Part shown: positions 1 to 64,000 of the stretch, piece after piece | Layout of the letters: the number at the start of each line of letters is the position of its first letter | How positions within the stretch are numbered: position 1 is the first letter of the stretch | Sequence record: PQ471460.1 | Origin: Escherichia phage vB_EcoM_JE01 | Length of the DNA stretch: 64,000 nucleotides | Direction: 5' to 3' (one strand) | Made by a program: the position numbers and the translations under genes | The notes under the pieces: model-generated | The model's database searches: none | The model's input: the letters and a program-made list of their open reading frames with translations, nothing else | What the model was told of the DNA's origin: nothing

Positions 1-1149
1 GTTAAGTTTAATGATGATTTCTTAAACGAATTATCGAATTACACTGAATCTGTTCTTAATAGTCTGATCGAAGAATGTGAAAAAGCAGCTACACTTGCTA
101 ACACAAATCAGCTGAACCGTAAAATTCTTATTAACAGTCTTTATGGTGCTCTTGGTAACATTCATTTCCGCTATTATGATTTGCGAAATGCTACTGCTAT
201 CACAATTTTTGGTCAAGTTGGTATTCAGTGGATTGCTCGTAAAATTAATGAATACCTGAATAAGGTGTGTGGAACTGATGGTGAAGATTTCATCGCAGCA
301 GGTGATACTGATTCGGTATATGTCTGCGTAGATAAAGTTATTGAAAAAGTAGGTCTTGACCGCTTTAAAGAACAAAATGATTTAGTTGAATTCATGAATC
401 AGTTCGGTAAGAAAAAGATGGAACCTATGATTGATGCTGCATATCGTGAGTTATGTGATTATATGAATAACCGCGAGCATCTGATGCATATGGACCGTGA
501 AGCTATTTCTTGCCCTCCACTTGGTTCAAAGGGTGTCGGTGGATTTTGGAAAGCGAAAAAACGTTATGCTCTGAACGTTTATGATATGGAAGATAAGCGA
601 TTTGCTGAACCGCATCTAAAAATCATGGGTATGGAAACTCAGCAGAGTTCAACACCAAAAGCAGTACAAGAAGCTCTCGAAGAAAGTATTCGTCGTATTC
701 TTCAGGAAGGCGAAGAGTCTGTCCAAGAATACTACAAGAACTTTGAGAAAGAATATCGTCAACTTGATTATAAAGTTATTGCTGAAGTAAAAACCGCGAA
801 CGATATAGCGAAATATGATGATAAAGGTTGGCCAGGGTTTAAATGCCCGTTCCATATTCGTGGTGTACTAACTTATCGTCGAGCTGTTAGTGGTTTAGGT
901 GTAGCTCCAATTTTGGATGGAAATAAGGTAATGGTTCTTCCATTACGTGAGGGAAATCCATTTGGTGACAAGTGTATTGCTTGGCCGTCGGGCACAGAAC
1001 TTCCAAAAGAAATTCGTTCTGATGTACTGTCTTGGATTGACTACTCAACTTTGTTCCAAAAATCGTTTGTTAAACCGCTTGCGGGCATGTGTGAATCGGC
1101 AGGTATGGACTATGAGGAAAAAGCTTCGTTAGACTTCCTGTTTGGCTGA
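1..1149 (+). CDS. 43: DNA polymerase gp43, C-terminal part (5' end lies outside the window)
   Basis: Open frame from base 1; contains the family-B polymerase motif KILINSLYGALGN; position upstream of imm/42 matches T-even synteny. Confidence 0.9.
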   Translation, partial: VKFNDDFLNELSNYTESVLNSLIEECEKAATLANTNQLNRKILINSLYGALGNIHFRYYDLRNATAITIFGQVGIQWIARKINEYLNKVCGTDGEDFIAAGDTDSVYVCVDKVIEKVGLDRFKEQNDLVEFMNQFGKKKMEPMIDAAYRELCDYMNNREHLMHMDREAISCPPLGSKGVGGFWKAKKRYALNVYDMEDKRFAEPHLKIMGMETQQSSTPKAVQEALEESIRRILQEGEESVQEYYKNFEKEYRQLDYKVIAEVKTANDIAKYDDKGWPGFKCPFHIRGVLTYRRAVSGLGVAPILDGNKVMVLPLREGNPFGDKCIAWPSGTELPKEIRSDVLSWIDYSTLFQKSFVKPLAGMCESAGMDYEEKASLDFLFG

Positions 1150-1162
1150 TAGAATAAATCTA

Positions 1163-1183
1163 GGGACCTCCGGGTCCCTTTTT
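1163..1183 (+). terminator. Intrinsic terminator-like hairpin after gene 43
   Basis: GGGACC-TCCG-GGTCCC stem-loop followed by TTTTT. Confidence 0.6.
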
Positions 1184-1266
1184 CATACAAGTAATATAAA
1201 TCTATACTTAGGAAAAATAGATGATTCTGGACCTCTGGAATTCATTAAAAAATTTTTCACAAAACT

Positions 1267-1296
1267 GTTTACATCCCAGTTCCTTTGTGGTACTAT
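1267..1296 (+). promoter_or_regulatory. T4-type early promoter
   Basis: GTTTAC 1267-1272, 18-bp spacer, TGgTACTAT at 1288-1296; same ~55-bp element recurs at 28235, 31878, 48514. Confidence 0.6.
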
Positions 1297-1330
1297 ACAA
1301 CTATCAACTGATGCGGATTTGGAGAATGAA

Positions 1331-1711
1331 ATGAAAATCGCTATTTTGGTTATTGCATTGGGTCTTACTGGTTGTGTAGCTCAAGGACCAGTAGTAAATC
1401 AGTCTGATGTAGGAAAAATTGTAAACTGTTCAAGCAAATTTTATAATCCTAACGTCAAGTGTTATAAAGAGGCTCCAAAACAGACAGTAGAACAAATGCA
1501 GGCGAATTTTGACGAAGCTATTCGTCCAGATGAATCTGCACAAGCATATCGTAATTCAGATGTGATTACGCGTGAAGAAAAAATTGAAAACTACTGTGCT
1601 GAACTTTGGGCAAATTGGGCTAATAATTACCAATGGCGTACTGGTAAAAATGCTCCGATGGAGTATGTAGTAAATTCTTATAATTCATGTGTAAAAAATT
1701 TGACTAAGTGA
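1331..1711 (+). CDS. Hypothetical lipoprotein (126 aa)
   Basis: ATG at 1331 with GGAG RBS; N-terminus MKIAILVIALGLTGC is a signal peptide with lipobox cysteine; larger ORF 1142..1711 starts upstream of the promoter. Confidence 0.5.
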   Translation: MKIAILVIALGLTGCVAQGPVVNQSDVGKIVNCSSKFYNPNVKCYKEAPKQTVEQMQANFDEAIRPDESAQAYRNSDVITREEKIENYCAELWANWANNYQWRTGKNAPMEYVVNSYNSCVKNLTK

Positions 1712-1718
1712 GGAAAAC

Positions 1719-1970
1719 ATGGAAACTTTAGTAGCAGGTTCAATTTTTATGGTTTTAGTTTCAGGCGTGTTGGCTATTATTATATACATGCTTCCGTGGT
1801 TCATCGCCTTGATGCGTGGGTCAAAATCGACAGTAGGAATCTTTTTCACGTCTTTACTGTTTAACTGGTCAATTATTGGTTGGTTTATTACCTTTATTTG
1901 GTCAATTGCGGGTGAAACTAAAAAATCTGTACAGCAAAATCAAGTAATTATCATCAGAGAGAAGGAATGA
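1719..1970 (+). CDS. imm: Imm superinfection-immunity membrane protein (83 aa)
   Basis: 83-aa hydrophobic protein between 43 and 42, matching T4 Imm length and position. Confidence 0.8.
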   Translation: METLVAGSIFMVLVSGVLAIIIYMLPWFIALMRGSKSTVGIFFTSLLFNWSIIGWFITFIWSIAGETKKSVQQNQVIIIREKE

Positions 1971-2116
1971 AAAGCAAAATTTTAGCAGTATTGCTTTTAA
2001 TCTTGATGATTATAATAAGTATATACTATAGCGTAACAGTTCCTTGTATGATTCCAACGCTTATTATAGGGTGGAGTTTATTACTGTTACAAGTTAAATA
2101 TGAATGCATCAATTGA
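1967..2116 (+). CDS. Small hydrophobic protein (49 aa)
   Basis: ATGA overlap with imm stop; MKSKILAVLLLILMIIISIYY... single predicted TM segment; below ORF-track size cutoff. Confidence 0.4.
   Translation: MKSKILAVLLLILMIIISIYYSVTVPCMIPTLIIGWSLLLLQVKYECIN
1989..2016 (+). promoter_or_regulatory. MotA-dependent middle promoter candidate upstream of gene 42
   Basis: MotA-box-like TGCTT at 1992-1996, 14 nt gap, TATAAT at 2011-2016. Confidence 0.4.
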
Positions 2117-2123
2117 GGTTTAA

Positions 2124-2864
2124 ATGATTAACGATTATATGACAGTTGAAGAAATCCGTCTTGATTTGGGTCTTGCATTAAAGGAAAAAGATTTCGTAAT
2201 TGATAAAACCGGTGTTAAAACTATTGAAATTATTGGTGCATCATTTGTAGCAGATGAACCTTTTATTTTTGGCGCTCTTAATGATGAATACATTCAGCGT
2301 GAACTTGAATGGTATAAGTCTCAAAGTTTGTTTGTTAAAGATATTCCAGGTGAAACACCAAAGATTTGGCAGCAGGTAGCATCTTCTAAAGGCGAAATTA
2401 ACTCGAATTATGGTTGGGCCATCTGGTCAGAAGATAACTATGCCCAGTATGATATGTGTTTAGCTGAACTTGGTCAAAATCCTGATTCTCGACGCGGTAT
2501 CATGATTTATACTCGTCCATCCATGCAGTTTGACTACAATAAAGATGGTATGTCAGATTTCATGTGTACGAATACAGTACAGTATCTGATTCGTGATAAG
2601 AAAGTCAATGCAGTAGTAAGCATGCGTTCAAATGACGTGGTCTTCGGATTCCGTAATGATTATGCATGGCAAAAATACGTACTAGATAAATTAGTATCTG
2701 ATTTGAATGCAGGTGATTCAACTCGTCAGTATAAAGCAGGTTCTATTATATGGAATGTCGGAAGTCTTCATGTGTATTCCCGTCATTTTTATTTGGTTGA
2801 CCATTGGTGGAAAACTGGCGAAACTCATATTGCGAAAAAAGATTATAACGGTGAGTGGAAATGA
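2124..2864 (+). CDS. 42: dCMP hydroxymethylase gp42 (246 aa)
   Basis: Thymidylate-synthase-like protein of exactly 246 aa between imm and uvsX. Confidence 0.9.
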   Translation: MINDYMTVEEIRLDLGLALKEKDFVIDKTGVKTIEIIGASFVADEPFIFGALNDEYIQRELEWYKSQSLFVKDIPGETPKIWQQVASSKGEINSNYGWAIWSEDNYAQYDMCLAELGQNPDSRRGIMIYTRPSMQFDYNKDGMSDFMCTNTVQYLIRDKKVNAVVSMRSNDVVFGFRNDYAWQKYVLDKLVSDLNAGDSTRQYKAGSIIWNVGSLHVYSRHFYLVDHWWKTGETHIAKKDYNGEWK

Positions 2865-3703
2865 TTCAATTCGTAATTCCAAGTTATCAACGCGTAGGGG
2901 CAGTTTCTGCCCTTAATATGTTTCCATCTGATTATGAACCTCATATTGTAGTACGTAAACACGAAGAAAAAGCTTATTATGATGCTTATGGGTCTAGAGC
3001 TAAAATTATAACTATTCCTGATGATGTTAATGGAATTGCTGGTACTCGTAAAGCAATTACTGATATGTATGCAGGCCAACGAATCTGGATGATTGATGAT
3101 GATACTACTATTCGTATGAGTTCAATGCGAAAGAAAGATGATCGTCGTTGCGTAGATAAAATTAATCAATTAACTCGTGAACAGTTCTATGAATTGATTC
3201 AATACGTTGAAGATGCCATGGATTGTGGGTATTATCACGGTCATGCTCGTCTACCTATTTTTAAAATTACTTCATCTTGGGGTAATTATCGTGAAAATTC
3301 ATATGGATTCACGAATACCTGGTATGACCTTGGAAAACTTACAACAGAACAAATTGGGTATGGAAAAATTGATTTATGCGAAGATATGTATGCATTTCTC
3401 AATTTAATTAATCAAGGTTATCCGCATTTGGCCTTGTTCAAATATCTGGTTGTATCTGGAAAAGCACAAGCTCCTGGCGGATGTAGTTCAATTCGTAGTA
3501 ATTCAAAACATAATAGAGCGCTTGAGCAAATCAATAGAGAGTTTCCAGAGCAAGCTCGTTGGAAAACTTCTAATATTGAAAAACGAAAATCATTAGGTGA
3601 AGAAGACGAGCCATTAAAGGTTCTTCGCATGTGTGTTTCGCGCAAAGAAAAATCAGAAGCATTTCATAAGTTTAATGCTATTCATCCAATAGCAGTTGAT
3701 TAA
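2861..3703 (+). CDS. Glycosyltransferase, GT-A-like with DxD motif (280 aa); probable hydroxymethylcytosine sugar transferase
   Basis: ATG overlaps gene 42 stop (ATGA); N-terminal VIPSYQR and IWMIDDDTTI (DxD) motifs; occupies the slot between 42 and uvsX where T4 has beta-gt, but is not T4 beta-gt. Confidence 0.6.
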   Translation: MIQFVIPSYQRVGAVSALNMFPSDYEPHIVVRKHEEKAYYDAYGSRAKIITIPDDVNGIAGTRKAITDMYAGQRIWMIDDDTTIRMSSMRKKDDRRCVDKINQLTREQFYELIQYVEDAMDCGYYHGHARLPIFKITSSWGNYRENSYGFTNTWYDLGKLTTEQIGYGKIDLCEDMYAFLNLINQGYPHLALFKYLVVSGKAQAPGGCSSIRSNSKHNRALEQINREFPEQARWKTSNIEKRKSLGEEDEPLKVLRMCVSRKEKSEAFHKFNAIHPIAVD

Positions 3704-3727
3704 TGCCTAAATTTATTGTGTTATAAT
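3704..3727 (+). promoter_or_regulatory. Middle-promoter-like element upstream of uvsX
   Basis: TGCCT (one mismatch to MotA box TGCTT) at 3704-3708, 13 nt gap, TATAAT 3722-3727. Confidence 0.3.
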
Positions 3728-3780
3728 TACCCTATCTTTAACCAGTGAGGAAAATATAATGATGCCTATGGAAAAAATGA

Positions 3781-4962
3781 ATGTCTATTGCAGATTTAAA
3801 ATCCCGTTTGATTAAAGCTTCCACTTCTAAAATGACTGCTGAACTGACTACATCTAAATTCTTTAATGAAAAGGATGTAATTCGTACAAAAATCCCAATG
3901 CTTAATATTGCTATTTCCGGTGCGATTGATGGCGGTATGCAGTCTGGTTTAACCATTTTTGCAGGTCCTTCTAAACACTTTAAATCAAATATGTCTTTGA
4001 CTATGGTTGCGGCGTATTTGAACAAATATCCTGACGCGGTTTGTCTATTTTATGATAGCGAATTTGGTATTACTCCAGCTTATTTGCGATCCATGGGAGT
4101 TGACCCGGAACGAGTAATTCATACACCAATTCAGTCAGTTGAACAGCTGAAAATTGATATGGTGAATCAGCTTGAAGCTATTGAGCGCGGTGAAAAAGTT
4201 ATTGTATTCATCGACTCAATCGGTAATATGGCTTCTAAGAAAGAAACGGAAGATGCCTTGAATGAAAAATCTGTGGCAGATATGACTCGTGCTAAATCAC
4301 TGAAGTCATTATTCCGTATTGTTACTCCTTATTTTAGCATTAAAAATATTCCATGTGTTGCGGTTAACCATACAATTGAAACAATTGAAATGTTTAGTAA
4401 AACCGTGATGACAGGTGGTACAGGCGTAATGTATTCGGCTGATACTGTATTCATTATCGGTAAGCGCCAGATTAAAGATGGTTCCGATCTTCAGGGATAT
4501 CAATTTGTTCTAAATGTAGAAAAATCTCGTACCGTCAAAGAAAAAAGTAAATTCTTTATTGATGTTAAATTTGACGGCGGCATCGATCCTTATTCTGGAT
4601 TGTTAGATATGGCTCTTGAATTAGGGTTTGTAGTAAAACCTAAAAATGGTTGGTATGCTCGTGAATTTCTTGACGAAGAAACTGGCGAGATGATTCGCGA
4701 AGAAAAATCTTGGCGTGCAAAAGATACCAATTGCACTACATTCTGGGGTCCTTTATTTAAGCATCAACCATTCCGAGATGCTATTAAACGTGCTTATCAG
4801 TTAGGTGCTATTGATAGTAATGAAATTGTTGAAGCTGAAGTCGACGAATTGATTAACTCAAAGGTTGAAAAATTTAAATCTCCAGAAAGTAAAAGTAAAT
4901 CAGCAGCTGATTTAGAAACTGACCTAGAACAGTTAAGTGATATGGAAGAATTTAATGAATAA
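3781..4962 (+). CDS. uvsX: UvsX recombinase (RecA-like), 393 aa
   Basis: Near-identical over most of its length to T4 UvsX as I recall it; Walker A GPSKHFKS. Confidence 0.95.
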   Translation: MSIADLKSRLIKASTSKMTAELTTSKFFNEKDVIRTKIPMLNIAISGAIDGGMQSGLTIFAGPSKHFKSNMSLTMVAAYLNKYPDAVCLFYDSEFGITPAYLRSMGVDPERVIHTPIQSVEQLKIDMVNQLEAIERGEKVIVFIDSIGNMASKKETEDALNEKSVADMTRAKSLKSLFRIVTPYFSIKNIPCVAVNHTIETIEMFSKTVMTGGTGVMYSADTVFIIGKRQIKDGSDLQGYQFVLNVEKSRTVKEKSKFFIDVKFDGGIDPYSGLLDMALELGFVVKPKNGWYAREFLDEETGEMIREEKSWRAKDTNCTTFWGPLFKHQPFRDAIKRAYQLGAIDSNEIVEAEVDELINSKVEKFKSPESKSKSAADLETDLEQLSDMEEFNE

Positions 4963-5299
4963 AGATGATTTAGATTTAGATCTAGAAATTATCGACGAAT
5001 CCCCCTCTTCGGAGGGGGAAGAAGAAAGAAAAGAACGCCTTTTTAATGAATCTCTTAAGATAATTAAATCTGCCATGGAAAATGTTATCCAGGAGATTGT
5101 CATTAAACTAGAAGACGGTTCTACACACATTGTGTATGTGACAAAATTAGATTGGGTTGATGGAAAAGTCGTAATGGACTTTGCTGTTCTTGACCAAGAA
5201 AGAAAAGCTGAGTTAGCTCCTCATGTAGAAAAATGTATTACAATGCAACTACAAGATGCATTTAATAAAAGGTCAAAGAAAAAATTTAAATTCTTTTAA
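4955..5299 (+). CDS. 40: gp40-position protein (head assembly), 114 aa
   Basis: ATG at 4955 overlapping uvsX stop; located between uvsX and 41 as in T4; acidic N-terminus. Confidence 0.5.
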   Translation: MNKDDLDLDLEIIDESPSSEGEEERKERLFNESLKIIKSAMENVIQEIVIKLEDGSTHIVYVTKLDWVDGKVVMDFAVLDQERKAELAPHVEKCITMQLQDAFNKRSKKKFKFF

Positions 5300-5308
5300 G
5301 GAGTAAGT

Positions 5309-6736
5309 GTGGTAGAAATTATTCTTTCTCATCTTATATTTGATCAAGCTTATTTTTCAAAAGTTTGGCCATATATGGATTCAGAATATTTTGAAAGTGG
5401 TCCAGCTAAAAATACATTCAAATTAATTAAATCTCATGTTAATGAGTACCATAGCGTTCCATCTATTAATGCGTTAAATGTTGCATTAGAAAATAGTTCA
5501 TTTACTGAAACAGAATATTCTGGTGTAAAAACACTTATTTCAAAACTAGCTGATTCTCCAGAAGACCACAGCTGGTTAGTAAAAGAAACAGAAAAATATG
5601 TTCAGCAAAGGGCGATGTTTAACGCCACATCTAAAATAATTGAAATTCAAACCAATGCTGAGCTTCCTCCAGAAAAACGAAATAAGAAAATGCCGGATGT
5701 AGGTGCTATTCCTGACATTATGCGCCAAGCATTATCAATTTCATTTGATAGCTACGTTGGCCATGATTGGATGGATGACTATGAAGCACGTTGGCTATCT
5801 TATATGAATAAAGCTCGTAAGGTTCCATTTAAACTCAAAATTCTAAATAAAATTACTAAAGGCGGAGCTGAAACTGGAACACTGAATGTTTTAATGGCTG
5901 GTGTTAACGTCGGTAAGTCATTAGGTCTGTGTTCATTGGCAGCAGATTATTTGCAGCTCGGACATAATGTTCTTTACATTTCAATGGAAATGGCAGAAGA
6001 AGTCTGTGCTAAGCGTATTGACGCTAATATGCTCGATGTTTCTCTTGATGACATTGATGATGGGCATATTTCTTACGCTGAGTATAAAGGAAAAATGGAA
6101 AAATGGCGTGAGAAATCTACTCTTGGACGTTTAATCGTTAAACAGTATCCTACTGGTGGAGCAGACGCTAATACATTTCGTTCTCTTTTGAACGAATTGA
6201 AGCTCAAGAAGAATTTTGTTCCAACAATCATTATTGTTGACTATCTAGGTATTTGTAAATCTTGTCGCATCAGAGTTTATTCAGAAAATAGTTACACAAC
6301 TGTTAAAGCTATCGCAGAGGAATTGCGTGCTCTGGCTGTTGAAACCGAAACTGTTCTTTGGACTGCAGCACAGGTTGGTAAACAAGCTTGGGATTCTTCT
6401 GATGTTAACATGAGCGATATTGCAGAATCCGCCGGTCTTCCAGCAACAGCTGATTTTATGCTTGCGGTCATTGAAACCGAGGAGTTAGCAGCGGCTGAAC
6501 AACAACTCATTAAGCAAATCAAATCACGATATGGTGATAAGAATAAATGGAATAAGTTTTTGATGGGTGTTCAAAAAGGAAATCAGAAATGGGTAGAAAT
6601 TGAACAAGATTCTACTCCAACTGAAGTGAACGAAGTAGCAGGTTCACAGCAGATTCAGGCTGAACAGAACCGCTATCAAAGAAATGAATCGGCTCGAGCT
6701 CAGTTAGATGCTTTAGCAAACGAATTAAAATTTTAG
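5309..6736 (+). CDS. 41: Replicative DNA helicase gp41 (DnaB family), 475 aa
   Basis: 475 aa, Walker A GVNVGKS, RecA-like C-terminal domain; synteny. Confidence 0.9.
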   Translation: MVEIILSHLIFDQAYFSKVWPYMDSEYFESGPAKNTFKLIKSHVNEYHSVPSINALNVALENSSFTETEYSGVKTLISKLADSPEDHSWLVKETEKYVQQRAMFNATSKIIEIQTNAELPPEKRNKKMPDVGAIPDIMRQALSISFDSYVGHDWMDDYEARWLSYMNKARKVPFKLKILNKITKGGAETGTLNVLMAGVNVGKSLGLCSLAADYLQLGHNVLYISMEMAEEVCAKRIDANMLDVSLDDIDDGHISYAEYKGKMEKWREKSTLGRLIVKQYPTGGADANTFRSLLNELKLKKNFVPTIIIVDYLGICKSCRIRVYSENSYTTVKAIAEELRALAVETETVLWTAAQVGKQAWDSSDVNMSDIAESAGLPATADFMLAVIETEELAAAEQQLIKQIKSRYGDKNKWNKFLMGVQKGNQKWVEIEQDSTPTEVNEVAGSQQIQAEQNRYQRNESARAQLDALANELKF

Positions 6737-6765
6737 TTTACAAGCTGACAAGACTATGGTATAGT
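6736..6765 (+). promoter_or_regulatory. T4-type early promoter (IR-flanked -10)
   Basis: GTTTAC 6736-6741, 18-bp spacer, TATAGT 6760-6765; 9-bp inverted repeat ACAAGACTA/TAGTCTTGT at 6748-6756 and 6765-6773. Confidence 0.6.
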
Positions 6766-6794
6766 AGTCTTGTTGGTTAAATGAGGAGATTGTT

Positions 6795-6977
6795 ATGGAA
6801 TTGGTAAAGGTAGTTTTTATGGGGTGGTTTAAGAATGAAAGCATGTTTACTAAAGAAATCACAATGATGAAAGATGACGTTCAATGGGCTACTACTCAAT
6901 ATGCTGAAGTTAATAAAGCATTAGTTAAAGCTTTCATTGATGACAAGAAAGTATGCGAAGTGGATTGCCGAGGGTAA
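6795..6977 (+). CDS. dmd: Dmd antitoxin-like protein (60 aa)
   Basis: 60-aa ORF immediately downstream of gene 41, matching T4 Dmd (61.5) length and position. Confidence 0.7.
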   Translation: MELVKVVFMGWFKNESMFTKEITMMKDDVQWATTQYAEVNKALVKAFIDDKKVCEVDCRG

Positions 6978-6978
6978 T

Positions 6979-7221
6979 ATGCATATCGTTTTATTTAAAC
7001 CTACTCCGTATAATGTCAGGAAAAATACTCAATTCAAGGCACTTATTGCGGATACGTGGGAATTGATGTTAGATATTCCAGCAGAAGAAAGTCCTCCATT
7101 TGGTCGAGTGGAATTTATTAAGTTTGCTGTGCGCCCTACGAAGCGACAGATTCGCCAATGCAAAAGATACTTTCGTAAAATCGTCAAGTTAGAGAAACAG
7201 TTATTGATGCTAGTAAAATAG
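6979..7221 (+). CDS. Hypothetical protein (80 aa; 61.4-position)
   Basis: ATG 6979 with GAGGG RBS; ORF-track frame 6937..7221. Confidence 0.4.
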   Translation: MHIVLFKPTPYNVRKNTQFKALIADTWELMLDIPAEESPPFGRVEFIKFAVRPTKRQIRQCKRYFRKIVKLEKQLLMLVK

Positions 7222-7223
7222 TA

Positions 7224-7253
7224 GTTTACAAGCTGATAGAGTTGTGTTATAGT
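7224..7253 (+). promoter_or_regulatory. T4-type early promoter (IR-flanked -10)
   Basis: GTTTAC 7224-7229, TATAGT 7248-7253; 10-bp inverted repeat AGCTGATAGA/TCTATCAGCT at 7231-7240 and 7257-7266. Confidence 0.6.
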
Positions 7254-7284
7254 AATTCTATCAGCTAATCGCGGAGAAAAGAAA

Positions 7285-7539
7285 ATGATGCTAGTTAATA
7301 GAGAATATCAGTTTAAATCAGAAGAAGATTTGGAAAAATTCGCAAGTGGTTGTGAACTGAATAGACGCACAGCTAAAGTCATAGGATTAAAACCCTTTAC
7401 AGTTCTAGATTGTGAAGTTTCTAAATTCCGCAGAGGGTGTTCTATTAGCGGTCATGCTCTGGTTGATGGAAACACATTTTTCTTTGTTTTTAGCGTCAGA
7501 GAACTTTTATTGATTAACGAACTTGAGGAAATAAAATAG
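7285..7539 (+). CDS. Hypothetical protein (84 aa)
   Basis: ORF downstream of early promoter. Confidence 0.4.
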   Translation: MMLVNREYQFKSEEDLEKFASGCELNRRTAKVIGLKPFTVLDCEVSKFRRGCSISGHALVDGNTFFFVFSVRELLLINELEEIK

Positions 7540-7569
7540 TTTACTTTTGTTAGAAATTGAGATACTATA
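7539..7569 (+). promoter_or_regulatory. T4-type early promoter
   Basis: GTTTAC 7539-7544, 19-bp spacer, TACTAT 7564-7569. Confidence 0.5.
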
Positions 7570-7596
7570 TAAACATAAACTACTGAGGAGATTATC

Positions 7597-7890
7597 ATGA
7601 AAAAATTTGTTTTTGCTGCAATTTTTGCTTTAGCTTCTTGTGCTGCTCAGCCTGCTATGGCAGGTTATGATAAAGATTTGTGCGAATGGTCTATGACTGC
7701 AGATCAGACTGAGGTTGAAACTCAGATTGAAGCAGATATTATGAATATCGTTGAGCGTGATCGCCCTGAAATGAAAGCTGAAGTACAAAAACAGCTTAAA
7801 TCTGGTGGTGTAATGCAGTATAATTATGTTCTGTATTGCGATAAAAACTTCAATAATAAAAATATCATCGCTGAAGTGGTAGGTGAATAA
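7597..7890 (+). CDS. sp: Spackle (Sp) periplasmic protein, 97 aa
   Basis: 97 aa with cleavable signal peptide MKKFVFAAIFALASCAAQPAMA; position in the 61.x cluster as T4 sp. Confidence 0.7.
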   Translation: MKKFVFAAIFALASCAAQPAMAGYDKDLCEWSMTADQTEVETQIEADIMNIVERDRPEMKAEVQKQLKSGGVMQYNYVLYCDKNFNNKNIIAEVVGE

Positions 7891-8516
7891 TGCTTTATCA
7901 AATGCACAAGTGCAAAGACACGTACAAATATAAAGGTGCCCAGTGTTATATCATTAATCGTGAAAACGCAGGTCCAGGTCATTCGCATCAATCGCGGTTT
8001 GTATTCGTTAAAAACAACGAAATTATAGCAGTTGCTAATTACATGCTTGCGACTAGTGATGTTAATCCGGTGCCTTTCACATATTATAATCTAATGGACT
8101 TGGCGTACGATTATAATTGGTTTAATCATGATAATTTGGCTCATATTGAAGGCGTAGGATTTGACATCTCTTATTCTAGTTACTCGTTGTGTCCTATGAG
8201 CCGAGCTCATAAAGAGCCTGAATATTTTTCATTTCGTCGGCGTGTAGACTTTGAACGCAGCACAGAGTATATCGGTGGAATCTTTGTTAAAGATAATCGA
8301 ATTACTCGCATTATTTATCCTTTGGGCTGTGGTCAAAAAGATATTGATGTTGATTTAGACTTTACTGAAAACATCATTAATCATATTGCTTCTGTGTATT
8401 TTGATATTGATCATAAAATTGTAATATGTGGATATGAATTACCATCAGAAAAACAGTCTAAAGTGAATGTTTCTATTGATGACCAAATTTTTAATGCTTT
8501 TATGAATAGAGGTTAA
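7890..8516 (+). CDS. Hypothetical protein (208 aa; 61.2-position)
   Basis: ORF, ATGA-type coupling to sp. Confidence 0.5.
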   Translation: MLYQMHKCKDTYKYKGAQCYIINRENAGPGHSHQSRFVFVKNNEIIAVANYMLATSDVNPVPFTYYNLMDLAYDYNWFNHDNLAHIEGVGFDISYSSYSLCPMSRAHKEPEYFSFRRRVDFERSTEYIGGIFVKDNRITRIIYPLGCGQKDIDVDLDFTENIINHIASVYFDIDHKIVICGYELPSEKQSKVNVSIDDQIFNAFMNRG

Positions 8517-8517
8517 T

Positions 8518-8682
8518 ATGAAAACGTTTAAAGAATTTATCAAAGAAGATATGGTCACTGGAGATTCAGGTGGTAATCCTGAAAATATCTCCACTGGAAC
8601 AACATCAGGTGCTGTAGTAAATAAAGGTCCTGAACAGATTCCTAAAAAGAAAAAAGAGGAATCTAAAGAAAAAGAAGAGTAA
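8518..8682 (+). CDS. Small hydrophilic protein (54 aa)
   Basis: ATG 8518, lysine/glutamate-rich C-terminus; below ORF-track cutoff. Confidence 0.35.
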   Translation: MKTFKEFIKEDMVTGDSGGNPENISTGTTSGAVVNKGPEQIPKKKKEESKEKEE

Positions 8683-8684
8683 AA

Positions 8685-9713
8685 ATGTCATCAATACCTT
8701 GGATTGATAATGAGTTTGCATACCGTGCATTAGCTCATTTACCTAAATTCACACAAGTAAATAATAGTTCAACTTTTAAATTACGGTTTAGATGCCCTGT
8801 TTGTGGAGATTCAAAAACCGACCAAAATAAAGCCCGTGGATGGTATTATGGCGATAATAATGAAGGAAATATTCATTGTTATAACTGTAACTATCATGCA
8901 CCAATCGGAATATATTTAAAGGAGTTTGAACCTGATTTATATCGTGAGTATATCTTTGAAATAAGAAAAGAAAAAGGTAAAAGTCGTCCAGTAGAAAAAC
9001 CTAAAGAACTTCCTAAACAACCCGAGAAGAAAATAATTAAATCTCTTCCGTCATGCATTAGATTAGATAAACTGGCGGAAGACCATCCAATTATAAAATA
9101 CGTAAAAGCTCGTTGTATTCCAAAGGATAAATGGAAATATCTTTGGTTTACAACTGAATGGCCTAAATTAGTTAATAGTATAGCACCAGGAACATATAAA
9201 AAGGAAATACCTGAGCCTCGTCTTGTTATTCCAATTTATAATGCTAATGGAAAAGCTGAGTCTTTTCAAGGACGTGCATTAAAGAAAGATGCTCCCCAAA
9301 AATATATCACCATCAAAGCTTATCCTGAGGCAACAAAAATTTATGGTGTTGAACGAGTTAAAGATGGTGATGTATATGTTCTAGAAGGACCTATAGATTC
9401 ACTTTTTATTGAAAATGGTATAGCTATTACGGGTGGTCAATTAGACCTAGAAATTGTTCCATTTAAAGATAGACGTGTATGGGTTTTAGATAATGAACCT
9501 CGTCACCCTGACACTATTAAACGAATGACTAAATTAGTTGATGCAGGAGAAAGGGTTATGTTTTGGGATAAATCTCCCTGGAAATCAAAAGATGTCAATG
9601 ATATGATTAGAAAGGAAGGTGCAACCCCTGAACAAATTATGGAATATATGAAAAATAATATTGCCCAAGGGCTGATGGCTAAAATGCGGCTATCTAAATA
9701 TGCTAAGATTTAA
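8685..9713 (+). CDS. 61: DNA primase gp61, 342 aa
   Basis: 342 aa; zinc-ribbon CPVCGDS...CYNCN and TOPRIM-like core. Confidence 0.9.
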   Translation: MSSIPWIDNEFAYRALAHLPKFTQVNNSSTFKLRFRCPVCGDSKTDQNKARGWYYGDNNEGNIHCYNCNYHAPIGIYLKEFEPDLYREYIFEIRKEKGKSRPVEKPKELPKQPEKKIIKSLPSCIRLDKLAEDHPIIKYVKARCIPKDKWKYLWFTTEWPKLVNSIAPGTYKKEIPEPRLVIPIYNANGKAESFQGRALKKDAPQKYITIKAYPEATKIYGVERVKDGDVYVLEGPIDSLFIENGIAITGGQLDLEIVPFKDRRVWVLDNEPRHPDTIKRMTKLVDAGERVMFWDKSPWKSKDVNDMIRKEGATPEQIMEYMKNNIAQGLMAKMRLSKYAKI

Positions 9714-9910
9714 ATTAACCCAACCAAAGCAAATGCTAAATCTACGAATGTATCAAGAGTAATTACTGGAATACTAACGCCATGAGCAATAGCAACTGGC
9801 GATAAAACAAAATTCCAAAGTAAAATTCCTATCATAGCAGAAATAGTAAAAGCTATACGTTTTTTATTACCTTTGATGGCATTAACAAGTGCCATTAATT
9901 TTTGTACCAT
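9710..9910 (-). CDS. Hypothetical small membrane protein (66 aa), antisense to the early gene block
   Basis: Strong RBS AGGAGG 4 nt before ATG on minus strand; two hydrophobic segments. Confidence 0.45.
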   Translation of the reverse strand: MVQKLMALVNAIKGNKKRIAFTISAMIGILLWNFVLSPVAIAHGVSIPVITLDTFVDLAFALVGLI

Positions 9911-9920
9911 ATGTCCTCCT

Positions 9921-9947
9921 TATTGCTTTATATATTTATTGTATAAT
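9921..9947 (+). promoter_or_regulatory. MotA-dependent middle promoter candidate upstream of HNH gene
   Basis: Perfect MotA box tatTGCTTTA (TGCTT 9924-9928), 13 nt gap, TATAAT 9942-9947. Confidence 0.5.
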
Positions 9948-9980
9948 TAATCTACTAACCCATGAATTGAAAGGATATAT

Positions 9981-10631
9981 GTGAATTACCAAAAAATTTA
10001 CTCGGCTTTAATTACAAAAGCTAAATGCCGGCATCTTGGTGGATATAAAGAACGCCATCATATAATTCCTAGATGTATGGGAGGAGCAGATGACAAAAAC
10101 AATCTTGTTGAGTTAACTGCGCGTGAGCATTTTATAGCTCATAGATTATTAACCAAAATATATCCAGATGTGAGAGGATTGCATTATGCTGTAAATTTAA
10201 TGCGATATAATAAAGGTGTTAAATTAACAAGTAGATTAATAGAAACCCTTAAAATTCAAAACTCTGTTCTTTTCTCGGGTGAAAATAATCCTAGATATGG
10301 CAAGCCGTCATGGATTAAAGGCAAAAAGACCCCAGAAGAAACTAAAGCCAAAATGCGTCTAGCTCATAAAGGTAAAATTATATCCGATGAAGCCAAGGCT
10401 AATATGAGTAAAGCCCGAAAAGGAAGATTTAGCGGTAAAAATTCACCTCGATATTGTTTACCGAATCCAAGACGTGGTGAGATATGGAATTCGTATGATT
10501 CGCTTTACGAGTTGTGGGTTTATAATAATAGACCTAAGCGCACAAAATTTAATAAAATAGCTGTCAAGGCAGGTTATCCTAATATCTGCTATAGACATAT
10601 GATAGAAAACTTCATAAGAAAGGAAAAATAA
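9981..10631 (+). CDS. HNH homing endonuclease (216 aa, GTG start)
   Basis: HNH motif ERHHIIPRCMGGADDKNNLVELTAREHFIAH plus NUMOD-like repeats (ENNPRYGKP, KAKMRLAHKGK, KANMSKARKG). Confidence 0.7.
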   Translation: MNYQKIYSALITKAKCRHLGGYKERHHIIPRCMGGADDKNNLVELTAREHFIAHRLLTKIYPDVRGLHYAVNLMRYNKGVKLTSRLIETLKIQNSVLFSGENNPRYGKPSWIKGKKTPEETKAKMRLAHKGKIISDEAKANMSKARKGRFSGKNSPRYCLPNPRRGEIWNSYDSLYELWVYNNRPKRTKFNKIAVKAGYPNICYRHMIENFIRKEK

Positions 10632-10632
10632 C

Positions 10633-11151
10633 ATGCCACATTTCAACGAATGTAGTCATCTGATCGAAGGCGCTGATAAAGCTCAAAATGAATACTGGGA
10701 TATTCTCGGTGACGAAAAAGACCCGCTGCAAGTTATGCTTGATATGCAGAAATCTCTGCAAGTTCGTTTAGCTAAAGATAAACCTGAATATAATCGTCAT
10801 CCTGATGATTTGGCTACTGCTGGTGAAGTTGTTGATTGGCTGCGTAATCAGAAAGATTATATTGACGATGAATTCCGTGAACTTCTGACATCTCTTGGTG
10901 GTATGAGCAATGGCGAAAAAGATGCATCTGCTGTATGGAAGCCTTGGAAAGCTCAACATGGTGAACGCCGTGAAACTCTAATTACCGATTTGTCTCCGCA
11001 AGACCAGTTGGAAATTAAATTCGAAATGATTGATATTCTTCATTTCGTTCTGAACATGTTCCAAGGTCTTGGTCTTACAGCTGAAGAAATCTTTAAACTT
11101 TATTATCTGAAAAATGCTGAAAACTTCGCTCGTCAAGACCGAGGTTATTAA
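10633..11151 (+). CDS. 56: dCTPase / dCTP pyrophosphatase gp56 (172 aa)
   Basis: MazG-like protein of T4 gp56 length, upstream of soc. Confidence 0.85.
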   Translation: MPHFNECSHLIEGADKAQNEYWDILGDEKDPLQVMLDMQKSLQVRLAKDKPEYNRHPDDLATAGEVVDWLRNQKDYIDDEFRELLTSLGGMSNGEKDASAVWKPWKAQHGERRETLITDLSPQDQLEIKFEMIDILHFVLNMFQGLGLTAEEIFKLYYLKNAENFARQDRGY

Positions 11152-11184
11152 TATAAACGACAGCTTAAAAGCCGTGAGAATTAT

Positions 11185-11192
11185 TATAAATA
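11185..11192 (+). promoter_or_regulatory. Late promoter TATAAATA for soc
   Basis: Exact TATAAATA 31 nt upstream of soc ATG. Confidence 0.6.
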
Positions 11193-11222
11193 ATCATGTA
11201 ATTTAAATAAAAGGAGAATTAC

Positions 11223-11468
11223 ATGGCTAGTACTCGCGGTTATGTTAATATCAAAACATTTGAGCAGAAATTAGATGGAAATAAGAAAATTGAAGGAAAG
11301 GAAATTTCAGTAGCTTTCCCTCTTTATTCTGACGTTCACAAAATTTCTGGCGCTCATTACCAGACATTCCCTTCAGAAAAAGCAGCATATACTACTGTAT
11401 ATGAAGAAAATCAACGTGATGCATGGATTGCTGCAAACGAAGATTTGTGGAAAGTAACTGGTGAATAA
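11223..11468 (+). CDS. soc: Small outer capsid protein Soc (81 aa)
   Basis: Near-identical to T4 Soc as I recall it (MASTRGYVNIKTFEQKLDGNKK...). Confidence 0.9.
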   Translation: MASTRGYVNIKTFEQKLDGNKKIEGKEISVAFPLYSDVHKISGAHYQTFPSEKAAYTTVYEENQRDAWIAANEDLWKVTGE

Positions 11469-11474
11469 ATTCAA

Positions 11475-11498
11475 GGACTCCTTCGGGAGTCCTTTTTT
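11475..11498 (+). terminator. Intrinsic terminator after soc
   Basis: GGACTCC-TTCG-GGAGTCC hairpin followed by TTTTTT. Confidence 0.7.
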
Positions 11499-11508
11499 CA
11501 TTTTACCG

Positions 11509-11538
11509 GTTTACTTTCCAAAACAAGTATGGTATAAT
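11509..11538 (+). promoter_or_regulatory. T4-type early promoter
   Basis: GTTTAC 11509-11514, 18-bp spacer, TGgTATAAT (TATAAT 11533-11538). Confidence 0.65.
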
Positions 11539-11564
11539 AAAATTATCTTATAGAGGAGAGCACC

Positions 11565-11771
11565 ATGTTAAATCGTTGGATTAAACCAAATGAAGATTTA
11601 GATATTATCATTTCACGGCATGTAATGAAGAAATATGAACTACAACCATGGTCTACAGAAGTTGTTGTGCATTCATTTATGATGTACGCAGATGGTTCTG
11701 TCGAATTTAATGCAGAGATTCGATATGATTATGGTGAGAAGCAAGTTGAATTCAAGAGAGGCTTTTTGTAA
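11565..11771 (+). CDS. Hypothetical protein (68 aa)
   Basis: ORF with GGAG RBS downstream of early promoter. Confidence 0.45.
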   Translation: MLNRWIKPNEDLDIIISRHVMKKYELQPWSTEVVVHSFMMYADGSVEFNAEIRYDYGEKQVEFKRGFL

Positions 11772-12112
11772 TGTTTATCTTTAATTGGTTTAAAAATTTC
11801 TTTACGGATTTTTTCTTTACAGCTCCTGGAGAAGGTGTAGTTCCTATTTCAAATGACTACCTTCCTTTAACTGTAGTTGAATATGTTTATATGGGAGATG
11901 GAACAGTAGAAGCAGTTACTATGACTTATGAAGAAGCCCAGGAATATTATAAAAATCCTTGGCGCTGGTCAACACCTACTACATCATCTAATACACAGAA
12001 TACACAGTCTAATTCTGATTCATATGATACTAATGTTCCTGTTCATGTATGGACGGGCGATTCATGTGGAAGTTCTTGTGATTCTAGTTGTTCATCTACA
12101 TCTTGCGATTGA
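11771..12112 (+). CDS. Hypothetical protein with Cys/Ser-rich C-terminal tail (113 aa)
   Basis: ORF ATGA-coupled to upstream ORF; C-terminus [18 protein letters not shown]. Confidence 0.4.
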
Positions 12113-12120
12113 GGAAAATT

Positions 12121-12606
12121 ATGGAAGCGATTTTGTTTGAAATGTATATTAGCAGTAATAGCATGTCGTTTGCTAAAGATGTTCCAATTACAGTAGCAGT
12201 AATGATTGATAAAAGATATGATAATAGCATGTATCTAGTAGAAGATTTTATTTCAATGCCAGTTCCAGAAGATGTTGAAATAAAACTTAAAAAGATCGGA
12301 ATTATTGAAACTGTACGAAATTCTCCATTTATGTCAATTCAAGCATTTACTAAATCTAACTATATTGATGTTGCTGAAGCATATTATAACAATAAACCGT
12401 TGCCATTATATTCATATGATTCAATATATGACTGGAAAGTAGATAAGGGAAATAAATTTATAATTACGGAAGAAAATGCGCTATCATATTTTATTACCTC
12501 TTTATGGAATAATTTAAATCCAAATTTGCTAAAAATTCATAAATTCGATGATGCTCCTACTGTTGTTTTAGGTAAAATAAATGAAAGTTCTGAAGAAAAT
12601 GTTTGA
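12121..12606 (+). CDS. Hypothetical protein (161 aa)
   Basis: ATG 12121 with GAGGAAAA RBS; frame of ORF 12088..12606. Confidence 0.45.
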
Positions 12607-12784
12607 ATGGTTCAATAGACCAAACTCAATGTACATTGATGATGGTTGGGTTGAACAAGCAAATAAAGAAATGCAGAACGAATCAGAAGAATGGATGAAA
12701 TCAATGATTAATGCTGAGAAAGAAAAGAAATTAGAACGCTCAGCGCTTAAATTGATGAGAGACATCTATGGGGATAAATCATGA
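12581..12784 (+). CDS. Hypothetical protein (67 aa)
   Basis: ORF overlapping neighbours, translational-coupling arrangement. Confidence 0.3.
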
Positions 12785-12945
12785 ACAGAGATATGACGCT
12801 AGAAGAGGCCAAGGCTAAAGCAAATGAAGCATTGGATTTGCTTCTTAAAATTGGCAGTAAAATGATGGAAGAGAATGAAAAATATATCCAGGAAAACAAA
12901 ATTCCTGACGGCCCATTAGTAGGCAAAAGGAAATCACATGATTGA
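12781..12945 (+). CDS. Hypothetical protein (54 aa)
   Basis: ATGA overlap with preceding ORF; below ORF-track cutoff. Confidence 0.3.
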
Positions 12946-13408
12946 AGTAGCAAAACATTATTCAATAGAATTTATGTCTAAAGAAGGTAAATCAGTAAAT
13001 ACGCTTGATAAAAAGTGCTCATTAATTATTCCTTTAGCAGAAAATCCGGATCTTTTAATTAAAGATATAAAAGAAAGAAAATACCCAGAAAATGTTATCC
13101 TAATTATAAAGCATACTGAAGATATTTTGCAGAATACTGATTCACCATTTTCTTCTTCTGAAGCTTTAACTATTAAAGGATATAAAAGAGCTCATGAATA
13201 TGGTCTTTTTGACCTGTTTGAAGATGATAACGTTAAATTAGCGAGTCAACCTTCTAAAAGTAAAACATTCATTATTGAAGATATTAAAGACATAAATGCA
13301 TTTGTTAAGATGGTCTGGGCTCATTTTGATGTTGGACTACGCTGGAGAATGTCCGAAGAAGAAAGAAAGATCATTGAAGCTAATCGTTATTTTGGTTTTT
13401 ATCGCTAG
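12938..13408 (+). CDS. Hypothetical protein (156 aa)
   Basis: ORF in the soc-modB interval. Confidence 0.45.
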
Positions 13409-13416
13409 GAATTAAT

Positions 13417-13599
13417 ATGGATTTATTTGAGATGTTAGAAGATAATCATTCTACGAATATCCAGAATGATTCTAGTGATTATAAGAAAGAGTACCGTATA
13501 GTATTACAGAATTATGGAATTGAAGCCCCAGATGCTCTTCTAGAAGAACTAGCTTCATACCATCTTGACCCTCCGCCCTGGGCTCCCTGGGCAAAATAA
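13417..13599 (+). CDS. Hypothetical protein (60 aa)
   Basis: ORF; C-terminus encoded by unusual GC-rich tandem CCCTGGGC repeat. Confidence 0.35.
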   Translation: MDLFEMLEDNHSTNIQNDSSDYKKEYRIVLQNYGIEAPDALLEELASYHLDPPPWAPWAK

Positions 13600-13610
13600 T
13601 TCAAAAAGTT

Positions 13611-13640
13611 GTTTACTTTCCTTCCTAACAATGATATGAT
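13611..13640 (+). promoter_or_regulatory. T4-type early promoter
   Basis: GTTTAC 13611-13616, 18-bp spacer, TATGAT 13635-13640. Confidence 0.55.
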
Positions 13641-13666
13641 AGCTTCTGAAGTATATGGAGGCTATC

Positions 13667-14290
13667 ATGATTATTAATCTTGCAGATGTTGAACAGTTAT
13701 CTATAAAAGCTGAAAGCGTTGATTTTCAACATGATATGTATAAAAAGGTCTGTGAAAAATTTACTGACTTTGAACAATCAGTTCTTTGGCAATGTATGGA
13801 AGCCAAAAAGAATGAAGCTCTTCATCGGCAGTTGAATAAAATCATTAAAAAGCATTTAACTGAATCACCTTATCAGTTATATCGTGGTATATCAAAATCG
13901 ACAAAAGAACTCATTAAAGATTTACAAGTCGGAGAAGTGTTTTCAACGAACAGAGTAGATTCATTTACTACTAGTTTGCACACAGCGTGTTCTTTTTCTT
14001 ATGCTGAATATTTCACTGAAATAATATTTCGCTTAAAAACTGATAAAGCTTTTAATTATTCTGACCATATCAGCGATATTATACTTTCTTCTCCTAATAC
14101 TGAGTTTAAGTATACATATGAAGATACTGATGGATTAGATTCAGAACGTACTGATAACTTAATGATGATTGTACGTGAACAAGAATGGATGATTCCAATT
14201 GGAAAGTATAAAATAACTTCTATTTCAAAAGAAAAATTACACGATTCATTTGGAACATTTAAAGTGTATGATATTGAGGTAGTTGAATGA
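13667..14290 (+). CDS. modB: ADP-ribosyltransferase ModB (207 aa)
   Basis: ART motifs: YRG, STS-like FTTSL, EQEWMIP; GGAGG RBS before ATG 13667; order modB->modA as in T4. Confidence 0.7.
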   Translation: MIINLADVEQLSIKAESVDFQHDMYKKVCEKFTDFEQSVLWQCMEAKKNEALHRQLNKIIKKHLTESPYQLYRGISKSTKELIKDLQVGEVFSTNRVDSFTTSLHTACSFSYAEYFTEIIFRLKTDKAFNYSDHISDIILSSPNTEFKYTYEDTDGLDSERTDNLMMIVREQEWMIPIGKYKITSISKEKLHDSFGTFKVYDIEVVE

Positions 14291-14889
14291 AATATTCAGC
14301 AATGCAATTAAAAGATTTTAAAATCAAATCAATGGATGCATCGGTGCGTGCTTCTATTCGTGAAGAATTACTTTCTGAAGGATTTAATTTATCTGAAATT
14401 GAACTTTTAATTCATTGTATTACTAATAAGCCAGACGACCACTCTTGGTTAAATGAAATAATCAAATCTCGTTTGGTTCCAAACGATAAACCTCTTTGGA
14501 GAGGTGTTCCAGTTGAGACTAAGCAAGTGTTAAATCAAGGAATTGATATTATTACATTTGATAAAGTAGTATCAGCTTCATATGATAAAAATATAGCTCT
14601 ACATTTTGCTTCTGGATTAGAATACAATACACAAGTTATTTTTGAATTCAAAGCTCCTATGGTATTTAATTTTCAGGAGTATGCTATAAAAGCTCTACGT
14701 TGTAAAGAATATAGTCCAAGTTTTAAGTTTCCAGATAGCCATCGCTATCGTAATATGGAATTAGTTTCAGATGAACAAGAAGTAATGATACCAGCTGGAA
14801 GTGTATTTAGAATTGCGGATAGATACGAGTATAAAAAGTATTCAACATACACTATCTATACTCTTGACTTTGAAGGATTTAATCTATAA
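14287..14889 (+). CDS. modA: ADP-ribosyltransferase ModA (200 aa)
   Basis: ART motifs LWRG, SAS, EQEVMIP; paralog of adjacent modB; 200 aa as T4 ModA. Confidence 0.7.
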   Translation: MKYSAMQLKDFKIKSMDASVRASIREELLSEGFNLSEIELLIHCITNKPDDHSWLNEIIKSRLVPNDKPLWRGVPVETKQVLNQGIDIITFDKVVSASYDKNIALHFASGLEYNTQVIFEFKAPMVFNFQEYAIKALRCKEYSPSFKFPDSHRYRNMELVSDEQEVMIPAGSVFRIADRYEYKKYSTYTIYTLDFEGFNL

Positions 14890-14945
14890 TGGAAGGACTT
14901 AGATTCATTATACCATGAAAGTTTTAAAGCATTTTTCATAAAGTT

Positions 14946-14975
14946 GTTTACAAGCTGAAGTAAAAATGTTATAGT
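14946..14975 (+). promoter_or_regulatory. T4-type early promoter
   Basis: GTTTAC 14946-14951, 18-bp spacer, TATAGT 14970-14975. Confidence 0.55.
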
Positions 14976-15004
14976 ATAAGTAGTTAACCGTCCGTGAGAA
15001 AAAT

Positions 15005-15751
15005 ATGAAACTGTCTAAAAATCAAATTCGTAAAATTACACGTCGTCTAGAGCATACTCAGGCATCTGCTAAAAGACGTTCTAAAGATTTTAACTTAGAC
15101 TTCAATTACATTAAGAACATTTTAGATCAGAAAGTTTGCGCTTACTCGGGAGAACCTTTTGATAATCATATTGAAGGAGAGAAATTATCATTAGAACGTT
15201 TTGATAATAACGTTGGATACATTAAAGGGAATGTTATTGCAGTAAAGAAAAAGTATAATACATTTCGTTCTGATTATACTTTAGAAGAGTTGATTGAAAA
15301 GCGTGATTTATTTGCTTTGCGAATTGGTCGTTCATCTGCGAAAAAAGTTCATAAACTAAATTTAGATGAAAAGAAATGGGCTAAAATCAAAAAGACTTAT
15401 AATCAAATTAAAGCTATACAGAAAAAACGCGAAAACCGAATTGAGCACATTTCTCAGCTTTCTAAATCAAAACAAACCTCTGACGTTAAGCTAACGATTA
15501 TAGCACTTAAAGCTCGTATTGATGGTTCTCGTATAGCAGAAGGCGCTGAAGTTGTTAAACTAAACGTTCTTCTTAAAGGCTCGGATTGGAAAACTGTGAA
15601 AAAATTGTCAGAAGCAGAAATGCAATATGATATGTGTGATAAAATTATTCAAGGTGTAGAGCGGTATCAAAACTTGTCTTTTATTGATAAACTTAAACTG
15701 AAAAGAGGATACCCGCTAAATTGTTCAATTTTTAAACTTATCCGAGGATAA
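15005..15751 (+). CDS. Hypothetical early protein (248 aa), in the srd position
   Basis: ORF between modA and dda; lysine-rich; identity to T4 srd not verifiable from memory. Confidence 0.4.
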   Translation: MKLSKNQIRKITRRLEHTQASAKRRSKDFNLDFNYIKNILDQKVCAYSGEPFDNHIEGEKLSLERFDNNVGYIKGNVIAVKKKYNTFRSDYTLEELIEKRDLFALRIGRSSAKKVHKLNLDEKKWAKIKKTYNQIKAIQKKRENRIEHISQLSKSKQTSDVKLTIIALKARIDGSRIAEGAEVVKLNVLLKGSDWKTVKKLSEAEMQYDMCDKIIQGVERYQNLSFIDKLKLKRGYPLNCSIFKLIRG

Positions 15752-15752
15752 T

Positions 15753-16064
15753 ATGTTTTATGTATATGCGATAGTGTATAGAGATAAAGATGGATTTGCG
15801 GTGCCTGTTCCGCTTGATGAACATCGTCCTGCTGTATTTTTTGAAAGGGAGATTGCTGATAAAGTATTTACTACTCTTAAAGAGCAGTATCAACTAGCTT
15901 TAGGTATGGGAATTCCGAGATTAGTTGAGACTCCACGCAAGTTTTGGTTTAATAAAATAGAAGTTAAACACGTTAAGCCTGATGTAGACACACAAAGATT
16001 ATATCGGCGAATTTTAGATACTGGGCGTATTGTTAGTATACCAATTGCAGGGAATTTACGATGA
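15753..16064 (+). CDS. Hypothetical protein (103 aa)
   Basis: ORF tightly coupled to dda start. Confidence 0.4.
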   Translation: MFYVYAIVYRDKDGFAVPVPLDEHRPAVFFEREIADKVFTTLKEQYQLALGMGIPRLVETPRKFWFNKIEVKHVKPDVDTQRLYRRILDTGRIVSIPIAGNLR

Positions 16065-17380
16065 CATTTGATGATTTGACCGAAGGCCAGAAAAATGCCT
16101 TTAACATCGTTATGAGGGCTATTAAAGAAAAGAAACATCATGTAACTATTAATGGACCTGCTGGTACTGGTAAGACTACTCTTACTAAGTTCATCATTGA
16201 AGCTTTAATATCTACGGGCGAAACTGGAATTATTTTAGCAGCTCCTACACATGCAGCTAAAAAGATTCTTTCAAAACTATCAGGGAAAGAAGCGAGTACT
16301 ATTCACAGTATTCTTAAAATTAACCCAGTAACATACGAAGAAAACGTTCTTTTTGAACAAAAAGAAGTACCGGATTTAGCTAAATGCAGAGTATTAATCT
16401 GCGACGAAGTATCAATGTATGATAGAAAGCTATTTAAAATTCTGCTTTCAACTATTCCACCTTGGTGTACTATAATTGGAATAGGCGATAATAAGCAAAT
16501 TAGACCTGTTGACCCAGGAGAAAACATTGCTTATATCAGTCCATTCTTTACGCACAAAGATTTTTATCAATGTGAACTCACTGAAGTTAAACGCAGTAAT
16601 GCTCCTATTATTGATGTAGCTACTGATGTTCGCAACGGTAAGTGGATTTATGATAAAATTGTTGACGGGCATGGAGTACGTGGATTTACTGGTGATACCG
16701 CTTTACGCGATTTTATGGTAAATTATTTTTCAATCGTCAAATCGCTAGATGATTTGTTTGAAAATCGCGTAATGGCATTTACGAATAAATCTGTTGATAA
16801 GTTAAATAGCATTATTCGCAAAAAGATTTTTGAAACTGATAAAGATTTTATCGTTGGTGAAATTATTGTAATGCAGGAACCATTAATTAAAACATATAAA
16901 ATTGATGGAAAGCCTGTGTCAGAAATTATTTTTAATAATGGACAATTAGTTCGTATTATAGAAGCAGAGTATACATCAACATTTGTTAAAGCTCGTGGTG
17001 TTTCTGGAGAATATCTAATTCGTCATTGGGATTTAACAGTAGAAACTTACGGCGATGATGAATATTATCGTGAAAAGATTAAAATAATTTCATCTGATGA
17101 AGAGCTGTATAAGTTTAACCTATTTTTAGGTAAAACGGCAGAAACGTATAAAAATTGGAATAAAGGTGGAAAAGCTCCGTGGAGTGATTTTTGGGATGCT
17201 AAATCACAGTTTAGTAAAGTGAAAGCACTTCCTGCATCAACATTTCACAAAGCTCAGGGCATGTCTGTAGACCGTGCTTTCATCTATACACCTTGTATTC
17301 ATTATGCAGATGCTGAATTGGCTCAGCAGCTTCTTTATGTTGGTGTCACTCGTGGTCGTTATGATGTGTTTTATGTGTGA
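16061..17380 (+). CDS. dda: Dda DNA helicase (SF1B), 439 aa
   Basis: Walker A GPAGTGKT; near-identical to T4 Dda as I recall it; 439 aa. Confidence 0.9.
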   Translation: MTFDDLTEGQKNAFNIVMRAIKEKKHHVTINGPAGTGKTTLTKFIIEALISTGETGIILAAPTHAAKKILSKLSGKEASTIHSILKINPVTYEENVLFEQKEVPDLAKCRVLICDEVSMYDRKLFKILLSTIPPWCTIIGIGDNKQIRPVDPGENIAYISPFFTHKDFYQCELTEVKRSNAPIIDVATDVRNGKWIYDKIVDGHGVRGFTGDTALRDFMVNYFSIVKSLDDLFENRVMAFTNKSVDKLNSIIRKKIFETDKDFIVGEIIVMQEPLIKTYKIDGKPVSEIIFNNGQLVRIIEAEYTSTFVKARGVSGEYLIRHWDLTVETYGDDEYYREKIKIISSDEELYKFNLFLGKTAETYKNWNKGGKAPWSDFWDAKSQFSKVKALPASTFHKAQGMSVDRAFIYTPCIHYADAELAQQLLYVGVTRGRYDVFYV

Positions 17381-17386
17381 GGATAT

Positions 17387-17647
17387 ATGATTAACATCAA
17401 TTCAAAATATTTAAATCGTCTAATAGATGGTATAAAGAAGCATACTGATAAGCAAGATAACCTCAGTGTTATGATAACAGGAGCTGAGCTCCTTTATAAG
17501 CTTAATCTTATAAGTGATACTATACTAGCAATTAAACGAATTGAAAAACAATCATATCATAGTAATACAGACACGGTAATTACGCTAGATGAAAGTGTCT
17601 GTAAGCTGCTGATTAAATTTGAGGAAGCTATTCGTGGAAATAACTAA
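17387..17647 (+). CDS. Hypothetical protein (86 aa)
   Basis: ORF. Confidence 0.35.
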   Translation: MININSKYLNRLIDGIKKHTDKQDNLSVMITGAELLYKLNLISDTILAIKRIEKQSYHSNTDTVITLDESVCKLLIKFEEAIRGNN

Positions 17648-17879
17648 AGATCAGTTTTATCTTCTTCAAGATAAAGTAAGCGAAATTTATGAAATATCTT
17701 ATAGTAAAAATTATGAAACTGTAAAAATTGAGTCTAGTAAGTTAATGCTTCAATTGGAAGAAATTGAACGAGATTTGACTGCGTTAGAATTCTTTTGCGG
17801 TAGAGTGAAAACTGTCACAATCAGTGATTATATTTTAGGTGAAATTAGCCATCTTTATAAGGCGATTATTAATGTTTGA
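17619..17879 (+). CDS. Hypothetical protein (86 aa)
   Basis: ORF. Confidence 0.35.
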   Translation: MRKLFVEITKDQFYLLQDKVSEIYEISYSKNYETVKIESSKLMLQLEEIERDLTALEFFCGRVKTVTISDYILGEISHLYKAIINV

Positions 17880-18555
17880 TTTTATTATAGATTTTGAAAC
17901 AATGGGAAGCGGTGAAAAGGCAGCTGTTATTGATTTGGCTGTTATTGCCTTTGACCCTAATCCAGAAGTAGTTGAAACATTTGATGAATTAGTTTCACGT
18001 GGCATTAAAATCAAATTTGATTTAAAAAGTCAAAAAGGACATCGTCTTTTTACTAAAAGCACTATCGAATGGTGGAAAAATCAATCTCCTGAAGCTCGAA
18101 AAAATATTGCGCCATCAGATGAAGATGTAAGCACTATCGATGGTATTGCAAAATTTAATGATTACATCAATGCGCATAATATCGATCCTTGGAAATCTCA
18201 GGGCTGGTGCCGTGGAATGTCGTTTGATTTTCCAATTTTAGTTGATCTCATTCGCGATATTCAACGTCTTAACGGCGTTTCCGAGAATGAGCTTGACACA
18301 TTTAAGTTAGAACCTTGTAAATTCTGGAATCAGCGTGATATTCGTACCAGAATTGAAGCACTTCTGCTTGTTCGTGATATGACCACGTGTCCTCTTCCAA
18401 AAGGAACTTTAGATGGATTCGTTGCACATGATTCTATTCATGACTGTGCGAAAGACATCCTGATGATGAAGTATGCTTTGCGATATGCTATGGGTCTTGA
18501 AGACGCTCCGTCAGAGGAAGAGTGCGATCCTCTATCTCTTCCAACAAAACGATAA
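17872..18555 (+). CDS. dexA: Exonuclease A DexA (DEDD family), 227 aa
   Basis: ATG 17872; N-terminal FIIDFETMG exonuclease motif; 227 aa as T4 DexA. Confidence 0.8.
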   Translation: MFDFIIDFETMGSGEKAAVIDLAVIAFDPNPEVVETFDELVSRGIKIKFDLKSQKGHRLFTKSTIEWWKNQSPEARKNIAPSDEDVSTIDGIAKFNDYINAHNIDPWKSQGWCRGMSFDFPILVDLIRDIQRLNGVSENELDTFKLEPCKFWNQRDIRTRIEALLLVRDMTTCPLPKGTLDGFVAHDSIHDCAKDILMMKYALRYAMGLEDAPSEEECDPLSLPTKR

Positions 18556-18561
18556 AAAGTT

Positions 18562-18591
18562 GTTTACTTCCTCGGTTAGTTGTGGTATTAT
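18562..18591 (+). promoter_or_regulatory. T4-type early promoter
   Basis: GTTTAC 18562-18567, 18-bp spacer, TGTGGTATTAT (TATTAT 18586-18591). Confidence 0.55.
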
Positions 18592-18618
18592 AACACCATA
18601 GCTACTGAGGATAATAAA

Positions 18619-19119
18619 ATGAAAATTTATCGTGTTGAATCATCGTTTAGTATTCTTGATTATGAAGATGCTATAACAATACGTCGAAATCTTTGTGTTC
18701 AAATAACGCCGTACAGGAGTATAATAGATTCATGGAGCGAAGAGTGGCTATTACACGTAGGTTATGACAGACCTAATTTTATGCATCATAGCGATAATAA
18801 TAAAAGAATTCCTTTACCACACGAAGATAAATTATTAGTTAAAAACGCTAATATAGTAATTAATACTAAGTTCAAGAAAGATTATGTTGGAGTAGAATAT
18901 CATATTCCAGGATGGTTTATAGCTCTTTATCATTTTGCTTTCGCTAGTGAATATGATATGATGAGATGGTTCACACGAGAAGAGCGTGAAGAATTATCTT
19001 CTAAAGGATTTTATCTTGCTGTATACGAAGTTCCTGAAGATGAAGTTATCATTGGCGGGCACCAAGTAATGTTCCGCAAATCGCATGCTGAACTCATAGA
19101 TTTTATTGAAATGAGATAA
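18619..19119 (+). CDS. Hypothetical protein (166 aa)
   Basis: ATG 18619 with GAGGA RBS downstream of promoter. Confidence 0.45.
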   Translation: MKIYRVESSFSILDYEDAITIRRNLCVQITPYRSIIDSWSEEWLLHVGYDRPNFMHHSDNNKRIPLPHEDKLLVKNANIVINTKFKKDYVGVEYHIPGWFIALYHFAFASEYDMMRWFTREEREELSSKGFYLAVYEVPEDEVIIGGHQVMFRKSHAELIDFIEMR

Positions 19120-19121
19120 TT

Positions 19122-19655
19122 ATGAAATTTAATTATAATCCTGAATACACACCAAATCCGGTAGCTAAACTGATTGATTTTGATGTTGTAAGCACTTATG
19201 TATGCCCTGTTAAACCACTGGAAATTAAGGAACCTACTATGACTACCGCTATTGAAATCGGCAAAACCTACAAACTAGTTGAACCTGAAATTAAAACTAA
19301 TGCCTTGATTTCCGGCTATAAAACTTTGACTGATGTTTTTGGCGAAGGCGAATTTACTGTTGAAGACTTTGGAAAAAGTAAATGGTTTACTAAATCTTAT
19401 ATTGTCCACGGTCGTCGTTTAGACAATAACAAAATAGAGAAAATCCTGGTTTATGAAGCAGAGTTCATCCTCTTTCAAGAATGCGATCCTACTGACCTTT
19501 TGACTCGTGCGGTAGCTATCAAGACTCCATTTATTTCGGTCTGTGGTTGGGTAACAGACCAGTGGATTGAAGATGGTGTTGAGCTTCTGAACGTTGTTCA
19601 TGCAGGTGATTTTAGTGTAGTACCTCGTAGTGCGGTGGTAGCTATTTTAAATTAA
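19122..19655 (+). CDS. Hypothetical protein (177 aa) sharing a C-terminal module with the next ORF
   Basis: C-terminal VTDQWIEDGVELLNVV resembles ITDQWVEDGVKLYNAV of ORF 19732..20229. Confidence 0.45.
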   Translation: MKFNYNPEYTPNPVAKLIDFDVVSTYVCPVKPLEIKEPTMTTAIEIGKTYKLVEPEIKTNALISGYKTLTDVFGEGEFTVEDFGKSKWFTKSYIVHGRRLDNNKIEKILVYEAEFILFQECDPTDLLTRAVAIKTPFISVCGWVTDQWIEDGVELLNVVHAGDFSVVPRSAVVAILN

Positions 19656-19667
19656 TAGTTTACAAAC

Positions 19668-19697
19668 TCTTGGGACCAGAGTATAATGGTCCCGTGG
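19668..19697 (+). promoter_or_regulatory. T4-type early promoter (IR-flanked -10)
   Basis: GTTTAC 19668-19673, TATAAT 19692-19697; 7-bp inverted repeat GGGACCA/TGGTCCC at 19682-19688 and 19697-19703. Confidence 0.6.
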
Positions 19698-19731
19698 AGT
19701 ATAAAATCTTTTTAACAAGTGAGAGATAAGT

Positions 19732-20229
19732 ATGATTATTAATATTGGTGAATTAGCTCGTGTATCTGATAAATCCCGTTCTAAAGCAGCAGGAAAATTG
19801 GTCGAAATTGTAAGCATTCAGCTTAAACACGGCGTTAAAGATGAAGATTCTGAAGTAAAAGTGCGTATCATTCCTAAAGATGGAAAGTCTAAACCTCAGT
19901 TTGGCTATGTTCGTGCGAAATTTCTTGAATCTGCGTTTTTGAAAGCTGTTCCTGCTAAAGGAATTGAAACGATTGATACTTCGCATGTAGGTGTAGACTT
20001 TAAGTGGAAACTCGGTCAGGCTATTAAGTTCATTGCTCCTTATGAATTCGAATTTACCGAAGATGAGGAAGGGGTTGTTCAAAAACGTCGTACTCGTGCT
20101 ATGTGTGCATACATTACCGATCAATGGGTAGAAGATGGCGTTAAGTTGTACAACGCGGTATTTTTAGGAACATACAAAGTCATTCCTGAAAGTTGGATTA
20201 AACACTATAGCAAAGCTCGCTGTGCATAA
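19732..20229 (+). CDS. Hypothetical protein (165 aa), MotB-position candidate
   Basis: ORF between dexA and 39 of size close to T4 MotB; paralogous C-terminus to preceding ORF. Confidence 0.4.
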   Translation: MIINIGELARVSDKSRSKAAGKLVEIVSIQLKHGVKDEDSEVKVRIIPKDGKSKPQFGYVRAKFLESAFLKAVPAKGIETIDTSHVGVDFKWKLGQAIKFIAPYEFEFTEDEEGVVQKRRTRAMCAYITDQWVEDGVKLYNAVFLGTYKVIPESWIKHYSKARCA

Positions 20230-20252
20230 AGTTTAAATTTTTTCATAAAACT

Positions 20253-20299
20253 ATATACATCAGTAGTTGATTATGGTATTATATCAATATCAACTACTG
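20253..20299 (+). promoter_or_regulatory. Promoter-like element inside an 11-bp perfect inverted repeat
   Basis: TGgTATTAT (TATTAT 20277-20282) flanked by CAGTAGTTGAT (20261-20271) and ATCAACTACTG (20289-20299); -35 degenerate (ATATAC). Confidence 0.4.
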
Positions 20300-20400
20300 A
20301 TACAGAAAACAACTTGGAGAATAAAATGGAAAATTTGCCAAAGGTGCTGCTACTCTTCTGAAACGCATCGCTCCACTGTTCAATTAATGAGGAAATTGTA

Positions 20401-20616
20401 ATGAAACGTAAAACTGTTCAGAAATGCACTAATGACGAATTTGAAGATGTATTATTCGATCCAGATTTGGTAGTGGTTCAAAAGGAACACACCATTAAGT
20501 TTACTCACTTGACTTCGGTTTATGTGTATGAAAAGGTTGGTGATAAACAGCCAATTTACGGTGTATTCCGTGAAATCACTGAAGACGGTACAACTTACTG
20601 GAAGGAAATTTATTAA
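20401..20616 (+). CDS. Hypothetical protein (71 aa), cef-position candidate
   Basis: ORF with GAGGAAA RBS. Confidence 0.35.
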
Positions 20617-21035
20617 TGGCTATTAGATTTGAAGTTAATAAATGGTATCAATTTAAAAATAAACAAGCTCAAGAAAATTTTATTAAAGACCATATTAATA
20701 ACGGAATTTATGCGCGCCGTTTAGGTATGTATCCTTTTAAAATTTTAGATGTGGACGCTCTTGGGCGTCCTATTAAAATTTTGTCATCTACTGGAAATTT
20801 AGTACTATCTCCTGATAAAGATGTTTTGGATGAAGACTTTATTTGGCTTTCAAAAAGTGAAGCTGGGTTCTTTGATGAAGTTGAAAATCCATATCAGGCT
20901 GCTGAAGAACAAGAGCAGGAAGAGCAAGAACAAATAGAAGATTTCACAGAATTTCCGGTCATGAAAGTTACTATTGAAAATAATGAACAGGCATGGTCCT
21001 TGTATCAGATGTTGAAAGCACATTTTAAGGAATAA
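20616..21035 (+). CDS. Hypothetical acidic protein (139 aa)
   Basis: ORF; [10 protein letters not shown] acidic tract. Confidence 0.4.
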
Positions 21036-21037
21036 TT

Positions 21038-21214
21038 ATGCCAATGTATGATTATAAATGCCAATCCGAAGATTGCGGGCATGAATATGAAAAAATTAAA
21101 AAGATTTCTGAACGAGAAAATGATGTTTGCCCTAAATGTCATCGTTTGTCTACTCGTCGGCCTTCTGCTCCTAAGCATGTGAATGGTGGATTTTACGACT
21201 TACTTAAAGGGTGA
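21038..21214 (+). CDS. Zinc-ribbon protein (58 aa), FmdB-like CxxxxC...CxxC
   Basis: MPMYDYKCQSEDCGHEYE...DVCPKCH; below ORF-track cutoff. Confidence 0.45.
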   Translation: MPMYDYKCQSEDCGHEYEKIKKISERENDVCPKCHRLSTRRPSAPKHVNGGFYDLLKG

Positions 21215-21216
21215 TT

Positions 21217-21588
21217 ATGTTTAAAATCGGTAAGAAATATCGTGTTCGCGAAGGTGAAGAAAAGAAATATCTACTTTCTTCTATTTATAGGAATGGTTCT
21301 ATTAATGCCGTAATATCTACAAGCGAATTTATCGTTGAAGATATGAAAGGCCATAATGTTACAATGATTAGTACAGCATCTGGAAATGATGGAAAAATTC
21401 TTCACAGTTTTCAGAGTAATGTTCTAATTTATGATGAAGAATTTGACTTCTTCGAAGAAGTTCCTGAAGATTTTGATTTTGAATGCACTATCACTATGAA
21501 ATCTGGCGACCCTCTTTCTTTTACAGTTAAAGATGAAAGAAGTCGCTTGAGAATTATTAGTCTCCTTCAAGCCATTAAATTTGAGTGA
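21217..21588 (+). CDS. Hypothetical protein (123 aa)
   Basis: ATG 21217; ORF-track frame 21211..21588. Confidence 0.4.
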   Translation: MFKIGKKYRVREGEEKKYLLSSIYRNGSINAVISTSEFIVEDMKGHNVTMISTASGNDGKILHSFQSNVLIYDEEFDFFEEVPEDFDFECTITMKSGDPLSFTVKDERSRLRIISLLQAIKFE

Positions 21589-21592
21589 AATT

Positions 21593-21853
21593 ATGAAATA
21601 TGTTAATCGTTCTATCGCGGCATTAGTATTAGCAGTATCTTTAGTAGGATGTACTGATGCTGATAATGCAACCAAAGTTTTGTCTTCAAGTGGTTTTACT
21701 AATATTGAAATCACTGGATATAATTGGTTCGGTTGCTCTGAAAATGATTTCCAACACACTGGATTTCGTGCTATTGGACCTACCGGGCAGAAAGTAGAAG
21801 GAACAGTATGTTCTGGTCTATTCTTCAAGGATTCGACTATCCGTTTTAAATAA
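21593..21853 (+). CDS. Hypothetical lipoprotein (86 aa)
   Basis: Signal peptide with lipobox LVGC; ATG 21593. Confidence 0.4.
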   Translation: MKYVNRSIAALVLAVSLVGCTDADNATKVLSSSGFTNIEITGYNWFGCSENDFQHTGFRAIGPTGQKVEGTVCSGLFFKDSTIRFK

Positions 21854-21854
21854 A

Positions 21855-21870
21855 AGGCCTTCGGGCCTTT
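21855..21870 (+). terminator. Terminator-like hairpin
   Basis: AGGCC-TTCG-GGCCT stem-loop; weak U-tract. Confidence 0.35.
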
Positions 21871-21919
21871 AGCTTTATGATTACCGGAGTATAATATTCC
21901 CGAAACCAAACGAGGATAA

Positions 21920-23740
21920 GTGATGATTAAGAATGAAATTAAAATTCTGAGCGATATTGAACATATCAAAAAGCGTAGCGGCATGTATATTGGCTCTTCT
22001 GCTAATGAAATGCATGAGCGCTTTCTGTTTGGTAAATGGGAAAGTGTTCAGTATGTACCTGGTCTTGTTAAGCTTATTGATGAAATTATTGATAACTCAG
22101 TAGATGAAGGTATTCGTACTAAGTTTAAATTCGCAAATAAAATTAATGTTACTATCAAAAACAATCAAGTAACAGTTGAAGATAACGGTCGTGGTATTCC
22201 ACAGGCGATGGTTAAAACACCTACCGGTGAAGAAATTCCTGGTCCTGTTGCTGCATGGACTATTCCAAAAGCAGGTGGTAACTTTGGTGATGATAAAGAA
22301 CGCGTCACTGGCGGTATGAACGGTGTTGGTTCTAGTTTAACTAACATTTTTTCTGTGATGTTTGTCGGTGAAACTGGCGACGGTCAAAATAATATTGTAG
22401 TTCGCTGCTCGAATGGCATGGAAAATAAATCGTGGGAAGATATTCCTGGAAAATGGAAAGGAACACGTGTTACTTTCATACCTGATTTTATGTCATTTGA
22501 AACTAATGAGCTATCTCAAGTTTATCTTGACATTACACTAGATCGTCTCCAGACACTTGCAGTAGTTTATCCTGATATTCAATTTACCTTTAATGGTAAA
22601 AAGGTTCAGGGTAATTTTAAGAAATATGCACGCCAATATGATGAACATGCTATCGTTCAAGAACAAGAAAATTGTTCTATTGCGGTTGGTCGTTCACCGG
22701 ATGGTTTTCGTCAATTAACATACGTCAATAACATTCATACTAAGAATGGTGGCCATCACATTGACTGCGTTATGGATGATATTTGTGAAGACCTTATTCC
22801 ACAAATCAAACGTAAGTTCAAAATTGATGTAACTAAAGCACGTGTTAAAGAATGTTTGACTATCGTTATGTTTGTTCGTGATATGAAAAACATGCGATTT
22901 GATTCTCAAACTAAAGAGCGTTTGACTTCTCCATTTGGTGAAATTCGTAGTCATATTCAGCTTGATGCTAAAAAGATTTCACGTGCTATTTTAAATAATG
23001 AAGCAATTTTAATGCCAATCATTGAAGCTGCCTTGGCTCGTAAATTGGCGGCAGAAAAAGCAGCAGAAACTAAAGCAGCTAAAAAGGCTTCTAAAGCTAA
23101 GGTTCATAAACATATTAAAGCGAATCTTTGTGGTAAAGATGCTGATACTACTCTTTTCTTGACTGAGGGTGATTCTGCTATTGGATATCTTATTGATGTT
23201 CGTGATAAAGAACTTCATGGTGGTTATCCATTGCGTGGTAAAGTTCTTAACAGTTGGGGCATGTCATATGCTGATATGCTTAAAAACAAAGAACTATTTG
23301 ATATTTGCGCAATCACTAGATTAGTTCTTGGTGAAAAAGCCGAAAACTTGAATTATCATAATATTGCAATTATGACCGATGCTGACCATGATGGTCTAGG
23401 AAGCATTTATCCTTCTCTGCTCGGATTTTTTAGTAATTGGCCAGAATTGTTTGAACAAGGAAGAATTCGCTTTGTCAAAACTCCTGTAATCATCGCTCAG
23501 GTCGGCAAAAAACAAGAATGGTTTTATACAGTCGCTGAATATGAGAGTGCCAAAGATGCTCTACCTAAACATAGCATCCGTTATATTAAAGGACTTGGCT
23601 CTTTGGAAAAATCTGAATATCGTGAGATGATTCAAAATCCAGTATATGATGTTGTTAAACTTCCTGAGAATTGGAAAGAGCTTTTTGAAATGCTCATGGG
23701 AGATAATGCTGACCTTCGTAAAGAATGGATGAGCCAGTAG
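21920..23740 (+). CDS. 39: Topoisomerase II large (GyrB-like) subunit gp39, single uninterrupted 606-aa gene
   Basis: GHKL ATPase N-terminus, TOPRIM motifs EGDSA and MTDADHDG in one continuous ORF; no separate gene 60 between it and rIIA. Confidence 0.85.
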   Translation: MMIKNEIKILSDIEHIKKRSGMYIGSSANEMHERFLFGKWESVQYVPGLVKLIDEIIDNSVDEGIRTKFKFANKINVTIKNNQVTVEDNGRGIPQAMVKTPTGEEIPGPVAAWTIPKAGGNFGDDKERVTGGMNGVGSSLTNIFSVMFVGETGDGQNNIVVRCSNGMENKSWEDIPGKWKGTRVTFIPDFMSFETNELSQVYLDITLDRLQTLAVVYPDIQFTFNGKKVQGNFKKYARQYDEHAIVQEQENCSIAVGRSPDGFRQLTYVNNIHTKNGGHHIDCVMDDICEDLIPQIKRKFKIDVTKARVKECLTIVMFVRDMKNMRFDSQTKERLTSPFGEIRSHIQLDAKKISRAILNNEAILMPIIEAALARKLAAEKAAETKAAKKASKAKVHKHIKANLCGKDADTTLFLTEGDSAIGYLIDVRDKELHGGYPLRGKVLNSWGMSYADMLKNKELFDICAITRLVLGEKAENLNYHNIAIMTDADHDGLGSIYPSLLGFFSNWPELFEQGRIRFVKTPVIIAQVGKKQEWFYTVAEYESAKDALPKHSIRYIKGLGSLEKSEYREMIQNPVYDVVKLPENWKELFEMLMGDNADLRKEWMSQ

Positions 23741-23769
23741 TTTACTTTACCACAAGGATGTGGTATAAT
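23739..23769 (+). promoter_or_regulatory. T4-type early promoter
   Basis: GTTTAC 23739-23744, 19-bp spacer, TGTGGTATAAT (TATAAT 23764-23769). Confidence 0.6.
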
Positions 23770-23794
23770 TAATTGGGCAAATGAGGATATTGAA

Positions 23795-23998
23795 ATGAAA
23801 TCATATAGAGTAAATTTAGAACTTTTTGATAAAGCAGTTCATCGAGAATATAGAATCATTCAACGCTTTTTCGATATGGGAGAAGCCGAAGAGTTTAAAA
23901 ACCGCTTTAAGGATATTAGAGATAAAATTCAATCTGACACCGCAACTAAAGATGAACTACTAGAAGTTGCTGAAGTTATTAAACGCAATATGAATTAA
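23795..23998 (+). CDS. Hypothetical protein (67 aa)
   Basis: ORF between 39 and rIIA. Confidence 0.4.
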
Positions 23999-24008
23999 TG
24001 AGGAAATT

Positions 24009-26186
24009 ATGATTATCACCACTGAAAAAGAAACAATTCTTGGTAATGGTTCTAAATCAAAAGCATTTAGCATCACAGCATCTCCTAAAGTATTTAAAAT
24101 TCTATCATCTGATTTGTACACAAACAAGATTCGCGCAGTAGTCCGTGAATTGATTACCAACATGATTGATGCCCATGCTCTTAATGGAAATCCTGAAAAA
24201 TTTATCATACAAGTTCCAGGACGATTAGATCCGCGATTTGTTTGTCGAGATTTTGGTCCGGGTATGAGCGATTTTGATATTCAGGGTGATGATAATTCTC
24301 CTGGGTTGTATAATTCATACTTCAGTTCATCTAAGGCTGAATCCAACGATTTCATTGGCGGATTTGGTTTAGGTTCTAAATCTCCGTTTAGTTATACTGA
24401 TACATTTAGTATTACTTCGTACCATAAAGGTGAAATTCGCGGTTATGTAGCTTACATGGATGGTGACGGTCCGCAAATTAAACCTACATTCGTAAAAGAA
24501 ATGGGTCCAAATGATAAAACTGGTATTGAAATCGTAGTTCCAGTTGAAGAAAAAGATTTTAGAAACTTTGCTTATGAAGTTTCTTATATCATGCGACCAT
24601 TCAAAGATTTAGCTATCATTAACGGTCTTGACCGCGAAATTGATTATTTTCCGGATTTTGATGACTATTACGGTGTAAATCCAGAAAGATACTGGCCAGA
24701 TCGTGGTGGATTGTATGCTATCTATGGCGGCATTGTTTATCCTATCGAAGGTGTTATTAGAGATCGTAACTGGTTAAGCATCCGCAATGAAGTGAATTAT
24801 ATTAAGTTTCCAATGGGTTCACTTGATATTGCTCCATCGCGTGAGGCTCTTTCACTAGATGATCGTACTCGTAAAAATATTATTGAGCGTGTTAAAGAGC
24901 TCAGTGAGAAGGCATTTAATGAAGATGTAAAACGATTTAAAGAATCTACATCTCCTCGTCATACATACCGTGAATTGATGAAGATGGGATATTCTGCTCG
25001 AGATTATATGATTAGCAATTCGGTCAAATTCACGACTAAAAATCTGTCATATAAAAAGATGCAAAGCATGTTTGAACCTGACAGTAAGTTATGTAATGCA
25101 GGAGTTGTGTATGAAGTAAATCTTGACCCTCGACTGAAACGCATTAAGCAAAGCCATGAAACTTCAGCCGTTGCATCAAGTTATCGTCTGTTTGGTATTA
25201 ACACAACAAAAATTAATATCGTTATTGATAATATTAAAAACCGCGTTAATATTGTCCGTGGATTAGCACGTGCATTAGATGATAGCGAATTTAATAACAC
25301 CTTAAATATTCATCACAATGAGCGTCTTCTGTTTATTAATCCGGAAGTAGAATCACAGATTGATTTACTCCCTGATATTATGGCAATGTTTGAAAGTGAT
25401 GAAGTTAACATTCATTATTTGTCAGAAATTGAAGCTTTAGTTAAAAGTTATATTCCAAAGGCAGTAAAAAGTACAGCTCCTCGTCCTAAAACTGCCACTG
25501 CATTTAAGTTTGAAATTAAAGACGGGCGTTGGGAAAAAGAGGAATTGTTTACGCTCACATCAGAAGCAGATGAAATTACTGGTTATGTAGCATACATGCA
25601 TCGTTCTGATATTTTCTCTATGGATGGTACTACATCGCTTTGTCATCCATCTACGAATATTTTGATTCGTATGGCTAATCTTATTGGCATTAATGAATTT
25701 TATGTTATTCGTCCGCTTTTGCAGAAAAAGGTAAAAGAACTTGGTCAGTGCCAATGTATTTTTGAAACTTTGCGTGATTTATATGTAGATGCTTTTGATG
25801 ATGTAGATTATGATAAGTATGTAGGTTATTCAAGTTCAGCTAAACGATATATTGATAAAATTATCAAGTATCCTGAGTTAGATTTTATGATGAAGTACTT
25901 CAGTGTAGATGAAGTTTCTGAAGAATATACACGACTCGCTAATATGGTTAGTTCATTACAGGGTGTATATTTCAACGGTGGAAAAGATACCATCGGTCAT
26001 GACATCTGGACAGTAACTAATCTTTTTGATGTATTATCAAATAATGCTTCAAAAAACAGTGATAAAATGGTTGCTGAGTTTACCAAGAAATTCCGTATTG
26101 TTTCCGACTTCATCGGTTATCGCAATTCTTTAAGTGATGATGAAGTTTCCCAAATCGCTAAAACTATGAAGGCCCTTGCGGCCTAA
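24009..26186 (+). CDS. rIIA: RIIA protein (725 aa)
   Basis: 725 aa with N-terminal GHKL-type ATPase fold ([12 protein letters not shown]); followed by rIIB. Confidence 0.85.
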
Positions 26187-26197
26187 TAAGGAAAATT

Positions 26198-27136
26198 ATG
26201 TACAATATTAAATGCCTGACCAAAAACGAACAAGCTGAAATTGTTAAATTGTATTCAAGTGGTAATTATACCCAACAGGAATTGGCTGATTGGCAAGGTG
26301 TATCGGTTGACACAATCCGTCGTGTTTTGAAAAATGCTGAAGAAGCTGAACGCTCTAAAGTTACCATTAGCGGTGATATTACAGTTAAAGTTAATAACGA
26401 TACAGTTATTGCTCCAGTTGCTAAATCTGACATTATTTGGAATGCATCTAAAAAATTCATTTCAATTACTGTTGACGGCGTAACTTATAACGCAACTCCT
26501 AATACACATTCAAACTTCCAGGAAATTCTTAATCTGCTTGTTGCAGATAAATTGGAAGAAGCGGCACAAAAAATTAACGTTCGTCGCGCTGTTGAAAAAT
26601 ATATTTCCGGTGATGTTCGAATTGAAGGTGGAAGCTTGTTCTATCAAAACATTGAATTGCGGTCTGGTTTAGTTGATCGTATTCTCGATTCGATGGAAAA
26701 AGGCGAAAACTTTGAATTTTATTTTCCGTTCTTGGAAAATCTGCTGGAAAATCCAAGCCAAAAAGCGGTGTCTCGACTCTTTGATTTCTTGGTAGCAAAC
26801 GATATTGAAATTACAGAAGACGGCTACTTCTATGCTTGGAAAGTAGTTCGTAGCAATTACTTTGACTGTCACTCAAATACCTTTGATAACAGTCCTGGTA
26901 AAGTAGTTAAAATGCCACGTACTCGTGTGAATGACGATGATACACAAACTTGTTCTCGTGGTCTGCATGTGTGTTCTAAATCTTATATTCGTCACTTTGG
27001 CAGTTCAACCAGCCGAGTTGTAAAAGTTAAAGTACATCCTCGCGATGTAGTATCAATTCCGATTGATTACAACGATGCTAAAATGCGTACCTGCCAATAC
27101 GAAGTAGTTGAAGACGTTACTGAACAATTTAAATAA
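26198..27136 (+). CDS. rIIB: RIIB protein (312 aa)
   Basis: 312-aa ORF immediately downstream of rIIA. Confidence 0.8.
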   Translation: MYNIKCLTKNEQAEIVKLYSSGNYTQQELADWQGVSVDTIRRVLKNAEEAERSKVTISGDITVKVNNDTVIAPVAKSDIIWNASKKFISITVDGVTYNATPNTHSNFQEILNLLVADKLEEAAQKINVRRAVEKYISGDVRIEGGSLFYQNIELRSGLVDRILDSMEKGENFEFYFPFLENLLENPSQKAVSRLFDFLVANDIEITEDGYFYAWKVVRSNYFDCHSNTFDNSPGKVVKMPRTRVNDDDTQTCSRGLHVCSKSYIRHFGSSTSRVVKVKVHPRDVVSIPIDYNDAKMRTCQYEVVEDVTEQFK

Positions 27137-27164
27137 GGGCTTCGGCCCCTTACTGAGGAAAATT

Positions 27165-27359
27165 ATGTTAGGTTATCAAGCACGAGTAAAAGAAGAATAC
27201 GATCAATTAATGCTCAAAATTAATGCGCTGAGCAAATTTTTAGAAAGCACAAAGTTTCTAACGATTAATGAAGTTGAGCAAGAACTGCTGCTTTCACAAT
27301 TTATCTCAATGAAATCTTACGCAGATTGTTTAGAGAAAAGAATTGCACAATTCAAATAA
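27165..27359 (+). CDS. Hypothetical protein (64 aa)
   Basis: ATG 27165 with GAGGAAAA RBS; ORF-track frame 27108..27359 starts inside a hairpin. Confidence 0.4.
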   Translation: MLGYQARVKEEYDQLMLKINALSKFLESTKFLTINEVEQELLLSQFISMKSYADCLEKRIAQFK

Positions 27360-27364
27360 AATAA

Positions 27365-27386
27365 GGGGCTTCGGCCCTTTTGTTTT
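27365..27386 (+). terminator. Intrinsic terminator
   Basis: GGGC-TTCG-GCCC hairpin followed by TTTTGTTTT. Confidence 0.6.
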
Positions 27387-27397
27387 AAGGAAAAATT

Positions 27398-27727
27398 ATG
27401 ATTTATTGTATGAATATCGGTGATTCCGACATAAAAGAGATTAAACTGCACGGAAATCATCACGCTAATATTGTGTACTGCAATAAATTTGAGTTTGGTC
27501 ACGAAAAACTTGGGTTTCTTTACTGCAATGATGTTATAGTCATGGATAAAAAGAAACTCGATGAACTTGACCGTGAGTCTTTAAATGAAAATGATCGAAT
27601 TTATTATGGTACTCTTAAAGTATATAACGCTTATCTTAGTGGTAAAAAGGAAAGTCTAAATGCAGAAAACGAATCCAGGTTTACAGAGACTATTTCAGAT
27701 TCCGACATTTACCCTATCGAACAGTGA
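27398..27727 (+). CDS. Hypothetical protein (109 aa)
   Basis: ORF. Confidence 0.4.
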   Translation: MIYCMNIGDSDIKEIKLHGNHHANIVYCNKFEFGHEKLGFLYCNDVIVMDKKKLDELDRESLNENDRIYYGTLKVYNAYLSGKKESLNAENESRFTETISDSDIYPIEQ

Positions 27728-28217
27728 CTTGACTAGTGAAATGAAGGTCAAAATTGCTGATACAGCAAGATACTCTTTAAAACAAAATCCTAATCAGGAT
27801 AAAGCAGAAGTTATTGAAAGATGTCGCATCGCTGTGTACGCAGAATTTTTTGTAGCAGATTGGCTAAGAGGGTATGTTAACAAAGGCCAAGAGGATGTTA
27901 ATGACCCGTATACATATGCGTGGGATGTATTGGCACACCCAAGATACTGTGGACTTCGTGTAGAAGTCAAAACACATCAAACTGACTCACGTTGGATTTC
28001 GGTAACAACCGGATGCAGCGGAGAGTATCCATACGGTTCTGGAATAAATCTAGGGCCCATTCTGAATCATCAGGTCGCTGACTGTATAATTATATTCAAC
28101 ACTAAAGAAATTCATCCAGGTGTCATCCAGTACACTCCGAAGTTCATCGGTGATAGAGAAGACCTTCGTAAGGTTGTAAGAAAAAGCAACTACAACGGAT
28201 GGTATCTTTCTATTTAA
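27660..28217 (+). CDS. denB: Endonuclease IV-position protein DenB candidate (185 aa)
   Basis: 185-aa ORF between rIIB and ndd, same length and position as T4 denB. Confidence 0.5.
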   Translation: MQKTNPGLQRLFQIPTFTLSNSDLTSEMKVKIADTARYSLKQNPNQDKAEVIERCRIAVYAEFFVADWLRGYVNKGQEDVNDPYTYAWDVLAHPRYCGLRVEVKTHQTDSRWISVTTGCSGEYPYGSGINLGPILNHQVADCIIIFNTKEIHPGVIQYTPKFIGDREDLRKVVRKSNYNGWYLSI

Positions 28218-28234
28218 AAAATTTTCACAAAACA

Positions 28235-28264
28235 GTTTACATACCACAAGGACCGTGGTACTAT
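28235..28264 (+). promoter_or_regulatory. T4-type early promoter
   Basis: GTTTAC 28235-28240, 18-bp spacer, TGgTACTAT 28256-28264. Confidence 0.6.
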
Positions 28265-28291
28265 ACAACTATCAGCTACGGAGGAGTAAAA

Positions 28292-28555
28292 ATGAAATTT
28301 AAATTTTATTACGCTAAACATAAAATAACTGATGAGTTCGTGTCAGTTGAATATTCTAGCGACGATGAAGGTATGATTTATACTCACTTGGGACTATCGC
28401 ATTGGGAGTCTGATACGCCTTATTTTTCAACTCCCGAAGAAATTACACGCTTAGTTAATGGTCATATGAATGACCACTGGAATGTAATTCTTTCAGATAG
28501 TCTTAAAGCGGCTATTAATAGTAATGAAATGAAAATCGCTGAGATTGAACTATGA
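28292..28555 (+). CDS. Hypothetical protein (87 aa)
   Basis: ATG 28292 with GGAGG RBS just downstream of promoter. Confidence 0.45.
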   Translation: MKFKFYYAKHKITDEFVSVEYSSDDEGMIYTHLGLSHWESDTPYFSTPEEITRLVNGHMNDHWNVILSDSLKAAINSNEMKIAEIEL

Positions 28556-28750
28556 GTTCATTATGGTGGTGTTTTGTTTGGTTAATTAGTATTCCATTAA
28601 TTTGTTTAACATTTACTTTTGTGATGAGGTTATTATGAAAATTTTTAATTCTGTACTTATTGCTTGTGCGTGGTGGGTTGCACAAGTTTCGGCAGTAGTA
28701 ATTGGTATTCACATTTATTACGAATATTTTTAAAAAAGTTGTTTACAAGA

Positions 28751-28780
28751 CTGTTCCTCTGTGGTATTATTACTCTATCA
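28751..28780 (+). promoter_or_regulatory. T4-type early promoter
   Basis: GTTTAC 28751-28756, 18-bp spacer, TGTGGTATTAT (28775-28780). Confidence 0.6.
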
Positions 28781-28798
28781 ACTACGGAGGAACAGAAA

Positions 28799-28912
28799 AT
28801 GAAAAAGATTGTTAAAGCTATATGGAATGTAGTTATAATACTAGTAGTTTTGAGTATATTCCCAATCGTTTTAATGATTGATGTATTAAACGCTTACTTT
28901 GGATTTATGTGA
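28799..28912 (+). CDS. Hydrophobic micro-protein (37 aa)
   Basis: ATG 28799 with GGAGG RBS; MKKIVKAIWNVVIILVVLSIFPIVLMIDV... Confidence 0.4.
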   Translation: MKKIVKAIWNVVIILVVLSIFPIVLMIDVLNAYFGFM

Positions 28913-28919
28913 GGAAAAT

Positions 28920-29117
28920 ATGAAGCGTAAACGCAGTGCTTTTACATTTATTGAATGGTTTTTCGATAATATTTTTCCGGCTTTATTCATTTTCATGTTG
29001 ATTTTCGCCTTAGGTTCTGTTGTAGTTGGAATCTATTTGATGGCGGTTGTCGGAATGGATATTCACCAAAATGGTTTGAAATCTGTGGTTGAAACAATTT
29101 GGAATGGTGTAAAATAA
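28920..29117 (+). CDS. Small membrane protein (65 aa)
   Basis: ATG 28920 with GAGGAAAA RBS; two hydrophobic segments. Confidence 0.4.
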   Translation: MKRKRSAFTFIEWFFDNIFPALFIFMLIFALGSVVVGIYLMAVVGMDIHQNGLKSVVETIWNGVK

Positions 29118-29224
29118 TGAATTTACTAAGCATTTGGTTTTATATTCTTGTATTTTACATTGGCGCAAATATCCCATATTGGATGGGATGGTCAACAGCT
29201 GCATTTGGATTTTATACTCCTTGA
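29117..29224 (+). CDS. Hydrophobic micro-protein (35 aa)
   Basis: ATGA overlap with previous ORF; MNLLSIWFYILVFYIGANIPYWMGW... Confidence 0.3.
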   Translation: MNLLSIWFYILVFYIGANIPYWMGWSTAAFGFYTP

Positions 29225-29232
29225 GGTGAATT

Positions 29233-29448
29233 ATGAAAATTTTTAAAGATGTAAAAGTTGGTGAAATTTTCTGTTTAGATAATGGTGATCAGTTAATTCG
29301 TATTTCACCTCTTAAGAGCACTAGCGAGAAAATGACAGTTAACGCTACTTTAGCAAATAACAGTAATGAACGTTTCTGTATTGAAAATGATACTGAAACT
29401 TATACTGTAGAAGAGTTCTGGGAATTGAGCGTCGCCTGCGACGATTAA
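29233..29448 (+). CDS. Hypothetical protein (71 aa)
   Basis: ORF with GAGG RBS. Confidence 0.4.
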   Translation: MKIFKDVKVGEIFCLDNGDQLIRISPLKSTSEKMTVNATLANNSNERFCIENDTETYTVEEFWELSVACDD

Positions 29449-29454
29449 TTTATC

Positions 29455-29476
29455 GGCCGTATGAATTCATACGGCC
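29455..29476 (+). other. Perfect 22-bp palindrome GGCCGTATGAATTCATACGGCC upstream of ndd
   Basis: Exact dyad symmetry read directly from sequence; no U-tract follows. Confidence 0.7.
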
Positions 29477-29508
29477 TTGGAGTAGAAAATAATTTAGAGG
29501 AAATTAAC

Positions 29509-29964
29509 ATGAAATATATGACTGTTACTGATTTGAATAATGCAGGCGCAACTGTTATTGGTACAATCAAGGGCGGTGAATGGGTTTTTGGAACTCCGCA
29601 TAAAGACATTTTGTCTAACCCTGGATTTTACTTTTTAGTGAGTAAATTTGGTGGTCCATTTGATAGTCCGTGTGTATCTGCACGATTTTATGTAGGTAAT
29701 CAGCGTTCTAAGCAAGGATTCAGTGCAGTTCTAAGTCATATTCGTCAGCGTCGGTCTCAGCTTGCGCGTACTATTGCAAATAACAATGTTCCATACACAG
29801 TATTTTATCTACCTTCTTCTAAGATGAAACCTCTGACGACTGGATTTGGAAAAGGTCAGTTAGCTTTAGCGTTTACTCGTAATCATCATTCTGAGTATCA
29901 AACGCTTGAAGAAATGAACCGTATGTTGGCTGATAACTTTAAATTTGTTTTGCAGGCATATTAA
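29509..29964 (+). CDS. ndd: Ndd nucleoid-disruption protein (151 aa)
   Basis: ATG 29509 ([13 protein letters not shown]...) with GAGGAAA RBS; matches T4 Ndd as I recall it. Confidence 0.75.
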
Positions 29965-30023
29965 TGAGTAATTTCCATAACGAACATGTGATGCAGTTCT
30001 ATCGTAACAATCTTAAAACTAAA

Positions 30024-30039
30024 GGCGTCTTCGGACGCC
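30024..30039 (+). other. Intercistronic RNA hairpin with UUCG tetraloop
   Basis: GGCGTC-TTCG-GACGCC, no U-tract. Confidence 0.5.
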
Positions 30040-30051
30040 AGTGAGGAAAAT

Positions 30052-30207
30052 ATGAATATTGCAAAATTATTAGGAGTTATTTCATTTATTTGTTGGATAG
30101 TAGCATGTGTTTTAACTATCTGTATAGATGCTAGCAGTGTGTTTTCGCAAGCTTTAGCTCAGGGTATGTGTGCATATTTAACATTTGCGTTGTTATCTAA
30201 TGATTAA
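30052..30207 (+). CDS. ac: Ac acriflavine-sensitivity membrane protein (51 aa)
   Basis: 51-aa hydrophobic ORF between ndd and 52, same size and position as T4 ac; GAGGAAAA RBS. Confidence 0.6.
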   Translation: MNIAKLLGVISFICWIVACVLTICIDASSVFSQALAQGMCAYLTFALLSND

Positions 30208-30340
30208 GAAAATCTTGGGCTACTCGGTAGCCCTTGCTGCTTTATTGGTAGCACTATATTATGGAGTAATGTTCGGATTAATTCAAGTCGTGCTTTTCAT
30301 TTCTGATGTTATTATGGCACTACATTCACTAGTATGGTAA
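30200..30340 (+). CDS. Hydrophobic micro-protein (46 aa)
   Basis: ATG overlaps ac 3' end; MIKKILGYSVALAALLVALYYGVMFGLIQ... Confidence 0.35.
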   Translation: MIKKILGYSVALAALLVALYYGVMFGLIQVVLFISDVIMALHSLVW

Positions 30341-30344
30341 ATTT

Positions 30345-31673
30345 ATGCAACTGAATAATCGCGATTTAAAAAGTATCATTGATAATGAAGCATTGGCTTA
30401 TGCTATGTACACGGTTGAAAATCGTGCTATTCCAAATATGATTGATGGATTTAAGCCAGTCCAACGATTTGTTATCGCTCGAGCTCTTGATTTGGCACGA
30501 GGAAATAAAGATAAGTTTCACAAACTTGCTTCTATTGCAGGTGGTGTAGCTGACCTTGGATATCATCATGGCGAAAACTCTGCACAAGATGCGGGGGCTT
30601 TGATGGCTAACACTTGGAATAATAACTTTCCTTTGTTAGACGGTCAAGGAAACTTTGGTTCTCGTACTGTTCAAAAAGCAGCGGCAAGTCGTTATATTTT
30701 TGCTCGTGTAAGTAAAAATTTCTATAACGTATATAAAGATACTGAATATGCTCCGGTACATCAAGATAAAGAACACATTCCGCCTGCTTTCTATTTGCCT
30801 ATTATTCCTACTGTTCTTCTTAATGGTGTTTCCGGTATTGCAACTGGTTATGCAACTTACATTCTTCCTCATAGTGTTTCTTCTGTTAAGAAAGCTGTAT
30901 TACAAGCTCTTCAAGGAAAGAAAGTAACTAAACCGAAGGTAGAATTCCCAGAATTTCGCGGTGAAGTCGTTGAGATTGACGGGCAATATGAAATTCGTGG
31001 AACATATAAGTTTACTTCACGAACTCAAATGAATATCACTGAGATTCCGTATAAGTATGATCGTGAAACTTATGTGAGTAAAATCTTAGACCCGCTTGAA
31101 GATAAGGGCTTCATTACATGGGATGATGCTTGCGGTGAGCATGGTTTTGGCTTTAAAGTTAAATTCCGCAAAGAATATTCTTTGAGCGATAACGAAGAAG
31201 AACGCCATGCAAAAATCATGAAAGACTTCGGGTTGATTGAGCGTCGTTCCCAGAATATTACAGTCATTAATGAGAAAGGAAAGCTGCAAGTTTACGATAA
31301 CGTAGTTGATTTAATCAAAGACTTCGTTGAAGTTCGTAAAACTTATGTCCAAAAACGAATTGATAACAAAATTAAAGAAACTGAATCAGCATTTCGTTTA
31401 GCCTTTGCCAAGGCACATTTCATTAAGAAAGTAATTTCAGGTGAAATCGTTGTACAGGGTAAAACTCGCAAAGAACTGACCGAAGAACTTTCTAAAATTG
31501 ATATGTATTCTTCTTATGTCGATAAACTAGTCGGAATGAATATTTTTCATATGACTTCTGACGAAGCAAAGAAACTTGCTGAAGAAGCTAAAGCTAAGAA
31601 AGAAGAAAACGAATATTGGAAAACTACTGATGTAGTTACAGAATACACCAAAGATTTAGAGGAAATCAAATGA
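30345..31673 (+). CDS. 52: Topoisomerase II medium (GyrA-like) subunit gp52, 442 aa
   Basis: GyrA-like N-terminal domain with active-site region AASRYIFAR; 442 aa. Confidence 0.9.
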   Translation: MQLNNRDLKSIIDNEALAYAMYTVENRAIPNMIDGFKPVQRFVIARALDLARGNKDKFHKLASIAGGVADLGYHHGENSAQDAGALMANTWNNNFPLLDGQGNFGSRTVQKAAASRYIFARVSKNFYNVYKDTEYAPVHQDKEHIPPAFYLPIIPTVLLNGVSGIATGYATYILPHSVSSVKKAVLQALQGKKVTKPKVEFPEFRGEVVEIDGQYEIRGTYKFTSRTQMNITEIPYKYDRETYVSKILDPLEDKGFITWDDACGEHGFGFKVKFRKEYSLSDNEEERHAKIMKDFGLIERRSQNITVINEKGKLQVYDNVVDLIKDFVEVRKTYVQKRIDNKIKETESAFRLAFAKAHFIKKVISGEIVVQGKTRKELTEELSKIDMYSSYVDKLVGMNIFHMTSDEAKKLAEEAKAKKEENEYWKTTDVVTEYTKDLEEIK

Positions 31674-31819
31674 GTCCATTCATAGGTATTACAAGCGCGG
31701 CATTAGTATCTGGCGGCATTTTACTAGCGGGGGTAGGTGTTGTTCCAGCCGTAGCAGGAGGTCTTCTTGCGTTCGGCATTCAACGTGTTATCATGACAGT
31801 TATCACAGTCATGCAGTAA
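31670..31819 (+). CDS. Hydrophobic micro-protein (49 aa)
   Basis: ATGA overlap with gene 52 stop; Gly/Ala/Val-rich TM peptide. Confidence 0.35.
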   Translation: MSPFIGITSAALVSGGILLAGVGVVPAVAGGLLAFGIQRVIMTVITVMQ

Positions 31820-31825
31820 ATTTTA

Positions 31826-31851
31826 GGGAGAGCCGAGGCTCTCCCTTTTTT
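31826..31851 (+). terminator. Intrinsic terminator
   Basis: GGGAGAGC-CGAG-GCTCTCCC hairpin followed by TTTTTT. Confidence 0.75.
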
Positions 31852-31877
31852 ATTTTAATTTTTTTTTTCACAAAACG

Positions 31878-31907
31878 GTTTACAACCAAAGCATACTATG
31901 GTACTAT
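31878..31907 (+). promoter_or_regulatory. T4-type early promoter (motA)
   Basis: GTTTAC 31878-31883, 18-bp spacer, TGgTACTAT (31902-31907); near-identical to element at 48514. Confidence 0.65.
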
Positions 31908-31948
31908 ACAACTATCAACTACTGATACAGAATTACGGAGATTAGAAA

Positions 31949-32584
31949 ATGTCTAAAGTAACTTACATCATCAAAGCTTCTAACGATGTTCTGAATGAAA
32001 AAACTGCTGCGATTTTAATTACCATTGCTAAGAAAGATTTCATTACAGCTGCAGAAGTTCGTGAGGTGCATCCAGATTTAGGTAATGCAGTAGTTAATAG
32101 TAATATTGGGGTATTGATTAAAAAAGGCCTGGTGGAGAAATCTGGTGATGGATTAATCATTACTGGTGAAGCTCAGGATATTATTTCAAATGCGGCAACT
32201 TTATACGCACAGGAAAACGCTCCTGAACTGCTGAAAAAACGAGCAACTCGTAAAGCTCGCGAGATTACTTCTGATATGGAAGAAGATAAAGACTTCATGT
32301 TAAAACTTTTAGATGAAAATGGATTTGTTCTTAAAAAGGTTGAAACTTATCGTAGTAACTATCTCGCTATTTTAGAAAAACGCACTCACGGAATTCGTAA
32401 TTTTGAAATTAACAACAATGGAAATATGCGAATTTTTGGATACAAAATGATGGAACATCATATTCAGAAATTTACTGATATCGGAATGTCATGTAAAATC
32501 GCTAAAAACGGTAATGTGTATCTTGACATTAAACGCTCGGCTGAAAACATTGAAGCTGTAATCACCGTAGCATCTGAACTGTGA
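31949..32584 (+). CDS. motA: MotA middle-transcription activator (211 aa)
   Basis: 211 aa; matches T4 MotA as I recall it (MSKVTYIIKASNDVLNEKTAAILITIAKKDFITAAEVREVHPDLGNAVVNSNIGVLIKKGLVEKSGDGLIITGEAQDIISNAATLYAQENAPELLKKRATRKAREITSDMEEDKDFMLKLLDENGFVLKKVETYRSNYLAILEKRTHGIRNFEINNNGNMRIFGYKMMEHHIQKFTDIGMSCKIAKNGNVYLDIKRSAENIEAVITVASEL). Confidence 0.85.
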   Translation: MSKVTYIIKASNDVLNEKTAAILITIAKKDFITAAEVREVHPDLGNAVVNSNIGVLIKKGLVEKSGDGLIITGEAQDIISNAATLYAQENAPELLKKRATRKAREITSDMEEDKDFMLKLLDENGFVLKKVETYRSNYLAILEKRTHGIRNFEINNNGNMRIFGYKMMEHHIQKFTDIGMSCKIAKNGNVYLDIKRSAENIEAVITVASEL

Positions 32585-32594
32585 GGAATAAATA

Positions 32595-32924
32595 ATGAAC
32601 AAGTTAGAAATTATCAATGAACTTCGTCGTTGTGCAGAACCCACTCAAGAGGGGTGGGATATCTGGTACCATGGAGCTTATCTTGGAACTATCGTAAAGA
32701 TTAAGACTGGTAAATACATGATTATTCGTGAAAGTAAAGATGCTCCAGTAGGTATTCGCAATAATTTCATGGCAGCGATAAGTTCCTTTACGGATTCAGC
32801 TTACGAAATTTACCTTGCTGATTATAAAGAATTCCAGGAATCTCAACCAGTTATTCGCTCAATTGGTGTTAACAAAGCTCAACAGAAAACTTTATGGCAG
32901 CGTATTAAAGGATGGTTTAAATGA
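32595..32924 (+). CDS. Hypothetical protein (109 aa)
   Basis: ORF. Confidence 0.4.
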
Positions 32925-33382
32925 ACCCATTTATTAATCGTTTAAAAATGCTGAATGTTCCTTTATCTCGTGAAACTCCAGAAAGTCTTGTTGAAAAATT
33001 TAAAGCGCATGGTTATAAATGCACAGAAGAAGATATTCTTACAGAAGTTCCTGAAATCTGTTGGCAGACTGCATACTGGGATGAAAACCAAAAGTATCAA
33101 CGACGAATTGTTTGCGCAGCCAACCGTTTTAAATTAAAAGATGGACGAACTCTTGTTATTCCAGGTGCTCGTCATTATTCTAAAGATATGGCAGAAGTTT
33201 TAGATGTAGTTAAACCTCAATTAGTTACTCAACAAGTTTGTGATGATGACCAAGGGTTTATTGACCAATATAGTAATTATTGGACACGTGAAGAAGCAAT
33301 GATTATTGCAACTTACGCTGGACAAGTACGTATTGAACGCGGTGGTAGTGAAAAAGAACTTTACTCTGAGGACCTTTACTAA
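32921..33382 (+). CDS. Hypothetical protein (153 aa)
   Basis: ORF. Confidence 0.45.
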
Positions 33383-33678
33383 TGAATATTAAAAAGTTTC
33401 AAATTGATGGAATTATGAATCAAATCCAGGCATTGGAATATGCCAATAAAATGATGTCAACCAATTGGGGAATTTATGCCAATGAACCGGCATTTCAGTT
33501 CTGTAATATGGAATTCACTAAAAAGCTCGTAGGAAAAGATTATGTATGTCCATTTAGTTCCCCAATAAATGGAATGCTAAAGCCTGCTTTACGCGATCTT
33601 TATATTGCGATGAACGAAGAGATGATAAAAGAACTAAAACGTCAACTAAAGGTGATTCAATTTGGCCAGGGAAATTAA
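33382..33678 (+). CDS. Hypothetical protein (98 aa)
   Basis: ORF. Confidence 0.4.
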   Translation: MNIKKFQIDGIMNQIQALEYANKMMSTNWGIYANEPAFQFCNMEFTKKLVGKDYVCPFSSPINGMLKPALRDLYIAMNEEMIKELKRQLKVIQFGQGN

Positions 33679-33880
33679 TTCAAAATCCGATTATTTTAAT
33701 TCTCTCAATGATAAAGATAAAAATTTAATACGGCACTTTATCGTTGAGATGGGATATACTGACACACGTGATTTAAGAGAACATATATTTGAATGTGGTG
33801 TAGCTAAAAAGTTTTCATTCACATGCAAATGTTTAAGAGAGGTGATTCAGCACTATGAACAATTTAGTCGCAAAACATAA
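33662..33880 (+). CDS. Hypothetical protein (72 aa)
   Basis: ORF. Confidence 0.35.
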   Translation: MAREINSKSDYFNSLNDKDKNLIRHFIVEMGYTDTRDLREHIFECGVAKKFSFTCKCLREVIQHYEQFSRKT

Positions 33881-33963
33881 TTTTAATAAAGCTTCTGTTC
33901 ATAAAGATAAGAAGAAAGCGTTTAAAGAATCTAATCGCAAACAGAAACATAAGGGGAAGGTCT

Positions 33964-34242
33964 ATGATTATTGATTCTCAATCTGTGGTTCAATATACAA
34001 TCAAAATTGATATTCTAGAAAAGCTATATAAGTTTCTACCAAATTTATACCACTCAATTGTTAATGAATTAGTTGAAGAACTACATCTTGAGAATAATGA
34101 TTTCTTGGTTGGAACTTATAAAGACCTCTCAAAAGCAGGATATTTTTACGTAATTCCAGCTCCAGGAAAAAGTATTGATGATGTATTAAAAACTATAATG
34201 ATTTACGTCCATGATTACGAAATTGAAGATTATTTCGAATGA
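33964..34242 (+). CDS. arn: Arn anti-restriction protein candidate (92 aa, acidic)
   Basis: 92-aa acidic ORF adjacent to asiA, as T4 arn. Confidence 0.5.
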   Translation: MIIDSQSVVQYTIKIDILEKLYKFLPNLYHSIVNELVEELHLENNDFLVGTYKDLSKAGYFYVIPAPGKSIDDVLKTIMIYVHDYEIEDYFE

Positions 34243-34391
34243 GTCATAATCTTGAAAAGGTAATCGAGCATAATGTAGCTCAGGAACGTGAGTCGTTCAA
34301 GGAATTCGTAGAAAAAATTTTTGAAGAAAATAACACAGACCAGTTTACAAATCAAACGTCTGATGATATTATAATAAAGTCAACTAATTGA
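34239..34391 (+). CDS. Hypothetical protein (50 aa)
   Basis: ATGA overlap with arn stop; below ORF-track cutoff. Confidence 0.3.
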   Translation: MSHNLEKVIEHNVAQERESFKEFVEKIFEENNTDQFTNQTSDDIIIKSTN

Positions 34392-34403
34392 GTGGTATAG
34401 TTA

Positions 34404-34676
34404 ATGAATAAAAACATTGATACAGTTCGTGAAATTATTACTGTTGCGTCTATTTTGATTAAATTTTCCAGAGAAGATATTGTTGAGAATCGTGCTAATT
34501 TTATCGCATTTCTGAATGAGATTGGAGTAACGCATGAAGGTAGAAAGTTAAATCAGAATTCATTCCGTAAAATTGTTTCTGAATTAACCCAAGAAGATAA
34601 GAAAACCCTCATCGACGAATTCAACGAGGGTTTTGAGGGTGTATATCGATATCTAGAGATGTATACAAACAAATAA
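34404..34676 (+). CDS. asiA: AsiA anti-sigma70 factor (90 aa)
   Basis: 90 aa; matches T4 AsiA as I recall it (MNKNIDTVREIITVASILIKFSREDIVENRANFIAFLNEIG...). Confidence 0.85.
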   Translation: MNKNIDTVREIITVASILIKFSREDIVENRANFIAFLNEIGVTHEGRKLNQNSFRKIVSELTQEDKKTLIDEFNEGFEGVYRYLEMYTNK

Positions 34677-35333
34677 TTATTTAGCCCTTCCTAATATTCT
34701 GGCCGCCTGAGAACATATTGATTCAAGGCGGTCATTACTTATATGATCATTTCTATACCAGTACATGGTTATCGTTCCAGCATAGATATTATCCAAATTA
34801 AAATATGGACAACTGTACATGTAGTTTATTTCGGGAGTAGGCTTTTTAGTTGGTAAAAAAGCAAATTTTGAGTTGGAATAATAATGACGTCCATTTAAAT
34901 GAACTGTATATTCATCCATAGTTTTATCAACAGGATATCCTCCAAGTGATTTTTCGCTTATTGTTGAAGGTAATTTTCCTTCATATGCTATAATATCAAC
35001 AAAATAGTTTAAGTTTTTAGGGCGGAAAGAATACACCGCACTAAAGTCTGCCTCAGATGATATATGAACTATCTGGAGTTGTTCCAGGGCGACAGATTCA
35101 AAGCGTGCATTTCTTTCCTTTTCAATAATTTCACTGTATGTTTCATACTTTGATTGCTTATAGTACTCAAAGAAACTATCTCCCCTATACCAAACAATCG
35201 CCATTATAAACAAAAGAATTACGACAGCTACTCGGGAAGCAAGAACCTTCCCGGTAGCGTTATCTTTGAACAAGCGATCTAGAACACCCAACAGAATATC
35301 AGAGGGCGAAAATGATATTCTAGGTGCTGCCAT
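34677..35333 (-). CDS. t: Holin T (218 aa)
   Basis: 218 aa, single N-terminal TM then large periplasmic domain; convergent with asiA, downstream of gene 38. Confidence 0.85.
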   Translation of the reverse strand: MAAPRISFSPSDILLGVLDRLFKDNATGKVLASRVAVVILLFIMAIVWYRGDSFFEYYKQSKYETYSEIIEKERNARFESVALEQLQIVHISSEADFSAVYSFRPKNLNYFVDIIAYEGKLPSTISEKSLGGYPVDKTMDEYTVHLNGRHYYSNSKFAFLPTKKPTPEINYMYSCPYFNLDNIYAGTITMYWYRNDHISNDRLESICSQAARILGRAK

Positions 35334-35363
35334 AGACCCTCCTTTTAAGGATATTTATTCAAA

Positions 35364-36143
35364 TTATACTCTTGGACCATATATTGCTCCAACGTTTTGC
35401 CATGTCGGTGTAGACCCTATGACGGCATAACCAGCAGCACCACCGTTATATTCTGTACCGTTCCCATGAATATTACATCTACCTCCTGCTGAGCCAACTT
35501 CACCGCCATTCCCGCCTGTATATACCCAAAGAGACCCCTCACCGACAGATCCTGCACCCGGAGCGGAAATGGTGCCAGCGGTTGCACCAGCACCCATATG
35601 AGAGGAAGACCCGCCAGCACCGAATGGGCGACCACCACCACCACCAAATGATAGTCTACCGTAGTTACCGCCGCCGCCACCGCCACCGCCGCCTGCAATA
35701 GCTCCACCATTATTAATTCTTAGTCTCCCACCAATATCGTTTTGAATACAATGACCTCCAGCTGAGCCAGGACTATTGCTACCGCCATTACCGCCACGTC
35801 CATACATCGTTACGCCGTGTATATTCAACTGAACATATTCATTCGGTGTATCTCCGTACATGAAGAATAAAGGAACATCTTTAGAATATGATACTAAATC
35901 TCCAGTGATATTAAACACTATAGGTGTACTACCTGCCTCAAAACATCTATCTCGGAACCATTGACCATTGAAGTTATGGTCTGCTCCAAGCGTGTGAATA
36001 ATTTCTCTTGAGCGACCTGCAAATTGACTCATCCAGCAAGGAACACCCAATCTTAATTGACCAGCTGCTTGACTCATCCAGCGCTGACCCGTTTCATTTA
36101 CGGCTGAACTTCCAATCCAGCCAGGAACTCCAACTACTGCCAT
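35364..36143 (-). CDS. 38: gp38 tail-fibre adhesin, T2 type (259 aa) with glycine-rich motifs
   Basis: Poly-Gly tracts ([29 protein letters not shown]) characteristic of T2-like gp38 adhesins rather than the shorter T4 gp38 chaperone. Confidence 0.8.
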
Positions 36144-36158
36144 AATTTATACTCCAAA

Positions 36159-36173
36159 GGGGGCATTTCCCCC
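36159..36173 (-). other. GC hairpin between gene 37 stop and gene 38 start
   Basis: GGGGG-AAATG-CCCCC on the minus-strand transcript, immediately upstream of gene 38 RBS. Confidence 0.5.
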
Positions 36174-36179
36174 TTGTTG

Positions 36180-39100
36180 TTAGAATTTAAAATATTTACT
36201 AATTTTGCGAGCAATTTTAGTAAAGAGAGGCGTTTTCAATTCTTTAATTTCTTCACTCATTTCCTGAATAGCCTTAATTAAAAGCGCGTTCACAGCAGAG
36301 TTAGAAATTGTTAAAATTTCTTCCGGGTTATCCTGAGATCCGACACTAGAAGTGCTAACAGCTTCCGGTAATACTTCTTGCAAATCCTGTGCGATAATAC
36401 CAATCTCATGGCCGATAACTTCGCGGTCAGAAAGAGATTTAACTTTATCATAGGTTTTAACTTTGAGTTTATTTACCTTATCCACCGCATTTTCTTCGTA
36501 ATCTTCAACATTAATTTTCAGACGACGATCGGAACGAATATAAACATCGTTAAAGTTTCCGTTACCAGTGGCATGAAATTCTCCACTTGCATGGAATTGA
36601 TAATCAGCACCCTGAACATGAAGAACCGCTGCCGCAGTATTATTACTATCACCGGGACAATGAACGTCCATAGCAGCGATGTAGTTACGCCCCCAATCAA
36701 CCGCTTTCCAAATAGCATGAGCACTATCAACGCTTTGTTGACAGTCAACCAACAAACCAGCAGGTCGGTCTCTCCATGCAACATATGCACCACCAGAAAC
36801 CTCACCACGGATAAGTCCTTGATCTGCGGCATAAGGAACACGCCCTTCCAGTTGAATCATTGCGCCCTTAAAGTGATGACTAAATGGTCCACCGTGGTTA
36901 TTGCGAATATGTAAAATACCCTCATCTGTAGCCCAGATAACAGCCTTTTCTGCCTCGCTATCATCTCTAAACCAGACGCGGCGAGCACCAGCAGAGTTTT
37001 TGATAGTAATCCCGGAAGGTCCATGCACAGTAAAAGCGCCAGCAACATCAAACATCAAACTGTTATCTGTCCTACGTTCAGTATAGAAGTGATAACCTTT
37101 GGAATCACCGACTTCCATCACTGCCGAGCGACCAACTTCTGAATTTCCCCAATTATTGATATGGAATTGTTCAGAGCTATTATTCATCTGATTTAGGTAT
37201 AATGCACCATCAGTAAATGTTTCGCCAAAGAAACGAGTTTTAATTGCACCTGTCGCTAAAGTACGTTCAGTGGAAAAATGAGCGCCTTGACTATCTTCTA
37301 ACTGGATGATGTTATCACGAGCATTATTACTATCACCCCAATGGTTAAATTTAAAATAATCTCGTGATCCTAAACGTCCGGCGTCAAAAGTCATCACGCC
37401 TTTCATGTTAATATCACCGTCGACCAGAACATTATCCGGGAAGTTAACAGTACCGTCTTGATTAAAACGAGACGTATGGCCTTGTGAACCATCTTCTTTC
37501 AGATGATGAATAACGAATGTACCTGAACTAATCTCAGTACCTAAAGACCAAACGGCTTTACCATTTAAAAACTTCTGTTTAACAATAGGATAATATTTGC
37601 TTATAGCATCATCATCAATTTCCTGGAAAATAGGAGCCGCTTGAGCATATTGAATGTCATAACCACCAGCGCCTGCGCCATGACCAGTAAATTTAATATA
37701 GCCGTTTGCTGCGAACGTATTGTAACTTGATTGTAAATCTGGAATAGTAACTTTACCGGTATCTAAAGCCATACTAAACGGGCGAAGTGGACCGATATCG
37801 CCATGTTTACCTTCACCATAAGCAGTTGGAATAATATGAAGACTTCCTTCTGAACGTCTAAAAATGGCTCCATAATCTGCGTTCCAAATACGAAGAGCAT
37901 TCACTGCTCCAGATGAAATTTCACCTGTTGTGTGAACTCCTCTATCTCCAGCAGTAACACCAGATGATTCAAATGAACCATTAACGTTCATTTCTACTTC
38001 GCCAGTAGTAAGTCTTTGAATATAGCTCATCCAGCTAGTTGCATCAGAAATTTCCATAATGTTTTTACGGATACCTCCGCTTGGATCAACAAACGTATTA
38101 CCCCAAACTTTAATATCCATATTATCAACCGAGCTGTATCCTGTTGTGTTACCTCTAAACATCAGCGTAGAAGAATTATTACGACCATCAATATTAACAG
38201 AACCACCAATAACGTCAATATTACCAGGAGTGACTAACAAACCGCCGTGAGTATTAATGTTTGTAGTACCTTTACCACGGAAATAGTGATGATAATTACC
38301 GCCTTGGTAATATCCTAAAAGAGTTTGACCATCTCCAAACGCGTTATTATCGTGATATGTCACGACAGTAGCAAGAGCATAGTTTTCAGTTGGAGGAGTC
38401 GTTAAATCGGTTCCGTTAGTAGAATATCCAGCTACAAATTTTCTTAGGCTAGTTGTTTCACTAGGACTAAATAAAAATGTTTTCGTTCCATTATTGACGC
38501 TGAAATAATATCCATCCTGATGCCATTTAAATCCAGTATCATTATCTCCAAGAGAAATTGAAGCAGTCCCTAATTCAGAATATCCTTTAGAGCCACCTGG
38601 AAGACCTATAGAAACAGAATGGCCTGCTTTCAATCCACCAGACCAGGTAAACGACCAAAGATAGGCATCTAACCCGTCACCAGCGTACCAGGTTATCCCG
38701 TCGTTATCTTTAACTTCATGGAATATACCAGATCCTACGGCATTTCGCATAACACGGAGGTGGTTAATAGCCGTTTCGCTTTCTGCCAATGGAGTGTTAT
38801 TTGCTAATGAATAGATATCATAATCGCCTGTCTTCTTCCCATTTGTAATAACTTTATCGGTCAGAATTTGTGGAGACGAAATAGATTTCCATGCTGATAC
38901 TTCAGGTGAAGTAAATAGGCCACTACCTGAAAATGCATAGGTGCTTTCACTTCCTGCAGCATAATCTTGAACCCTGATATTAAGTACTTGTGTAGTTAAT
39001 CCATCATTAGCCGGGGCATAAATGATTCCGCGTTCGCGGTTATTGCCATCGAAAAAACGAACATGTGATGTACCTGAACTTTTTGTAATAAGTTCTCCAC

Positions 39101-39422
39101 CCTCAGTCATAATCTGCCCGGCAGCAATAATATCGCGAGTTACTCGAGCAATACCAGTTAAATTAAAATTACCTGTCTGAGTGAAAGTGCCATTTAAAGT
39201 ATAATCACCAGTTTGATTATAGTTTCCTATATGAATAACATTCCCGTCAATGCTACCACCTTTAGCAAAACCAAGATCAATGATATTTCCTTGGTCGTCT
39301 TTAGTAAAAAGTACGCGGTCTTTTAAGTTTATAGCCAATTCACCTTCGGCTAATACTGAAGCGGCAGGACGTGCTCCTGCAGTTTTGCTTCTTTTAAATT
39401 GTATTTGTTTTAAAGTAGCCAT
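36180..39422 (-). CDS. 37: Long tail fibre distal subunit gp37 (1080 aa)
   Basis: 1080-aa Gly/Ser/Thr-rich fibre protein downstream of 36 and upstream of 38. Confidence 0.85.
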   Translation of the reverse strand: MATLKQIQFKRSKTAGARPAASVLAEGELAINLKDRVLFTKDDQGNIIDLGFAKGGSIDGNVIHIGNYNQTGDYTLNGTFTQTGNFNLTGIARVTRDIIAAGQIMTEGGELITKSSGTSHVRFFDGNNRERGIIYAPANDGLTTQVLNIRVQDYAAGSESTYAFSGSGLFTSPEVSAWKSISSPQILTDKVITNGKKTGDYDIYSLANNTPLAESETAINHLRVMRNAVGSGIFHEVKDNDGITWYAGDGLDAYLWSFTWSGGLKAGHSVSIGLPGGSKGYSELGTASISLGDNDTGFKWHQDGYYFSVNNGTKTFLFSPSETTSLRKFVAGYSTNGTDLTTPPTENYALATVVTYHDNNAFGDGQTLLGYYQGGNYHHYFRGKGTTNINTHGGLLVTPGNIDVIGGSVNIDGRNNSSTLMFRGNTTGYSSVDNMDIKVWGNTFVDPSGGIRKNIMEISDATSWMSYIQRLTTGEVEMNVNGSFESSGVTAGDRGVHTTGEISSGAVNALRIWNADYGAIFRRSEGSLHIIPTAYGEGKHGDIGPLRPFSMALDTGKVTIPDLQSSYNTFAANGYIKFTGHGAGAGGYDIQYAQAAPIFQEIDDDAISKYYPIVKQKFLNGKAVWSLGTEISSGTFVIHHLKEDGSQGHTSRFNQDGTVNFPDNVLVDGDINMKGVMTFDAGRLGSRDYFKFNHWGDSNNARDNIIQLEDSQGAHFSTERTLATGAIKTRFFGETFTDGALYLNQMNNSSEQFHINNWGNSEVGRSAVMEVGDSKGYHFYTERRTDNSLMFDVAGAFTVHGPSGITIKNSAGARRVWFRDDSEAEKAVIWATDEGILHIRNNHGGPFSHHFKGAMIQLEGRVPYAADQGLIRGEVSGGAYVAWRDRPAGLLVDCQQSVDSAHAIWKAVDWGRNYIAAMDVHCPGDSNNTAAAVLHVQGADYQFHASGEFHATGNGNFNDVYIRSDRRLKINVEDYEENAVDKVNKLKVKTYDKVKSLSDREVIGHEIGIIAQDLQEVLPEAVSTSSVGSQDNPEEILTISNSAVNALLIKAIQEMSEEIKELKTPLFTKIARKISKYFKF

Positions 39423-39430
39423 AAGTCCTC

Positions 39431-40108
39431 TTAATAATAGCCGAAATCTTGAACAGAATCCTTAATAACAATTTGATCAAATCGTGGAACATGTGAGGGT
39501 TGAGATGCAGGATTCTGTGAAAAAAGGTTTGGCGCAGTTAAATTTCCTGTCATAGTATCTCCAGAGCGTAATACCCTAGAGTTTGCGTTTACTGTAACAA
39601 TATTTATTGCTCCATCAACATAATCTTTACGAGTAAGATCGTTAACCGCAACAGGTGCAGCCATGTCTGAACGAACTTGTCCAGAGGCGTAAACACCGCC
39701 TTTAGTATTAATTGTGCCTGTACGAGTATTAATGGATATCGTATATCCTGAATTACCTAATGAAGATTTAAATCCAACACCATACCAAGAAACGATATCT
39801 AGGTTGTTTGCTGTAAAATCGGCCCCATCATCAACTCCAGGAAAAATACCATTAATGTTCCCTGTTTGAATTACGCCGTCTTTAGAAAACGGGATTTGTA
39901 CACCTGCATTAAATGATACTTTGTTTAAATATGTGCCACCTGATGCTTTAGAAACGAAATCGTTATCAGCAGCTTGTGGTTTATTGTATTCTGAATATAT
40001 TTTAAATGATTTATAGAGTACATCGTCACCGGCTGGATTCAATGGAAAATTTCCTTGATGCCAAATGACAGAGCCTCCTGTTGTTGAACCTACTTTTAAA
40101 TCAGCCAT
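39431..40108 (-). CDS. 36: Long tail fibre hinge protein gp36 (225 aa)
   Basis: Size and position between 35 and 37. Confidence 0.8.
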   Translation of the reverse strand: MADLKVGSTTGGSVIWHQGNFPLNPAGDDVLYKSFKIYSEYNKPQAADNDFVSKASGGTYLNKVSFNAGVQIPFSKDGVIQTGNINGIFPGVDDGADFTANNLDIVSWYGVGFKSSLGNSGYTISINTRTGTINTKGGVYASGQVRSDMAAPVAVNDLTRKDYVDGAINIVTVNANSRVLRSGDTMTGNLTAPNLFSQNPASQPSHVPRFDQIVIKDSVQDFGYY

Positions 40109-40131
40109 TGTATGCCCCTTTATTTTAATAG

Positions 40132-40139
40132 TATTTATA
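40132..40139 (-). promoter_or_regulatory. Late promoter TATAAATA upstream of gene 36
   Basis: Exact TATAAATA on minus strand 24 nt upstream of gene 36 ATG. Confidence 0.6.
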
Positions 40140-40140
40140 A

Positions 40141-40165
40141 AGAAAAAGGGAACCCGAAGGCTCCC
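40141..40165 (-). terminator. Intrinsic terminator after gene 35 (minus strand)
   Basis: Minus-strand GGGAGCC-TTCG-GGTTCCC hairpin followed by TTTTTCT. Confidence 0.6.
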
Positions 40166-40170
40166 TCAAT

Positions 40171-41289
40171 TTATACTTCTCTAAATTCTTGCCCAAACAC
40201 TTTACCAGTTTTAGACGATGCTTGTGTAGGAAGTACCATTATATCCGGAGGTGAAGCAGATTCACAGATATAATTAACACGAATACCGTTGACGCCAAAT
40301 TCAGCAGGTTTTGAAATGCCGCCATTTCTTGATACTTCAGAAAAGCTTAAATTTCTCATGCCTCCTTGACCTGCTTGGGCAGTTCTTTGTGCATATATCG
40401 TAAATCCTACCGCATTTTCAGGAACAACTACATAGTCTTCCTTTAATTCCCATGACCCAGCTTGACCAGTAAACTCAGCATATGTTGAAGAAATATATCC
40501 ATCCGATTCATTATAAAATCTAATGGATATATTCGTAGTTCCAAGAGCAAGTAAATCGGCATCAGCATATAGTTGTGCTTTAAGATAAAGAACATCGCCT
40601 GGAATTAAATTATAATCAGATAATTTACTTATAGCAGCTGAAGTTGGTAGACGTGCAATTTCGTTATTAGTTCCACCAACCGCTGACATAAACTGCTCAA
40701 CGCTTTCATATGTTCTTCTTGGAAACCCGGTAGCTCCGACGTCTTCTAAACTGTCAAATACAACATCTAAAACAGTTTGATAATCATCTGTGCTTTTTCT
40801 ATTGCTTAATTTAACATGCTCTAATGCGATAGCTCTTTTAGAAGAAGTATAAAAAGCAGCATATGATACGTCGAATCTTGACAATACAGAGTCAGATGGA
40901 AAAGCAGACGTTCCAGCGGCTCTTAGCCAAGATGCTACTTCAGGAGGAAAATTAACCTTTCCGTTAGTTAATATAGCAACAATTCGATTATTCGTCAAAG
41001 AATTCATGAAACTAACAAAGGCAGCTGATGTAGTATCATTTGAAGTCGAAAAAGCATATGACTTACTATCAACTAATGCTCCGGTGGAAGGGTCAAAAAC
41101 TCTTAAATGAAGGCCTGCGCTAAATGTTTGACTTCCTACAGGATTATCCTGAAATTTAACGTATGGTCCTTCTGCAGTAGAAAGCGGGCAAGAACCCGCT
41201 ATACTTATTTTGTATCTTACTGAATTGCTTTCCGATAAAAATGGCGTTTGGACATATCCTTGTCCAAACTCTGCCATAAATTTTTCCAT
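40171..41289 (-). CDS. 35: Long tail fibre proximal connector gp35 (372 aa)
   Basis: 372 aa as T4 gp35; synteny. Confidence 0.8.
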   Translation of the reverse strand: MEKFMAEFGQGYVQTPFLSESNSVRYKISIAGSCPLSTAEGPYVKFQDNPVGSQTFSAGLHLRVFDPSTGALVDSKSYAFSTSNDTTSAAFVSFMNSLTNNRIVAILTNGKVNFPPEVASWLRAAGTSAFPSDSVLSRFDVSYAAFYTSSKRAIALEHVKLSNRKSTDDYQTVLDVVFDSLEDVGATGFPRRTYESVEQFMSAVGGTNNEIARLPTSAAISKLSDYNLIPGDVLYLKAQLYADADLLALGTTNISIRFYNESDGYISSTYAEFTGQAGSWELKEDYVVVPENAVGFTIYAQRTAQAGQGGMRNLSFSEVSRNGGISKPAEFGVNGIRVNYICESASPPDIMVLPTQASSKTGKVFGQEFREV

Positions 41290-41297
41290 AATACCTC

Positions 41298-44200
41298 TTA
41301 TTCAACCCATTCAAATTTAACCGTTTTATTCACTGGGTCAGGAACAATGCGAACATTACCAATTCGTAAGAAATCACGAATAGTAAGATTACCCATTATA
41401 GCATTATCAGATGGTAAAGCACCAATATCAGATGGCTGAGGAGGGTTACCCCCATCAAATACCTGAACAAAACTTGACCAAGAGTTTTTGGTTTTCTGCC
41501 ATGTGCGCGTCCAGCGAGTGGTACGTGCTTCTGGCGTCGTTGGATAAGTAATCCAATCTTGGTAAAGCGAATCAAGTGTATTACCAAACTGAGTCAATGT
41601 ACCAGGAGATTTAACTTCTTCGCCACGTTCTAAGTATGGAAGTCCAGTCACTTCATTAGTTTTTTCAACCATTTTAAAATAACCCGGGAACTGGTTATAA
41701 GTGGCTGAATCGTTAATATCGATTGACCAGAATCCGACAGTATCAGATGTTGGTGCGCGGGTATATAAATCAGATGTTTTAGTGCCCTGAGAACGAATTC
41801 TCGAGTTAACAGTCAAACCGCCTGAATTTATAGTAGCACCTTTGGCAATAATTAAGCTTTCGCCAATCGTTACTTGGCCAGATGCATTATTAATAGCTAA
41901 AGGACGTAATCCATTAAATCCACCAGTCTGATCACCTGATGCAGTAAACATAAAATTCGTTACTGATCCATCATTGCGAACAATGAAACCATAATTTCCG
42001 TTAATAGCACGGAAAGCATTTGCACTTCGAGAAATAATTTCACCAGTTGCAGTGACTGAATTACCAAATGTTGCTACACCATTTGCATTCAATGTTCCTG
42101 AAGCATTAACATTTATAGGTGTTACTGTACCATTGATATTAAATGTTATATTTCCAGCTTTATTGCGCTGAGAATAAAAGTGATTAGACGTTTCATCACC
42201 AACTTCAAATACAGTCGAACGTGTTGTATCTGATTCCCCACTAAATTGATTACCCCACACTCTAATAGTCACCGTCTGTGCTTGGTTAGTTCCAGTTTGA
42301 GGTCCTTTCTCAAAAATCAGATGAGTTTCTGTTCCAGTATTAGAAATAGTTAGTACACTATTTGCCGAAACTGAACCACCAAACGTAGCAGTACTAGATG
42401 ATACAAGAGGGGCACTCAGATTCGTTTGTTGGGTTAAGGTTAGTGAACCATTAACCGTCTGCGCAATGTCCCTACGAATGAACTGAGATGAATCTAGACC
42501 ATCCAATAAATTACTATCTACAGCTTTTGCTTTTAATGGCAAATAATTTGCTAATACACGGTTTAATTCATATGGTGATACTGCATAACTATTTTTCTCA
42601 TACAGTTCTAAATCTTGGGTAGAACCGACTGTATCATTACCAACGAATGTAATTGAACCAGATGAAGTTTTAACAAAACCTCTTATCGCAGTAGTAGCTG
42701 CCCAGGTAGGTTCACTCTGCACAATCCATTTTAAATTTTTTGGAGATACAGCAGTATTTGCTGACGTTCCAGTCACAGTTTCAGACTGAGTTGCAACTTT
42801 AATAACACCTTCTTGTGCTTCAGTAGATTTAGTACCTAAAAGCTTTTTAGGAGTTATTAAAACATTATCTAATGTTCCTGTAGCAGCTTCGACTTGTGTA
42901 GCTACACGAAGTGTACCACGCTGTGTCTCATTTGCTTCAAGAATATTAAGGGTATAATGGTCCCAGAGAGTTCCTGATTCAACTAATCCAGATAGAGCAA
43001 CAACAGAAGTACGATCAGTACTATTAAATCTGGTTTTAATTTTTAATGGTGTAGAGATACGAGTATCGTCGACGCCTGCGTCGAATTCAACCTGTGTAGC
43101 AATTTCAGCTATACCACTTAAACTTTCAGTTGCTCTACGGTCATTTAAAGTTTTAGGAGTGACTGCACGAGTATAATCAGTTCCTGTATTAACTTCGCTT
43201 TGCGTAGCAATTTCAATTAAACCAATTCTTCCATCAGTTGATGTCTTTTTATGTAACGTTTCTGGCGTTACAACCGCATTTGCCCATCCTTCCTGACTTT
43301 GTCCAGCAATTACTTCACTTTCAACTGCTAAAATTACTGCACCTTGTTGGGTTGGAGTAGCTTTATACTGATCCAAAGCTTTAGGTGAAACAACTAAATT
43401 ATCAGTGTTTTTATTATAAACATTCGTACCATTTAATTCACGGCTAGAAGCTGGAGTAGCACCTGCAGTAGATACAAAGGTTACAATACCAGATAATGAT
43501 TCAGAACCTTGACGAGCTTGAAGCTTTTTAGGAGTGATGATTGTAGTATCATCGGTTCCTGCATTAGTTTCTTGCTGCGTAGCAATTTCAGCAACACCTC
43601 TGCGAGTTTCAGTAGCTGTTCTTTCATTCAGCTTTTTAGGAGTGATGATAATATCATCAGCAAAAGAGAATGTAGTATCCTGGTTAACTTGAGCAGTTGT
43701 TGCTATTCTTGCGATACCTCTACGAGTTTCTGTAGCAGTACGGTTAGCTAACGTTTCTGGAGTAATTGCCAATTCTTTTTGTGGAGAATTTTCTAAATCA
43801 GCATTAGCTTGAGCTTGTGTAGCTAAAGCAATTACGCCTAATCTTGCTCTAGTAGAATCATTTAAAGAATCTACTCTTTCTACGGTTGGAACGTTTTGCT
43901 GTACAACCCAATATTTTCCATCAGAATCTTCTATATAAGCAAGCTCCAAAACTGGAACATAATTAGTTTCACCGTTAAAAACTAATTCTTGAACTGTTAC
44001 CCATTCAGCTTCAGGCGGATATTCTGAGCGTTTTGGGAATTGCAACAATTGAACTGAAGAAGCAATTTTATCTTCACCTGCAGCTTTGATTTTAACTGTT
44101 TGTCCTTTTCTCATGTAATTCATGGAAATTTTGACAGTATCACCAACAGAAATATCAGTCGGAAGCTGAAGTTCAATTGTTTGGGTTGTTCCATTATTCG

Positions 44201-45167
44201 CGCCAAATACCATGACTTCTTCATTTGGACGAATATTAGAATTAGTTGTTATAATGCGTAAACGTGCTTTACTATCCCCGTCAAACAATCTCCACAATTT
44301 CTCATTATCATCAAACATCAAGAAACCGTCAATCGATGTACGGCCTTCAATGGAATGAGTTCCAACTTCTTGTACTGAAGTTGTTTCATCATATGTAGTA
44401 ACAATTGTGTGATAAAGAGGATTTAATTTATCCAAATCAACGAAATTAATAATATCGCCATGATTGGCAAATCTTGGAAGTTTAATATTAATTGCTGATG
44501 CAGAAGTAAATCTACGTACGATAAAATCGTTTGATTGCGCCTGATAGAGACTCGCAGGCGTTACAACTACAGCTTCTCTGCTATAATCAGCAACGTACAT
44601 TTGCCACAGACGATTACTAAAAATTAAAACTATCTGTGATTTTGGATGAGTCATTAGTACTGATCGTACTTGCTGACCTCTAAAATTTACAATGCTTTGT
44701 ACCGGAGCTGTAATTAAAACTTGATTAACTCCAGGTTTTCCTCCAATATCTTGGAGAACGATAGTATCACCGTCAATTGGGGTAGATGGTAAAGTAAATG
44801 TAATGTCATTACCAGCTGCAGTATCAACTGAAATTGATTCGCCTGATTTTAATTGATAAGGTCCTGATGAAACAGTTGTCCAGTTTGCATCAGTACGTAA
44901 TGCTCTCCAGCGTACGCTATTAAAAGCTCCTGCTGGTTTTGGAATATCATTTATAGCAGCCCAAAAGCGGTTATCATAAATGATTACAAAATCTTTTAAA
45001 TATCCACGAGTTGGATCGTATTGTTGAACTGTGTTTTCTTGAATTAAGTAATCAACGTTGACACCGTCAGTTCCTACGGTACGATCAGCTAAAGCTACGT
45101 TGATTATTTTATCGCCACCTGCGTCCAGACCGTCTTCTGCTCTGAACTTTCTTTTAATCTCGGCCAT
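41298..45167 (-). CDS. 34: Long tail fibre proximal subunit gp34 (1289 aa)
   Basis: 1289 aa as T4 gp34; repetitive fibre sequence. Confidence 0.85.
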   Translation of the reverse strand: MAEIKRKFRAEDGLDAGGDKIINVALADRTVGTDGVNVDYLIQENTVQQYDPTRGYLKDFVIIYDNRFWAAINDIPKPAGAFNSVRWRALRTDANWTTVSSGPYQLKSGESISVDTAAGNDITFTLPSTPIDGDTIVLQDIGGKPGVNQVLITAPVQSIVNFRGQQVRSVLMTHPKSQIVLIFSNRLWQMYVADYSREAVVVTPASLYQAQSNDFIVRRFTSASAINIKLPRFANHGDIINFVDLDKLNPLYHTIVTTYDETTSVQEVGTHSIEGRTSIDGFLMFDDNEKLWRLFDGDSKARLRIITTNSNIRPNEEVMVFGANNGTTQTIELQLPTDISVGDTVKISMNYMRKGQTVKIKAAGEDKIASSVQLLQFPKRSEYPPEAEWVTVQELVFNGETNYVPVLELAYIEDSDGKYWVVQQNVPTVERVDSLNDSTRARLGVIALATQAQANADLENSPQKELAITPETLANRTATETRRGIARIATTAQVNQDTTFSFADDIIITPKKLNERTATETRRGVAEIATQQETNAGTDDTTIITPKKLQARQGSESLSGIVTFVSTAGATPASSRELNGTNVYNKNTDNLVVSPKALDQYKATPTQQGAVILAVESEVIAGQSQEGWANAVVTPETLHKKTSTDGRIGLIEIATQSEVNTGTDYTRAVTPKTLNDRRATESLSGIAEIATQVEFDAGVDDTRISTPLKIKTRFNSTDRTSVVALSGLVESGTLWDHYTLNILEANETQRGTLRVATQVEAATGTLDNVLITPKKLLGTKSTEAQEGVIKVATQSETVTGTSANTAVSPKNLKWIVQSEPTWAATTAIRGFVKTSSGSITFVGNDTVGSTQDLELYEKNSYAVSPYELNRVLANYLPLKAKAVDSNLLDGLDSSQFIRRDIAQTVNGSLTLTQQTNLSAPLVSSSTATFGGSVSANSVLTISNTGTETHLIFEKGPQTGTNQAQTVTIRVWGNQFSGESDTTRSTVFEVGDETSNHFYSQRNKAGNITFNINGTVTPINVNASGTLNANGVATFGNSVTATGEIISRSANAFRAINGNYGFIVRNDGSVTNFMFTASGDQTGGFNGLRPLAINNASGQVTIGESLIIAKGATINSGGLTVNSRIRSQGTKTSDLYTRAPTSDTVGFWSIDINDSATYNQFPGYFKMVEKTNEVTGLPYLERGEEVKSPGTLTQFGNTLDSLYQDWITYPTTPEARTTRWTRTWQKTKNSWSSFVQVFDGGNPPQPSDIGALPSDNAIMGNLTIRDFLRIGNVRIVPDPVNKTVKFEWVE

Positions 45168-45201
45168 TCTCCCGGGCTCCTATTGTGTTTTCAATAATAA
45201 G

Positions 45202-45209
45202 TATTTATA
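45202..45209 (-). promoter_or_regulatory. Late promoter TATAAATA upstream of gene 34
   Basis: Exact TATAAATA on minus strand 35 nt upstream of gene 34 ATG. Confidence 0.6.
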
Positions 45210-45212
45210 CTT

Positions 45213-45242
45213 GTTTACTTTAAGATTTGGATAGTATATAAT
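45213..45242 (+). promoter_or_regulatory. T4-type early promoter (rnh), divergent from the gene 34 late promoter
   Basis: GTTTAC 45213-45218, 18-bp spacer, TATAAT 45237-45242. Confidence 0.55.
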
Positions 45243-45271
45243 AGAAATCTCACTAATTGAACGAGGTTCAT

Positions 45272-46189
45272 ATGGATTTAGAAATGATGCTGGATGAAGA
45301 TTACAAAGAAGGAATTTGCTTAATTGACTTTAGTCAGATTGCGCTTTCAACTGCTTTAGTAAACTTTCCAGATAAAGAAAAAATTAATTTATCAATGGTT
45401 CGTCATTTGATATTGAACTCAATTAAGTTTAATGTCAAAAAAGCAAAAACTCTTGGATACACTAAAATTATACTGTGTATCGATAACGCGAAATCTGGAT
45501 ACTGGCGTCGTGATTTTGCTTATTATTATAAGAAAAACCGTGGAAAAGCACGAGAAGAATCTACTTGGGACTGGGAAGGTTATTTTGAATCCAGTCATAA
45601 AGTTATAGATGAATTGAAAGCTTATATGCCATACATTGTTATGGATATTGATAAGTATGAAGCAGATGACCACATTGCTGTTCTTGTTAAAAAATTCTCT
45701 TTAGAAGGACATAAGATTTTAATCATTTCGTCGGATGGTGACTTTACTCAACTTCATAAATACCCAAACGTTAAGCAATGGTCACCGATGCACAAGAAAT
45801 GGGTTAAAATTAAAAGCGGTTCTGCTGAAATTGACTGTATGACTAAAATCCTTAAAGGCGATAAAAAGGATAACGTTGCTTCAGTTAAAGTACGATCTGA
45901 CTTTTGGTTTACTAGAGTTGAAGGTGAACGAACTCCTTCAATGAAAACATCTGTTGTTGAAGCTATTGCTAATGACCGTGAGCAAGCTAAGGTGCTTCTC
46001 ACTGAATCTGAATATAATCGTTATAAAGAAAATTTAGTTCTAATTGATTTTGATTATATTCCTGATAATATTGCTTCAAACATTGTGAATTACTATAATT
46101 CATATAAATTACCACCGCGTGGCAAAATTTATTCATATTTTGTAAAAGCGGGTCTTTCTAAATTAACTAATAGCATTAATGAATTTTGA
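45272..46189 (+). CDS. rnh: RNase H / 5'-3' exonuclease (FEN family), 305 aa
   Basis: ATG 45272 (MDLEMMLDEDYKEG...), GAGG RBS; near-identical to T4 RNase H as I recall it. Confidence 0.9.
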   Translation: MDLEMMLDEDYKEGICLIDFSQIALSTALVNFPDKEKINLSMVRHLILNSIKFNVKKAKTLGYTKIILCIDNAKSGYWRRDFAYYYKKNRGKAREESTWDWEGYFESSHKVIDELKAYMPYIVMDIDKYEADDHIAVLVKKFSLEGHKILIISSDGDFTQLHKYPNVKQWSPMHKKWVKIKSGSAEIDCMTKILKGDKKDNVASVKVRSDFWFTRVEGERTPSMKTSVVEAIANDREQAKVLLTESEYNRYKENLVLIDFDYIPDNIASNIVNYYNSYKLPPRGKIYSYFVKAGLSKLTNSINEF

Positions 46190-46197
46190 GGTGAATA

Positions 46198-46467
46198 ATG
46201 GCTAAAAAAGAAATGGTTGAATTTGATGAAGCTATCCATGGCGAAGACTTGGCTAAATTTATTAAAGAAGCATCTGATCATAAACTGAAAATTTCCGGTT
46301 ATAATGAATTGATTAAAGATATTCGAATTCGTGCTAAAGATGAACTTGGCGTTGATGGAAAGATGTTTAATCGTTTATTAGCTTTGTATCATAAAGATAA
46401 CCGTGATGTGTTTGAAGCTGAAACTGAAGAGGTAGTTGAACTTTATGACACAGTTTTCTCTAAATGA
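46198..46467 (+). CDS. dsbA: DsbA dsDNA-binding late transcription protein (89 aa)
   Basis: 89 aa between rnh and 33. Confidence 0.75.
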   Translation: MAKKEMVEFDEAIHGEDLAKFIKEASDHKLKISGYNELIKDIRIRAKDELGVDGKMFNRLLALYHKDNRDVFEAETEEVVELYDTVFSK

Positions 46468-46783
46468 TATTCGTCCGGTCGATGAGACCGGTCTTTCAGA
46501 AAAAGAACTTTCAATTAAGAAAGAAAAGGATGAAATTGCAAAACTGCTTGATCGTCAAGAAAATGGATTTATTATTGAAAAAATGGTAGAAGAGTTTGGA
46601 ATGAGTTATCTTGAAGCTACAACAGCATTCTTGGAAGAAAATTCTATTCCTGAAACCCAATTTGCTAAATTTATTCCTTCGGGTATAATTGAAAAAATTC
46701 AGTCAGAAGCTATCGACGAAAATCTTTTACGTCCTTCTGTTGTTCGTTGTGAAAAAACTAATACATTAGATTTTCTACTATGA
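46445..46783 (+). CDS. 33: Late transcription co-activator gp33 (112 aa)
   Basis: ATG 46445 overlapping dsbA 3' end in another frame; 112 aa; upstream of 59. Confidence 0.75.
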   Translation: MTQFSLNDIRPVDETGLSEKELSIKKEKDEIAKLLDRQENGFIIEKMVEEFGMSYLEATTAFLEENSIPETQFAKFIPSGIIEKIQSEAIDENLLRPSVVRCEKTNTLDFLL

Positions 46784-47433
46784 TTAAACTCCGCATGCCT
46801 GCTGGTGGTGAAAGATACATTGATGGTAAATCAGTTTATAAATTATACTTAATGATAAAACAACATATGAATGGAAAGTATGATGTAATTAAGTATAATT
46901 GGTGCATGCGGGTGTCTGATGCCGCTTATCAAAAGCGAAGGGATAAGTATTTTTTCCAGAAGTTATCAGAAAAATATAAATTAAAGGAACTTGCTTTAAT
47001 CTTTATAAGCAATCTGGTTGCTAACCAGGATGCTTGGATTGGTGACATCTCTGACGCTGATGCACTTGTGTTTTATCGTGAATATATCGGACGCTTAAAG
47101 CAAATTAAATTTAAGTTTGAAGAAGATATTCGCAACATTTATTATTTTAGTAAAAAAGTTGAAGTTTCTGCTTTTAAAGAAATTTTTGAATATAATCCAA
47201 AAGTTCAATCAAGTTATATTTTTAAACTACTTCAATCGAATATAATTTCGTTTGAGACGTTTATCTTGCTTGATTCGTTTTTAAATATAATTGATAAACA
47301 TGATGAACAGACTGATAATTTAGTCTGGAATAATTATTCTATAAAGTTAAAGGCTTATAGAAAAATTTTAAATATTGATTCGCAGAAAGCCAAAAGTGTT
47401 TTTATTGAAACTGTGAAATCATGCAAGTATTAA
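46780..47433 (+). CDS. 59: Helicase loader gp59 (217 aa)
   Basis: 217 aa immediately upstream of gene 32. Confidence 0.85.
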   Translation: MIKLRMPAGGERYIDGKSVYKLYLMIKQHMNGKYDVIKYNWCMRVSDAAYQKRRDKYFFQKLSEKYKLKELALIFISNLVANQDAWIGDISDADALVFYREYIGRLKQIKFKFEEDIRNIYYFSKKVEVSAFKEIFEYNPKVQSSYIFKLLQSNIISFETFILLDSFLNIIDKHDEQTDNLVWNNYSIKLKAYRKILNIDSQKAKSVFIETVKSCKY

Positions 47434-47458
47434 TTGCTTATTATAAATAGATTATAAT
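47432..47458 (+). promoter_or_regulatory. Stacked middle and late promoters upstream of gene 32
   Basis: MotA-box-like aatTGCTTa (47432-47440), late TATAAATA 47442-47449, TATAAT 47453-47458. Confidence 0.5.
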
Positions 47459-47466
47459 TATCTCAC

Positions 47467-47498
47467 TGACCAGCTATGAGGTCATACATCGTCATAGC
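47467..47498 (+). promoter_or_regulatory. Gene 32 mRNA leader pseudoknot (autoregulatory translational operator)
   Basis: H-type pseudoknot: S1 TGACC (47467-47471) pairs GGTCA (47480-47484); S2 GCTATG (47473-47478) pairs CATAGC (47493-47498); followed by A/U-rich unstructured leader to the ATG. Confidence 0.7.
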
Positions 47499-47532
47499 AC
47501 CAACTGTTAATTAAATTAAAAAGGAAATAAAA

Positions 47533-48441
47533 ATGTTTAAACGTAAATCTACTGCTGAACTCGCTGCACAAATGGCTAAACTGGCTGGAAATAAAGGTGG
47601 TTTTTCTTCTGAAGATAAAGGCGAGTGGAAACTGAAACTCGATAATGCGGGTAACGGTCAAGCAGTAATTCGTTTTCTTCCGTCTAAAAATGATGAACAA
47701 GCACCATTCGCAATTCTTGTAAATCACGGTTTCAAGAAAAACGGTAAATGGTATATCGAAAATTGCTCATCTACCCACGGTGATTACGATTCTTGCCCAG
47801 TATGTCAGTACATCAGTAAAAATGATTTGTATAACACTGACAATAAAGAGTACGGTCTTGTTAAACGTAAAACTTCTTACTGGGCTAACATTCTTGTAGT
47901 AAAAGACCCAGCTGCTCCAGAAAATGAAGGTAAAGTATTTAAATATCGTTTCGGTAAGAAAATCTGGGATAAAATCAACGCAATGATTGCAGTTGATGTT
48001 GAAATGGGTGAAACCCCAGTTGATGTAACTTGTCCGTGGGAAGGTGCTAACTTTGTACTGAAAGTTAAACAAGTTTCTGGTTTTAGTAACTACGATGAAT
48101 CTAAATTCCTGAATCAATCTGCGATTCCAAACATTGATGATGAATCTTTCCAGAAAGAACTGTTCGAACAAATGGTTGACCTTTCTGAAATGACTTCTAA
48201 AGATAAATTCAAATCGTTTGAAGAACTGAGCACTAAGTTCAGTCAAGTTATGGGAACTGCTGCTATGGGTGGTGCCGCAGCAACTGCCGCTAAGAAAGCT
48301 GATAAAGTTGCTGATGATTTGGATGCATTCAATGTTGATGACTTCAAAACAAAAACTGAAGATGATTTTATGAGCTCAAGCTCTGGCAGTTCATCTAGTG
48401 CTGATGACACGGACCTGGATGACCTTTTGAATGACCTTTAA
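47533..48441 (+). CDS. 32: Single-stranded DNA-binding protein gp32 (302 aa)
   Basis: Zn-binding H...C...C...C core and acidic C-terminus; near-identical to T4 gp32 as I recall it. Confidence 0.95.
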
Positions 48442-48463
48442 TAGATTATATTACTAATTAATT

Positions 48464-48488
48464 GGGGACCCTAGAGGTCCCCTTTTTT
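48464..48488 (+). terminator. Intrinsic terminator after gene 32
   Basis: GGGGACC-CTAGA-GGTCCCC hairpin followed by TTTTTT. Confidence 0.75.
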
Positions 48489-48513
48489 ATTTCAAAATTT
48501 TTTTCACAAAACT

Positions 48514-48543
48514 GTTTACAACCAAAGCATACTGTGGTACTAT
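48514..48543 (+). promoter_or_regulatory. T4-type early promoter
   Basis: GTTTAC 48514-48519, 18-bp spacer, TGTGGTACTAT (48538-48543). Confidence 0.65.
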
Positions 48544-48589
48544 ACAACTATCGGCAATACTGCTGATGATGATTAAAGAGGAAAATAAC

Positions 48590-48817
48590 ATGGCTAAAAT
48601 TGATATTGATGTTGTTGATTTTGAATATATTGAAGAAATTATTCGTAATCGTTATCCTGAACTCCGTATCATAAGCGCACTAAATGATCCTAATTGCAAT
48701 GTTTCAGTTGTTATTGAAGGTCCTTTAAATCGTCTTAAACAATTTATGGTTAATGAATATTGTGACGGTATGGATGCTGAAGATGTAGAATTTTACACAG
48801 GATTTATTGAGCAGTAA
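48590..48817 (+). CDS. Hypothetical protein (75 aa)
   Basis: ATG 48590 with GAGGAAAA RBS. Confidence 0.45.
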
Positions 48818-48824
48818 TTATTAA

Positions 48825-48840
48825 GGGGCTATCAAGCCCC
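48825..48840 (+). other. Intercistronic hairpin
   Basis: GGGGCT-ATCA-AGCCCC. Confidence 0.45.
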
Positions 48841-48861
48841 TATTAAAATGAGGAAAACACA

Positions 48862-49227
48862 ATGTATATTGGTAGAAAATATGAACTTGTTCCAAGACTT
48901 ATTGATACATTTATTAATTATCGCCCGCGTTCTAATTCATCAATAGTTAAAATTATTCAAGAAAATGGCGGATGGTTTGAAGTTAAAGAAGCTTTCTTTG
49001 CTGATGGATTTAGAGTAATAAAACACATTGAATGCGCTAATGGAAAGCATTTTTACTTCAACGTCTGTGAAGACGAATTTCATTGTTTCCGCGAGTATAA
49101 AGAACTGACTTCTGAAGAAGATGAAGTCGAAGACAAGATTTCTGGCGTAACAAAAATTCACTGCATTGTAGACGAAAACAATGTAGATGAAATCATTGAA
49201 CTTTTGCGAAAAACTTTCAAAAAGTAG
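48862..49227 (+). CDS. Hypothetical protein (121 aa)
   Basis: ORF with GAGGAAAA RBS. Confidence 0.45.
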   Translation: MYIGRKYELVPRLIDTFINYRPRSNSSIVKIIQENGGWFEVKEAFFADGFRVIKHIECANGKHFYFNVCEDEFHCFREYKELTSEEDEVEDKISGVTKIHCIVDENNVDEIIELLRKTFKK

Positions 49228-49256
49228 TTTACAGAAGGGTAGTAGTGTGATACTAT
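49227..49256 (+). promoter_or_regulatory. T4-type early promoter (IR-flanked -10)
   Basis: GTTTAC 49227-49232, TACTAT 49251-49256; imperfect 9-bp inverted repeat GGGTAGTAG/CTATTACCC at 49237-49245 and 49253-49261. Confidence 0.55.
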
Positions 49257-49281
49257 TACCCTATCAACTAAGGAGAATAAA

Positions 49282-49524
49282 ATGAGATTACAACGTCAGA
49301 GCATCAAAGATTCAGAAGTTAAAGGTAAATGGTATTTTAATATCATCGGTAAAGATTCTGAACTTGTTGAAAAAGCTGAACATCTTTTACGTGACATGGG
49401 GTGGGAAGATGAATGTGATGGATGCCCTCTTTATGAAGATGGAGAAAGCGCAGGATTCTGGATTTACCATTCTGACGTTGATCAGTTTAAAGCTGATTGG
49501 AAAATTGTGAAAAAGTCTATTTGA
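49282..49524 (+). CDS. Hypothetical protein (80 aa)
   Basis: ORF. Confidence 0.4.
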   Translation: MRLQRQSIKDSEVKGKWYFNIIGKDSELVEKAEHLLRDMGWEDECDGCPLYEDGESAGFWIYHSDVDQFKADWKIVKKSI

Positions 49525-49534
49525 GGAAAATAAT

Positions 49535-49777
49535 ATGATTTTTGTATTTGAATTTATGAATGATGAATTCGATTATGCAATTTTTAACGCATTGCATAAT
49601 CCTGATTTAAATGAATTTAATGAAATGTTTTCTGACGCTTTGAGTATGTCAGAAGAATACTGCGGAGAATGTCAACGTGTTTGTGTGACAGTCTTTGAAA
49701 ACAAAGAAAAGACATATGAAGAATTATTCTTTGACGCTAATAAAGCCACTGAATGGTTTATTGAAAGGGGATTTTGA
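49535..49777 (+). CDS. Hypothetical protein (80 aa)
   Basis: ORF. Confidence 0.4.
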   Translation: MIFVFEFMNDEFDYAIFNALHNPDLNEFNEMFSDALSMSEEYCGECQRVCVTVFENKEKTYEELFFDANKATEWFIERGF

Positions 49778-50365
<588 letters not shown>

Positions 50366-50385
50366 AATAACACGTGGCGGAAAAT

Positions 50386-50733
50386 ATGAGCTTTAATTAT
50401 TACCCTATTCTATTAGAAAAAGACGCGAAACAACCAAAATGGCAGGGTCCTCAGTTTATTAAAGGTGTCTATCAATTAGTAGTTCCTAAAGACAAAATTT
50501 ATAGCAGTTGTTTCACTGAATCCGCTTGCAGTATTTTTGGTAATAGTTCTCCGTATTGGAATTTTGATATAAAGCTGGATAGAAATATCGATATTTGGTT
50601 GAAAGCTATGGATATTGGCAATATCACGTTTGATGAGAATAATTATCATATTATTGGTCGTTTTTCCAAACGTGGTAAAGAATTATATTTCATGCCTGAA
50701 ATTGAAAGAAAATTTGACGCTAAACCGTATTGA
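50386..50733 (+). CDS. Hypothetical protein (115 aa) inserted between frd and td
   Basis: ATG 50386; ORF-track frame 50374..50733 uses a GTG start. Confidence 0.45.
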   Translation: MSFNYYPILLEKDAKQPKWQGPQFIKGVYQLVVPKDKIYSSCFTESACSIFGNSSPYWNFDIKLDRNIDIWLKAMDIGNITFDENNYHIIGRFSKRGKELYFMPEIERKFDAKPY

Positions 50734-50778
50734 TTATTTAGCTTCATAAAATGTATTATAATTTATATAAGGTACTAA

Positions 50779-51327
50779 ATGAAACAATACCAAGATTTAA
50801 TTAAAGACATTTTTGAAAATGGCTATGAAACCGATGACCGAACAGGCACAGGAACAATTGCTTTGTTCGGTACTAAATTACGCTGGGATTTAACTAAAGG
50901 TTTTCCTGCGGTAACAACTAAGAAGCTCGCCTGGAAAGCTTGCATTGCTGAGCTAATATGGTTTTTATCGGGAAGCACAAATGTCAATGATTTACGATTA
51001 ATTCAGCATGATTCATTAATTCAAGGCAAAACAGTCTGGGATGAAAATTACGAAAATCAAGCAAAAGATTTAGGATACCATAGCGGTGAACTTGGTCCAA
51101 TTTATGGAAAACAGTGGCGTGATTTTGGTGGTGTAGACCAAATTGTAGAAGTTATTGATCGTATTAAAAAACTACCAAATGATAGGCGTCAAATTGTTTC
51201 TGCGTGGAATCCAGCTGAACTTAAATATATGGCATTACCGCCTTGTCATATGTTCTATCAGTTTAATGTGCGTAATGGCTATTTGGATTTGCAGTGGTAT
51301 CAAAGAAGTGTAGATGTTTTCTTGGGT
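50779..51327 (+). CDS. td: Thymidylate synthase, exon 1 (183 codons)
   Basis: TS N-terminal domain; reading frame hits the in-frame TAA that is the first triplet of the group I intron. Confidence 0.9.
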
Positions 51328-52343
51328 TAATTGAGGCCTGAGTATAAGGTGACTTATACTTGTAATCTATCTAAACGGGGAAACTCTCTAGTAGACAATC
51401 CCGTGCTAAATTGTAGGACCACCCTTTAATAAATACCTTTATATTTAAAGAGGTATTTATGAAAAGTGGAATTTATCAGATTAAAAATACTTTAAACAAT
51501 AAAGTATATGTAGGAAGTGCTAAAGATTTTGAAAAGAGATGGAAGAGGCATTTTAAAGACTTAGAAAAAGGATGCCATTCTTCTATAAAACTTCAAAGGT
51601 CTTTTAACAAACACGGTAATGTGTTTGAATGCTCTATTTTGGAAGAAATTCCATATGAGAAAGATTTGATTATTGAACGAGAAAATTTTTGGATTAAAGA
51701 GCTTAATTCTAAAATTAATGGATATAATATTGCTGATGCAACGTTTGGTGATACATATTCTGTGCATCCATTAAAAGAAGAAATTATTAAGAAACGTTCT
51801 GAAACTGTTAAAGCTAAGATGCTTAAGCTTGGAACTGATGGTCGGAAAGCTCTTTACGGTAAACCCGGAAGTAAAAACGGACGATGGAATCCAGAAAAAC
51901 ACAAATTTTGTAAGTGCGGTGTTCGTATACAAACTTCTGCTTATACTTGTAGTAAATGCAGAAATCGTTCAGGTGAAAATAATTCATTCTTTAATCATAA
52001 GCATTCAGACATAACTAAATCTAAAATATCAGAAAAGATGAAAGGTAAAAAGCCTAGTAATATTAAAAAGATTTCATGTGATGGGGTTATTTTTGAATGT
52101 GCAGCTGACGCAGCTAGACATTTTGAAATTTCATCCGGATTAGTTACTTACCGTGTAAAATCTGATAAGTGGAATTGGTTCTACATAAATGCCTAACGAC
52201 TATCCCTTTAGGGAGTAGGGTCAAGTGACTCGAAACGATAGACAACTTGCTTTAACAAGTTGGAGATATAGTCTGCTCTGTATGGTGACATGCAGCTGGA
52301 TATAATTCCGGGATAAGATTAACGACCTTATCTGAACATAATG
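51328..52343 (+). mobile_element. td group I self-splicing intron (1016 nt) carrying the I-TevI homing endonuclease gene
   Basis: Begins TAATTGAGGCCTGAGTATAAGGTGACTTATAC..., ends ...GGGATAAGATTAACGACCTTATCTGAACATAATG; TS frame resumes at 52344; length and sequence match the T4 td intron as I recall it. Confidence 0.9.
51459..52196 (+). CDS. I-TevI GIY-YIG homing endonuclease (245 aa), intron-encoded
   Basis: GIY-YIG motif GIYQIKN...KVYVGSA; 245 aa inside the td intron. Confidence 0.9.
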   Translation: MKSGIYQIKNTLNNKVYVGSAKDFEKRWKRHFKDLEKGCHSSIKLQRSFNKHGNVFECSILEEIPYEKDLIIERENFWIKELNSKINGYNIADATFGDTYSVHPLKEEIIKKRSETVKAKMLKLGTDGRKALYGKPGSKNGRWNPEKHKFCKCGVRIQTSAYTCSKCRNRSGENNSFFNHKHSDITKSKISEKMKGKKPSNIKKISCDGVIFECAADAARHFEISSGLVTYRVKSDKWNWFYINA

Positions 52344-52655
52344 CTTCCATTCAACATTGCATCATATGCTGCATTAGTTCATATTGTAGCTAAGATGTGT
52401 AATCTTATTCCAGGAGATTTGATATTTTCTGGTGGTAATACTCATATCTATATGAATCACGTAGAACAATGTAAAGAAATTTTGCGTCGTGAACCTAAAG
52501 AGCTCTGTGAACTGGTAATAGGCGGATTGCCTTATAAATTCCGCTATCTTTCTACTAAAGAACAATTGGAATACATTCTTAAACTCAGGCCTAAAGATTT
52601 CGTTCTCAAAGATTATCAGTCCCATGGTGTCTTGAAAGGAAAAATGGCGGTGTAA
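52344..52655 (+). CDS. td: Thymidylate synthase, exon 2 (103 codons)
   Basis: LPFNIASYAALVHIVAKMCNL... continues TS C-terminal domain; exon1+exon2 = 286 aa. Confidence 0.9.
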   Translation, partial: LPFNIASYAALVHIVAKMCNLIPGDLIFSGGNTHIYMNHVEQCKEILRREPKELCELVIGGLPYKFRYLSTKEQLEYILKLRPKDFVLKDYQSHGVLKGKMAV

Positions 52656-52678
52656 TTTTAATTTAATTGAGAGGATAT

Positions 52679-52942
52679 ATGATTTTACGATTTAAGGATA
52701 CTTCTGGTGTCGTTCTTTTTACACTTCCTAACCCAAGTGAGTTAGAAGTTCCAGGACCAAATCAGCCTATTATCATTTATGGCAAAAAATATTATACTCA
52801 TAAAATGACCCGTGAGTATTTTGATAATAAAATTTCCACAGTTAAAACTTCTTCTGACTGTTATTATGATATTACTGTTTTAACGGAAAAACAATATGAC
52901 GAATTATCACCGCACGGGCCGTCTATGCCAGGTAGTGAATAA
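52679..52942 (+). CDS. Hypothetical protein (87 aa)
   Basis: ATG 52679 with GAGGA RBS. Confidence 0.4.
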
Positions 52943-53222
52943 ATATAAATCCGACTTTGATGTTAATATTCACCGTGGTACATTTTGGGGAAATTACGTC
53001 GGTAAAGATGCTGGCAGCCGGGAGGCTGCCATTGAATTATTCAAAAAAGATTTTATACGTCGAATTAAATCCGGAGAAATAACTAAAGCACATTTAGAGC
53101 CTTTACGTGGAATGAGGCTAGGATGCACATGTAAACCAAAGCCGTGTCATGGTGATATAATAGCTCATATAGTTAACCGATTGTTTAAAGACGATTTTCA
53201 AGTTGAGGACTTATGCAATTAA
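52896..53222 (+). CDS. Hypothetical protein (108 aa)
   Basis: ORF overlapping neighbours. Confidence 0.4.
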
Positions 53223-55477
53223 TTAATGTTATCAAAAGTAGTGGTGTTTCTCAGAGCTTTGACCCGCAAAAAATTATTAAAGTTTTATCTTGGGCAGCTG
53301 AAGGAACATCTGTAGATCCTTATGAATTATATGAAAATATTAAATCATATCTCCGTGATGGAATGACAACTGATGACATTCAGACTATTGTCATTAAGGC
53401 TGCTGCGAATTCTATTTCAGTTGAAGAGCCTGATTATCAATACGTAGCCGCTCGCTGTTTAATGTTTGCTCTTCGTAAGCATGTTTACGGACAATATGAA
53501 CCACGTTCATTTATTGACCATATTTCTTACTGTGTAAATGAAGGTAAATATGACCCTGAACTGCTGTCAAAATATTCAGCAGAAGAAATTACATTTTTAG
53601 AATCAAAAATTAAGCACGAGCGGGATATGGAATTTACTTATTCCGGGGCGATGCAATTAAAAGAAAAATATCTCGTTAAAGATAAAACCACTGGTCAAAT
53701 TTATGAAACTCCGCAGTTTGCATTTATGACTATTGGAATGGCATTGCATCAAGATGAACCCGTTGATAGACTAAAACACGTTATTCGTTTTTATGAAGCA
53801 GTATCTACTCGACAGATTTCACTGCCAACTCCTATTATGGCTGGTTGTCGTACTCCAACTCGGCAGTTTAGTTCATGCGTTGTTATTGAGGCAGGTGATT
53901 CGCTGAAGTCTATCAATAAGGCTTCCGCTTCAATTGTTGAGTATATTTCTAAACGAGCTGGAATTGGCATTAACGTTGGTATGATTCGTGCCGAAGGTTC
54001 TAAGATTGGCACAGGTGAAGTGCGTCATACTGGTGTTATTCCTTTTTGGAAACATTTTCAGACTGCTGTTAAATCATGCTCACAGGGTGGAATTCGTGGC
54101 GGCGCTGCTACTGCTTATTATCCTATTTGGCATTTGGAAGTTGAAAATCTTCTCGTTTTGAAAAATAACAAAGGCGTAGAAGAAAACCGTATTCGTCATA
54201 TGGATTATGGCGTTCAACTGAATGACCTAATGATGGAACGATTCGGAAAGAACGACTACATTACCTTGTTCAGTCCGCATGAAATGGGTGGCGAGCTTTA
54301 TTATTCTTATTTTAAAGACCAAGACCGTTTCCGTGAATTATATGAAGCCGCAGAAAAAGACCCTAATATTCGTAAAAAGCGTATTAAAGCCCGTGAACTG
54401 TTTGAATTGCTCATGACTGAACGATCAGGAACAGCAAGGATTTATGTACAGTTCATTGATAATACGAATAACTATACTCCATTTATTCGTGAAAAGGCAC
54501 CTATTCGTCAGAGTAACTTGTGTTGTGAAATTGCTATTCCAACAAATGATGTGAATAGTCCTGATGCTGAAATTGGATTGTGTACCCTTAGCGCATTCGT
54601 GTTGGATAACTTCGATTGGCAAGACCAAGATAAAATTAATGAATTAGCAGAAGTTCAAGTTCGCGCTCTTGATAATCTTTTGGATTACCAAGGATATCCA
54701 GTTCCTGAAGCAGAAAAAGCTAAAAAGCGTCGAAATCTTGGTGTAGGTGTTACTAACTATGCAGCTTGGCTGGCAAGTAACTTTGCTTCTTATGAAGATG
54801 CTAACGATTTAACACATGAACTATTTGAGAGATTACAGTATGGACTCATTAAAGCATCCATTAAGCTCGCCAAAGAAAAAGGACCTTGCGAATATTATTC
54901 AGACACTCGTTGGTCTCGAGGCGAATTACCTATCGACTGGTACAATAAAAAGATTGACCAAATCGCAGCTCCAAAATACGTTTGTGACTGGTCGTCGCTG
55001 CGGGAAGACCTTAAGCTCTTTGGCATCCGTAATAGCACATTATCAGCACTTATGCCATGTGAGTCATCTTCCCAAGTTTCTAACAGTACAAACGGTATCG
55101 AGCCTCCACGTGGACCAGTCTCTGTTAAAGAATCAAAAGAGGGTTCCTTTAATCAAGTCGTGCCCAATATTGAGCATAACATAGACCTCTATGATTATAC
55201 GTGGAAATTAGCTAAGAAAGGCAATAAACCTTATCTTACGCAGGTAGCTATTATGCTGAAATGGGTATGTCAATCAGCTTCAGCGAATACATATTATGAC
55301 CCGCAGATTTTTCCAAAAGGAAAGGTTCCAATGTCTGTAATGATTGATGACCTTTTGTACTTTTGGTATTTTGGCGGAAAAAATTTCTATTATCATAATA
55401 CCCGCGACGGTTCTGGTACTGATGATTATGAAATAGAAACTCCAAAAGCTGAAGATTGTTCATCCTGTAAATTATGA
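53213..55477 (+). CDS. nrdA: Aerobic ribonucleotide reductase large subunit NrdA (754 aa)
   Basis: ATP-cone N-terminus and class I RNR catalytic core; 754 aa. Confidence 0.9.
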   Translation: MQLINVIKSSGVSQSFDPQKIIKVLSWAAEGTSVDPYELYENIKSYLRDGMTTDDIQTIVIKAAANSISVEEPDYQYVAARCLMFALRKHVYGQYEPRSFIDHISYCVNEGKYDPELLSKYSAEEITFLESKIKHERDMEFTYSGAMQLKEKYLVKDKTTGQIYETPQFAFMTIGMALHQDEPVDRLKHVIRFYEAVSTRQISLPTPIMAGCRTPTRQFSSCVVIEAGDSLKSINKASASIVEYISKRAGIGINVGMIRAEGSKIGTGEVRHTGVIPFWKHFQTAVKSCSQGGIRGGAATAYYPIWHLEVENLLVLKNNKGVEENRIRHMDYGVQLNDLMMERFGKNDYITLFSPHEMGGELYYSYFKDQDRFRELYEAAEKDPNIRKKRIKARELFELLMTERSGTARIYVQFIDNTNNYTPFIREKAPIRQSNLCCEIAIPTNDVNSPDAEIGLCTLSAFVLDNFDWQDQDKINELAEVQVRALDNLLDYQGYPVPEAEKAKKRRNLGVGVTNYAAWLASNFASYEDANDLTHELFERLQYGLIKASIKLAKEKGPCEYYSDTRWSRGELPIDWYNKKIDQIAAPKYVCDWSSLREDLKLFGIRNSTLSALMPCESSSQVSNSTNGIEPPRGPVSVKESKEGSFNQVVPNIEHNIDLYDYTWKLAKKGNKPYLTQVAIMLKWVCQSASANTYYDPQIFPKGKVPMSVMIDDLLYFWYFGGKNFYYHNTRDGSGTDDYEIETPKAEDCSSCKL

Positions 55478-55528
55478 TATAATTTGACTCACGGACGAGT
55501 CACTATCTATTAACTAAGCGGAAAATTT

Positions 55529-56707
55529 ATGAGCACAGTTTTTAATACAAACCCAGTTGATGTTTTAAAAGAACCTATGTTCTTCGGTTCAGGTCTTGGT
55601 ATTGCGCGTTATGATATTCAACGTCATAAAGTTTTTGAAGATTTAACCGAAAAGCAGTTGTCATTTTTCTGGCGTCCTGAAGAAGTAAACTTAATGATGG
55701 ATGCTGCACAATTTAACAAGCTTCCTCAATATCAGCAAGATATTTTTACTAATAATCTGAAGTATCAATCACTTCTAGATAGCATTCAGGGTCGTGCGCC
55801 ATCTGCTGTACTTATGTCATTAATTTCAGACCCAAGTCTTGATACATGGGTTGCTACATGGACTTTTAGTGAAACTATTCACAGTCGTTCATATACTCAT
55901 ATCATGCGAAATCTTTATACTGATCCATCGAAGGTATTTGATGAGATTGTACTAGATGAAGCTATCATGAAACGTGCTGAATCTATCGGTCGCTATTATG
56001 ATGATGTTCTGACTAAAACCCGTGAATGGGAAAATGCTAAAGAATTTACAGAACTAGCTAAAGAATCTCCTGATGCTGTTTTTCGTTTAAATCGAGCTAT
56101 TAAACAAGAAGCCGAAGCTAAACGAGCACTAATGAAATCTCTTTACCTCTGTTTGCACGTTATTAATGCCTTAGAAGCTATTCGTTTTTATGTATCTTTT
56201 GCATGTACCTTTAACTTCCATAAGAACATGGAAATCATGGAAGGTAATGCCAAGATTATGAAGTTCATTGCACGTGATGAGCAGCTTCACCTTAAAGGCA
56301 CACAATATATTATTCGTCAACTTCAATCCGGTACTGATGGCGATGAATGGGTTAAAATTGCTCAAGAGTGTGAACAAGAAGCAGTTGATATTTTCATGGA
56401 AGTTAACCGCCAAGAAAAAGATTGGGCAGTTCATTTATTTAAAGATGGCGATGTTCCTGGATTAAATACAAATAGCATGTGGAGCTTTATTGATTACTTA
56501 ACTGTATCTCGTATGAAACAGTGCGGTCTTCCATGCCCAATTACCGATGCTCCGGTTAAACATCCATATCCTTGGATTCGTGAATATCTTAATTCTGATA
56601 ATGTTCAATCCGCGCCACAAGAAGTAGAACTGTCATCTTACCTTGTTGCACAGATTGATAATGATGTTGATGATAAAGTTATGATGAGTTTTAAAAAATA
56701 CTTTTAA
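55529..56707 (+). CDS. nrdB: Ribonucleotide reductase small subunit NrdB (392 aa), intron-less
   Basis: Single continuous ORF with the di-iron/tyrosyl-radical ferritin-like fold; no intervening sequence. Confidence 0.9.
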   Translation: MSTVFNTNPVDVLKEPMFFGSGLGIARYDIQRHKVFEDLTEKQLSFFWRPEEVNLMMDAAQFNKLPQYQQDIFTNNLKYQSLLDSIQGRAPSAVLMSLISDPSLDTWVATWTFSETIHSRSYTHIMRNLYTDPSKVFDEIVLDEAIMKRAESIGRYYDDVLTKTREWENAKEFTELAKESPDAVFRLNRAIKQEAEAKRALMKSLYLCLHVINALEAIRFYVSFACTFNFHKNMEIMEGNAKIMKFIARDEQLHLKGTQYIIRQLQSGTDGDEWVKIAQECEQEAVDIFMEVNRQEKDWAVHLFKDGDVPGLNTNSMWSFIDYLTVSRMKQCGLPCPITDAPVKHPYPWIREYLNSDNVQSAPQEVELSSYLVAQIDNDVDDKVMMSFKKYF

Positions 56708-56712
56708 GGAGT

Positions 56713-56726
56713 GGGCCGCAAGGCCC
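56713..56726 (+). other. Hairpin after nrdB
   Basis: GGGCC-GCAA-GGCCC followed by ATTTTATT. Confidence 0.45.
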
Positions 56727-56734
56727 ATTTTATT

Positions 56735-58322
<1,588 letters not shown>

Positions 58323-58325
58323 GCT

Positions 58326-58355
58326 GTTTACAAGTCCCTCGTGTTGTGTTATAGT
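58326..58355 (+). promoter_or_regulatory. T4-type early promoter
   Basis: GTTTAC 58326-58331, 18-bp spacer, TATAGT 58350-58355. Confidence 0.55.
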
Positions 58356-58386
58356 AGACTTACTGACATAACATGAGGACTTTATG

Positions 58387-58890
58387 ATGGATTTACAGCT
58401 TATTACTACTGAAATGGTCGTTGAAGCATATGGTGATACTACAGATGGGATTTCTGTATTTAAAGGAAATCGTCGAGTTGGATATATCACCGATCTTAAG
58501 AAAGATTTAGCTAAGCAAGTCAAGCGGAAAACGACCATTAAAGAATATCGAAATCGTCGTCTTGAGCAAGCCCGTGATATGCTTCCTGATGCGGTTGAGG
58601 AGATGAAAGTCTTTTTAGAAAATCAGCTTGCGAAATATGATTGTGATGTGTTCATTAATCAGACTCAACCTAATGTTCATATCAATAATTGTAAATGCTA
58701 CATCATCGTTAATCCTTTGACGGGAAAACATCGTCTTGGAATTAGTAATCCAAATCGTAGTGCATCAGATATGGCAGAAGATGTTGAGGCATGCTTTAAA
58801 ATTTCTAAATCTCCGGCTGAACATCATATTTTAATTAACGGTCTTTCTCAAGACGATATTGTAGAGGTTATTAAAACTTTATGCAATTAA
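58387..58890 (+). CDS. alc: Alc transcription terminator for cytosine DNA (167 aa)
   Basis: 167 aa between rnlA and pseT region, as T4 alc. Confidence 0.7.
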   Translation: MDLQLITTEMVVEAYGDTTDGISVFKGNRRVGYITDLKKDLAKQVKRKTTIKEYRNRRLEQARDMLPDAVEEMKVFLENQLAKYDCDVFINQTQPNVHINNCKCYIIVNPLTGKHRLGISNPNRSASDMAEDVEACFKISKSPAEHHILINGLSQDDIVEVIKTLCN

Positions 58891-59234
58891 GTAATACGAC
58901 AGCAGGTTTGTTATTAATTGTAATTGCATTGGGCGGAACTTCTTTAATTTTAAAAAATAAAATTGAAAGATTAGAAACGTCTGTTGTAGAAATTACAAAA
59001 ACGGCCAATGAAAACGCTTTAGCATTAGATAATTTGCGAATTCAGTATAATTATATTGATGCGATGAATAATAAAAATCGTGAGGCAATTGCTGCTATTG
59101 AGCGTGAAAATGAAAAACTGCGCAAAGACGCAAAGAAGGCGGATGTGGTGGCTCATAAGCCAGGATTGGTTGAAAAACAAATCAACAACTCCTTCAACAA
59201 GTTCGCAGAAGACATCCAGGACCTTTCTAAATGA
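58881..59234 (+). CDS. Hypothetical membrane-anchored coiled-coil protein (117 aa)
   Basis: N-terminal TM segment then coiled-coil-like sequence. Confidence 0.4.
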   Translation: MQLSNTTAGLLLIVIALGGTSLILKNKIERLETSVVEITKTANENALALDNLRIQYNYIDAMNNKNREAIAAIERENEKLRKDAKKADVVAHKPGLVEKQINNSFNKFAEDIQDLSK

Positions 59235-59530
59235 TTAAACTATCGGCAGTAATATTATCTATTGGTCTTCTAGTTGGTTGTTCGACAAAGCCTCTAGAAG
59301 TAAAGAAAGAAACAGTTCATCCTAATTGGCCTGTGCAAATAAAGTCATATGACGAAGCTAAACTATCTTGGCAAGTTAAAGTTATTGATGGTAAAGCTTG
59401 GGTCGGTATGCCATTTGAAGATTCCCAGGAATTTCGCATTTGGCTTAATGATGTAAAACGATATGTACATGACCAGAAAACTATGATATGTTATTATCGT
59501 CAAGAGCTAAAAGAGGATAAATGTAAATGA
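59231..59530 (+). CDS. Hypothetical lipoprotein (99 aa)
   Basis: Signal peptide with lipobox LVGC. Confidence 0.4.
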   Translation: MIKLSAVILSIGLLVGCSTKPLEVKKETVHPNWPVQIKSYDEAKLSWQVKVIDGKAWVGMPFEDSQEFRIWLNDVKRYVHDQKTMICYYRQELKEDKCK

Positions 59531-59753
59531 TTTCATGGCATCAATTTGAACATCTCAAAGGATTGATTTATGAATCCGAGATGGCTGCAATGATTTATGG
59601 ACGCCAGATTCAACGATTAGAATCTTTGCCTCCAACTAATGATGTTTTATTAGCTCAATCACGCGCTAATCTTAAAAATGAATACCAAAATAAGTGGGGT
59701 AAAGCATCTAAAGACCTGCATGATTATATTCAATCATTGGTTGAGAAAAATAA

Positions 59754-59757
<4 letters not shown>
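59527..59757 (+). CDS. Hypothetical protein (76 aa)
   Basis: ORF, ATGA coupling. Confidence 0.35.
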
Positions 59758-60975
<1,218 letters not shown>

Positions 60976-60976
<1 letters not shown>

Positions 60977-61173
60977 TGGCTTTGCATCATGAAACTTGGG
61001 CTATTGTTATTGTAAATAGCGGTTTAGTTGGTACTAGTAATGGGCAATTTTGTGTATTCACTAGTGAAATTAGAGCTTGGGAGGAATGTCTTAAATTAAG
61101 AGAAAAGAATCCTGATGTTGAACTAACAGTAAAGAAAACTAAACTGCCTTTACCATGGAAAACTTATGAATAA
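60976..61173 (+). CDS. Hypothetical protein (65 aa)
   Basis: ORF. Confidence 0.35.
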
Positions 61174-61366
61174 CATAGAAAAGATTTATCGACTTTGTGA
61201 TAAAATTGAAAAAGAAAAGAAATATCTATTTTGTTTATGGCCTATTGTTGATGGAAGAGTAGGCTTAGATGTTCTTGATTATGAAACAGAAGACAAAGTA
61301 GATGGTTCAGTTTTTGATAACGCTTTGGATGTTATTGATTGGCTTGAAGAAAATTATGTGAGGTAA
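61166..61366 (+). CDS. Hypothetical protein (66 aa)
   Basis: ORF. Confidence 0.35.
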   Translation: MNNIEKIYRLCDKIEKEKKYLFCLWPIVDGRVGLDVLDYETEDKVDGSVFDNALDVIDWLEENYVR

Positions 61367-61368
61367 AT

Positions 61369-61644
61369 ATGTTTCCGACTTATTCTAAAATCGTAGAAGT
61401 AGTGTTTAGCCAAATTATCGCTAATAATATGTTTGAAAAGCTTGATACCGCAGCTGAGCTTCGAATCCACGCTCAAGTGACTCATGTATTGAACGCTTTG
61501 CTTCCAGACCAAGTGGATTCTATTGCAATTACGCTGTATCCAGGTTCCGCGCATATCATTGTCGTATTTGGTCTTGATGCTGAGTTAGTTATCAAGGGCG
61601 ATATTCGCTTTGAATCACAGACATCAGAATTCAAAGCAATTTAA
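61369..61644 (+). CDS. Hypothetical protein (91 aa)
   Basis: ORF. Confidence 0.35.
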   Translation: MFPTYSKIVEVVFSQIIANNMFEKLDTAAELRIHAQVTHVLNALLPDQVDSIAITLYPGSAHIIVVFGLDAELVIKGDIRFESQTSEFKAI

Positions 61645-61646
61645 CA

Positions 61647-61676
61647 GTTTACTTTACGATAGAGTTGTGATATTAT
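61647..61676 (+). promoter_or_regulatory. T4-type early promoter
   Basis: GTTTAC 61647-61652, 18-bp spacer, TGTGATATTAT (TATTAT 61671-61676). Confidence 0.55.
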
Positions 61677-61706
61677 AGCTCTACCAAAACAAATGAGGAA
61701 ATTGAA

Positions 61707-62234
61707 ATGAGCGAATGGTTTGAAGAAGGTAAGGTTTATCGCTTTAAAGCTGGATATAAAGATATTTTTAATGAAACTTGCGGGGCTAATAAACGAATTG
61801 CCCAGTTTATTGGGGAAAATTCATTTAAAGTAAAAATAGATCCTGCGAAAAATGTTATTAGCATTAAACGCGAAATTGATGATTGTTGGTATAAAGCTGT
61901 TGATGTAATGGGTGAATCCTATAAAGTTAGCCCGTTATTTTCAATTGCCTATATGTTAGAATATTCTTTTTTCGAAGAAGTTCAAAAAGATGATTCTGTC
62001 AGTAAATTTGAAATTAAAGCTGATAAAGAAATTAAGTGGAAAGTAGTAGGTATTACTGGTTGTATGTTCTATATCTATGCTCAAACTGATACGAAGGAAG
62101 AAGCTAAACAGAAAGCTCTAGAATATCTTGAAGAGTATGAAGAAGGTCCGGTAATGATTACTCAAGATGCTGAATTAGTTTCTGTCAAATTAGTTAAAAA
62201 CGTTGAAAGTAAGGAGCTAGGATCAACATGCTAA
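61707..62234 (+). CDS. Hypothetical protein (175 aa)
   Basis: ORF with GAGGAAA RBS. Confidence 0.45.
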   Translation: MSEWFEEGKVYRFKAGYKDIFNETCGANKRIAQFIGENSFKVKIDPAKNVISIKREIDDCWYKAVDVMGESYKVSPLFSIAYMLEYSFFEEVQKDDSVSKFEIKADKEIKWKVVGITGCMFYIYAQTDTKEEAKQKALEYLEEYEEGPVMITQDAELVSVKLVKNVESKELGSTC

Positions 62235-62464
62235 GTGAAAAACCAATTACTGTTAAAGAATTCCAAGAAAAAGTTAAACTATTTGCTCAAGAATTGGTAA
62301 ATAAGGTTTCTGAACGATTTCCTGAAACGTCGGTTCGTGTTATTACCGAAACTCCTCGTTCAGTATTAGTAATTGTGAATCCAGGTGATGGTGACCAAAT
62401 AACACATCTTAAACTGGATTTTGATGGATTAGTTGAAGCACAAAGGGTGTATGGCGTACTATGA
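62228..62464 (+). CDS. Hypothetical protein (78 aa)
   Basis: ORF. Confidence 0.35.
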   Translation: MLSEKPITVKEFQEKVKLFAQELVNKVSERFPETSVRVITETPRSVLVIVNPGDGDQITHLKLDFDGLVEAQRVYGVL

Positions 62465-62799
62465 TGAATTTAACTGATATAATTGATAATTGTCTTGAAA
62501 ATGATACTGGCGATCATAGAGCGCTTGATTCTGAAACAGCTCAGTTCATTAGAATAACTTTAATGAACGATACTCTAGTGAATAGTATTCATCCTTCTGT
62601 GTATGATGCTATTATTGTGACGAAGTACCCAGTTGAGCTTCACAAAAAGATGGCTGGTGCAATTTTTATTGATAAGAAAAACCGCTTTAAAGACGGGCAG
62701 AATATAATTAGTTCTGTTATTAAAAGTATAACTAAACTTCGTCACGAAATTTATCGTGTTGAAACTGCTAAATCTGCTTATCTGGTGATTATGAAATGA
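62461..62799 (+). CDS. Hypothetical protein (112 aa)
   Basis: ORF. Confidence 0.35.
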   Translation: MMNLTDIIDNCLENDTGDHRALDSETAQFIRITLMNDTLVNSIHPSVYDAIIVTKYPVELHKKMAGAIFIDKKNRFKDGQNIISSVIKSITKLRHEIYRVETAKSAYLVIMK

Positions 62800-63377
62800 A
62801 AGCGAGTACAGTACTTCAAATTGCATATTTAGTATCACAAGAATCCAAATGTTGCTCCTGGAAGGTAGGAGCGGTAATTGAAAAGAATGGACGTATTATT
62901 TCTACTGGATATAACGGTTCTCCGGCAGGTGGTGTGAATTGTTGTGATTATGCTGCCGAGCAAGGTTGGTTGCTGAATAAGCCTAAATATACTATCATTC
63001 AAGGTCATAAGCCTGAATGCGTATCGTTTGGTTCAACTGACCGTTTTGTTTTGGCGAAAGAACACCGCAGCGCTCACTCTGAATGGTCGTCTAAAAATGA
63101 AATTCATGCTGAACTAAATGCGATTTTGTTTGCTGCACGAAATGGTTCTTCAATTGAAGGTGCTACTATGTATGTAACACTTTCTCCTTGCCCAGATTGC
63201 GCAAAAGCGATAGCTCAATCTGGAATTAAAAAGTTGGTTTATTGTGAAACATACGATAAAAATAAACCTGGCTGGGATGATATTCTGCGAAATGCGGGTA
63301 TTGAAGTGTTTAATGTTCCTAAGAAAAACTTGAATAAGTTAAACTGGGAAAATATCAACGAATTCTGTGGTGAATAA
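62796..63377 (+). CDS. cd: dCMP deaminase (193 aa)
   Basis: Cytidine/dCMP deaminase zinc motifs HAE and PCPDC; 193 aa. Confidence 0.9.
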   Translation: MKASTVLQIAYLVSQESKCCSWKVGAVIEKNGRIISTGYNGSPAGGVNCCDYAAEQGWLLNKPKYTIIQGHKPECVSFGSTDRFVLAKEHRSAHSEWSSKNEIHAELNAILFAARNGSSIEGATMYVTLSPCPDCAKAIAQSGIKKLVYCETYDKNKPGWDDILRNAGIEVFNVPKKNLNKLNWENINEFCGE

Positions 63378-63613
63378 TGAAATTTCGTTTGGTACAACTC
63401 ACAGCAATTAGTTCTTATTCCAACGAGAACATTTCATTTGCTGTAGAGTATAAGAAGTATTTTTTCTCTAAATGGAAGCAGTATTATAAGTCAAACTGGG
63501 TTTGTATTGATAGACCGCATAGTTGGAAGTCTGATTTAGAAAAATGCCAAAAATTGCTTTCCACTCTTAAAGAACGTGGAACAACTCATATTAAAACTGT
63601 AATAGGTAAATAA
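63377..63613 (+). CDS. Hypothetical protein (78 aa)
   Basis: ORF. Confidence 0.35.
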   Translation: MKFRLVQLTAISSYSNENISFAVEYKKYFFSKWKQYYKSNWVCIDRPHSWKSDLEKCQKLLSTLKERGTTHIKTVIGK

Positions 63614-63922
63614 ATGAAACTGACAACTGAACAGAAAGTAGCAATTCGTGAAATTTTGAAAACTAAATTGTCCATGGGTATTTCAAACGTGGTTTTTGAA
63701 AAGTCTGATGGTACTATTCGTACCATGAAAGGTACTCGTGATGCAGACTTTATGCCAACCATGCAAACTGGTAAATTGACTGAATCTACTCGGAAAGAAT
63801 CTACTGATATGATTCCAGTATTTGATGTTGAGCTTGGTGCATGGCGAGGTTTTTCTATTGACAAATTGATTTCCGTTAATGGTATGAAAGTTGAGCATTT
63901 GCTTCAATTTATTGGTAAATAA
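63614..63922 (+). CDS. Hypothetical protein (102 aa)
   Basis: ORF. Confidence 0.4.
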   Translation: MKLTTEQKVAIREILKTKLSMGISNVVFEKSDGTIRTMKGTRDADFMPTMQTGKLTESTRKESTDMIPVFDVELGAWRGFSIDKLISVNGMKVEHLLQFIGK

Positions 63923-63923
63923 A

Positions 63924-63948
63924 TGCTTTAAGAATTATTTGTTATTAT
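63924..63948 (+). promoter_or_regulatory. MotA-dependent middle promoter candidate upstream of gene 31
   Basis: Perfect MotA box aaaTGCTTTA (63921-63930), 14 nt gap, TATTAT 63943-63948. Confidence 0.45.
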
Positions 63949-63978
63949 TAATTCATCTGTTAACAAAAAGGAAAAACG

Positions 63979-64000
63979 ATGTCTGAAGTACAACAGCTAC
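63979..64000 (+). CDS. 31: Start of co-chaperonin gp31 (GroES-like); 3' end outside window
   Basis: ATG at 63979 with AAAGGAAAAA RBS; first codons MSEVQQL match the T4 gp31 N-terminus as I recall it. Confidence 0.5.

Follow-up and report, generated by a model that had tools for sequence, protein, structure and literature searches.

An uninterrupted gene 39 for the topoisomerase II large subunit in the T4-like Escherichia phage vB_EcoM_JE01

Gene 39 of Escherichia phage vB_EcoM_JE01 (sequence record PQ471460.1) is one uninterrupted gene encoding the GyrB-like large subunit of the T-even topoisomerase II. It occupies positions 21923..23740 (+ strand) of the 64,000-nucleotide stretch that was analysed, hereafter the window, and the assignment of its 605-amino-acid product is supported by the ORF, by Pfam domains and by matches to phages T4, T2 and T6. 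This Tequatrovirus (T4-like) gene is very probably the parental, never-split allele of the large subunit, conventionally translated and contributing to a two-subunit enzyme together with gp52. Uninterrupted gene 39 has been described since the comparisons of T2 and T4 in the late 1980s, and the finding is correct, already known and ordinary.

Results

The reading frame (21920..23740, + strand) is open from an in-frame GTG at 21920, one codon 5' of the ATG at 21923, to a stop codon at 23738-23740, and the C-terminal end of its product reads ...DNADLRKEWMSQ. Given the base composition of the window a stop is expected about every 13 codons, and the probability of 605 open codons by chance is P ~4e-21. 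A Shine-Dalgarno-like GAGGA, read from the sequence at 21912..21916 (+ strand) and presumably the ribosome-binding site of gene 39, is placed 6 nt from the ATG and 3 nt from the GTG. The annotated homologues, gp39 of T4, T2 and T6 included, all begin with MIKNEIK. The ATG at 21923 is the most likely start because of this spacing and these homologues, which also speak against the GTG. An earlier note on this DNA, made without database searches, had given the gene 606 amino acids and a span reaching to 23998. The former is the length counted from the GTG, and the protein is likely to be one residue shorter; as for the latter, gene 39 ends at 23740 and position 23998 is where the following ORF, rIIA.1, stops.

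Three Pfam domains were found in the gene 39 ORF, all above the gathering score: HATPase_c (PF02518, the GHKL ATPase) at residues 47-149 with an E-value of 2e-9, DNA_gyraseB (PF00204, the transducer) at residues 250-384 with an E-value of 1.4e-13, and TOPRIM_C (PF16898) at residues 519-604. The GHKL motifs DNGRGI and GGMNG are both present. The TOPRIM is complete in one polypeptide, with the glutamate motif EGDSA at residue 415, the DxDxD motif as DADHDG at residue 486, and the C-terminal associated domain. The claim that ATPase, transducer and TOPRIM regions share a single ORF is borne out by these domains and motifs.

In T4 (NC_000866) the C-terminal part of the subunit is a separate gene 60 with a 50-nt bypass, as the earlier note states. 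According to that record gp39 has 516 amino acids and gp60 has 160, which settles the lengths about which the note was unsure; gene 60 is joined across an annotated bypass at 2803..2852, and 60.1 and the mobA pseudogene sit between genes 39 and 60. Alignment with both T4 proteins had been proposed, and in BLASTP both were covered without gaps: residues 1-473 of the window protein correspond to gp39 1-473 with 98.3% identity and residues 472-605 to gp60 27-160 with 95.5% identity, so the ORF spans both T4 proteins. By BLASTP the ORF lacks an equivalent only for gp39 474-516 and gp60 1-26. The alternative in which the ORF is equivalent to T4 gp39 alone, with the gp60 equivalent missing or elsewhere, can be discarded, since it conflicts with the alignment of residues 472-605 to gp60 and with the position of TOPRIM_C in the same ORF.

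BLASTN comparison with T4 showed collinearity at 96% identity on both sides of a sole break, located at 23340|23405 in the window and 3911|2793 in T4. At this break 64 nt in the window (23341..23404, + strand) stand against 1117 nt in T4 (NC_000866 2794-3910), which comprise the C-terminal extension (CTE) of gp39, the mobA pseudogene/60.1, the N-terminal extension (NTE) of gp60, the 50-nt gap and 9 nt. The BLASTN breakpoints and the junction alignment identify these 64 nt as the native segment that is replaced by the MobA element in T4-type phages. The segment corresponds to codons ~473-494 (...ENLNYHNIAIMTDADHDGLGS) and encodes the TOPRIM DxDxD metal-binding motif. At the left junction the window and T4 alike read GGTGAAAAAGC(C/G), followed in T4 by TTTGAAGAAAAAGAAGAT..., where the element-encoded CTE begins, and in the window by GAAAACTTGAATTATCAT....

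At the position of the bypass T4 reads GAU GGA UAG CCUUCGGGCUAUC...UUAUU GGA UUA GGU UCU, and the window reads GAT GGT CTA GGA AGC, unbroken and with neither stop nor gap. The codon table and the comparison with T4 place the counterpart of the take-off codon of T4 gene 60 (codon 46, GGA) at the GGT of Gly491 (23393..23395, + strand). Gene 39 contains eight in-frame GGA codons, none of them adjacent to a stop; because the ORF is open throughout, no in-frame GGA can precede a stop. Over the 60 nt that lead up to the bypass position, the window and homR, the element-borne copy in T4, agree at 39 of 60 positions, and despite this nucleotide divergence the encoded peptide is nearly the same (KSSSMNYANVAIMTDADHDG in T4, KAENLNYHNIAIMTDADHDG in the window). 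Just past the landing codon, 5 of 9 nt are likewise different from T4, and identity resumes beyond them. The 64 nt of the window differ from those of T2 at three bases, all synonymous, and from those of T6 likewise by synonymous differences only. The bypass-equivalent segment of the window folds no better as RNA than its shuffles (z = -0.25), whereas the T4 segment folds into the known take-off hairpin.

Parts of the MobA element were searched for in the whole 64-kb window by tblastn, with intact MobA (272 aa), CTE and NTE from phage HY01 as queries. Intact MobA had no match at gene 39, and its sole match in the window was to a paralogue at 9981..10256. Searches with CTE and NTE across the window rendered nothing significant (E >= 0.24, in unrelated places). 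The take-off motif GGATAG and the core of the bypass hairpin (GATGGATAG, TAGCCTTCGGGCTA) were absent from both strands of the window in a regular-expression search, in line with the earlier inspection by eye for GGA-UAG take-off and landing motifs. Short-word blastn with element DNA over the whole window gave chance matches of 13-17 nt only, and no Rfam family reached its gathering threshold anywhere in the window. The statement that gene 60 and a bypass cassette are lacking holds for the gene 39 locus, where none of the GGA-stop take-off, bypass hairpin, MobA, CTE and NTE was found and the native 64 nt are in place.

The MobA paralogue is a 216-amino-acid HNH + NUMOD3 protein encoded at 9981..10631, and it is 50% identical to the first 91 amino acids of MobA. 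Its presence means that the description un-invaded applies to the gene 39 locus and not to the genome. The paralogue gene is flanked by genes 61 and 56 and occupies the place that dam has in T4, and the same arrangement is seen at this locus in phage ECO07P1. No Dam or SegF homologue was found in the 64-kb window. Gene 56, which adjoins the endonuclease gene, has 76% DNA identity to T4 compared with 95-96% in the flanks.

Upstream of gene 39, the stop codon of 39.1 is overlapped by a GGCC-UUCG-GGCC hairpin, after which comes AGCTTTA-N12-TATAAT (21852..21895, + strand, from the sequence). The latter we take to be a possible MotA-box middle promoter, judged by the T4 middle-promoter consensus. 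In phage G28 the counterpart of the hairpin between 39.1 and 39 is listed as a putative terminator. Downstream, rIIA.1 and an early-promoter-like site are all that separate gene 39 from rIIA, just as the earlier note had it. The product of rIIA.1 (23795..23998, + strand; 67 aa) matches PF24210 (T4_RIIA1) with an E-value of 2.2e-33, and the gene has the same place in T4, T2 and T6. The ORF of rIIA (24009..26186, + strand; 725 aa) has 96% nucleotide identity to T4 positions 1-2793 and is annotated as rIIA in homologues. The promoter-like site, GTTTAC-N17-TGgTATAAT (23740..23769, + strand), abuts the stop of gene 39, has an extended -10 and agrees at 10 of 12 positions in a consensus scan. It may serve as an early promoter; promoter-like sites in the region are no more numerous than expected from shuffled sequence, and this one is a consensus match only.

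The partner of gp39, the GyrA-like medium subunit of topoisomerase II, is encoded by gene 52 (30345..31673, + strand; 442 aa), identified from its ORF and PDB matches. Residues 1-442 of gp52 aligned to PDB 8yo3_A (985.9 bits) and to 8ylu_A, both at ~986 bits.

One substitution in the window protein, G466R, is private to it. Codon 466 (23318..23320, + strand) is AGA for arginine through a G to A change at 23318, according to the sequence comparison, and the residue is glycine (GGA or GGT) in T4, T2, T6, EcNP1, G28 and SsoM113. Megablast of 40 nt centred on 23318, in which every 28-nt seed spans this base, gave no match among 50,697 phage records; base 23318 is the sole difference between EcNP1 and the window across these 40 nt. 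Residue 466 belongs to the TOPRIM domain, and its codon precedes the MobA insertion point by 7 codons. The substitution may alter the activity of this gp39 copy or be a sequencing error. It is very unlikely to be a functional variant as opposed to a neutral change or a sequencing error, whether one selected for its effect on the topoisomerase (drug sensitivity, conditional activity) or one that alters, through the DNA near the MobA target, how susceptible the gene is to homing.

Megablast of 21500..24300 matched 573 phage records, and in 493 of the 573 no less than 80% of the region lies in a single collinear stretch. A 151-nt probe spanning the junction was covered by 449 records. The T4 cassette (T4 2780..3920) was found in 43 records, among them T4 isolates, RB55, RB59, HY01, HY03 and vB_EcoM_112. 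By these counts, 493 and 449 uninterrupted records against 43 with the cassette, the uninterrupted form of gene 39 prevails among T4-like phages by about ten to one. The closest record at the gene 39 locus in megablast of phage records is EcNP1, with 98.6% identity, and the best 24-kb matches to the window are 94-96% identical.

Discussion

GHKL ATPase, transducer and complete TOPRIM are all carried by one 605-residue polypeptide, and its translation would be conventional, with no ribosomal bypass. With gp52 it would assemble, like its T2 and T6 counterparts, into a (gp39)2(gp52)2 type IIA topoisomerase. The enzyme of T6 has been purified, relaxes DNA and has been solved by cryo-EM as a gp39/gp52 heterotetramer (PDB 8YLU/8YO1/8YO5; Nat Commun 2024, PMC11461880). 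Based on this structural and biochemical work and on 99.5% identity, ATP-dependent relaxation by a (gp39)2(gp52)2 tetramer is also to be expected for the enzyme encoded in the window.

In T4 and ~40 sequenced relatives, a MobA element of ~1.1 kb has replaced the 64 nt inside the TOPRIM DxDxD motif. This element splits the gene into 39 and 60 and brings in the 50-nt bypass gap. The review by Uzan and Miller states that the other T4-related phages sequenced at the time have gene 39 as a single ORF, without the mobA-60.1 insertion and the gap nucleotides (PMC3014915). A preprint analyses the uninterrupted form as "parental Topo2L" and describes the element as 1097-1106 nt long, deleting ~64 nt of the parental gene and bringing its own diverged copy, homR; in clade 1 the element reaches 9 nt past the bypass, and its 3' boundary directly follows G491 (bioRxiv 10.1101/2022.08.31.505936). 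The anatomy of the junction between the window and T4 is exactly that of this element, and the 9-nt divergence fits clade 1. The allele is regarded as parental because its 64 nt match T2 and T6 but match the element-borne copy of T4 poorly (39/60). The earlier suggestion that this genome represents the arrangement before MobA insertion is thus upheld at this locus by the T2/T6-type segment and the exact junctions relative to T4.

An uninterrupted gene could also have been acquired secondarily. The locus might once have been invaded and then have recovered the parental allele, through homologous recombination, from an uninvaded phage infecting the same cell. T-even genomes are mosaic, progressive loss of MobA elements is reported in the preprint (bioRxiv 10.1101/2022.08.31.505936), and identity varies along gene 39, being 100% to EcNP1 over nt 1-500 and 95-99% thereafter. 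However, the locus has no scar: the 64 nt, like the 9 nt that follow Gly491, have the parental T2/T6 form and not that of homR, and both CTE and NTE are absent. Such a cured locus is considered unlikely. Cured and never-invaded alleles look the same in sequence, and the choice between them changes the history of the gene but not its identity.

Another route would be the re-fusion of a split 39/60 pair after deletion of the endonuclease and the bypass. Such fusions exist, since the 'clade 8' phages of the preprint have a re-fused gene 39/60 with the CTE and NTE tails kept (bioRxiv 10.1101/2022.08.31.505936). This origin is almost certainly wrong for the window gene and was ruled out because re-fused genes retain these tails and tblastn found neither. 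The length of exactly 605 amino acids as in T2 and T6, the gap-free alignment and the parental-type junction are likewise at odds with it. The never-split parental allele remains the preferred reading.

MobA nicks gene 39 of T2 in the region of the native segment, and the bypass insert protects the allele that bears the element, according to Bonocora et al. 2011 as cited in the preprint (bioRxiv 10.1101/2022.08.31.505936). By homology to T2, and as far as that citation goes, 23341..23404 should contain the MobA nick and recognition region. The allele is predicted to be MobA-sensitive, and with that a homing target, by analogy with the published T2 experiments, because the target segment differs from that of T2 by three synonymous bases only.

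The result has little weight in itself. It is mainly a clean negative, in that the recoding signal and the mobile element are both absent at the gene 39 locus. It offers a further parental reference allele with which the boundaries of MobA elements can be mapped, and in MobA homing crosses the phage might serve as a predicted recipient.

The closest known systems are the large subunits of T2, T6, RB32 and RB14, which share with the window the length of 605 amino acids, the gene order 39.1-39-rIIA.1-rIIA and, at the MobA target, the native segment of 64 nt. Aligned without gaps, the window protein is identical at 603 of 605 residues to gp39 of T2 and at 602 of 605 to gp39 of T6, both 605 amino acids long. 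Its residues 1-605 align to the His-tagged T6 gp39 in PDB 8ylu_C with 1381.8 bits. EcNP1 and G28 have RB32-type proteins identical at 604 of 605 residues, and the G28 record annotates its gp39 as identical to that of RB32. The window differs from the T2, T6, RB32 and RB14 genes by the private G466R and by scattered synonymous changes (96% nucleotide identity).

T4 has both the enzyme and its flanking genes in common with the window, with 98% and 96% identity across the shared parts of the proteins. It differs in having a 43-amino-acid C-terminal extension of gp39, an N-terminal extension of gp60 composed of ~30 unique amino acids and the 16-amino-acid homR copy, the mobA pseudogene/60.1, the GGA-UAG take-off hairpin, the 50-nt gap and the landing GGA, none of which is present in the window. 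The enzyme of T4 has three subunit types, whereas that of the window should have two.

Beyond the phages, the same architecture of GHKL ATPase, transducer and TOPRIM is found in GyrB, in ParE and in the N-terminal half of eukaryotic Topo II, and PDB matches to human TOP2A/B, yeast Top2, ParE and GyrB have E-values from 1e-58 to 1e-35. DNA relaxation is the published activity of the T-even enzymes. Compared with the cellular type IIA B subunits, gp39 of the window is much shorter and phage-specific, and by sequence it is nearer to eukaryotic Topo II than to gyrase.

Homing endonuclease gene in the 61-56 region

A Mob-type homing endonuclease of 216 amino acids is encoded on the plus strand at 9981..10631, between gene 61 (8685..9713) and gene 56 (10633..11151, plus strand). 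It matches the NUMOD3 (E 1.5e-6) and HNH (E 0.0024, under the Pfam cut-off) domains and is similar to MobA, the HNH homing endonuclease of the T4-type cassette that splits genes 39 and 60, of which residues 1-91 align with 50% identity (E 2e-20). In T4, the exact position of this gene is occupied by dam, and no Dam homologue was found in the whole 64-kb window. Copies at least 90% identical to the endonuclease are present in about 55 phage records. Among the relatives, phage ECO07P1 has an identical gene arrangement around the gene and a protein with 99.1% amino acid identity.

The DNA of the adjacent gene 56 (dCTPase; 10618..11151, plus strand) is just 75.9% identical to T4, compared with 95-96% in the flanking regions. 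T4 also carries segF between 56 and soc; the window has no segF, and the two genes are separated by only about 70 nt (11152..11222). The sharp divergence of gene 56 beside sites of endonuclease insertion may reflect divergence of a homing endonuclease target.

Differences from T4 are also found upstream, where about 330 nt (7203..7531) gave no BLASTN match to T4; the T4 counterpart, between 61.4 and sp, is only about 26 nt long (T4 20119-20146). Along its entire length, the homologue of T4 61.2 (7890..8516, plus strand) matches the Pfam family of anti-DarT factor A, AdfA (E 9.5e-135). Immediately downstream of gene 61, a hydrophobic 66-aa ORF without a match in Pfam lies on the opposite strand (9710..9910, minus). 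The ECO07P1 annotation lists it as a hypothetical protein, and its DNA is kept in T4 (about 96%) without annotation.

Composition of the window

Negative GC skew coincides with a raised GC content (0.37-0.41) at about 34000..44000, which together indicate a block of minus-strand genes. Megablast matches in this interval name long tail fibre genes. Neither Rfam families nor tRNAs were found across the entire window.

Gene 39 and its upstream region

Codon 466 of gp39, the topoisomerase II large subunit, is AGA (Arg; 23318..23320, plus strand) and encodes Gly in T4, T2, T6, EcNP1, G28 and SsoM113. The base change does not occur among 50,697 phage records. Arg466 could be genuine and private to this copy, but it could also have arisen by mutation in the laboratory or be an error of sequencing.

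Upstream of gene 39, the sequence contains a GGCC-UUCG-GGCC hairpin overlapping the stop codon of 39.1, followed by AGCTTTA-N12-TATAAT (together 21852..21895, plus strand). The counterpart of the hairpin in phage G28 is annotated as a putative terminator, and the element after it resembles a middle promoter of the MotA-dependent type, which might serve gene 39.

Between 39.2 and 39.1, a 125-aa ORF (21211..21588, plus strand) without a match in Pfam is annotated in relatives as RB32ORF005c. The ORF is absent from T4, and collinearity of the window with T4 skips from 21219 to 21591. At the same position T6 has a CDS of 372 nt and T2 a different one of 318 nt.

Follow-up and report, generated by a model that had tools for sequence, protein, structure and literature searches.

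In bacteriophage T4 the receptor is bound by the tip of gp37, and T4 gp38 is an assembly factor that is not part of the virion and is unrelated to the protein described here (PMC6851490). This 183-aa tail-fibre assembly chaperone nonetheless occupies the same genome position, directly after gene 37. The known structures of the other kind of gp38, the S16 tip complex (6F45) and the PP01 RBD (9V85), share with our protein an attachment domain, a beta-helix and a polyglycine-II sandwich, and the role of the three conserved tryptophans of the attachment domain has been described for S16 (PMC6851490). Published gp38 swaps and point mutants demonstrate that porin specificity is set by the C-terminal variable loops, and the single substitution Q206L redirected one gp38 adhesin from OmpF to OmpW (bioRxiv 10.64898/2026.04.02.716166). 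As for the adhesins that use OmpA, vB_EcoM_IME340 loses both infection and adsorption on a delta-ompA strain and regains both on complementation, and its resistant mutants carry ompA lesions, a dependence shown for the whole phage on E. coli BL21(DE3) and not for the isolated gp38 (PMC6499177). In the Tsx phage CM8, replacement of no more than the gp38 segment from HVS2 onwards by that of phage T4_ev240 (EV240) makes the phage use OmpA (bioRxiv 10.64898/2026.04.02.716166), and FL20 and FL12 are likewise OmpA-dependent (PMC12032242).

The window analysed here, a stretch of 64,000 nucleotides from Escherichia phage vB_EcoM_JE01 (PQ471460.1), very probably carries a standard Tequatrovirus-type two-gene receptor-recognition module, in which an OmpA-binding gp38 sits on gp37 and a hairpin of the generic T-even kind separates the two genes. 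The feature is a commonplace tail-fibre tip, of a kind characterised before in T4-like coliphages, and its gp38 adhesin is already known. The open reading frames bear out the original prediction of a 259-aa gp38 and a 1080-aa gp37, and they are arranged as follows.

36180..39422, minus strand: gene 37, the long tail fibre distal subunit of 1080 aa, a mosaic allele (ORF, Pfam and PDB matches)
35364..36143, minus strand: gene 38, the receptor-recognising adhesin of 259 aa (ORF, Pfam and PDB matches, AF2 model)
34677..35333, minus strand: gene t, encoding the holin, next after gene 38 (Phage_holin_T, 8e-118)
40132..40139, minus strand: TATAAATA, a late promoter box of the T4 type before gene 36; no other exact copy in the interval from gene 35 to gene t

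According to the ORF map, gp36, gp35 and gp34 are encoded upstream of gene 37 and gene t lies downstream of gene 38; the order 37-38-t is also annotated in IME340, EV240, Pu-Krd-SF1, T2 and Ox2. The early genes on the plus strand and the late fibre genes on the minus strand converge at asiA/t. We take the box at 40132..40139 to be the T4 late-promoter consensus, and since that interval holds no second exact copy, genes 36-37-38, and probably t, would be transcribed as one late mRNA. A late promoter of gene 38's own was rejected, as no exact TATAAATA lies between genes 37 and 38; the spacer between its Shine-Dalgarno sequence and ATG, TATAAATT, agrees with the box at 7 of 8 positions, but it is absent in other lineages and would initiate inside gene 38.

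On the evidence of sequence and structural model, the gene 38 product is a gp38 adhesin of the T2/T6/S16 type. Membership of the family required that both Pfam models be matched with scores exceeding the curated cut-off, and the protein matches PF05268 (GP38) at 5e-69 with 232.9 bits (cut-off 25) over residues 47-259, i.e. the whole model, as well as PF21721 (Gp38_N) at 1.1e-20 with 73.8 bits over residues 1-42. Among sequences in the PDB, phmmer retrieved gp38 of PP01 (9V85, 5e-78) and of S16 (6F45_D, 3e-53). The AF2 model (pLDDT 90.4, pTM 0.81) shows the three-domain fold with the polyglycine-II sandwich, and Foldseek matched it only to the same two structures (E 1e-22 to 1e-25, TM 0.82-0.87, rmsd 2.1-2.6 A), the next match having E > 2. 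A T4-type assembly chaperone can be ruled out, as the Pfam scan returned only the two adhesin families, GP38 and Gp38_N, at E <= 0.01 and no similarity to the chaperone, and all 196 database homologues belong to the adhesin family. The contrast that had been drawn with T4 gp38 as a chaperone only agrees with what the S16 structure paper states (PMC6851490), and the alternative outcome named at the outset, alignment with the chaperone family and loss of the variable loops, did not materialize. The following parts of the protein can be delineated, the loops having been mapped from those of PP01 via the alignment, with the loop definitions of PMC12892980.

36018..36143, minus strand: N-terminal attachment domain, residues 1-42, predicted to dock on the gp37 trimer tip (Gp38_N, PF21721; W9, W22, W37)
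35367..35798, minus strand: specificity domain, residues 116-259, polyglycine-II sandwich and variable loops (conservation profile, alignments, fold match)
35667..35693, minus strand: nine-glycine run G151-G159, central polyglycine helix, the counterpart of S16 helix 3, 151-GGGGGGGG-158 (PMC6851490)
35769..35783, minus strand: receptor loop A, residues 121-125, GSNSP (PP01 alignment; W119-I124 in PP01)
35649..35669, minus strand: receptor loop B / HVS2, residues 159-165, GNYGRLS, short, with no insertion of the YYSPF type seen in T6/Tsx adhesins
35592..35609, minus strand: receptor loop C, residues 179-184, SSSHMG (PP01 alignment)
35523..35549, minus strand: receptor loop D, residues 199-207, SVGEGSLWV (PP01 alignment)
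35451..35474, minus strand: receptor loop E, residues 224-231, NIHGNGTE (PP01 alignment)

In the attachment domain, both alignments show W9 and W22 without exception, and W37 is almost invariant in one of them only, that of 11 sequences; the plugging role of these tryptophans is taken from S16. Glycine makes up 25% of the whole protein and 35% of residues 116-259, with ten GG pairs, and the nine-glycine run is followed by a second one of five (G167-G171). Across 115 homologues the glycine motifs (GRGGnGG, a motif of 22 letters, GGGGGRPFG, PGaG, GnGG..G..G and a motif of 10 letters) are conserved, while the segments between them vary, so that the C-terminal half alternates glycine-rich motifs with hypervariable segments, much as had been read from the sequence at the start. 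Insertions in the relatives concentrate after residues 124, 161 and 225, most frequently after residue 161 (loop B / HVS2).

The label "T2-type", under which the adhesin was originally predicted, holds for the architecture, as judged from Pfam, PDB and AF2, and fails for closeness of sequence. In the classical comparison set (T2, T6, Ox2 and M1; K3 was not included), all members share the family and the architecture, and T2 gp38 is ~50% identical overall, with another N-terminal domain and another type of hairpin. The N-terminal domains of T6, Ox2 and M1 are 90-98% identical to ours; the nearest specificity domain by sequence among the four is that of T6 (Tsx; 80%, with an insertion in HVS2), followed by M1 (OmpA; 67%) and Ox2 (OmpA; 45%). 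The OmpC adhesins of S16 and PP01 differ from our protein in the sequence of their loops, and loops A and B of PP01 are longer.

Gene 37 ends with a TAA stop codon at 36180-36182. In Pfam its product matches Gp34_trimer (residues 453-550) and Peptidase_S74 (residues 964-1022, 1e-14), and in the PDB it matches T4 gp34 and S16 gp37 (6F45_A).

36180..36533, minus strand: C-terminal intramolecular chaperone of gp37, residues 964-1080, starting with SDRRLK, and the stop codon (Peptidase_S74)

The SDRRLK sequence aligns with the "SSDRRIKK" motif of S16 gp37, relatives retain the junction ...NDVYIR|SDRRLK, and the SDRR at residue 964 delimits a C-terminal fragment of 117 aa. The presence of this S74 chaperone, together with the downstream holin gene and the order 37-38-t, identifies gp37 as the partner expected for gp38; by family homology, we infer that gp37 cleaves itself after trimerisation, and the ~117 C-terminal residues should be removed before gp38 caps the fibre. 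The amino acid identity of gp37 is 93.7% to Pu-Krd-SF1 (the best), 81% to IME340, 47% to EV240 and 35% to T2, and varies block by block, so that, judged against these four relatives, gp37 is a new mosaic, as is normal for gene 37. IME340 shares with our phage the identical 259-aa gp38, the hairpin, the gene order 37-38-t and the 1080-aa length of gp37, but the two gp37 sequences contain blocks in which identity falls to 38-73%, among them the 60 residues that precede the cleavage site. The finding of identical gp38 proteins on gp37 subunits that are only 81% identical shows that the gp38 allele travels independently of gp37.

Between the two genes lies the GC hairpin that had been noted from the sequence, which proved to be exact and stable.

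36157..36175, minus strand: intercistronic GC hairpin, in RNA sense AAGGGGG-AAAUG-CCCCCUU (sequence, folding, alignment)
36152..36155, minus strand: gene 38 Shine-Dalgarno sequence GGAG, 8 nt upstream of the ATG at 36143 and 1 nt past the hairpin

Positions 36159-36173 read exactly GGGGG-CATTT-CCCCC and, with the flanking AA/TT, form a perfect stem of 7 bp that begins 4 nt after the gene 37 stop codon. Its folding energy is -13.3 kcal/mol, and none of 200 shuffled sequences was as stable (z = -3.0). Hairpins with different stems occupy the equivalent position in T2, Ox2, FL12 and many IMG/VR loci, and the succession of stop codon, hairpin and Shine-Dalgarno sequence, with covarying stems, is present across Tequatrovirus, Mosigvirus and other gp38-carrying phages. 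In the MAFFT alignment of the junctions, the six core pairs counted are 94% paired, with compensatory changes at two of the six; the stem of our type is placed one column off those of the UUCG types and the count was therefore restricted to these core pairs, which makes the figures conservative, and few independent lineages stand behind them. Comparable layouts recur in the window at 30024-30039 and 48824-48841, and among its 17 perfect GC hairpins 9 are intergenic when judged by a crude ORF map, while no fewer than 4 others lie just past a gene end. The recurrence of the same arrangement places the 37/38 hairpin in the general class of T-even intercistronic hairpins, i.e. short GC stems with a small loop between cistrons. 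Stable hairpins of this class, of the C(UUCG)G type, were reportedly described by Tuerk et al. in 1988; a UUCG loop is found at the 37/38 position in T2, FL12 and many relatives and also elsewhere in the window, whereas the loop here is AAAUG. An Rfam 15 scan of 34000-41000 gave no covariance model match at E <= 1, and no earlier description of a 37/38 hairpin turned up in the literature search.

The hairpin most likely stabilizes a segment of the mRNA and/or frames the ribosome-binding site of gene 38, rather than serving as a dedicated switch; a specific effect on gene 38 translation, as originally suggested, is possible. It is tantalizing to consider that, in this lineage, the GGAG pairs with the UUCUAA that closes gene 37, in a helix stacked on the hairpin, and that gene 38 is translated mainly after a ribosome terminating on gene 37 has melted the structure, keeping gp38 synthesis tied to, and below, that of gp37 (3:1 in the fibre). 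We regard this as unlikely. The minimum free energy fold of 96 nt indeed pairs UUGGAGU with AUUCUAA atop the hairpin, and a hairpin 4 nt past the stop codon is within reach of a terminating ribosome; both its place and its base pairing are kept among the relatives, with compensatory changes. Moreover, disruption of the hairpin in silico raises the predicted probability that the Shine-Dalgarno sequence is unpaired from 0.02 to 0.23 in a context of 130 nt, and from 0.16 to 0.69 in L008, a variant of the same lineage. However, the 96-nt fold is unremarkable (z = -1.31), and its occluding extension consists of AU and GU pairs that exhibit no covariation, because the sequence is identical wherever it is present. 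Nor is the extension conserved: in T2 and three further loci (L010, L012 and L028) the Shine-Dalgarno sequence is predicted to be mostly open (0.45-0.98), and for T2, L012 and L028, three of the four contexts, disruption of the hairpin lowers its predicted accessibility. Occlusion is therefore rejected as a general mechanism, being predicted only in the lineage of the window and L008, and similar hairpins precede other, unrelated genes of the window. A broader proposal, that the stop-hairpin-Shine-Dalgarno unit is a dedicated device setting the ratio of gp38 to gp37 synthesis beyond what a generic hairpin does, either by coupling or insulation or as a barrier to mRNA decay that gives 37 and 38-t different half-lives, seems to us equally doubtful.

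An action on transcription is more improbable still. The hairpin could weakly attenuate the late 36-37-38 transcript; alternatively, on the plus strand, where TTGTTGTT comes after it, it could terminate early antisense transcripts that run from the asiA side into t, 38 and 37. The terminator scan flags it on the plus strand (36159-36172, with a T-rich tail), the relatives have an A-rich sequence ahead of the hairpin on the sense strand, which makes a T-rich tail in the antisense direction (for instance GCCCTCTTTTAC in the T2/FL12 type), and early and late fibre genes do converge at asiA/t. However, an antisense transcript must first cross t and all of gene 38, and the A-rich stretch largely reflects the TAA stop codons, the genome being AT-rich. 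An intrinsic terminator on the sense strand was rejected, since only UUU follows the stem and the scan makes its call on the plus strand alone. The generic role in mRNA stability and/or framing of the ribosome-binding site remains our preferred reading of the hairpin.

The assignment of the receptor follows from the protein itself. Our gp38 is 100% identical to those of vB_EcoM_IME340 (MH051916), vB_EcoM_SP1 and LYE-01, gene 38 being 99.4% identical to that of IME340 at the nucleotide level, with 5 differences, all synonymous. Because IME340 uses OmpA, we propose that the receptor of this phage is E. coli OmpA; the location at the virion tip and the binding would follow by analogy with IME340 and EV240. 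Overall identity is 96.1% to EV240, 93% to FL20, 91% to FL12 and 78% to FL18 (whose record is N-terminally truncated), and in the C-terminal domain it is 100% to IME340, 93.8% to both EV240 and FL12, 88% to FL20 and 85% to FL18. The protein clusters with these adhesins, whose OmpA dependence is proven, and, like EV240 gp38 and the "type 2" adhesins of FL12, FL18 and FL20, has a short HVS2 that lacks the YYSPF insertion of the T6/Bas37 group. FL20 and kvi are Krischvirus phages, and the 93% identity of gp38 in that genus shows that the module crosses genera. Ten substitutions separate our gp38 from that of EV240 (T112A, Y161R, G184S, A189S, S193Y, W206S, V207A, I225T, N228T, N233D), most of them in the variable segments; Y161, G184, W206, V207, I225 and N228 are allele-specific loop residues with respect to EV240, FL20 and FL12, and loop D has W206-V207 where other OmpA-proven relatives have S-A. 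Given the porin switches caused by single substitutions, the range of OmpA variants or the co-receptors could differ from those of EV240, FL20 and FL12. That the adhesin targets another porin, or OmpA and a second receptor, in its natural host is nevertheless very unlikely: six of the ten differences from EV240 do fall in distal loops B-E, the specificity domain is nearer to that of the Tsx binder T6 than to those of the OmpA binders M1 and Ox2, single-substitution switches are known among gp38 adhesins and PST-like adhesins use Tsx and OmpA, but IME340 gp38, without any amino acid difference, belongs to a strictly OmpA-dependent phage whose adsorption was restored by complementation, and the Tsx-type HVS2 insertion is missing.

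In the scenario we favor, in which OmpA is the receptor, genes 36-37-38, and probably t, would be transcribed late as one mRNA, and gp37 would trimerise with the aid of its own C-terminal S74 chaperone domain and then cut itself at about Ser964. One gp38 monomer would dock its N-terminal domain of three helices and three tryptophans on the exposed tip of the gp37 trimer, a 3:1 stoichiometry of gp37 to gp38 suggested by homology. Its C-terminal polyglycine-II sandwich would present five short variable loops to OmpA as the primary, reversible receptor, the choice of receptor residing in the C-terminal half of gp38, in line with the original expectation that the variable loops set the host range.

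The module illustrates known principles and leaves the current understanding unchallenged; the structurally conserved hairpin before gene 38 is the only loose end of some interest. The analysis provides a confident OmpA receptor call for a phage from sequence alone, which is useful for the design of phage cocktails and helps to predict the routes to resistance, namely loss of ompA or variation of the OmpA loops.

The long-tail-fibre block typical of T-even phages lies on the minus strand of the window, and the ORF map gives the following genes for it:

41298-45167, minus strand: gene 34, ORF of 1289 aa
40171-41289, minus strand: gene 35, ORF of 372 aa
39431-40108, minus strand: gene 36, ORF of 225 aa (Pfam Phage_T4_gp36)
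36180-39422, minus strand: gene 37 (gp37), ORF of 1080 aa
35364-36143, minus strand: gene 38 (gp38), ORF of 259 aa
34677-35333, minus strand: holin gene t, ORF (Pfam Phage_holin_T)

Over its first 25 kb the window shares 95-97% identity with many Tequatrovirus genomes, so the source is a T4-like coliphage.

The original prediction regarded gp38 as a glycine-rich adhesin, and our analyses bear this out. The 259-aa protein matches the whole Pfam model GP38 (5e-69) and Gp38_N (1.1e-20), and no other Pfam family; it also aligns with the receptor-binding domain of gp38 from PP01 (9V85, 5e-78) and, over the full length, with gp38 from S16 (6F45_D, 3e-53), both of which bind OmpC. An AlphaFold2 model of the monomer, calculated with 54 homologues as input (mean pLDDT 90.4), retrieved from the PDB with Foldseek only these two adhesins (TM 0.82-0.87, rmsd 2.1-2.6 A), the next match having already E > 2. 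Glycine makes up 25% of the protein and 35% of residues 116-259, with uninterrupted runs of nine (G151-G159) and five (G167-G171). A comparison of 115 homologues shows the glycine motifs kept and the intervening segments variable, and it is inside the latter that the relatives carry insertions, after residues 124, 161 and 225. Neither alignment shows any variation at W9 or W22, and W37 hardly varies in the 11-sequence alignment; the corresponding tryptophans of S16 insert into the trimer of gp37 (PMC6851490). We checked gp38 against the T4-type chaperone, and it is not a protein of that kind. How the gp38 module is built and how it works is already settled by two crystal structures together with swap experiments.

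The label "T2-type" is appropriate for the architecture of gp38 but not for its sequence, as identity to T2 gp38 is only about 50% (50.7% when aligned pairwise, 48.9% in the alignment with several classical phages). Among these classical phages, the specificity domain (residues 116-259) was nearest to T6 (80%), followed by M1 (67%), T2 (47%) and Ox2 (45%); the receptor of T6 is Tsx, whereas M1 and Ox2 use OmpA. The most visible difference from the T6/Bas37 group is a YYSPF-type insertion in HVS2 (the variable segment overlapping loop B), which is absent from the gp38 of the window and from all OmpA-proven close relatives aligned. According to the specificity-domain alignment, the "type 2" OmpA adhesins of FL12, FL20 and EV240 lie near the T6/Tsx adhesins (about 80% identity) and those of the Ox2/FL08 ("type 1") group stand much further off (45-50%), an order that contradicts one sentence of PMC12032242, in which type 1 is nearer the Tsx binders.

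With high confidence, we regard OmpA as the receptor of the window gp38, because a phage with the identical protein is OmpA-proven and its closest characterized relatives use OmpA. In tblastn searches the protein was 100% identical to gp38 of vB_EcoM_IME340, vB_EcoM_SP1 and LYE-01, and the five differences between its gene and that of IME340 are all synonymous. For IME340 the receptor was found by experiment with E. coli BL21(DE3): lesions in ompA were present in resistant mutants, and deletion of ompA abolished infection and left only poor adsorption, both being regained by complementation (PMC6499177). The gp38 of EV240, 96.1% identical to that of the window, caused a complete switch to OmpA when placed in the Tsx-specific phage CM8 (bioRxiv 10.64898/2026.04.02.716166). 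The adhesins of FL20 and FL12, with identities of 93% and 91%, belong to the OmpA-dependent "type 2" and recognise some but not all of the natural loop variants of OmpA (PMC12032242). The protein is already known from public phage genomes and the receptor is proven in a phage with the identical protein. Loop definitions from PP01 (PMC12892980), transferred via the alignment of the two gp38 proteins, place the variable loops as follows:

gp38 residues 121-125: loop A
gp38 residues 159-165: loop B
gp38 residues 179-184: loop C
gp38 residues 199-207: loop D
gp38 residues 224-231: loop E

Six of the ten differences from EV240 (T112A, Y161R, G184S, A189S, S193Y, W206S, V207A, I225T, N228T, N233D) fall within loops B-E. 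Both alleles are OmpA users, and the differences may tune the range of accepted OmpA variants.

In gp37, Pfam detects two domains:

gp37 residues 453-550: gp34-like trimerisation segment
gp37 residues 964-1022: Peptidase_S74 intramolecular-chaperone domain

The alignment to the S16 gp37 construct spans the SDRR(L/I)K motif; SDRR begins at residue 964, so the expected released fragment has 117 residues, and the junction ...NDVYIR|SDRRLK is kept in relatives. By analogy with the family and the S16 structure, gp37 would undergo self-cleavage and form a 3:1 gp37:gp38 complex. Its amino acid identity is 93.7% to Pu-Krd-SF1, 81% to IME340, 47% to EV240 and 35% to T2, and the protein is a mosaic with sharp block boundaries; this allele is a new mosaic built from known blocks. 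Since the IME340-identical gp38 accompanies a gp37 only 81% identical, one gp38 is carried on different gp37 shafts. Residues about 870-960 (36540-36810, minus strand), just before the cleavage site, are 38-60% identical to IME340 despite the identical gp38 proteins. These residues should form the tip for gp38 docking, which either tolerates much gp37 variation or depends on the short conserved stretch at its end (...NDVYIR).

The Krischvirus phages FL20 (locus L001) and kvi (L003) encode gp38 93% identical to that of the window, and the adhesin has evidently been swapped across genera as a block including the 3' end of gene 37. Modular exchange of this kind is well described (PMC3157838). At positions about 230-300 of the FL20 and kvi loci, the last codons of gene 37 are the same as in the window (...AAATATTTTAAATTCTAA), and the hairpin variant that they carry is GGGGGC-AAC-GCCCCC.

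The GC hairpin between genes 37 and 38 has the position and sequence originally described. Its perfect stem of 7 bp covers 36157-36175 (minus strand), and the junction, written as the sense RNA, is UAA-CAAC-AAGGGGG-AAAUG-CCCCCUU-U-GGAG-UAUAAAUU-AUG. The energy of -13.3 kcal/mol was equalled by none of 200 shuffles. Hairpins with different stems occupy the same slot, from the gene 37 stop to the gene 38 Shine-Dalgarno, in T2, Ox2, FL12 and most loci where gene 38 directly follows gene 37, the types in relatives being GGGGC/GCCCC, AGAGGGC-UUCG-GCCCUCU, GAGGGGC-UUCG-GCCCCUU and AGGGCC-UUCG-GGCCCU; no hairpin was found in four loci with the gene 38 Shine-Dalgarno inside the end of the preceding gene. 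Among 17 distinct junctions, the six core stem pairs are 94% paired versus 83% in shuffles, with GC-to-CG changes in seven sequences and GC-to-AU in three. The covariation score was reached by 0 of 500 shuffles and was lower in slid registers; given the small number of independent lineages and the imperfect register of the alignment, this constitutes moderate, not strong, evidence that selection acts on the hairpin structure.

Perfect GC hairpins (6 bp or more in the stem) number 17 in the window, several with UUCG loops, and 9 of them lie in non-coding sequence, which by a crude ORF map is roughly 7% of the window. At least four further ones lie just past a gene end, and two ORFs, with starts at 30052 and 48862, likewise have a hairpin followed by a Shine-Dalgarno in front of them. 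Examples are found at 5000-5019, 11473-11494, 30024-30039, 31825-31846, 48464-48482 and 48824-48841. The 37/38 hairpin thus belongs to a general class, the stable hairpins found between cistrons in T-even phages (Tuerk et al. 1988). Signals relevant to the fibre transcripts are:

45202-45209, minus strand: exact late-promoter box TATAAATA, before gene 34
40146-40167, minus strand: 9-bp hairpin with UUCG loop between genes 35 and 36, GAGGGAGCC-UUCG-GGUUCCCUU, then UUUCUUU
40132-40139, minus strand: exact late-promoter box TATAAATA, before gene 36
34602-34634, minus strand: 14-bp inverted repeat, AAAACCCTCGTTGA-ATTCG-TCGATGAGGGTTTT, then a pyrimidine-rich tail

Between genes 35 and 36 the UUCG hairpin is followed by the exact box, the gene 36 Shine-Dalgarno and the ATG, which looks like a terminator-promoter pair that would separate a 34-35 unit from a 36-37-38(-t) unit. 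The inverted repeat, some 45 nt past the stop codon of gene t and within the convergent asiA frame on the other strand, is a candidate terminus of the late fibre/holin transcript that lies inside an early gene. The gene 38/t spacer (35341-35356, minus strand) contains AATAAATA, a 7/8 match to the late-promoter box that could serve as a late promoter for t. Likewise, the spacer between the gene 38 Shine-Dalgarno and ATG (36144-36151, minus strand), TATAAATT, matches the box at 7/8 positions and is not kept in other lineages.

No exact TATAAATA occurs on the minus strand between genes 37 and 38, and we therefore infer that the hairpin is internal to a single 36-37-38(-t) late mRNA. It was proposed that the hairpin could modulate gene 38 translation. 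For the lineage of the window, folding predicts a helix between the Shine-Dalgarno and the terminal UUCUAA of gene 37 that stacks on the hairpin and leaves the Shine-Dalgarno unpaired with a probability of 0.02; such pairing would couple gene 38 translation to gene 37 termination. However, the pairing extension is missing in the other lineages compared, where the Shine-Dalgarno is predicted to be open, and it is statistically unremarkable (z = -1.31); for these reasons modulation by the hairpin is possible but unproven, and we consider it rather improbable. A sense-strand terminator is ruled out, since only UUU follows the stem. The conserved placement of the hairpin is the sole aspect that might merit a small experiment.

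Follow-up and report, generated by a model that had tools for sequence, protein, structure and literature searches.

Bacteriophage T4 carries its genes for dihydrofolate reductase (DHFR, frd) and thymidylate synthase (TS, td) side by side, with the frd stop codon overlapping the td start codon as ATGA (...TATAAATGAAACAATACC...) and no gene between them. At the same junction in Escherichia phage vB_EcoM_JE01 (PQ471460.1), of which a stretch of 64,000 nucleotides, referred to here as the window, was analysed, an open reading frame (ORF) of 115 amino acids separates the two genes. A first-pass annotation of this DNA had placed the ORF between DHFR and exon 1 of TS, in agreement with the ORF list and with the Pfam assignments of the neighbors (Table 1), and had correctly given the T4 arrangement. 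It took the ORF to be a possible lineage-specific accessory gene in an otherwise conserved nucleotide-metabolism operon. The locus raises the question of whether a gene was gained by the phage under study or lost by T4, and of what the product of this gene might do. The window belongs to the genus Tequatrovirus, and no record in the collection is identical to it, the best match reaching 95.8% identity over 22 kb. The gene itself, td.1, is already known: hundreds of T4-like genomes have it catalogued as a hypothetical protein.

Table 1. Features of the frd-td region, in window coordinates (a slash marks the splice position).
Feature	Position	Strand	Remarks
frd (dihydrofolate reductase)	49781..50365	+	Pfam DHFR_1, E=1.8e-18; upstream neighbor of td.1
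9-bp direct repeat TAAATGAAA, left copy	50359..50367	+	Spans the frd stop codon
Shine-Dalgarno-like GGCGGA	50376..50381	+	4-9 nt 5' of the td.1 ATG; read from sequence
td.1 coding sequence	50386..50733	+	115 aa plus stop; PHROG 1928 member; orphan, mostly-beta fold (predicted)
Promoter-like element	50737..50764	+	MotA-box-like TTTAGCTTCA, then N12-TAATTT or N10-TATAAT; pattern scan
9-bp direct repeat TAAATGAAA, right copy	50776..50784	+	Spans the td start codon; 417 bp from left copy
td exon 1 (thymidylate synthase)	50779..51327	+	Pfam Thymidylat_synt, E=4.4e-64; downstream neighbor of td.1
td group I intron	51328-52343		1016 nt; splice strings TTGGGT/TAATTGAGGCC and CATAATG/CT; exon 2 next
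I-TevI ORF	51459..52196		Inside the td group I intron

The ORF list contains an enclosing frame of 119 amino acids that opens with a GTG codon (50374..50733), within which the internal ATG at 50386 gives the 115-amino-acid product. Because every homolog begins at the position of this ATG, with N-termini reading MNFNYY... or MSFNYY..., 50386 is the likely start of td.1. The GGCGGA sequence upstream is kept in every copy examined, and the string GGCGGAAA(A)TATG is common to phages T2H, FL33, RB3, FelixPlatter, and the Mosigvirus KMB38; we infer that GGCGGA is a putative Shine-Dalgarno (SD) sequence for td.1. The encoded protein has a mass of 13.7 kDa, is mildly basic (pI 8.5), and contains 20 aromatic residues.

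Membership of this ORF in a defined protein family is indicated by its profile match, its motifs, and its location between frd and td. The PHROG 1928 profile matches it with E=2.7e-35, aligning residues 4-111 with profile positions 2-125 of 126, while a family hidden Markov model (HMM) of our own matches it with E=2.3e-34 and no other ORF in the window, so that this model finds no td.1 paralog elsewhere in the 64 kb. The family motifs Q16-x-K18-W19, G27-x-Y29, G78-N79, G91-R92-F93-x-K95-x-G97, and F102-x-P104 are all present in the window protein, where they read QPKW, GVY, GN, GRFSKRG, and FMP, respectively. The name td.1 comes from the T2H record AY262132.2 (protein ABI48932.1), and the equivalent gene of RB14, RB51, and RB32 is named RB32ORF229c; amino acid identity for T2H td.1 and RB14 RB32ORF229c is 98% over all 115 residues. 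Two residues, S2N and M103T, distinguish the window protein from its T2H counterpart. T2H also shares with the window the position of td.1 between frd and td, the spacer, and the flanking 9-bp repeats, whereas its td gene lacks the intron that, together with I-TevI, interrupts td in the window. A literature search found no paper on the gene designated td.1, RB32ORF229c, or PHROG 1928.

The distribution of td.1 is far wider than a lineage-specific gene would have. Of the 364 phage records in which blastn detected the 413-bp segment, 304 match it at 95-99% identity, and the protein was detected by tblastn in 579 records, with 362 at 90% identity or higher and 217 below 60%. Among about 510 Tequatrovirus records with the frd 3' end in common, roughly 360 contain td.1. 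Every divergent locus that was fetched has a td.1 homolog directly 3' of frd and before td. These loci come from Entb_45 and PEi20 (Kanagawavirus), Mexia (an unclassified Klebsiella phage), Cronus (Roskildevirus), F48 (Marfavirus), Merlin (Moonvirus), UTK0003 (Gelderlandvirus), CHI14 (Winklervirus), EcS1 (Kagamiyamavirus), and KMB38 (Mosigvirus), and the start codon of the td.1-like gene usually overlaps the frd stop codon in them. The order frd-td.1-td is also found in T2H, FL33, RB3, and FelixPlatter. The earlier suggestion must be divided accordingly: the ORF is a genuine gene that T4 does not have, but most Tequatrovirus records carry it and homologs occupy the same junction in about ten genera, which argues against its being lineage-specific.

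The family is confined to phages. When 1.84 billion cluster representatives were searched exhaustively with HMMER, 45 clusters matched, nearly all of 95-140 amino acids, and the named matches were all T4-like phages of Enterobacterales (Pectobacterium, Yersinia, Salmonella, Kosakonia, and Erwinia); a word-indexed homology search, by comparison, returned only 3 and then 9 proteins. Five very long HMMER matches were rejected as repeat or composition artefacts, as they align repeatedly and only to profile positions ~19-62. The four of them that were scanned (P0032, P0040, P0043, and P0044) are beta-propeller, PKD, or T9SS-secreted proteins.

Most of the divergent genera, namely Kanagawa-, Moon-, Gelderland-, Winkler-, Kagamiyama-, and Marfavirus, carry a second ORF of about 115-125 amino acids between the td.1-like gene and td (e.g., PEi20 ORF-252). 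This ORF is homologous to td.1 (hhalign 99.5%, E=1.7e-22), and PHROG 1928 covers both proteins; a 144-amino-acid paralog in Erwinia phage Cronus (hhalign 99.1%) lies upstream of the td.1-like copy, not downstream as elsewhere. The paralogs share with td.1 the motifs L-L-x-x-D-x-x-QKKW, HG[IL]Y, and GRFxKxG, and differ from it in that the QKxW motif is followed by an insertion of ~20 residues (PTIxxYKxNPxxY). Tequatrovirus, the window included, lacks these paralogs and keeps a single copy of the gene. Synteny and the paralogs across genera suggest that the ancestral locus probably held one or two copies between frd and td, and td.1 was already in place directly 3' of frd, in many cases as two tandem paralogs, in the ancestor shared by the enterobacterial T4-like phages (Tevenvirinae and relatives). 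At the Entb_45 locus (extract 2002-2516), the annotation gives frd as a split pseudogene, with an intact td.1-like gene and an intact paralog just downstream; the split may reflect an error in sequencing, or DHFR may truly have been lost and td.1 kept.

The absence of td.1 from T4 is the result of a deletion, and the edges of the indel carry a trace of it. Deletion between short repeats classically leaves identical sequence at both edges of an indel, and the 9-bp repeat TAAATGAAA is positioned in this way, overlying the frd stop codon on one side and the td start codon on the other; it is also kept in T2H, FL33, and FelixPlatter. When one copy of TAAATGAAA and the interval (417 bp) were removed from the window sequence in a simulated deletion, the product matched the T4 frd/td junction at 71 of 71 positions. 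Nine-base repeats are common in AT-rich DNA, and the window contains 299 pairs spaced 300-600 bp apart; the chance that 9 identical bp fall exactly at the two edges of the indel is about 8e-6 per position pair. The edge repeats, the reconstructed junction, and outgroup synteny together identify the T4 frd/td overlap as a derived deletion. On this comparison of junctions, T4 and a few close relatives lost td.1 through a precise 417-bp deletion between the TAAATGAAA repeats, and the lineage-specific event is the loss of td.1 in T4, not a gain in the window phage. The deletion fused the frd stop codon to the td start codon and removed a promoter-like spacer before td.

Among the matches listed, one-piece T4-type junctions occur in T4 strains, T4T, RB55, RB59, vB_EcoM_112, HY03, SG1, and F1. 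Across the 514 records sharing the frd 3' end that were used for allele counts, the T4-type junction accounts for about 15-35, a figure obtained by subtraction, and an unrelated ORF of 68 amino acids (PHROG 9550) replaces td.1 in about 130-147. Because this ORF substitutes for td.1 in some phages, three alleles exist at the Tequatrovirus frd-td junction: td.1, the 68-amino-acid ORF, and nothing. Escherichia phage PM108 (extract 2599-2805) carries the shorter ORF at the junction corresponding to window positions 50366-50778, where it overlaps both neighbors, its start with the frd stop (ATGA) and its stop with the td start (TAATG).

A polymorphism of presence and absence that is flanked by a short direct repeat might also be read in the opposite direction, as the insertion between frd and td of a free-standing homing endonuclease, or of what later became a remnant of one, with duplication of TAAATGAAA as the target site. 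The BASEL phages FelixPlatter (MZ501065, extract 1501-1848) and TadeuszReichstein (MZ501106) do annotate the ortholog as a 'putative homing endonuclease', and the region is rich in homing elements, with I-TevI in the td intron and a homing endonuclease adjoining td in EcS1. Nevertheless, td.1 has no nuclease motif, domain, or fold (GIY-YIG, HNH, LAGLIDADG, His-Cys, or PD-(D/E)xK), its orthologous position across about ten genera and strongly purifying selection do not fit a sporadic element, and the Tequatrovirus polymorphism is explained by microhomology deletion. Homing endonuclease identity is effectively refuted on these grounds, and the label in some deposited genomes is unsupported and should not spread.

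The strength of selection on the ancestral gene is apparent from its substitution pattern. Comparisons of the window with FL33, FelixPlatter, and KMB38 gave dN/dS values of 0.04-0.05 for td.1 at dS of 0.24-0.80, alongside 0.06-0.26 for frd and 0.05-0.11 for td, and all td.1 pairs fell between 0.00 and 0.05 with dS reaching about 1. Such ratios mark td.1 as a genuine, strongly constrained protein-coding gene. Its GC content (0.32) and GC3 (0.267) equal those of its neighbors, and a recent horizontal acquisition is rejected on this ground. The identity and evolutionary history of td.1, as an ancestral, constrained gene that T4 deleted, can be stated with considerable confidence, a judgment that covers this history and leaves aside the biochemical guess discussed below.

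It is well known that T-even phages differ from one another by small ORFs, and td.1 resembles the ORFs of the 'hyperplastic' sites of T4-type genomes in its small size, in its presence, absence, or replacement between close relatives, and in its dispensability in T4. Where it differs from them is in its age and conservation, both unusual for such an ORF, and in a dN/dS that is no higher than for the flanking core enzymes. Many small early genes of T4-type phages are non-essential, and because T4 grows without td.1, the gene is presumably dispensable in laboratory hosts. This dispensability would suit a host-takeover or counter-defence factor, without a part in folate metabolism, that matters only in hosts with a particular defence or physiological state, as would the polymorphism at the junction within Tequatrovirus, the restriction of the family to phages (45 clusters in the exhaustive search), and the tandem duplication and divergence of the paralog, a pattern common among arms-race genes. 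Counter-defence genes, however, typically diversify rapidly, whereas the td.1 protein is 96-99% identical among hundreds of isolates and its dN/dS is about 0.05. PADLOC, which is a library of defence and not of anti-defence families, gave no family at E<=1 for td.1, and the literature search found no link between the locus and a defence phenotype. A counter-defence or takeover function is therefore a possible but rather doubtful reading.

The genes around td.1 show other differences from T4. An 80-amino-acid ORF of PHROG 3183 (window 49535-49777, + strand) lies between frd.1 and frd, and is also found in FL33, RB3, PM108, and KMB38; T4, from which it is absent, retains only about 70 nt at this place, making it a second small gene of the same operon that is missing there. 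Homologs of nrdA.2 and nrdA.1 lie 3' of td (window 52667-52942 and 52896-53222, + strand) and match Pfam DUF5496 (E=1.5e-58) and DUF4326 (E=1.3e-21), respectively, as further conserved uncharacterised genes of this nucleotide-metabolism operon. RB3 (extract 1915-1975) and KMB38 (extract 1480-1540) have two extra A's 5' of the frd stop codon, which shift the frame, lengthen DHFR by 10 codons, and cause frd to overlap the td.1 start by 11 nt. The exon-end strings of the td intron match the T4 td splice sites, and an Rfam search of 49200-53300 gave no match at the gathering threshold, the td intron included. Both td.1 and the intron are present in the window, only td.1 in T2H, and only the intron in T4; these different combinations indicate that the two assort independently.

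Expression of td.1 is likely to be tied to that of frd. No terminator-like sites were found in 49200-51000, and thus none between frd and td.1, so that td.1 is presumably read from frd transcripts. An early/middle polycistronic RNA would carry both genes, and a weak SD of its own would serve td.1 in translation. The td.1-td spacer consists of 45 nt with a GC content of 16%, and a pattern scan revealed in it an element similar, with one mismatch, to a MotA-dependent middle promoter; a sigma-70-like match at 50730-50759 overlaps the spacer. The relaxed MotA match was the only one in 49000-53500, where neither a canonical MotA-box middle promoter nor a TATAAATA late promoter was found. The element is kept in Tequatrovirus copies of the td.1 type and is absent from the KMB38 spacer and from T4. 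As a consensus match, it represents a candidate middle promoter for td.

That the td.1 protein has no recognisable motifs, as had been noted at first, agrees with searches of Pfam, NCBIfam, PADLOC, and PDB sequences, none of which matched it, and PHROG 1928 is its sole family match. Searches of the PDB with a 43-sequence profile and of Pfam with each family member yielded only noise (E>0.01). AlphaFold2 gave a model with a pLDDT of 80 from 10 sequences and one with a pLDDT of 90.1 and a pTM of 0.83 from 43 sequences. The latter has eight strands and one helix (E6-12, E27-34, E38-40, E48-50, E62-64, H68-76, E80-82, E86-96, and E99-104). The side chains of Q16, W19, Y29, R92, F93, K95, and F102 are invariant or nearly so. 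The nearest known kinds of protein that were considered are the OB-fold and S1-type domains that bind single-stranded nucleic acids (RPA/Teb1, the RecO N-domain, baculovirus LEF-3, HIN, and ribosomal S1); td.1 did not prove to be a bona fide OB-fold member and has no detectable fold or sequence relatives.

Hints that td.1 might bind nucleic acid are indirect, and consist of its basic pI and its conserved W, K, R, F, and Y residues. Our best guess, a tentative one held at low confidence, is that td.1 may be a non-enzymatic protein that binds single-stranded nucleic acid by means of an OB-like face. The binding surface would consist of the conserved QKKW loop together with the GRFxKxG hairpin, and the protein could serve as an accessory factor in early infection, e.g., on mRNA or on replication DNA near the dNTP-synthesising enzymes.

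The location of td.1 invites another proposal, in which the protein would not contact nucleic acid at all and would instead bind DHFR and/or TS as an accessory of the thymidylate cycle or the dNTP-synthetase complex, tuning channeling, stability, or assembly. Consistent with this are the invariant frd-td position across about ten genera, the usual overlap of start and stop codons, which implies translational coupling, a constraint as strong as that on both flanking enzymes, and the Pfam searches, which found no catalytic motif in td.1. The dNTP-synthetase complex, which includes DHFR, TS, gp42, NDP reductase, and others, was defined in T4, a phage lacking td.1. Yet T4 grows, and its DHFR and TS are functional, in the absence of this protein, about 147 records have the unrelated 68-amino-acid ORF in its place, and Entb_45 keeps td.1 and the paralog beside an frd annotated as a split pseudogene. 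Furthermore, synteny in T4-like phages is largely inherited. An enzyme-binding role is unlikely when these observations are taken together, and single-stranded nucleic acid binding is retained as the tentative guess.

By itself, the presence of td.1 in the window matters little, as it is an ordinary catalogued hypothetical gene. The gene is no fast-evolving 'ORFan': it is old, has duplicates in many genera, and is under constraint equal to that on the adjacent enzymes. T4 is a poor reference for the frd-td locus, because the textbook frd/td overlap is derived and not ancestral. The residual appeal of td.1 lies in a conserved protein of orphan fold, encoded between DHFR and TS, that escaped study as T4 lacks the gene. 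That td.1 and its paralog constitute an unrecognised fold family working with the phage thymidylate cycle is quite improbable; were it true, they would represent a small nucleic-acid- or enzyme-binding regulator tying DHFR/TS expression or dNTP synthesis to replicating DNA, and one that would have gone unnoticed for decades because the model phage T4 deleted td.1.

Follow-up and report, generated by a model that had tools for sequence, protein, structure and literature searches.

Group I intron homing was elucidated with the td intron and its endonuclease I-TevI as the model system. The distribution of introns and endonuclease genes among the T-even phages is inconsistent owing to homing (PMC2988022), and the background on the T4-type td intron, I-TevI and the nrd locus is available in three reports (PMC2988022, PMC2790892, PMC1865063). 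No nrdB intron is present in T2 or T6 (PMC1865063, citing Pedersen-Lane and Belfort 1987), T2 lacks both mobE and the nrdB intron (PMC2790892), and a database match shows that T6 carries the td intron. In T4, a hairpin that holds the ribosome-binding site of I-TevI has been ascribed a regulatory role (PMC2988022).

We analysed a stretch of 64,000 nucleotides, called here the window. A megablast search assigned it to Tequatrovirus; identity was about 96% for the best 24-kb matches, and none of the genomes in the phage collection was nearly identical to the window. Between 45 and 58 kb, the T4 gene order is kept on the plus strand: rnh, dsbA, 33, 59, 32, frd.3, frd.2, frd.1 and frd, followed by td, nrdA.2, nrdA.1, nrdA, nrdB, denA and rnlA. 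We consider it almost certain that the window belongs to a T2/T6-like Tequatrovirus in which 51328-52343 is an I-TevI-encoding td group I intron of the classical type, nrdB is intron-less and the nrdA-nrdB spacer is free of endonuclease genes. The td locus is composed of the following features:

50779 to 51327, plus strand: td exon 1, 183 codons ending ...VDVFLG (ORF list and sequence).
51323 to 51327: 5' strand of P1 within td exon 1, UGGGU, the last five nucleotides of the exon, U51327 forming the U-G wobble pair of the 5' splice site.
51328 to 52343, plus strand: td insert, the td group I intron, 1016 nt, ending in G52343.
51459 to 52196, plus strand: GIY-YIG homing endonuclease I-TevI, 245 aa (ORF list and Pfam).
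52344 to 52655, plus strand: td exon 2, 103 codons and a stop, starting LPFNIASYA... after ...AUAAUG.

These coordinates all agree with the initial annotation, which had td split after codon 183 by a 1016-nt intron carrying a 245-aa I-TevI. The first three bases of the insert (51328-51330) are an in-frame TAA; the insert begins UAAUUGAGGCC and ends AACAUAAUG, as does the T4 td intron. When the exons were joined in silico, the td frame was restored and yielded a 286-aa Td protein that matched Pfam Thymidylat_synt over positions 1-266 of 266 (E = 7.8e-95) and was colinear with T4 Td, with 12 substitutions. Furthermore, td is uninterrupted (861 nt) in the relatives Sf22 and GEP001, with the same junction as the spliced td of the window. 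The window exon alleles differ from those of T4, exon 2 being only 87% identical to its T4 counterpart.

An ORF of 115-119 aa (50374-50733, plus strand, probable ATG at 50386) belonging to PHROG 1928, of unknown function, lies between frd and td, whereas frd and td overlap in T4; the promoter and translation context of td therefore differs from that of T4. This gene was considered as another mobile endonuclease and rejected, as it has no Pfam match and matches PHROG 1928 only. It is also found in Sf22, GEP001, VEc20 and N2 and, being annotated in both intron-less and intron-bearing relatives, corresponds to a normal non-T4 gene. Another ORF without T4 counterpart (49535-49777, plus strand, 80 aa; PHROG 3183, unknown function) is located in the frd.1/frd interval.

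The nrd region has the following organisation:

55478 to 55528, plus strand: nrdA-nrdB spacer, 51 nt, where T4 has 700 nt with mobE and nrdB.1.
55529 to 56707, plus strand: intron-less nrdB, one ORF of 392 aa with a Pfam Ribonuc_red_sm match.
Between 56204 and 56205: position of the T4 nrdB intron site, uninterrupted in the window.

The ORF list and the alignment to T4 both indicate that nrdB is a single continuous 392-aa ORF without intron, and the end of nrdA at 55477 and the start of nrdB at 55529 leave a gap of 51 nt, so that the initial annotation was correct on both points. Across the T4 intron site the window reads TCTTTTGCAT followed directly by GTACC, with nothing inserted (TTTGCAT/GTACC, compared to ...TTTGCGT/GTACC... 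in T4). The 598-nt T4 nrdB intron is missing in the alignment to T4, and the window NrdB is colinear with both T4 NrdB exons. The 4 aa by which it exceeds T4 NrdB in length stem from a divergent patch covering residues ~171-197 (56039-56119). Using tblastn, none of T4 MobE, NrdB.1, I-TevIII and SegG was detected at the nrdA-nrdB spacer, and I-TevIII had no match anywhere in the window. An HNH gene overlapping the nrdA stop and located between nrdA and nrdB, which is the MobE arrangement, was not found there, the two genes being separated by the 51-nt spacer only. The nearest database matches of the nrd segment are the isolates F13076 and GEP001 (98.2-98.3%). We propose that nrdB be annotated as a single CDS.

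Two further observations were made in this region. The identity to T4 nrdB exon 1 is 85.7% over 55529-56202, compared to 98.2% from 56205 over nrdB exon 2 and denA, and the whole-window alignment extends to 59760 at 96.5%. This shift is sharp and coincides with the T4 intron site; as it lies near the sites of action of T4 MobE and I-TevIII, it may reflect a history of co-conversion. In addition, the spacer sequence TATAAT (55478-55483) precedes a perfect inverted repeat of 5 bp, GACTC-ACGGAC-GAGTC (55486-55501). Together they occupy 55478-55501 ahead of nrdB and may act as a promoter or form an RNA hairpin.

The reported absence of mobE holds for the nrd locus but not for the window as a whole if MobE-like genes are counted. 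Indeed, an HNH homing endonuclease gene of 216 aa (9981-10631, plus strand; PHROG 655, "homing endonuclease") contains the only MobE-like match of the window, 9981-10478 being 40% identical to T4 MobE by tblastn. It sits between the primase gene 61 (8685-9713) and the dCTPase gene 56 (10633-11151), in the position of T4 dam, and no Dam homologue was detectable anywhere in the window. This same insert is present in only 29 of the 529 records matching the region. The 9981-10478 match was therefore rejected as the mobE of the nrd locus: it belongs to a different, known HNH gene at the dam position.

Comparison of the whole window with the syntenic T4 segments showed that I-TevI is the only homing endonuclease gene of this T4 region that is present, segA, segF, segG, mobE, I-TevIII and the mobA pseudogene with 60.1 being absent. 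The interval between 59 and 32 that holds segG in T4 is 35 nt long (47435-47469; 623 nt in T4) and that between 56 and soc, which holds segF, is 70 nt long (11115-11184; 696 nt in T4). The 1117-nt T4 segment with mobA, 60.1 and the gene 60 bypass is reduced to 64 nt (23341-23404), so that genes 39 and 60 appear fused. Finally, T4 beta-gt and segA (2847-3792 in the window) are replaced by a T2/T6-type beta-glucosyl-HMC-alpha-glucosyltransferase gene (2855-3703).

To describe the occupancy of the homing loci in relatives, we used a 5073-nt query running from the start of the td intron to beyond the nrdB intron site and considered the best 60 records, all of which carry the td intron. The layout of the window (td intron, no nrdB intron, no mobE) was found in 35 of these 60 td-intron-bearing records, which match the query in one piece over the same span and hence have the same configuration. 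It is the majority state among the td-intron-bearing Tequatrovirus records of this sample. The other records of the best 60 have an nrdB intron of about 1.09 kb, an endonuclease inside nrdA, or mobE together with an nrdB intron (RB3). More broadly, a direct nrdA-nrdB junction was observed in 407 of 546 matching records, the T4 nrdB intron at a coverage of at least 80% in 118 records, and full-length T4 mobE in only 21. Variable occupancy of the td, nrdB and mobE loci has been published since 1987, and the pattern of the window is a known polymorphism rather than a new one.

The initial annotation had also presented this mosaic pattern as useful for placing the phage among its relatives. The word mosaic is supported by the comparison with T4, since the occupancy of the T4 elements in the window is mixed; the use for placement has to be toned down, as the layout is shared by 35 of the best 60 records. 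That the occupancy pattern marks a lineage and places the phage in a T-even subgroup would agree with the nrdB and mobE states published for T2 and T6 (PMC1865063, PMC2790892), with the td intron of T6 and with the T2/T6-type glucosyltransferase of the window. However, among the best 60 records the same layout is spread over Escherichia, Yersinia and Shigella phages, the td exons are mosaic relative to several relatives, and occupancy varies between close relatives of the flanking DNA (GEP001 and Sf22 are without td intron, and nrdB is interrupted by a long intron in ECO07P1). The elements spread horizontally by homing (PMC2988022), which makes occupancy a weak taxonomic marker, and the mixed occupancy at the other T4 loci, where the nearest flanking relatives differ as well, likewise makes it a poor phylogenetic character. 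We thus regard a lineage-marking role as unlikely, and return to the reading of 51328-52343 as a classical td intron residing in a T2/T6-like phage.

End-to-end alignment of the insert with the T4 td intron (reference AF158101.6, in which the intron is 1017 nt) gave a full-length match with 36 differences, including a 1-nt indel, that is 96.5% identity. At least 80% of the intron is carried by 197 phage records, the best of which is 97.0% identical and none of which reaches 99%. Twenty-nine of the 36 differences from T4 are common to more divergent intact alleles (SQ17, VEc20, HMGUkp2, Melville, UoN_LG358), and the remaining seven occur in the window alone when seven full-length alleles are compared. 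The window-specific changes include a C-to-A change in J4/5 at 51383, and a 1-nt deletion with two substitutions at 51419-51421.

The fold of the intron was examined with a model of 80 pairs comprising P1, P2, P3, P4, P5, P6, P6a, P7, P7.1, P7.2, P8, P9, P9.1, P9.2 and P10. Its elements are located as follows:

51333 to 51340, plus strand: internal guide sequence; P1 is formed by 51336-51340 with exon 1, and P10 by 51333-51335 with 52344-52346, the first three nucleotides of exon 2.
51341 to 51360, plus strand: P2 hairpin, 8 bp, GUGA loop.
51366 to 51406, plus strand: 5' core, with the P3 5' strand (51366-51371), P4 (51375-51380 with 51399-51404), P5 (51385-51387 with 51393-51395) and the P6 5' strand (51405-51406).
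51412 to 51419, plus strand: P6a 5' strand, pairing with 52178-52185, the last I-TevI codons, with the ORF looped out between.
52191 to 52343, plus strand: 3' core, with the P6 3' strand (52191-52192), P7 (52198-52202 with 52269-52273), P7.1 (52203-52214), P7.2 (52218-52231), the P3 3' strand (52237-52242), P8 (52243-52262), P9 (52278-52295), P9.1 (52296-52311), P9.2 (52312-52332) and the terminal G52343.

All 80 pairs of the P1-P10 model are standard pairs in the window, in agreement with the group I fold announced by the initial annotation. The core helices P3-P9, including the P3/P7 pseudoknot, are complete, with every pair of P3, P4, P5, P6, P6a, P7, P8 and P9 formed; P7.1 and P7.2 correspond to the IA2-type extra hairpins, and the terminal guanosine of the intron, G52343, lies directly before exon 2. 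The end of the I-TevI ORF forms the 3' strand of P6a in T4 (PMC2988022), and 52178-52185 does likewise in the window. An unconstrained minimum free energy fold of the ORF-deleted intron recovered all nested helices (P2-P6a, P7.1, P7.2, P8, P9, P9.1 and P9.2) at -79.8 kcal/mol (z = -3.0).

The model was further evaluated by covariation in an alignment of ten td-intron variants from which the ORF loop was cut out. Pairing was retained in 99.2% of the cells, compared to 32-45% when the 3' partners were slid by 1-3 columns. Changes on both sides were observed in six pairs: two each in P8 and P9.2, a single one in P7.2, and the third P10 pair, which is G-U, U-A, A-U or U-G depending on the variant. 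Fourteen cells showed such a two-sided change, a number reached in none of 500 shuffles. In P1, U51327-G51336 stays U-G in all ten variants and the one-sided changes elsewhere in the helix keep pairing. P3, P4, P5, P6 and P7 are invariant in this sample and consequently uninformative for covariation either way.

Regarding the differences from T4 in the 3' core, the G-to-A change at 52210 lies in the P7.1 loop, the C-to-U change at 52281 converts a P9 C-G pair to U-G and the G-to-A change at 52313 converts a P9.2 G-U pair to A-U; these three differences are structurally neutral. The C-to-A change at 51383, found in the window only, is the sole change in a sensitive single-stranded region, and as J4/5 is a functionally sensitive joining region, this change, which may affect splicing, was counted against the reading as a classical td intron.

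At the gathering threshold, Rfam gave no match over the whole window. In E-value mode (51200-52500), RF00028 matched the 3' half (P3', P8, J8/7, P7' and P9) with 31.6 bits (E = 6.7e-6) and the 5' half (P4-P6) with 17.1 bits, the gathering score being 50. The window copy stays below the threshold because of the ORF-bearing P6a loop of about 760 nt, which the model cannot bridge; natural ORF-less td introns with the same core (254-320 nt) scored 63.8-77.1 bits against the same threshold. The matches to snoR66, the PyrD leader and other Rfam families in 51200-52500 in E-value mode were disregarded as chance matches.

It follows from the ORF in P6a that the default Rfam threshold misses the intron and that automatic pipelines will report two separate thymidylate synthase fragments for td, a state seen in many database records. 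For td we propose an annotation that joins two exons (50779..51327, 52344..52655) and places I-TevI within the intron. Beyond annotation the finding matters little: the td intron with I-TevI found here is an already known element, in the commonest arrangement in related phages.

The I-TevI of the window is 97% identical in amino acids to that of T4, from which it differs by C100Y, T102V, P126T, S134G, T147K, D213E and K223E. Three Pfam domains are intact: GIY-YIG (PF01541, E = 2.1e-18), I-TevI_ZnF (PF22635, E = 1.4e-20) and I-TevI_DNA-bd (PF20987, E = 3.6e-32). Residues 1-97 are those of wild-type I-TevI, with E75, the chain in PDB 1MK0 being the E75A mutant. Over residues 130-245, 112 of 116 positions are identical to the DNA-binding domain of PDB 1I3J, and the CxC...CxxC cysteines are present. 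Among the codons that differ from T4, 18 are synonymous and 7 nonsynonymous, a split which, judged from the codons, is consistent with purifying selection. Two elements were predicted around the start of the gene:

51427 to 51435, plus strand: late-promoter-like TAATAAATA.
51429 to 51460, plus strand: hairpin sequestering the ribosome-binding site and start of I-TevI, with GAGG (51450-51453) and the AUG paired up.

The hairpin has the same fold in the window and in T4 (-15.2 and -15.1 kcal/mol, respectively; z = -4.7); the two substitutions in its 5' arm change a U-G pair to C-G and a C-G pair to U-G, with the energy unchanged.

These data make it extremely unlikely that the td intron is decaying, with splicing or I-TevI crippled by the window-specific changes (at 51383, at 51419-51421 and in seven amino acids) and td being a pseudogene or the endonuclease dead like T4 I-TevIII: seven of the 36 differences from T4 are indeed private to the window, and relatives commonly carry degenerate derivatives whose ORF is shortened or lost (254-445 nt introns in CE1, GRNsp7, MLP2, G28 and N2), but all helices are fully paired, the P9 change leaves a U-G pair and the P7.1 change falls in a loop, the ORF is of full length, its catalytic domain is unchanged and none of the zinc-finger cysteines is lost, its codon changes are mostly synonymous with the amino acid changes confined to the linker and two positions of the DNA-binding domain, and the 29 other differences occur in other intact alleles. 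An intact td intron with I-TevI remains the preferred reading.

A patch in td exon 1 overlaps the region cleaved by I-TevI. At 51301-51309 (-27 to -19 relative to the 5' splice site), the window reads CAA AGA AGT where T4 has CAA CGC TCA, amounting to five synonymous changes; the changed codons AGA AGT lie 19-24 nt upstream. The CNNNG motif is kept within the patch (C51301 and G51305), and it is found at -27 to -23 in the window exon 1 (CAAAG, 51301-51305) as well as in intron-less td alleles. Among the few alleles examined, the same patch is present in the intron-less Sf22 and GEP001 and in N2, which has an ORF-less intron, but in none of the remaining intron-bearing alleles; the other full-length T4-type introns have CGN TCN or CGC AGT instead of AGA AGT. 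Sf22 and GEP001 diverge further at -1, +1 and +3, where these intron-less alleles have C, T and G, respectively. If homing normally converts the whole stretch from the cut to the intron, the junction would imply either that a crossover fell inside the final 18 bp of exon 1 or that a separate intron lineage has been resident for long in this exon background. That the td allele of the window preserves a recombination footprint at this patch is improbable in our opinion; if true, it would provide a natural probe of the limits of the co-conversion tract and of the tolerance of I-TevI for its cleavage site.

By homology with T4, the td pre-mRNA of the window would fold into the P1-P10 core. Exogenous guanosine would attack after U51327, held in the U-G wobble by the internal guide sequence, and the freed exon 1 would then attack after the terminal G52343 while P10 aligns exon 2, joining codon 183 to codon 184. 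The I-TevI ORF would be looped out of P6a, its 3' end supplying one strand of this helix, and I-TevI would be translated only from late transcripts, as its ribosome-binding site is expected to be held in the hairpin. During mixed infection, an intron-less td would become the substrate of I-TevI, which would bind at the insertion site and cleave at a CNNNG motif 23/25 nt upstream of it, and repair from the intron-bearing genome would copy the intron across, which constitutes homing. The nrdB intron would either never have been acquired or have been lost. Both splicing and homing activity are thus attributed to this locus by analogy with the T4 system.

With respect to known systems, the closest is the T4 td intron (subgroup IA2), with which the window intron shares the host gene, the insertion after Gly183, the splice context GGU/UAAUU ... 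AUAAUG/CU, the same helices including P7.1 and P7.2, the ORF in the P6a loop and the hairpin sequestering the ribosome-binding site; it is one base shorter than the 1017 nt of the T4 intron (AF158101.6). The ORF-less td introns of CE1, GRNsp7 and N2 occupy the same insertion site, and the shared core is 96-98% identical to that of the window. By contrast, these introns are only 254-262 nt long and have lost I-TevI, whereas the window keeps the full ORF. CE1 closes the same P6a stem with a 4-nt loop, and in GRNsp7 an unrelated sequence takes the place of the P6a stem and likewise folds into a hairpin (CAGC-AGUA-GCUG). Over the first 15 bases of exon 2, GRNsp7 is identical to the window, whereas CE1 and N2 differ at two positions. 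In Escherichia phage N2 (ON645936.1), the ORF-less 254-nt td intron lies at 1670-1923 of the N2 segment, and a free-standing gene annotated "endonuclease I-TevI" is found at 2490-3221, some 0.6 kb downstream of td and encoded by the other strand; it could be the intron endonuclease relocated outside its intron. As for the nrd region, the window resembles the T2/T6 type, known from published description, in that no intron interrupts nrdB and that nrdA lies next to nrdB, without a free-standing endonuclease gene between them.
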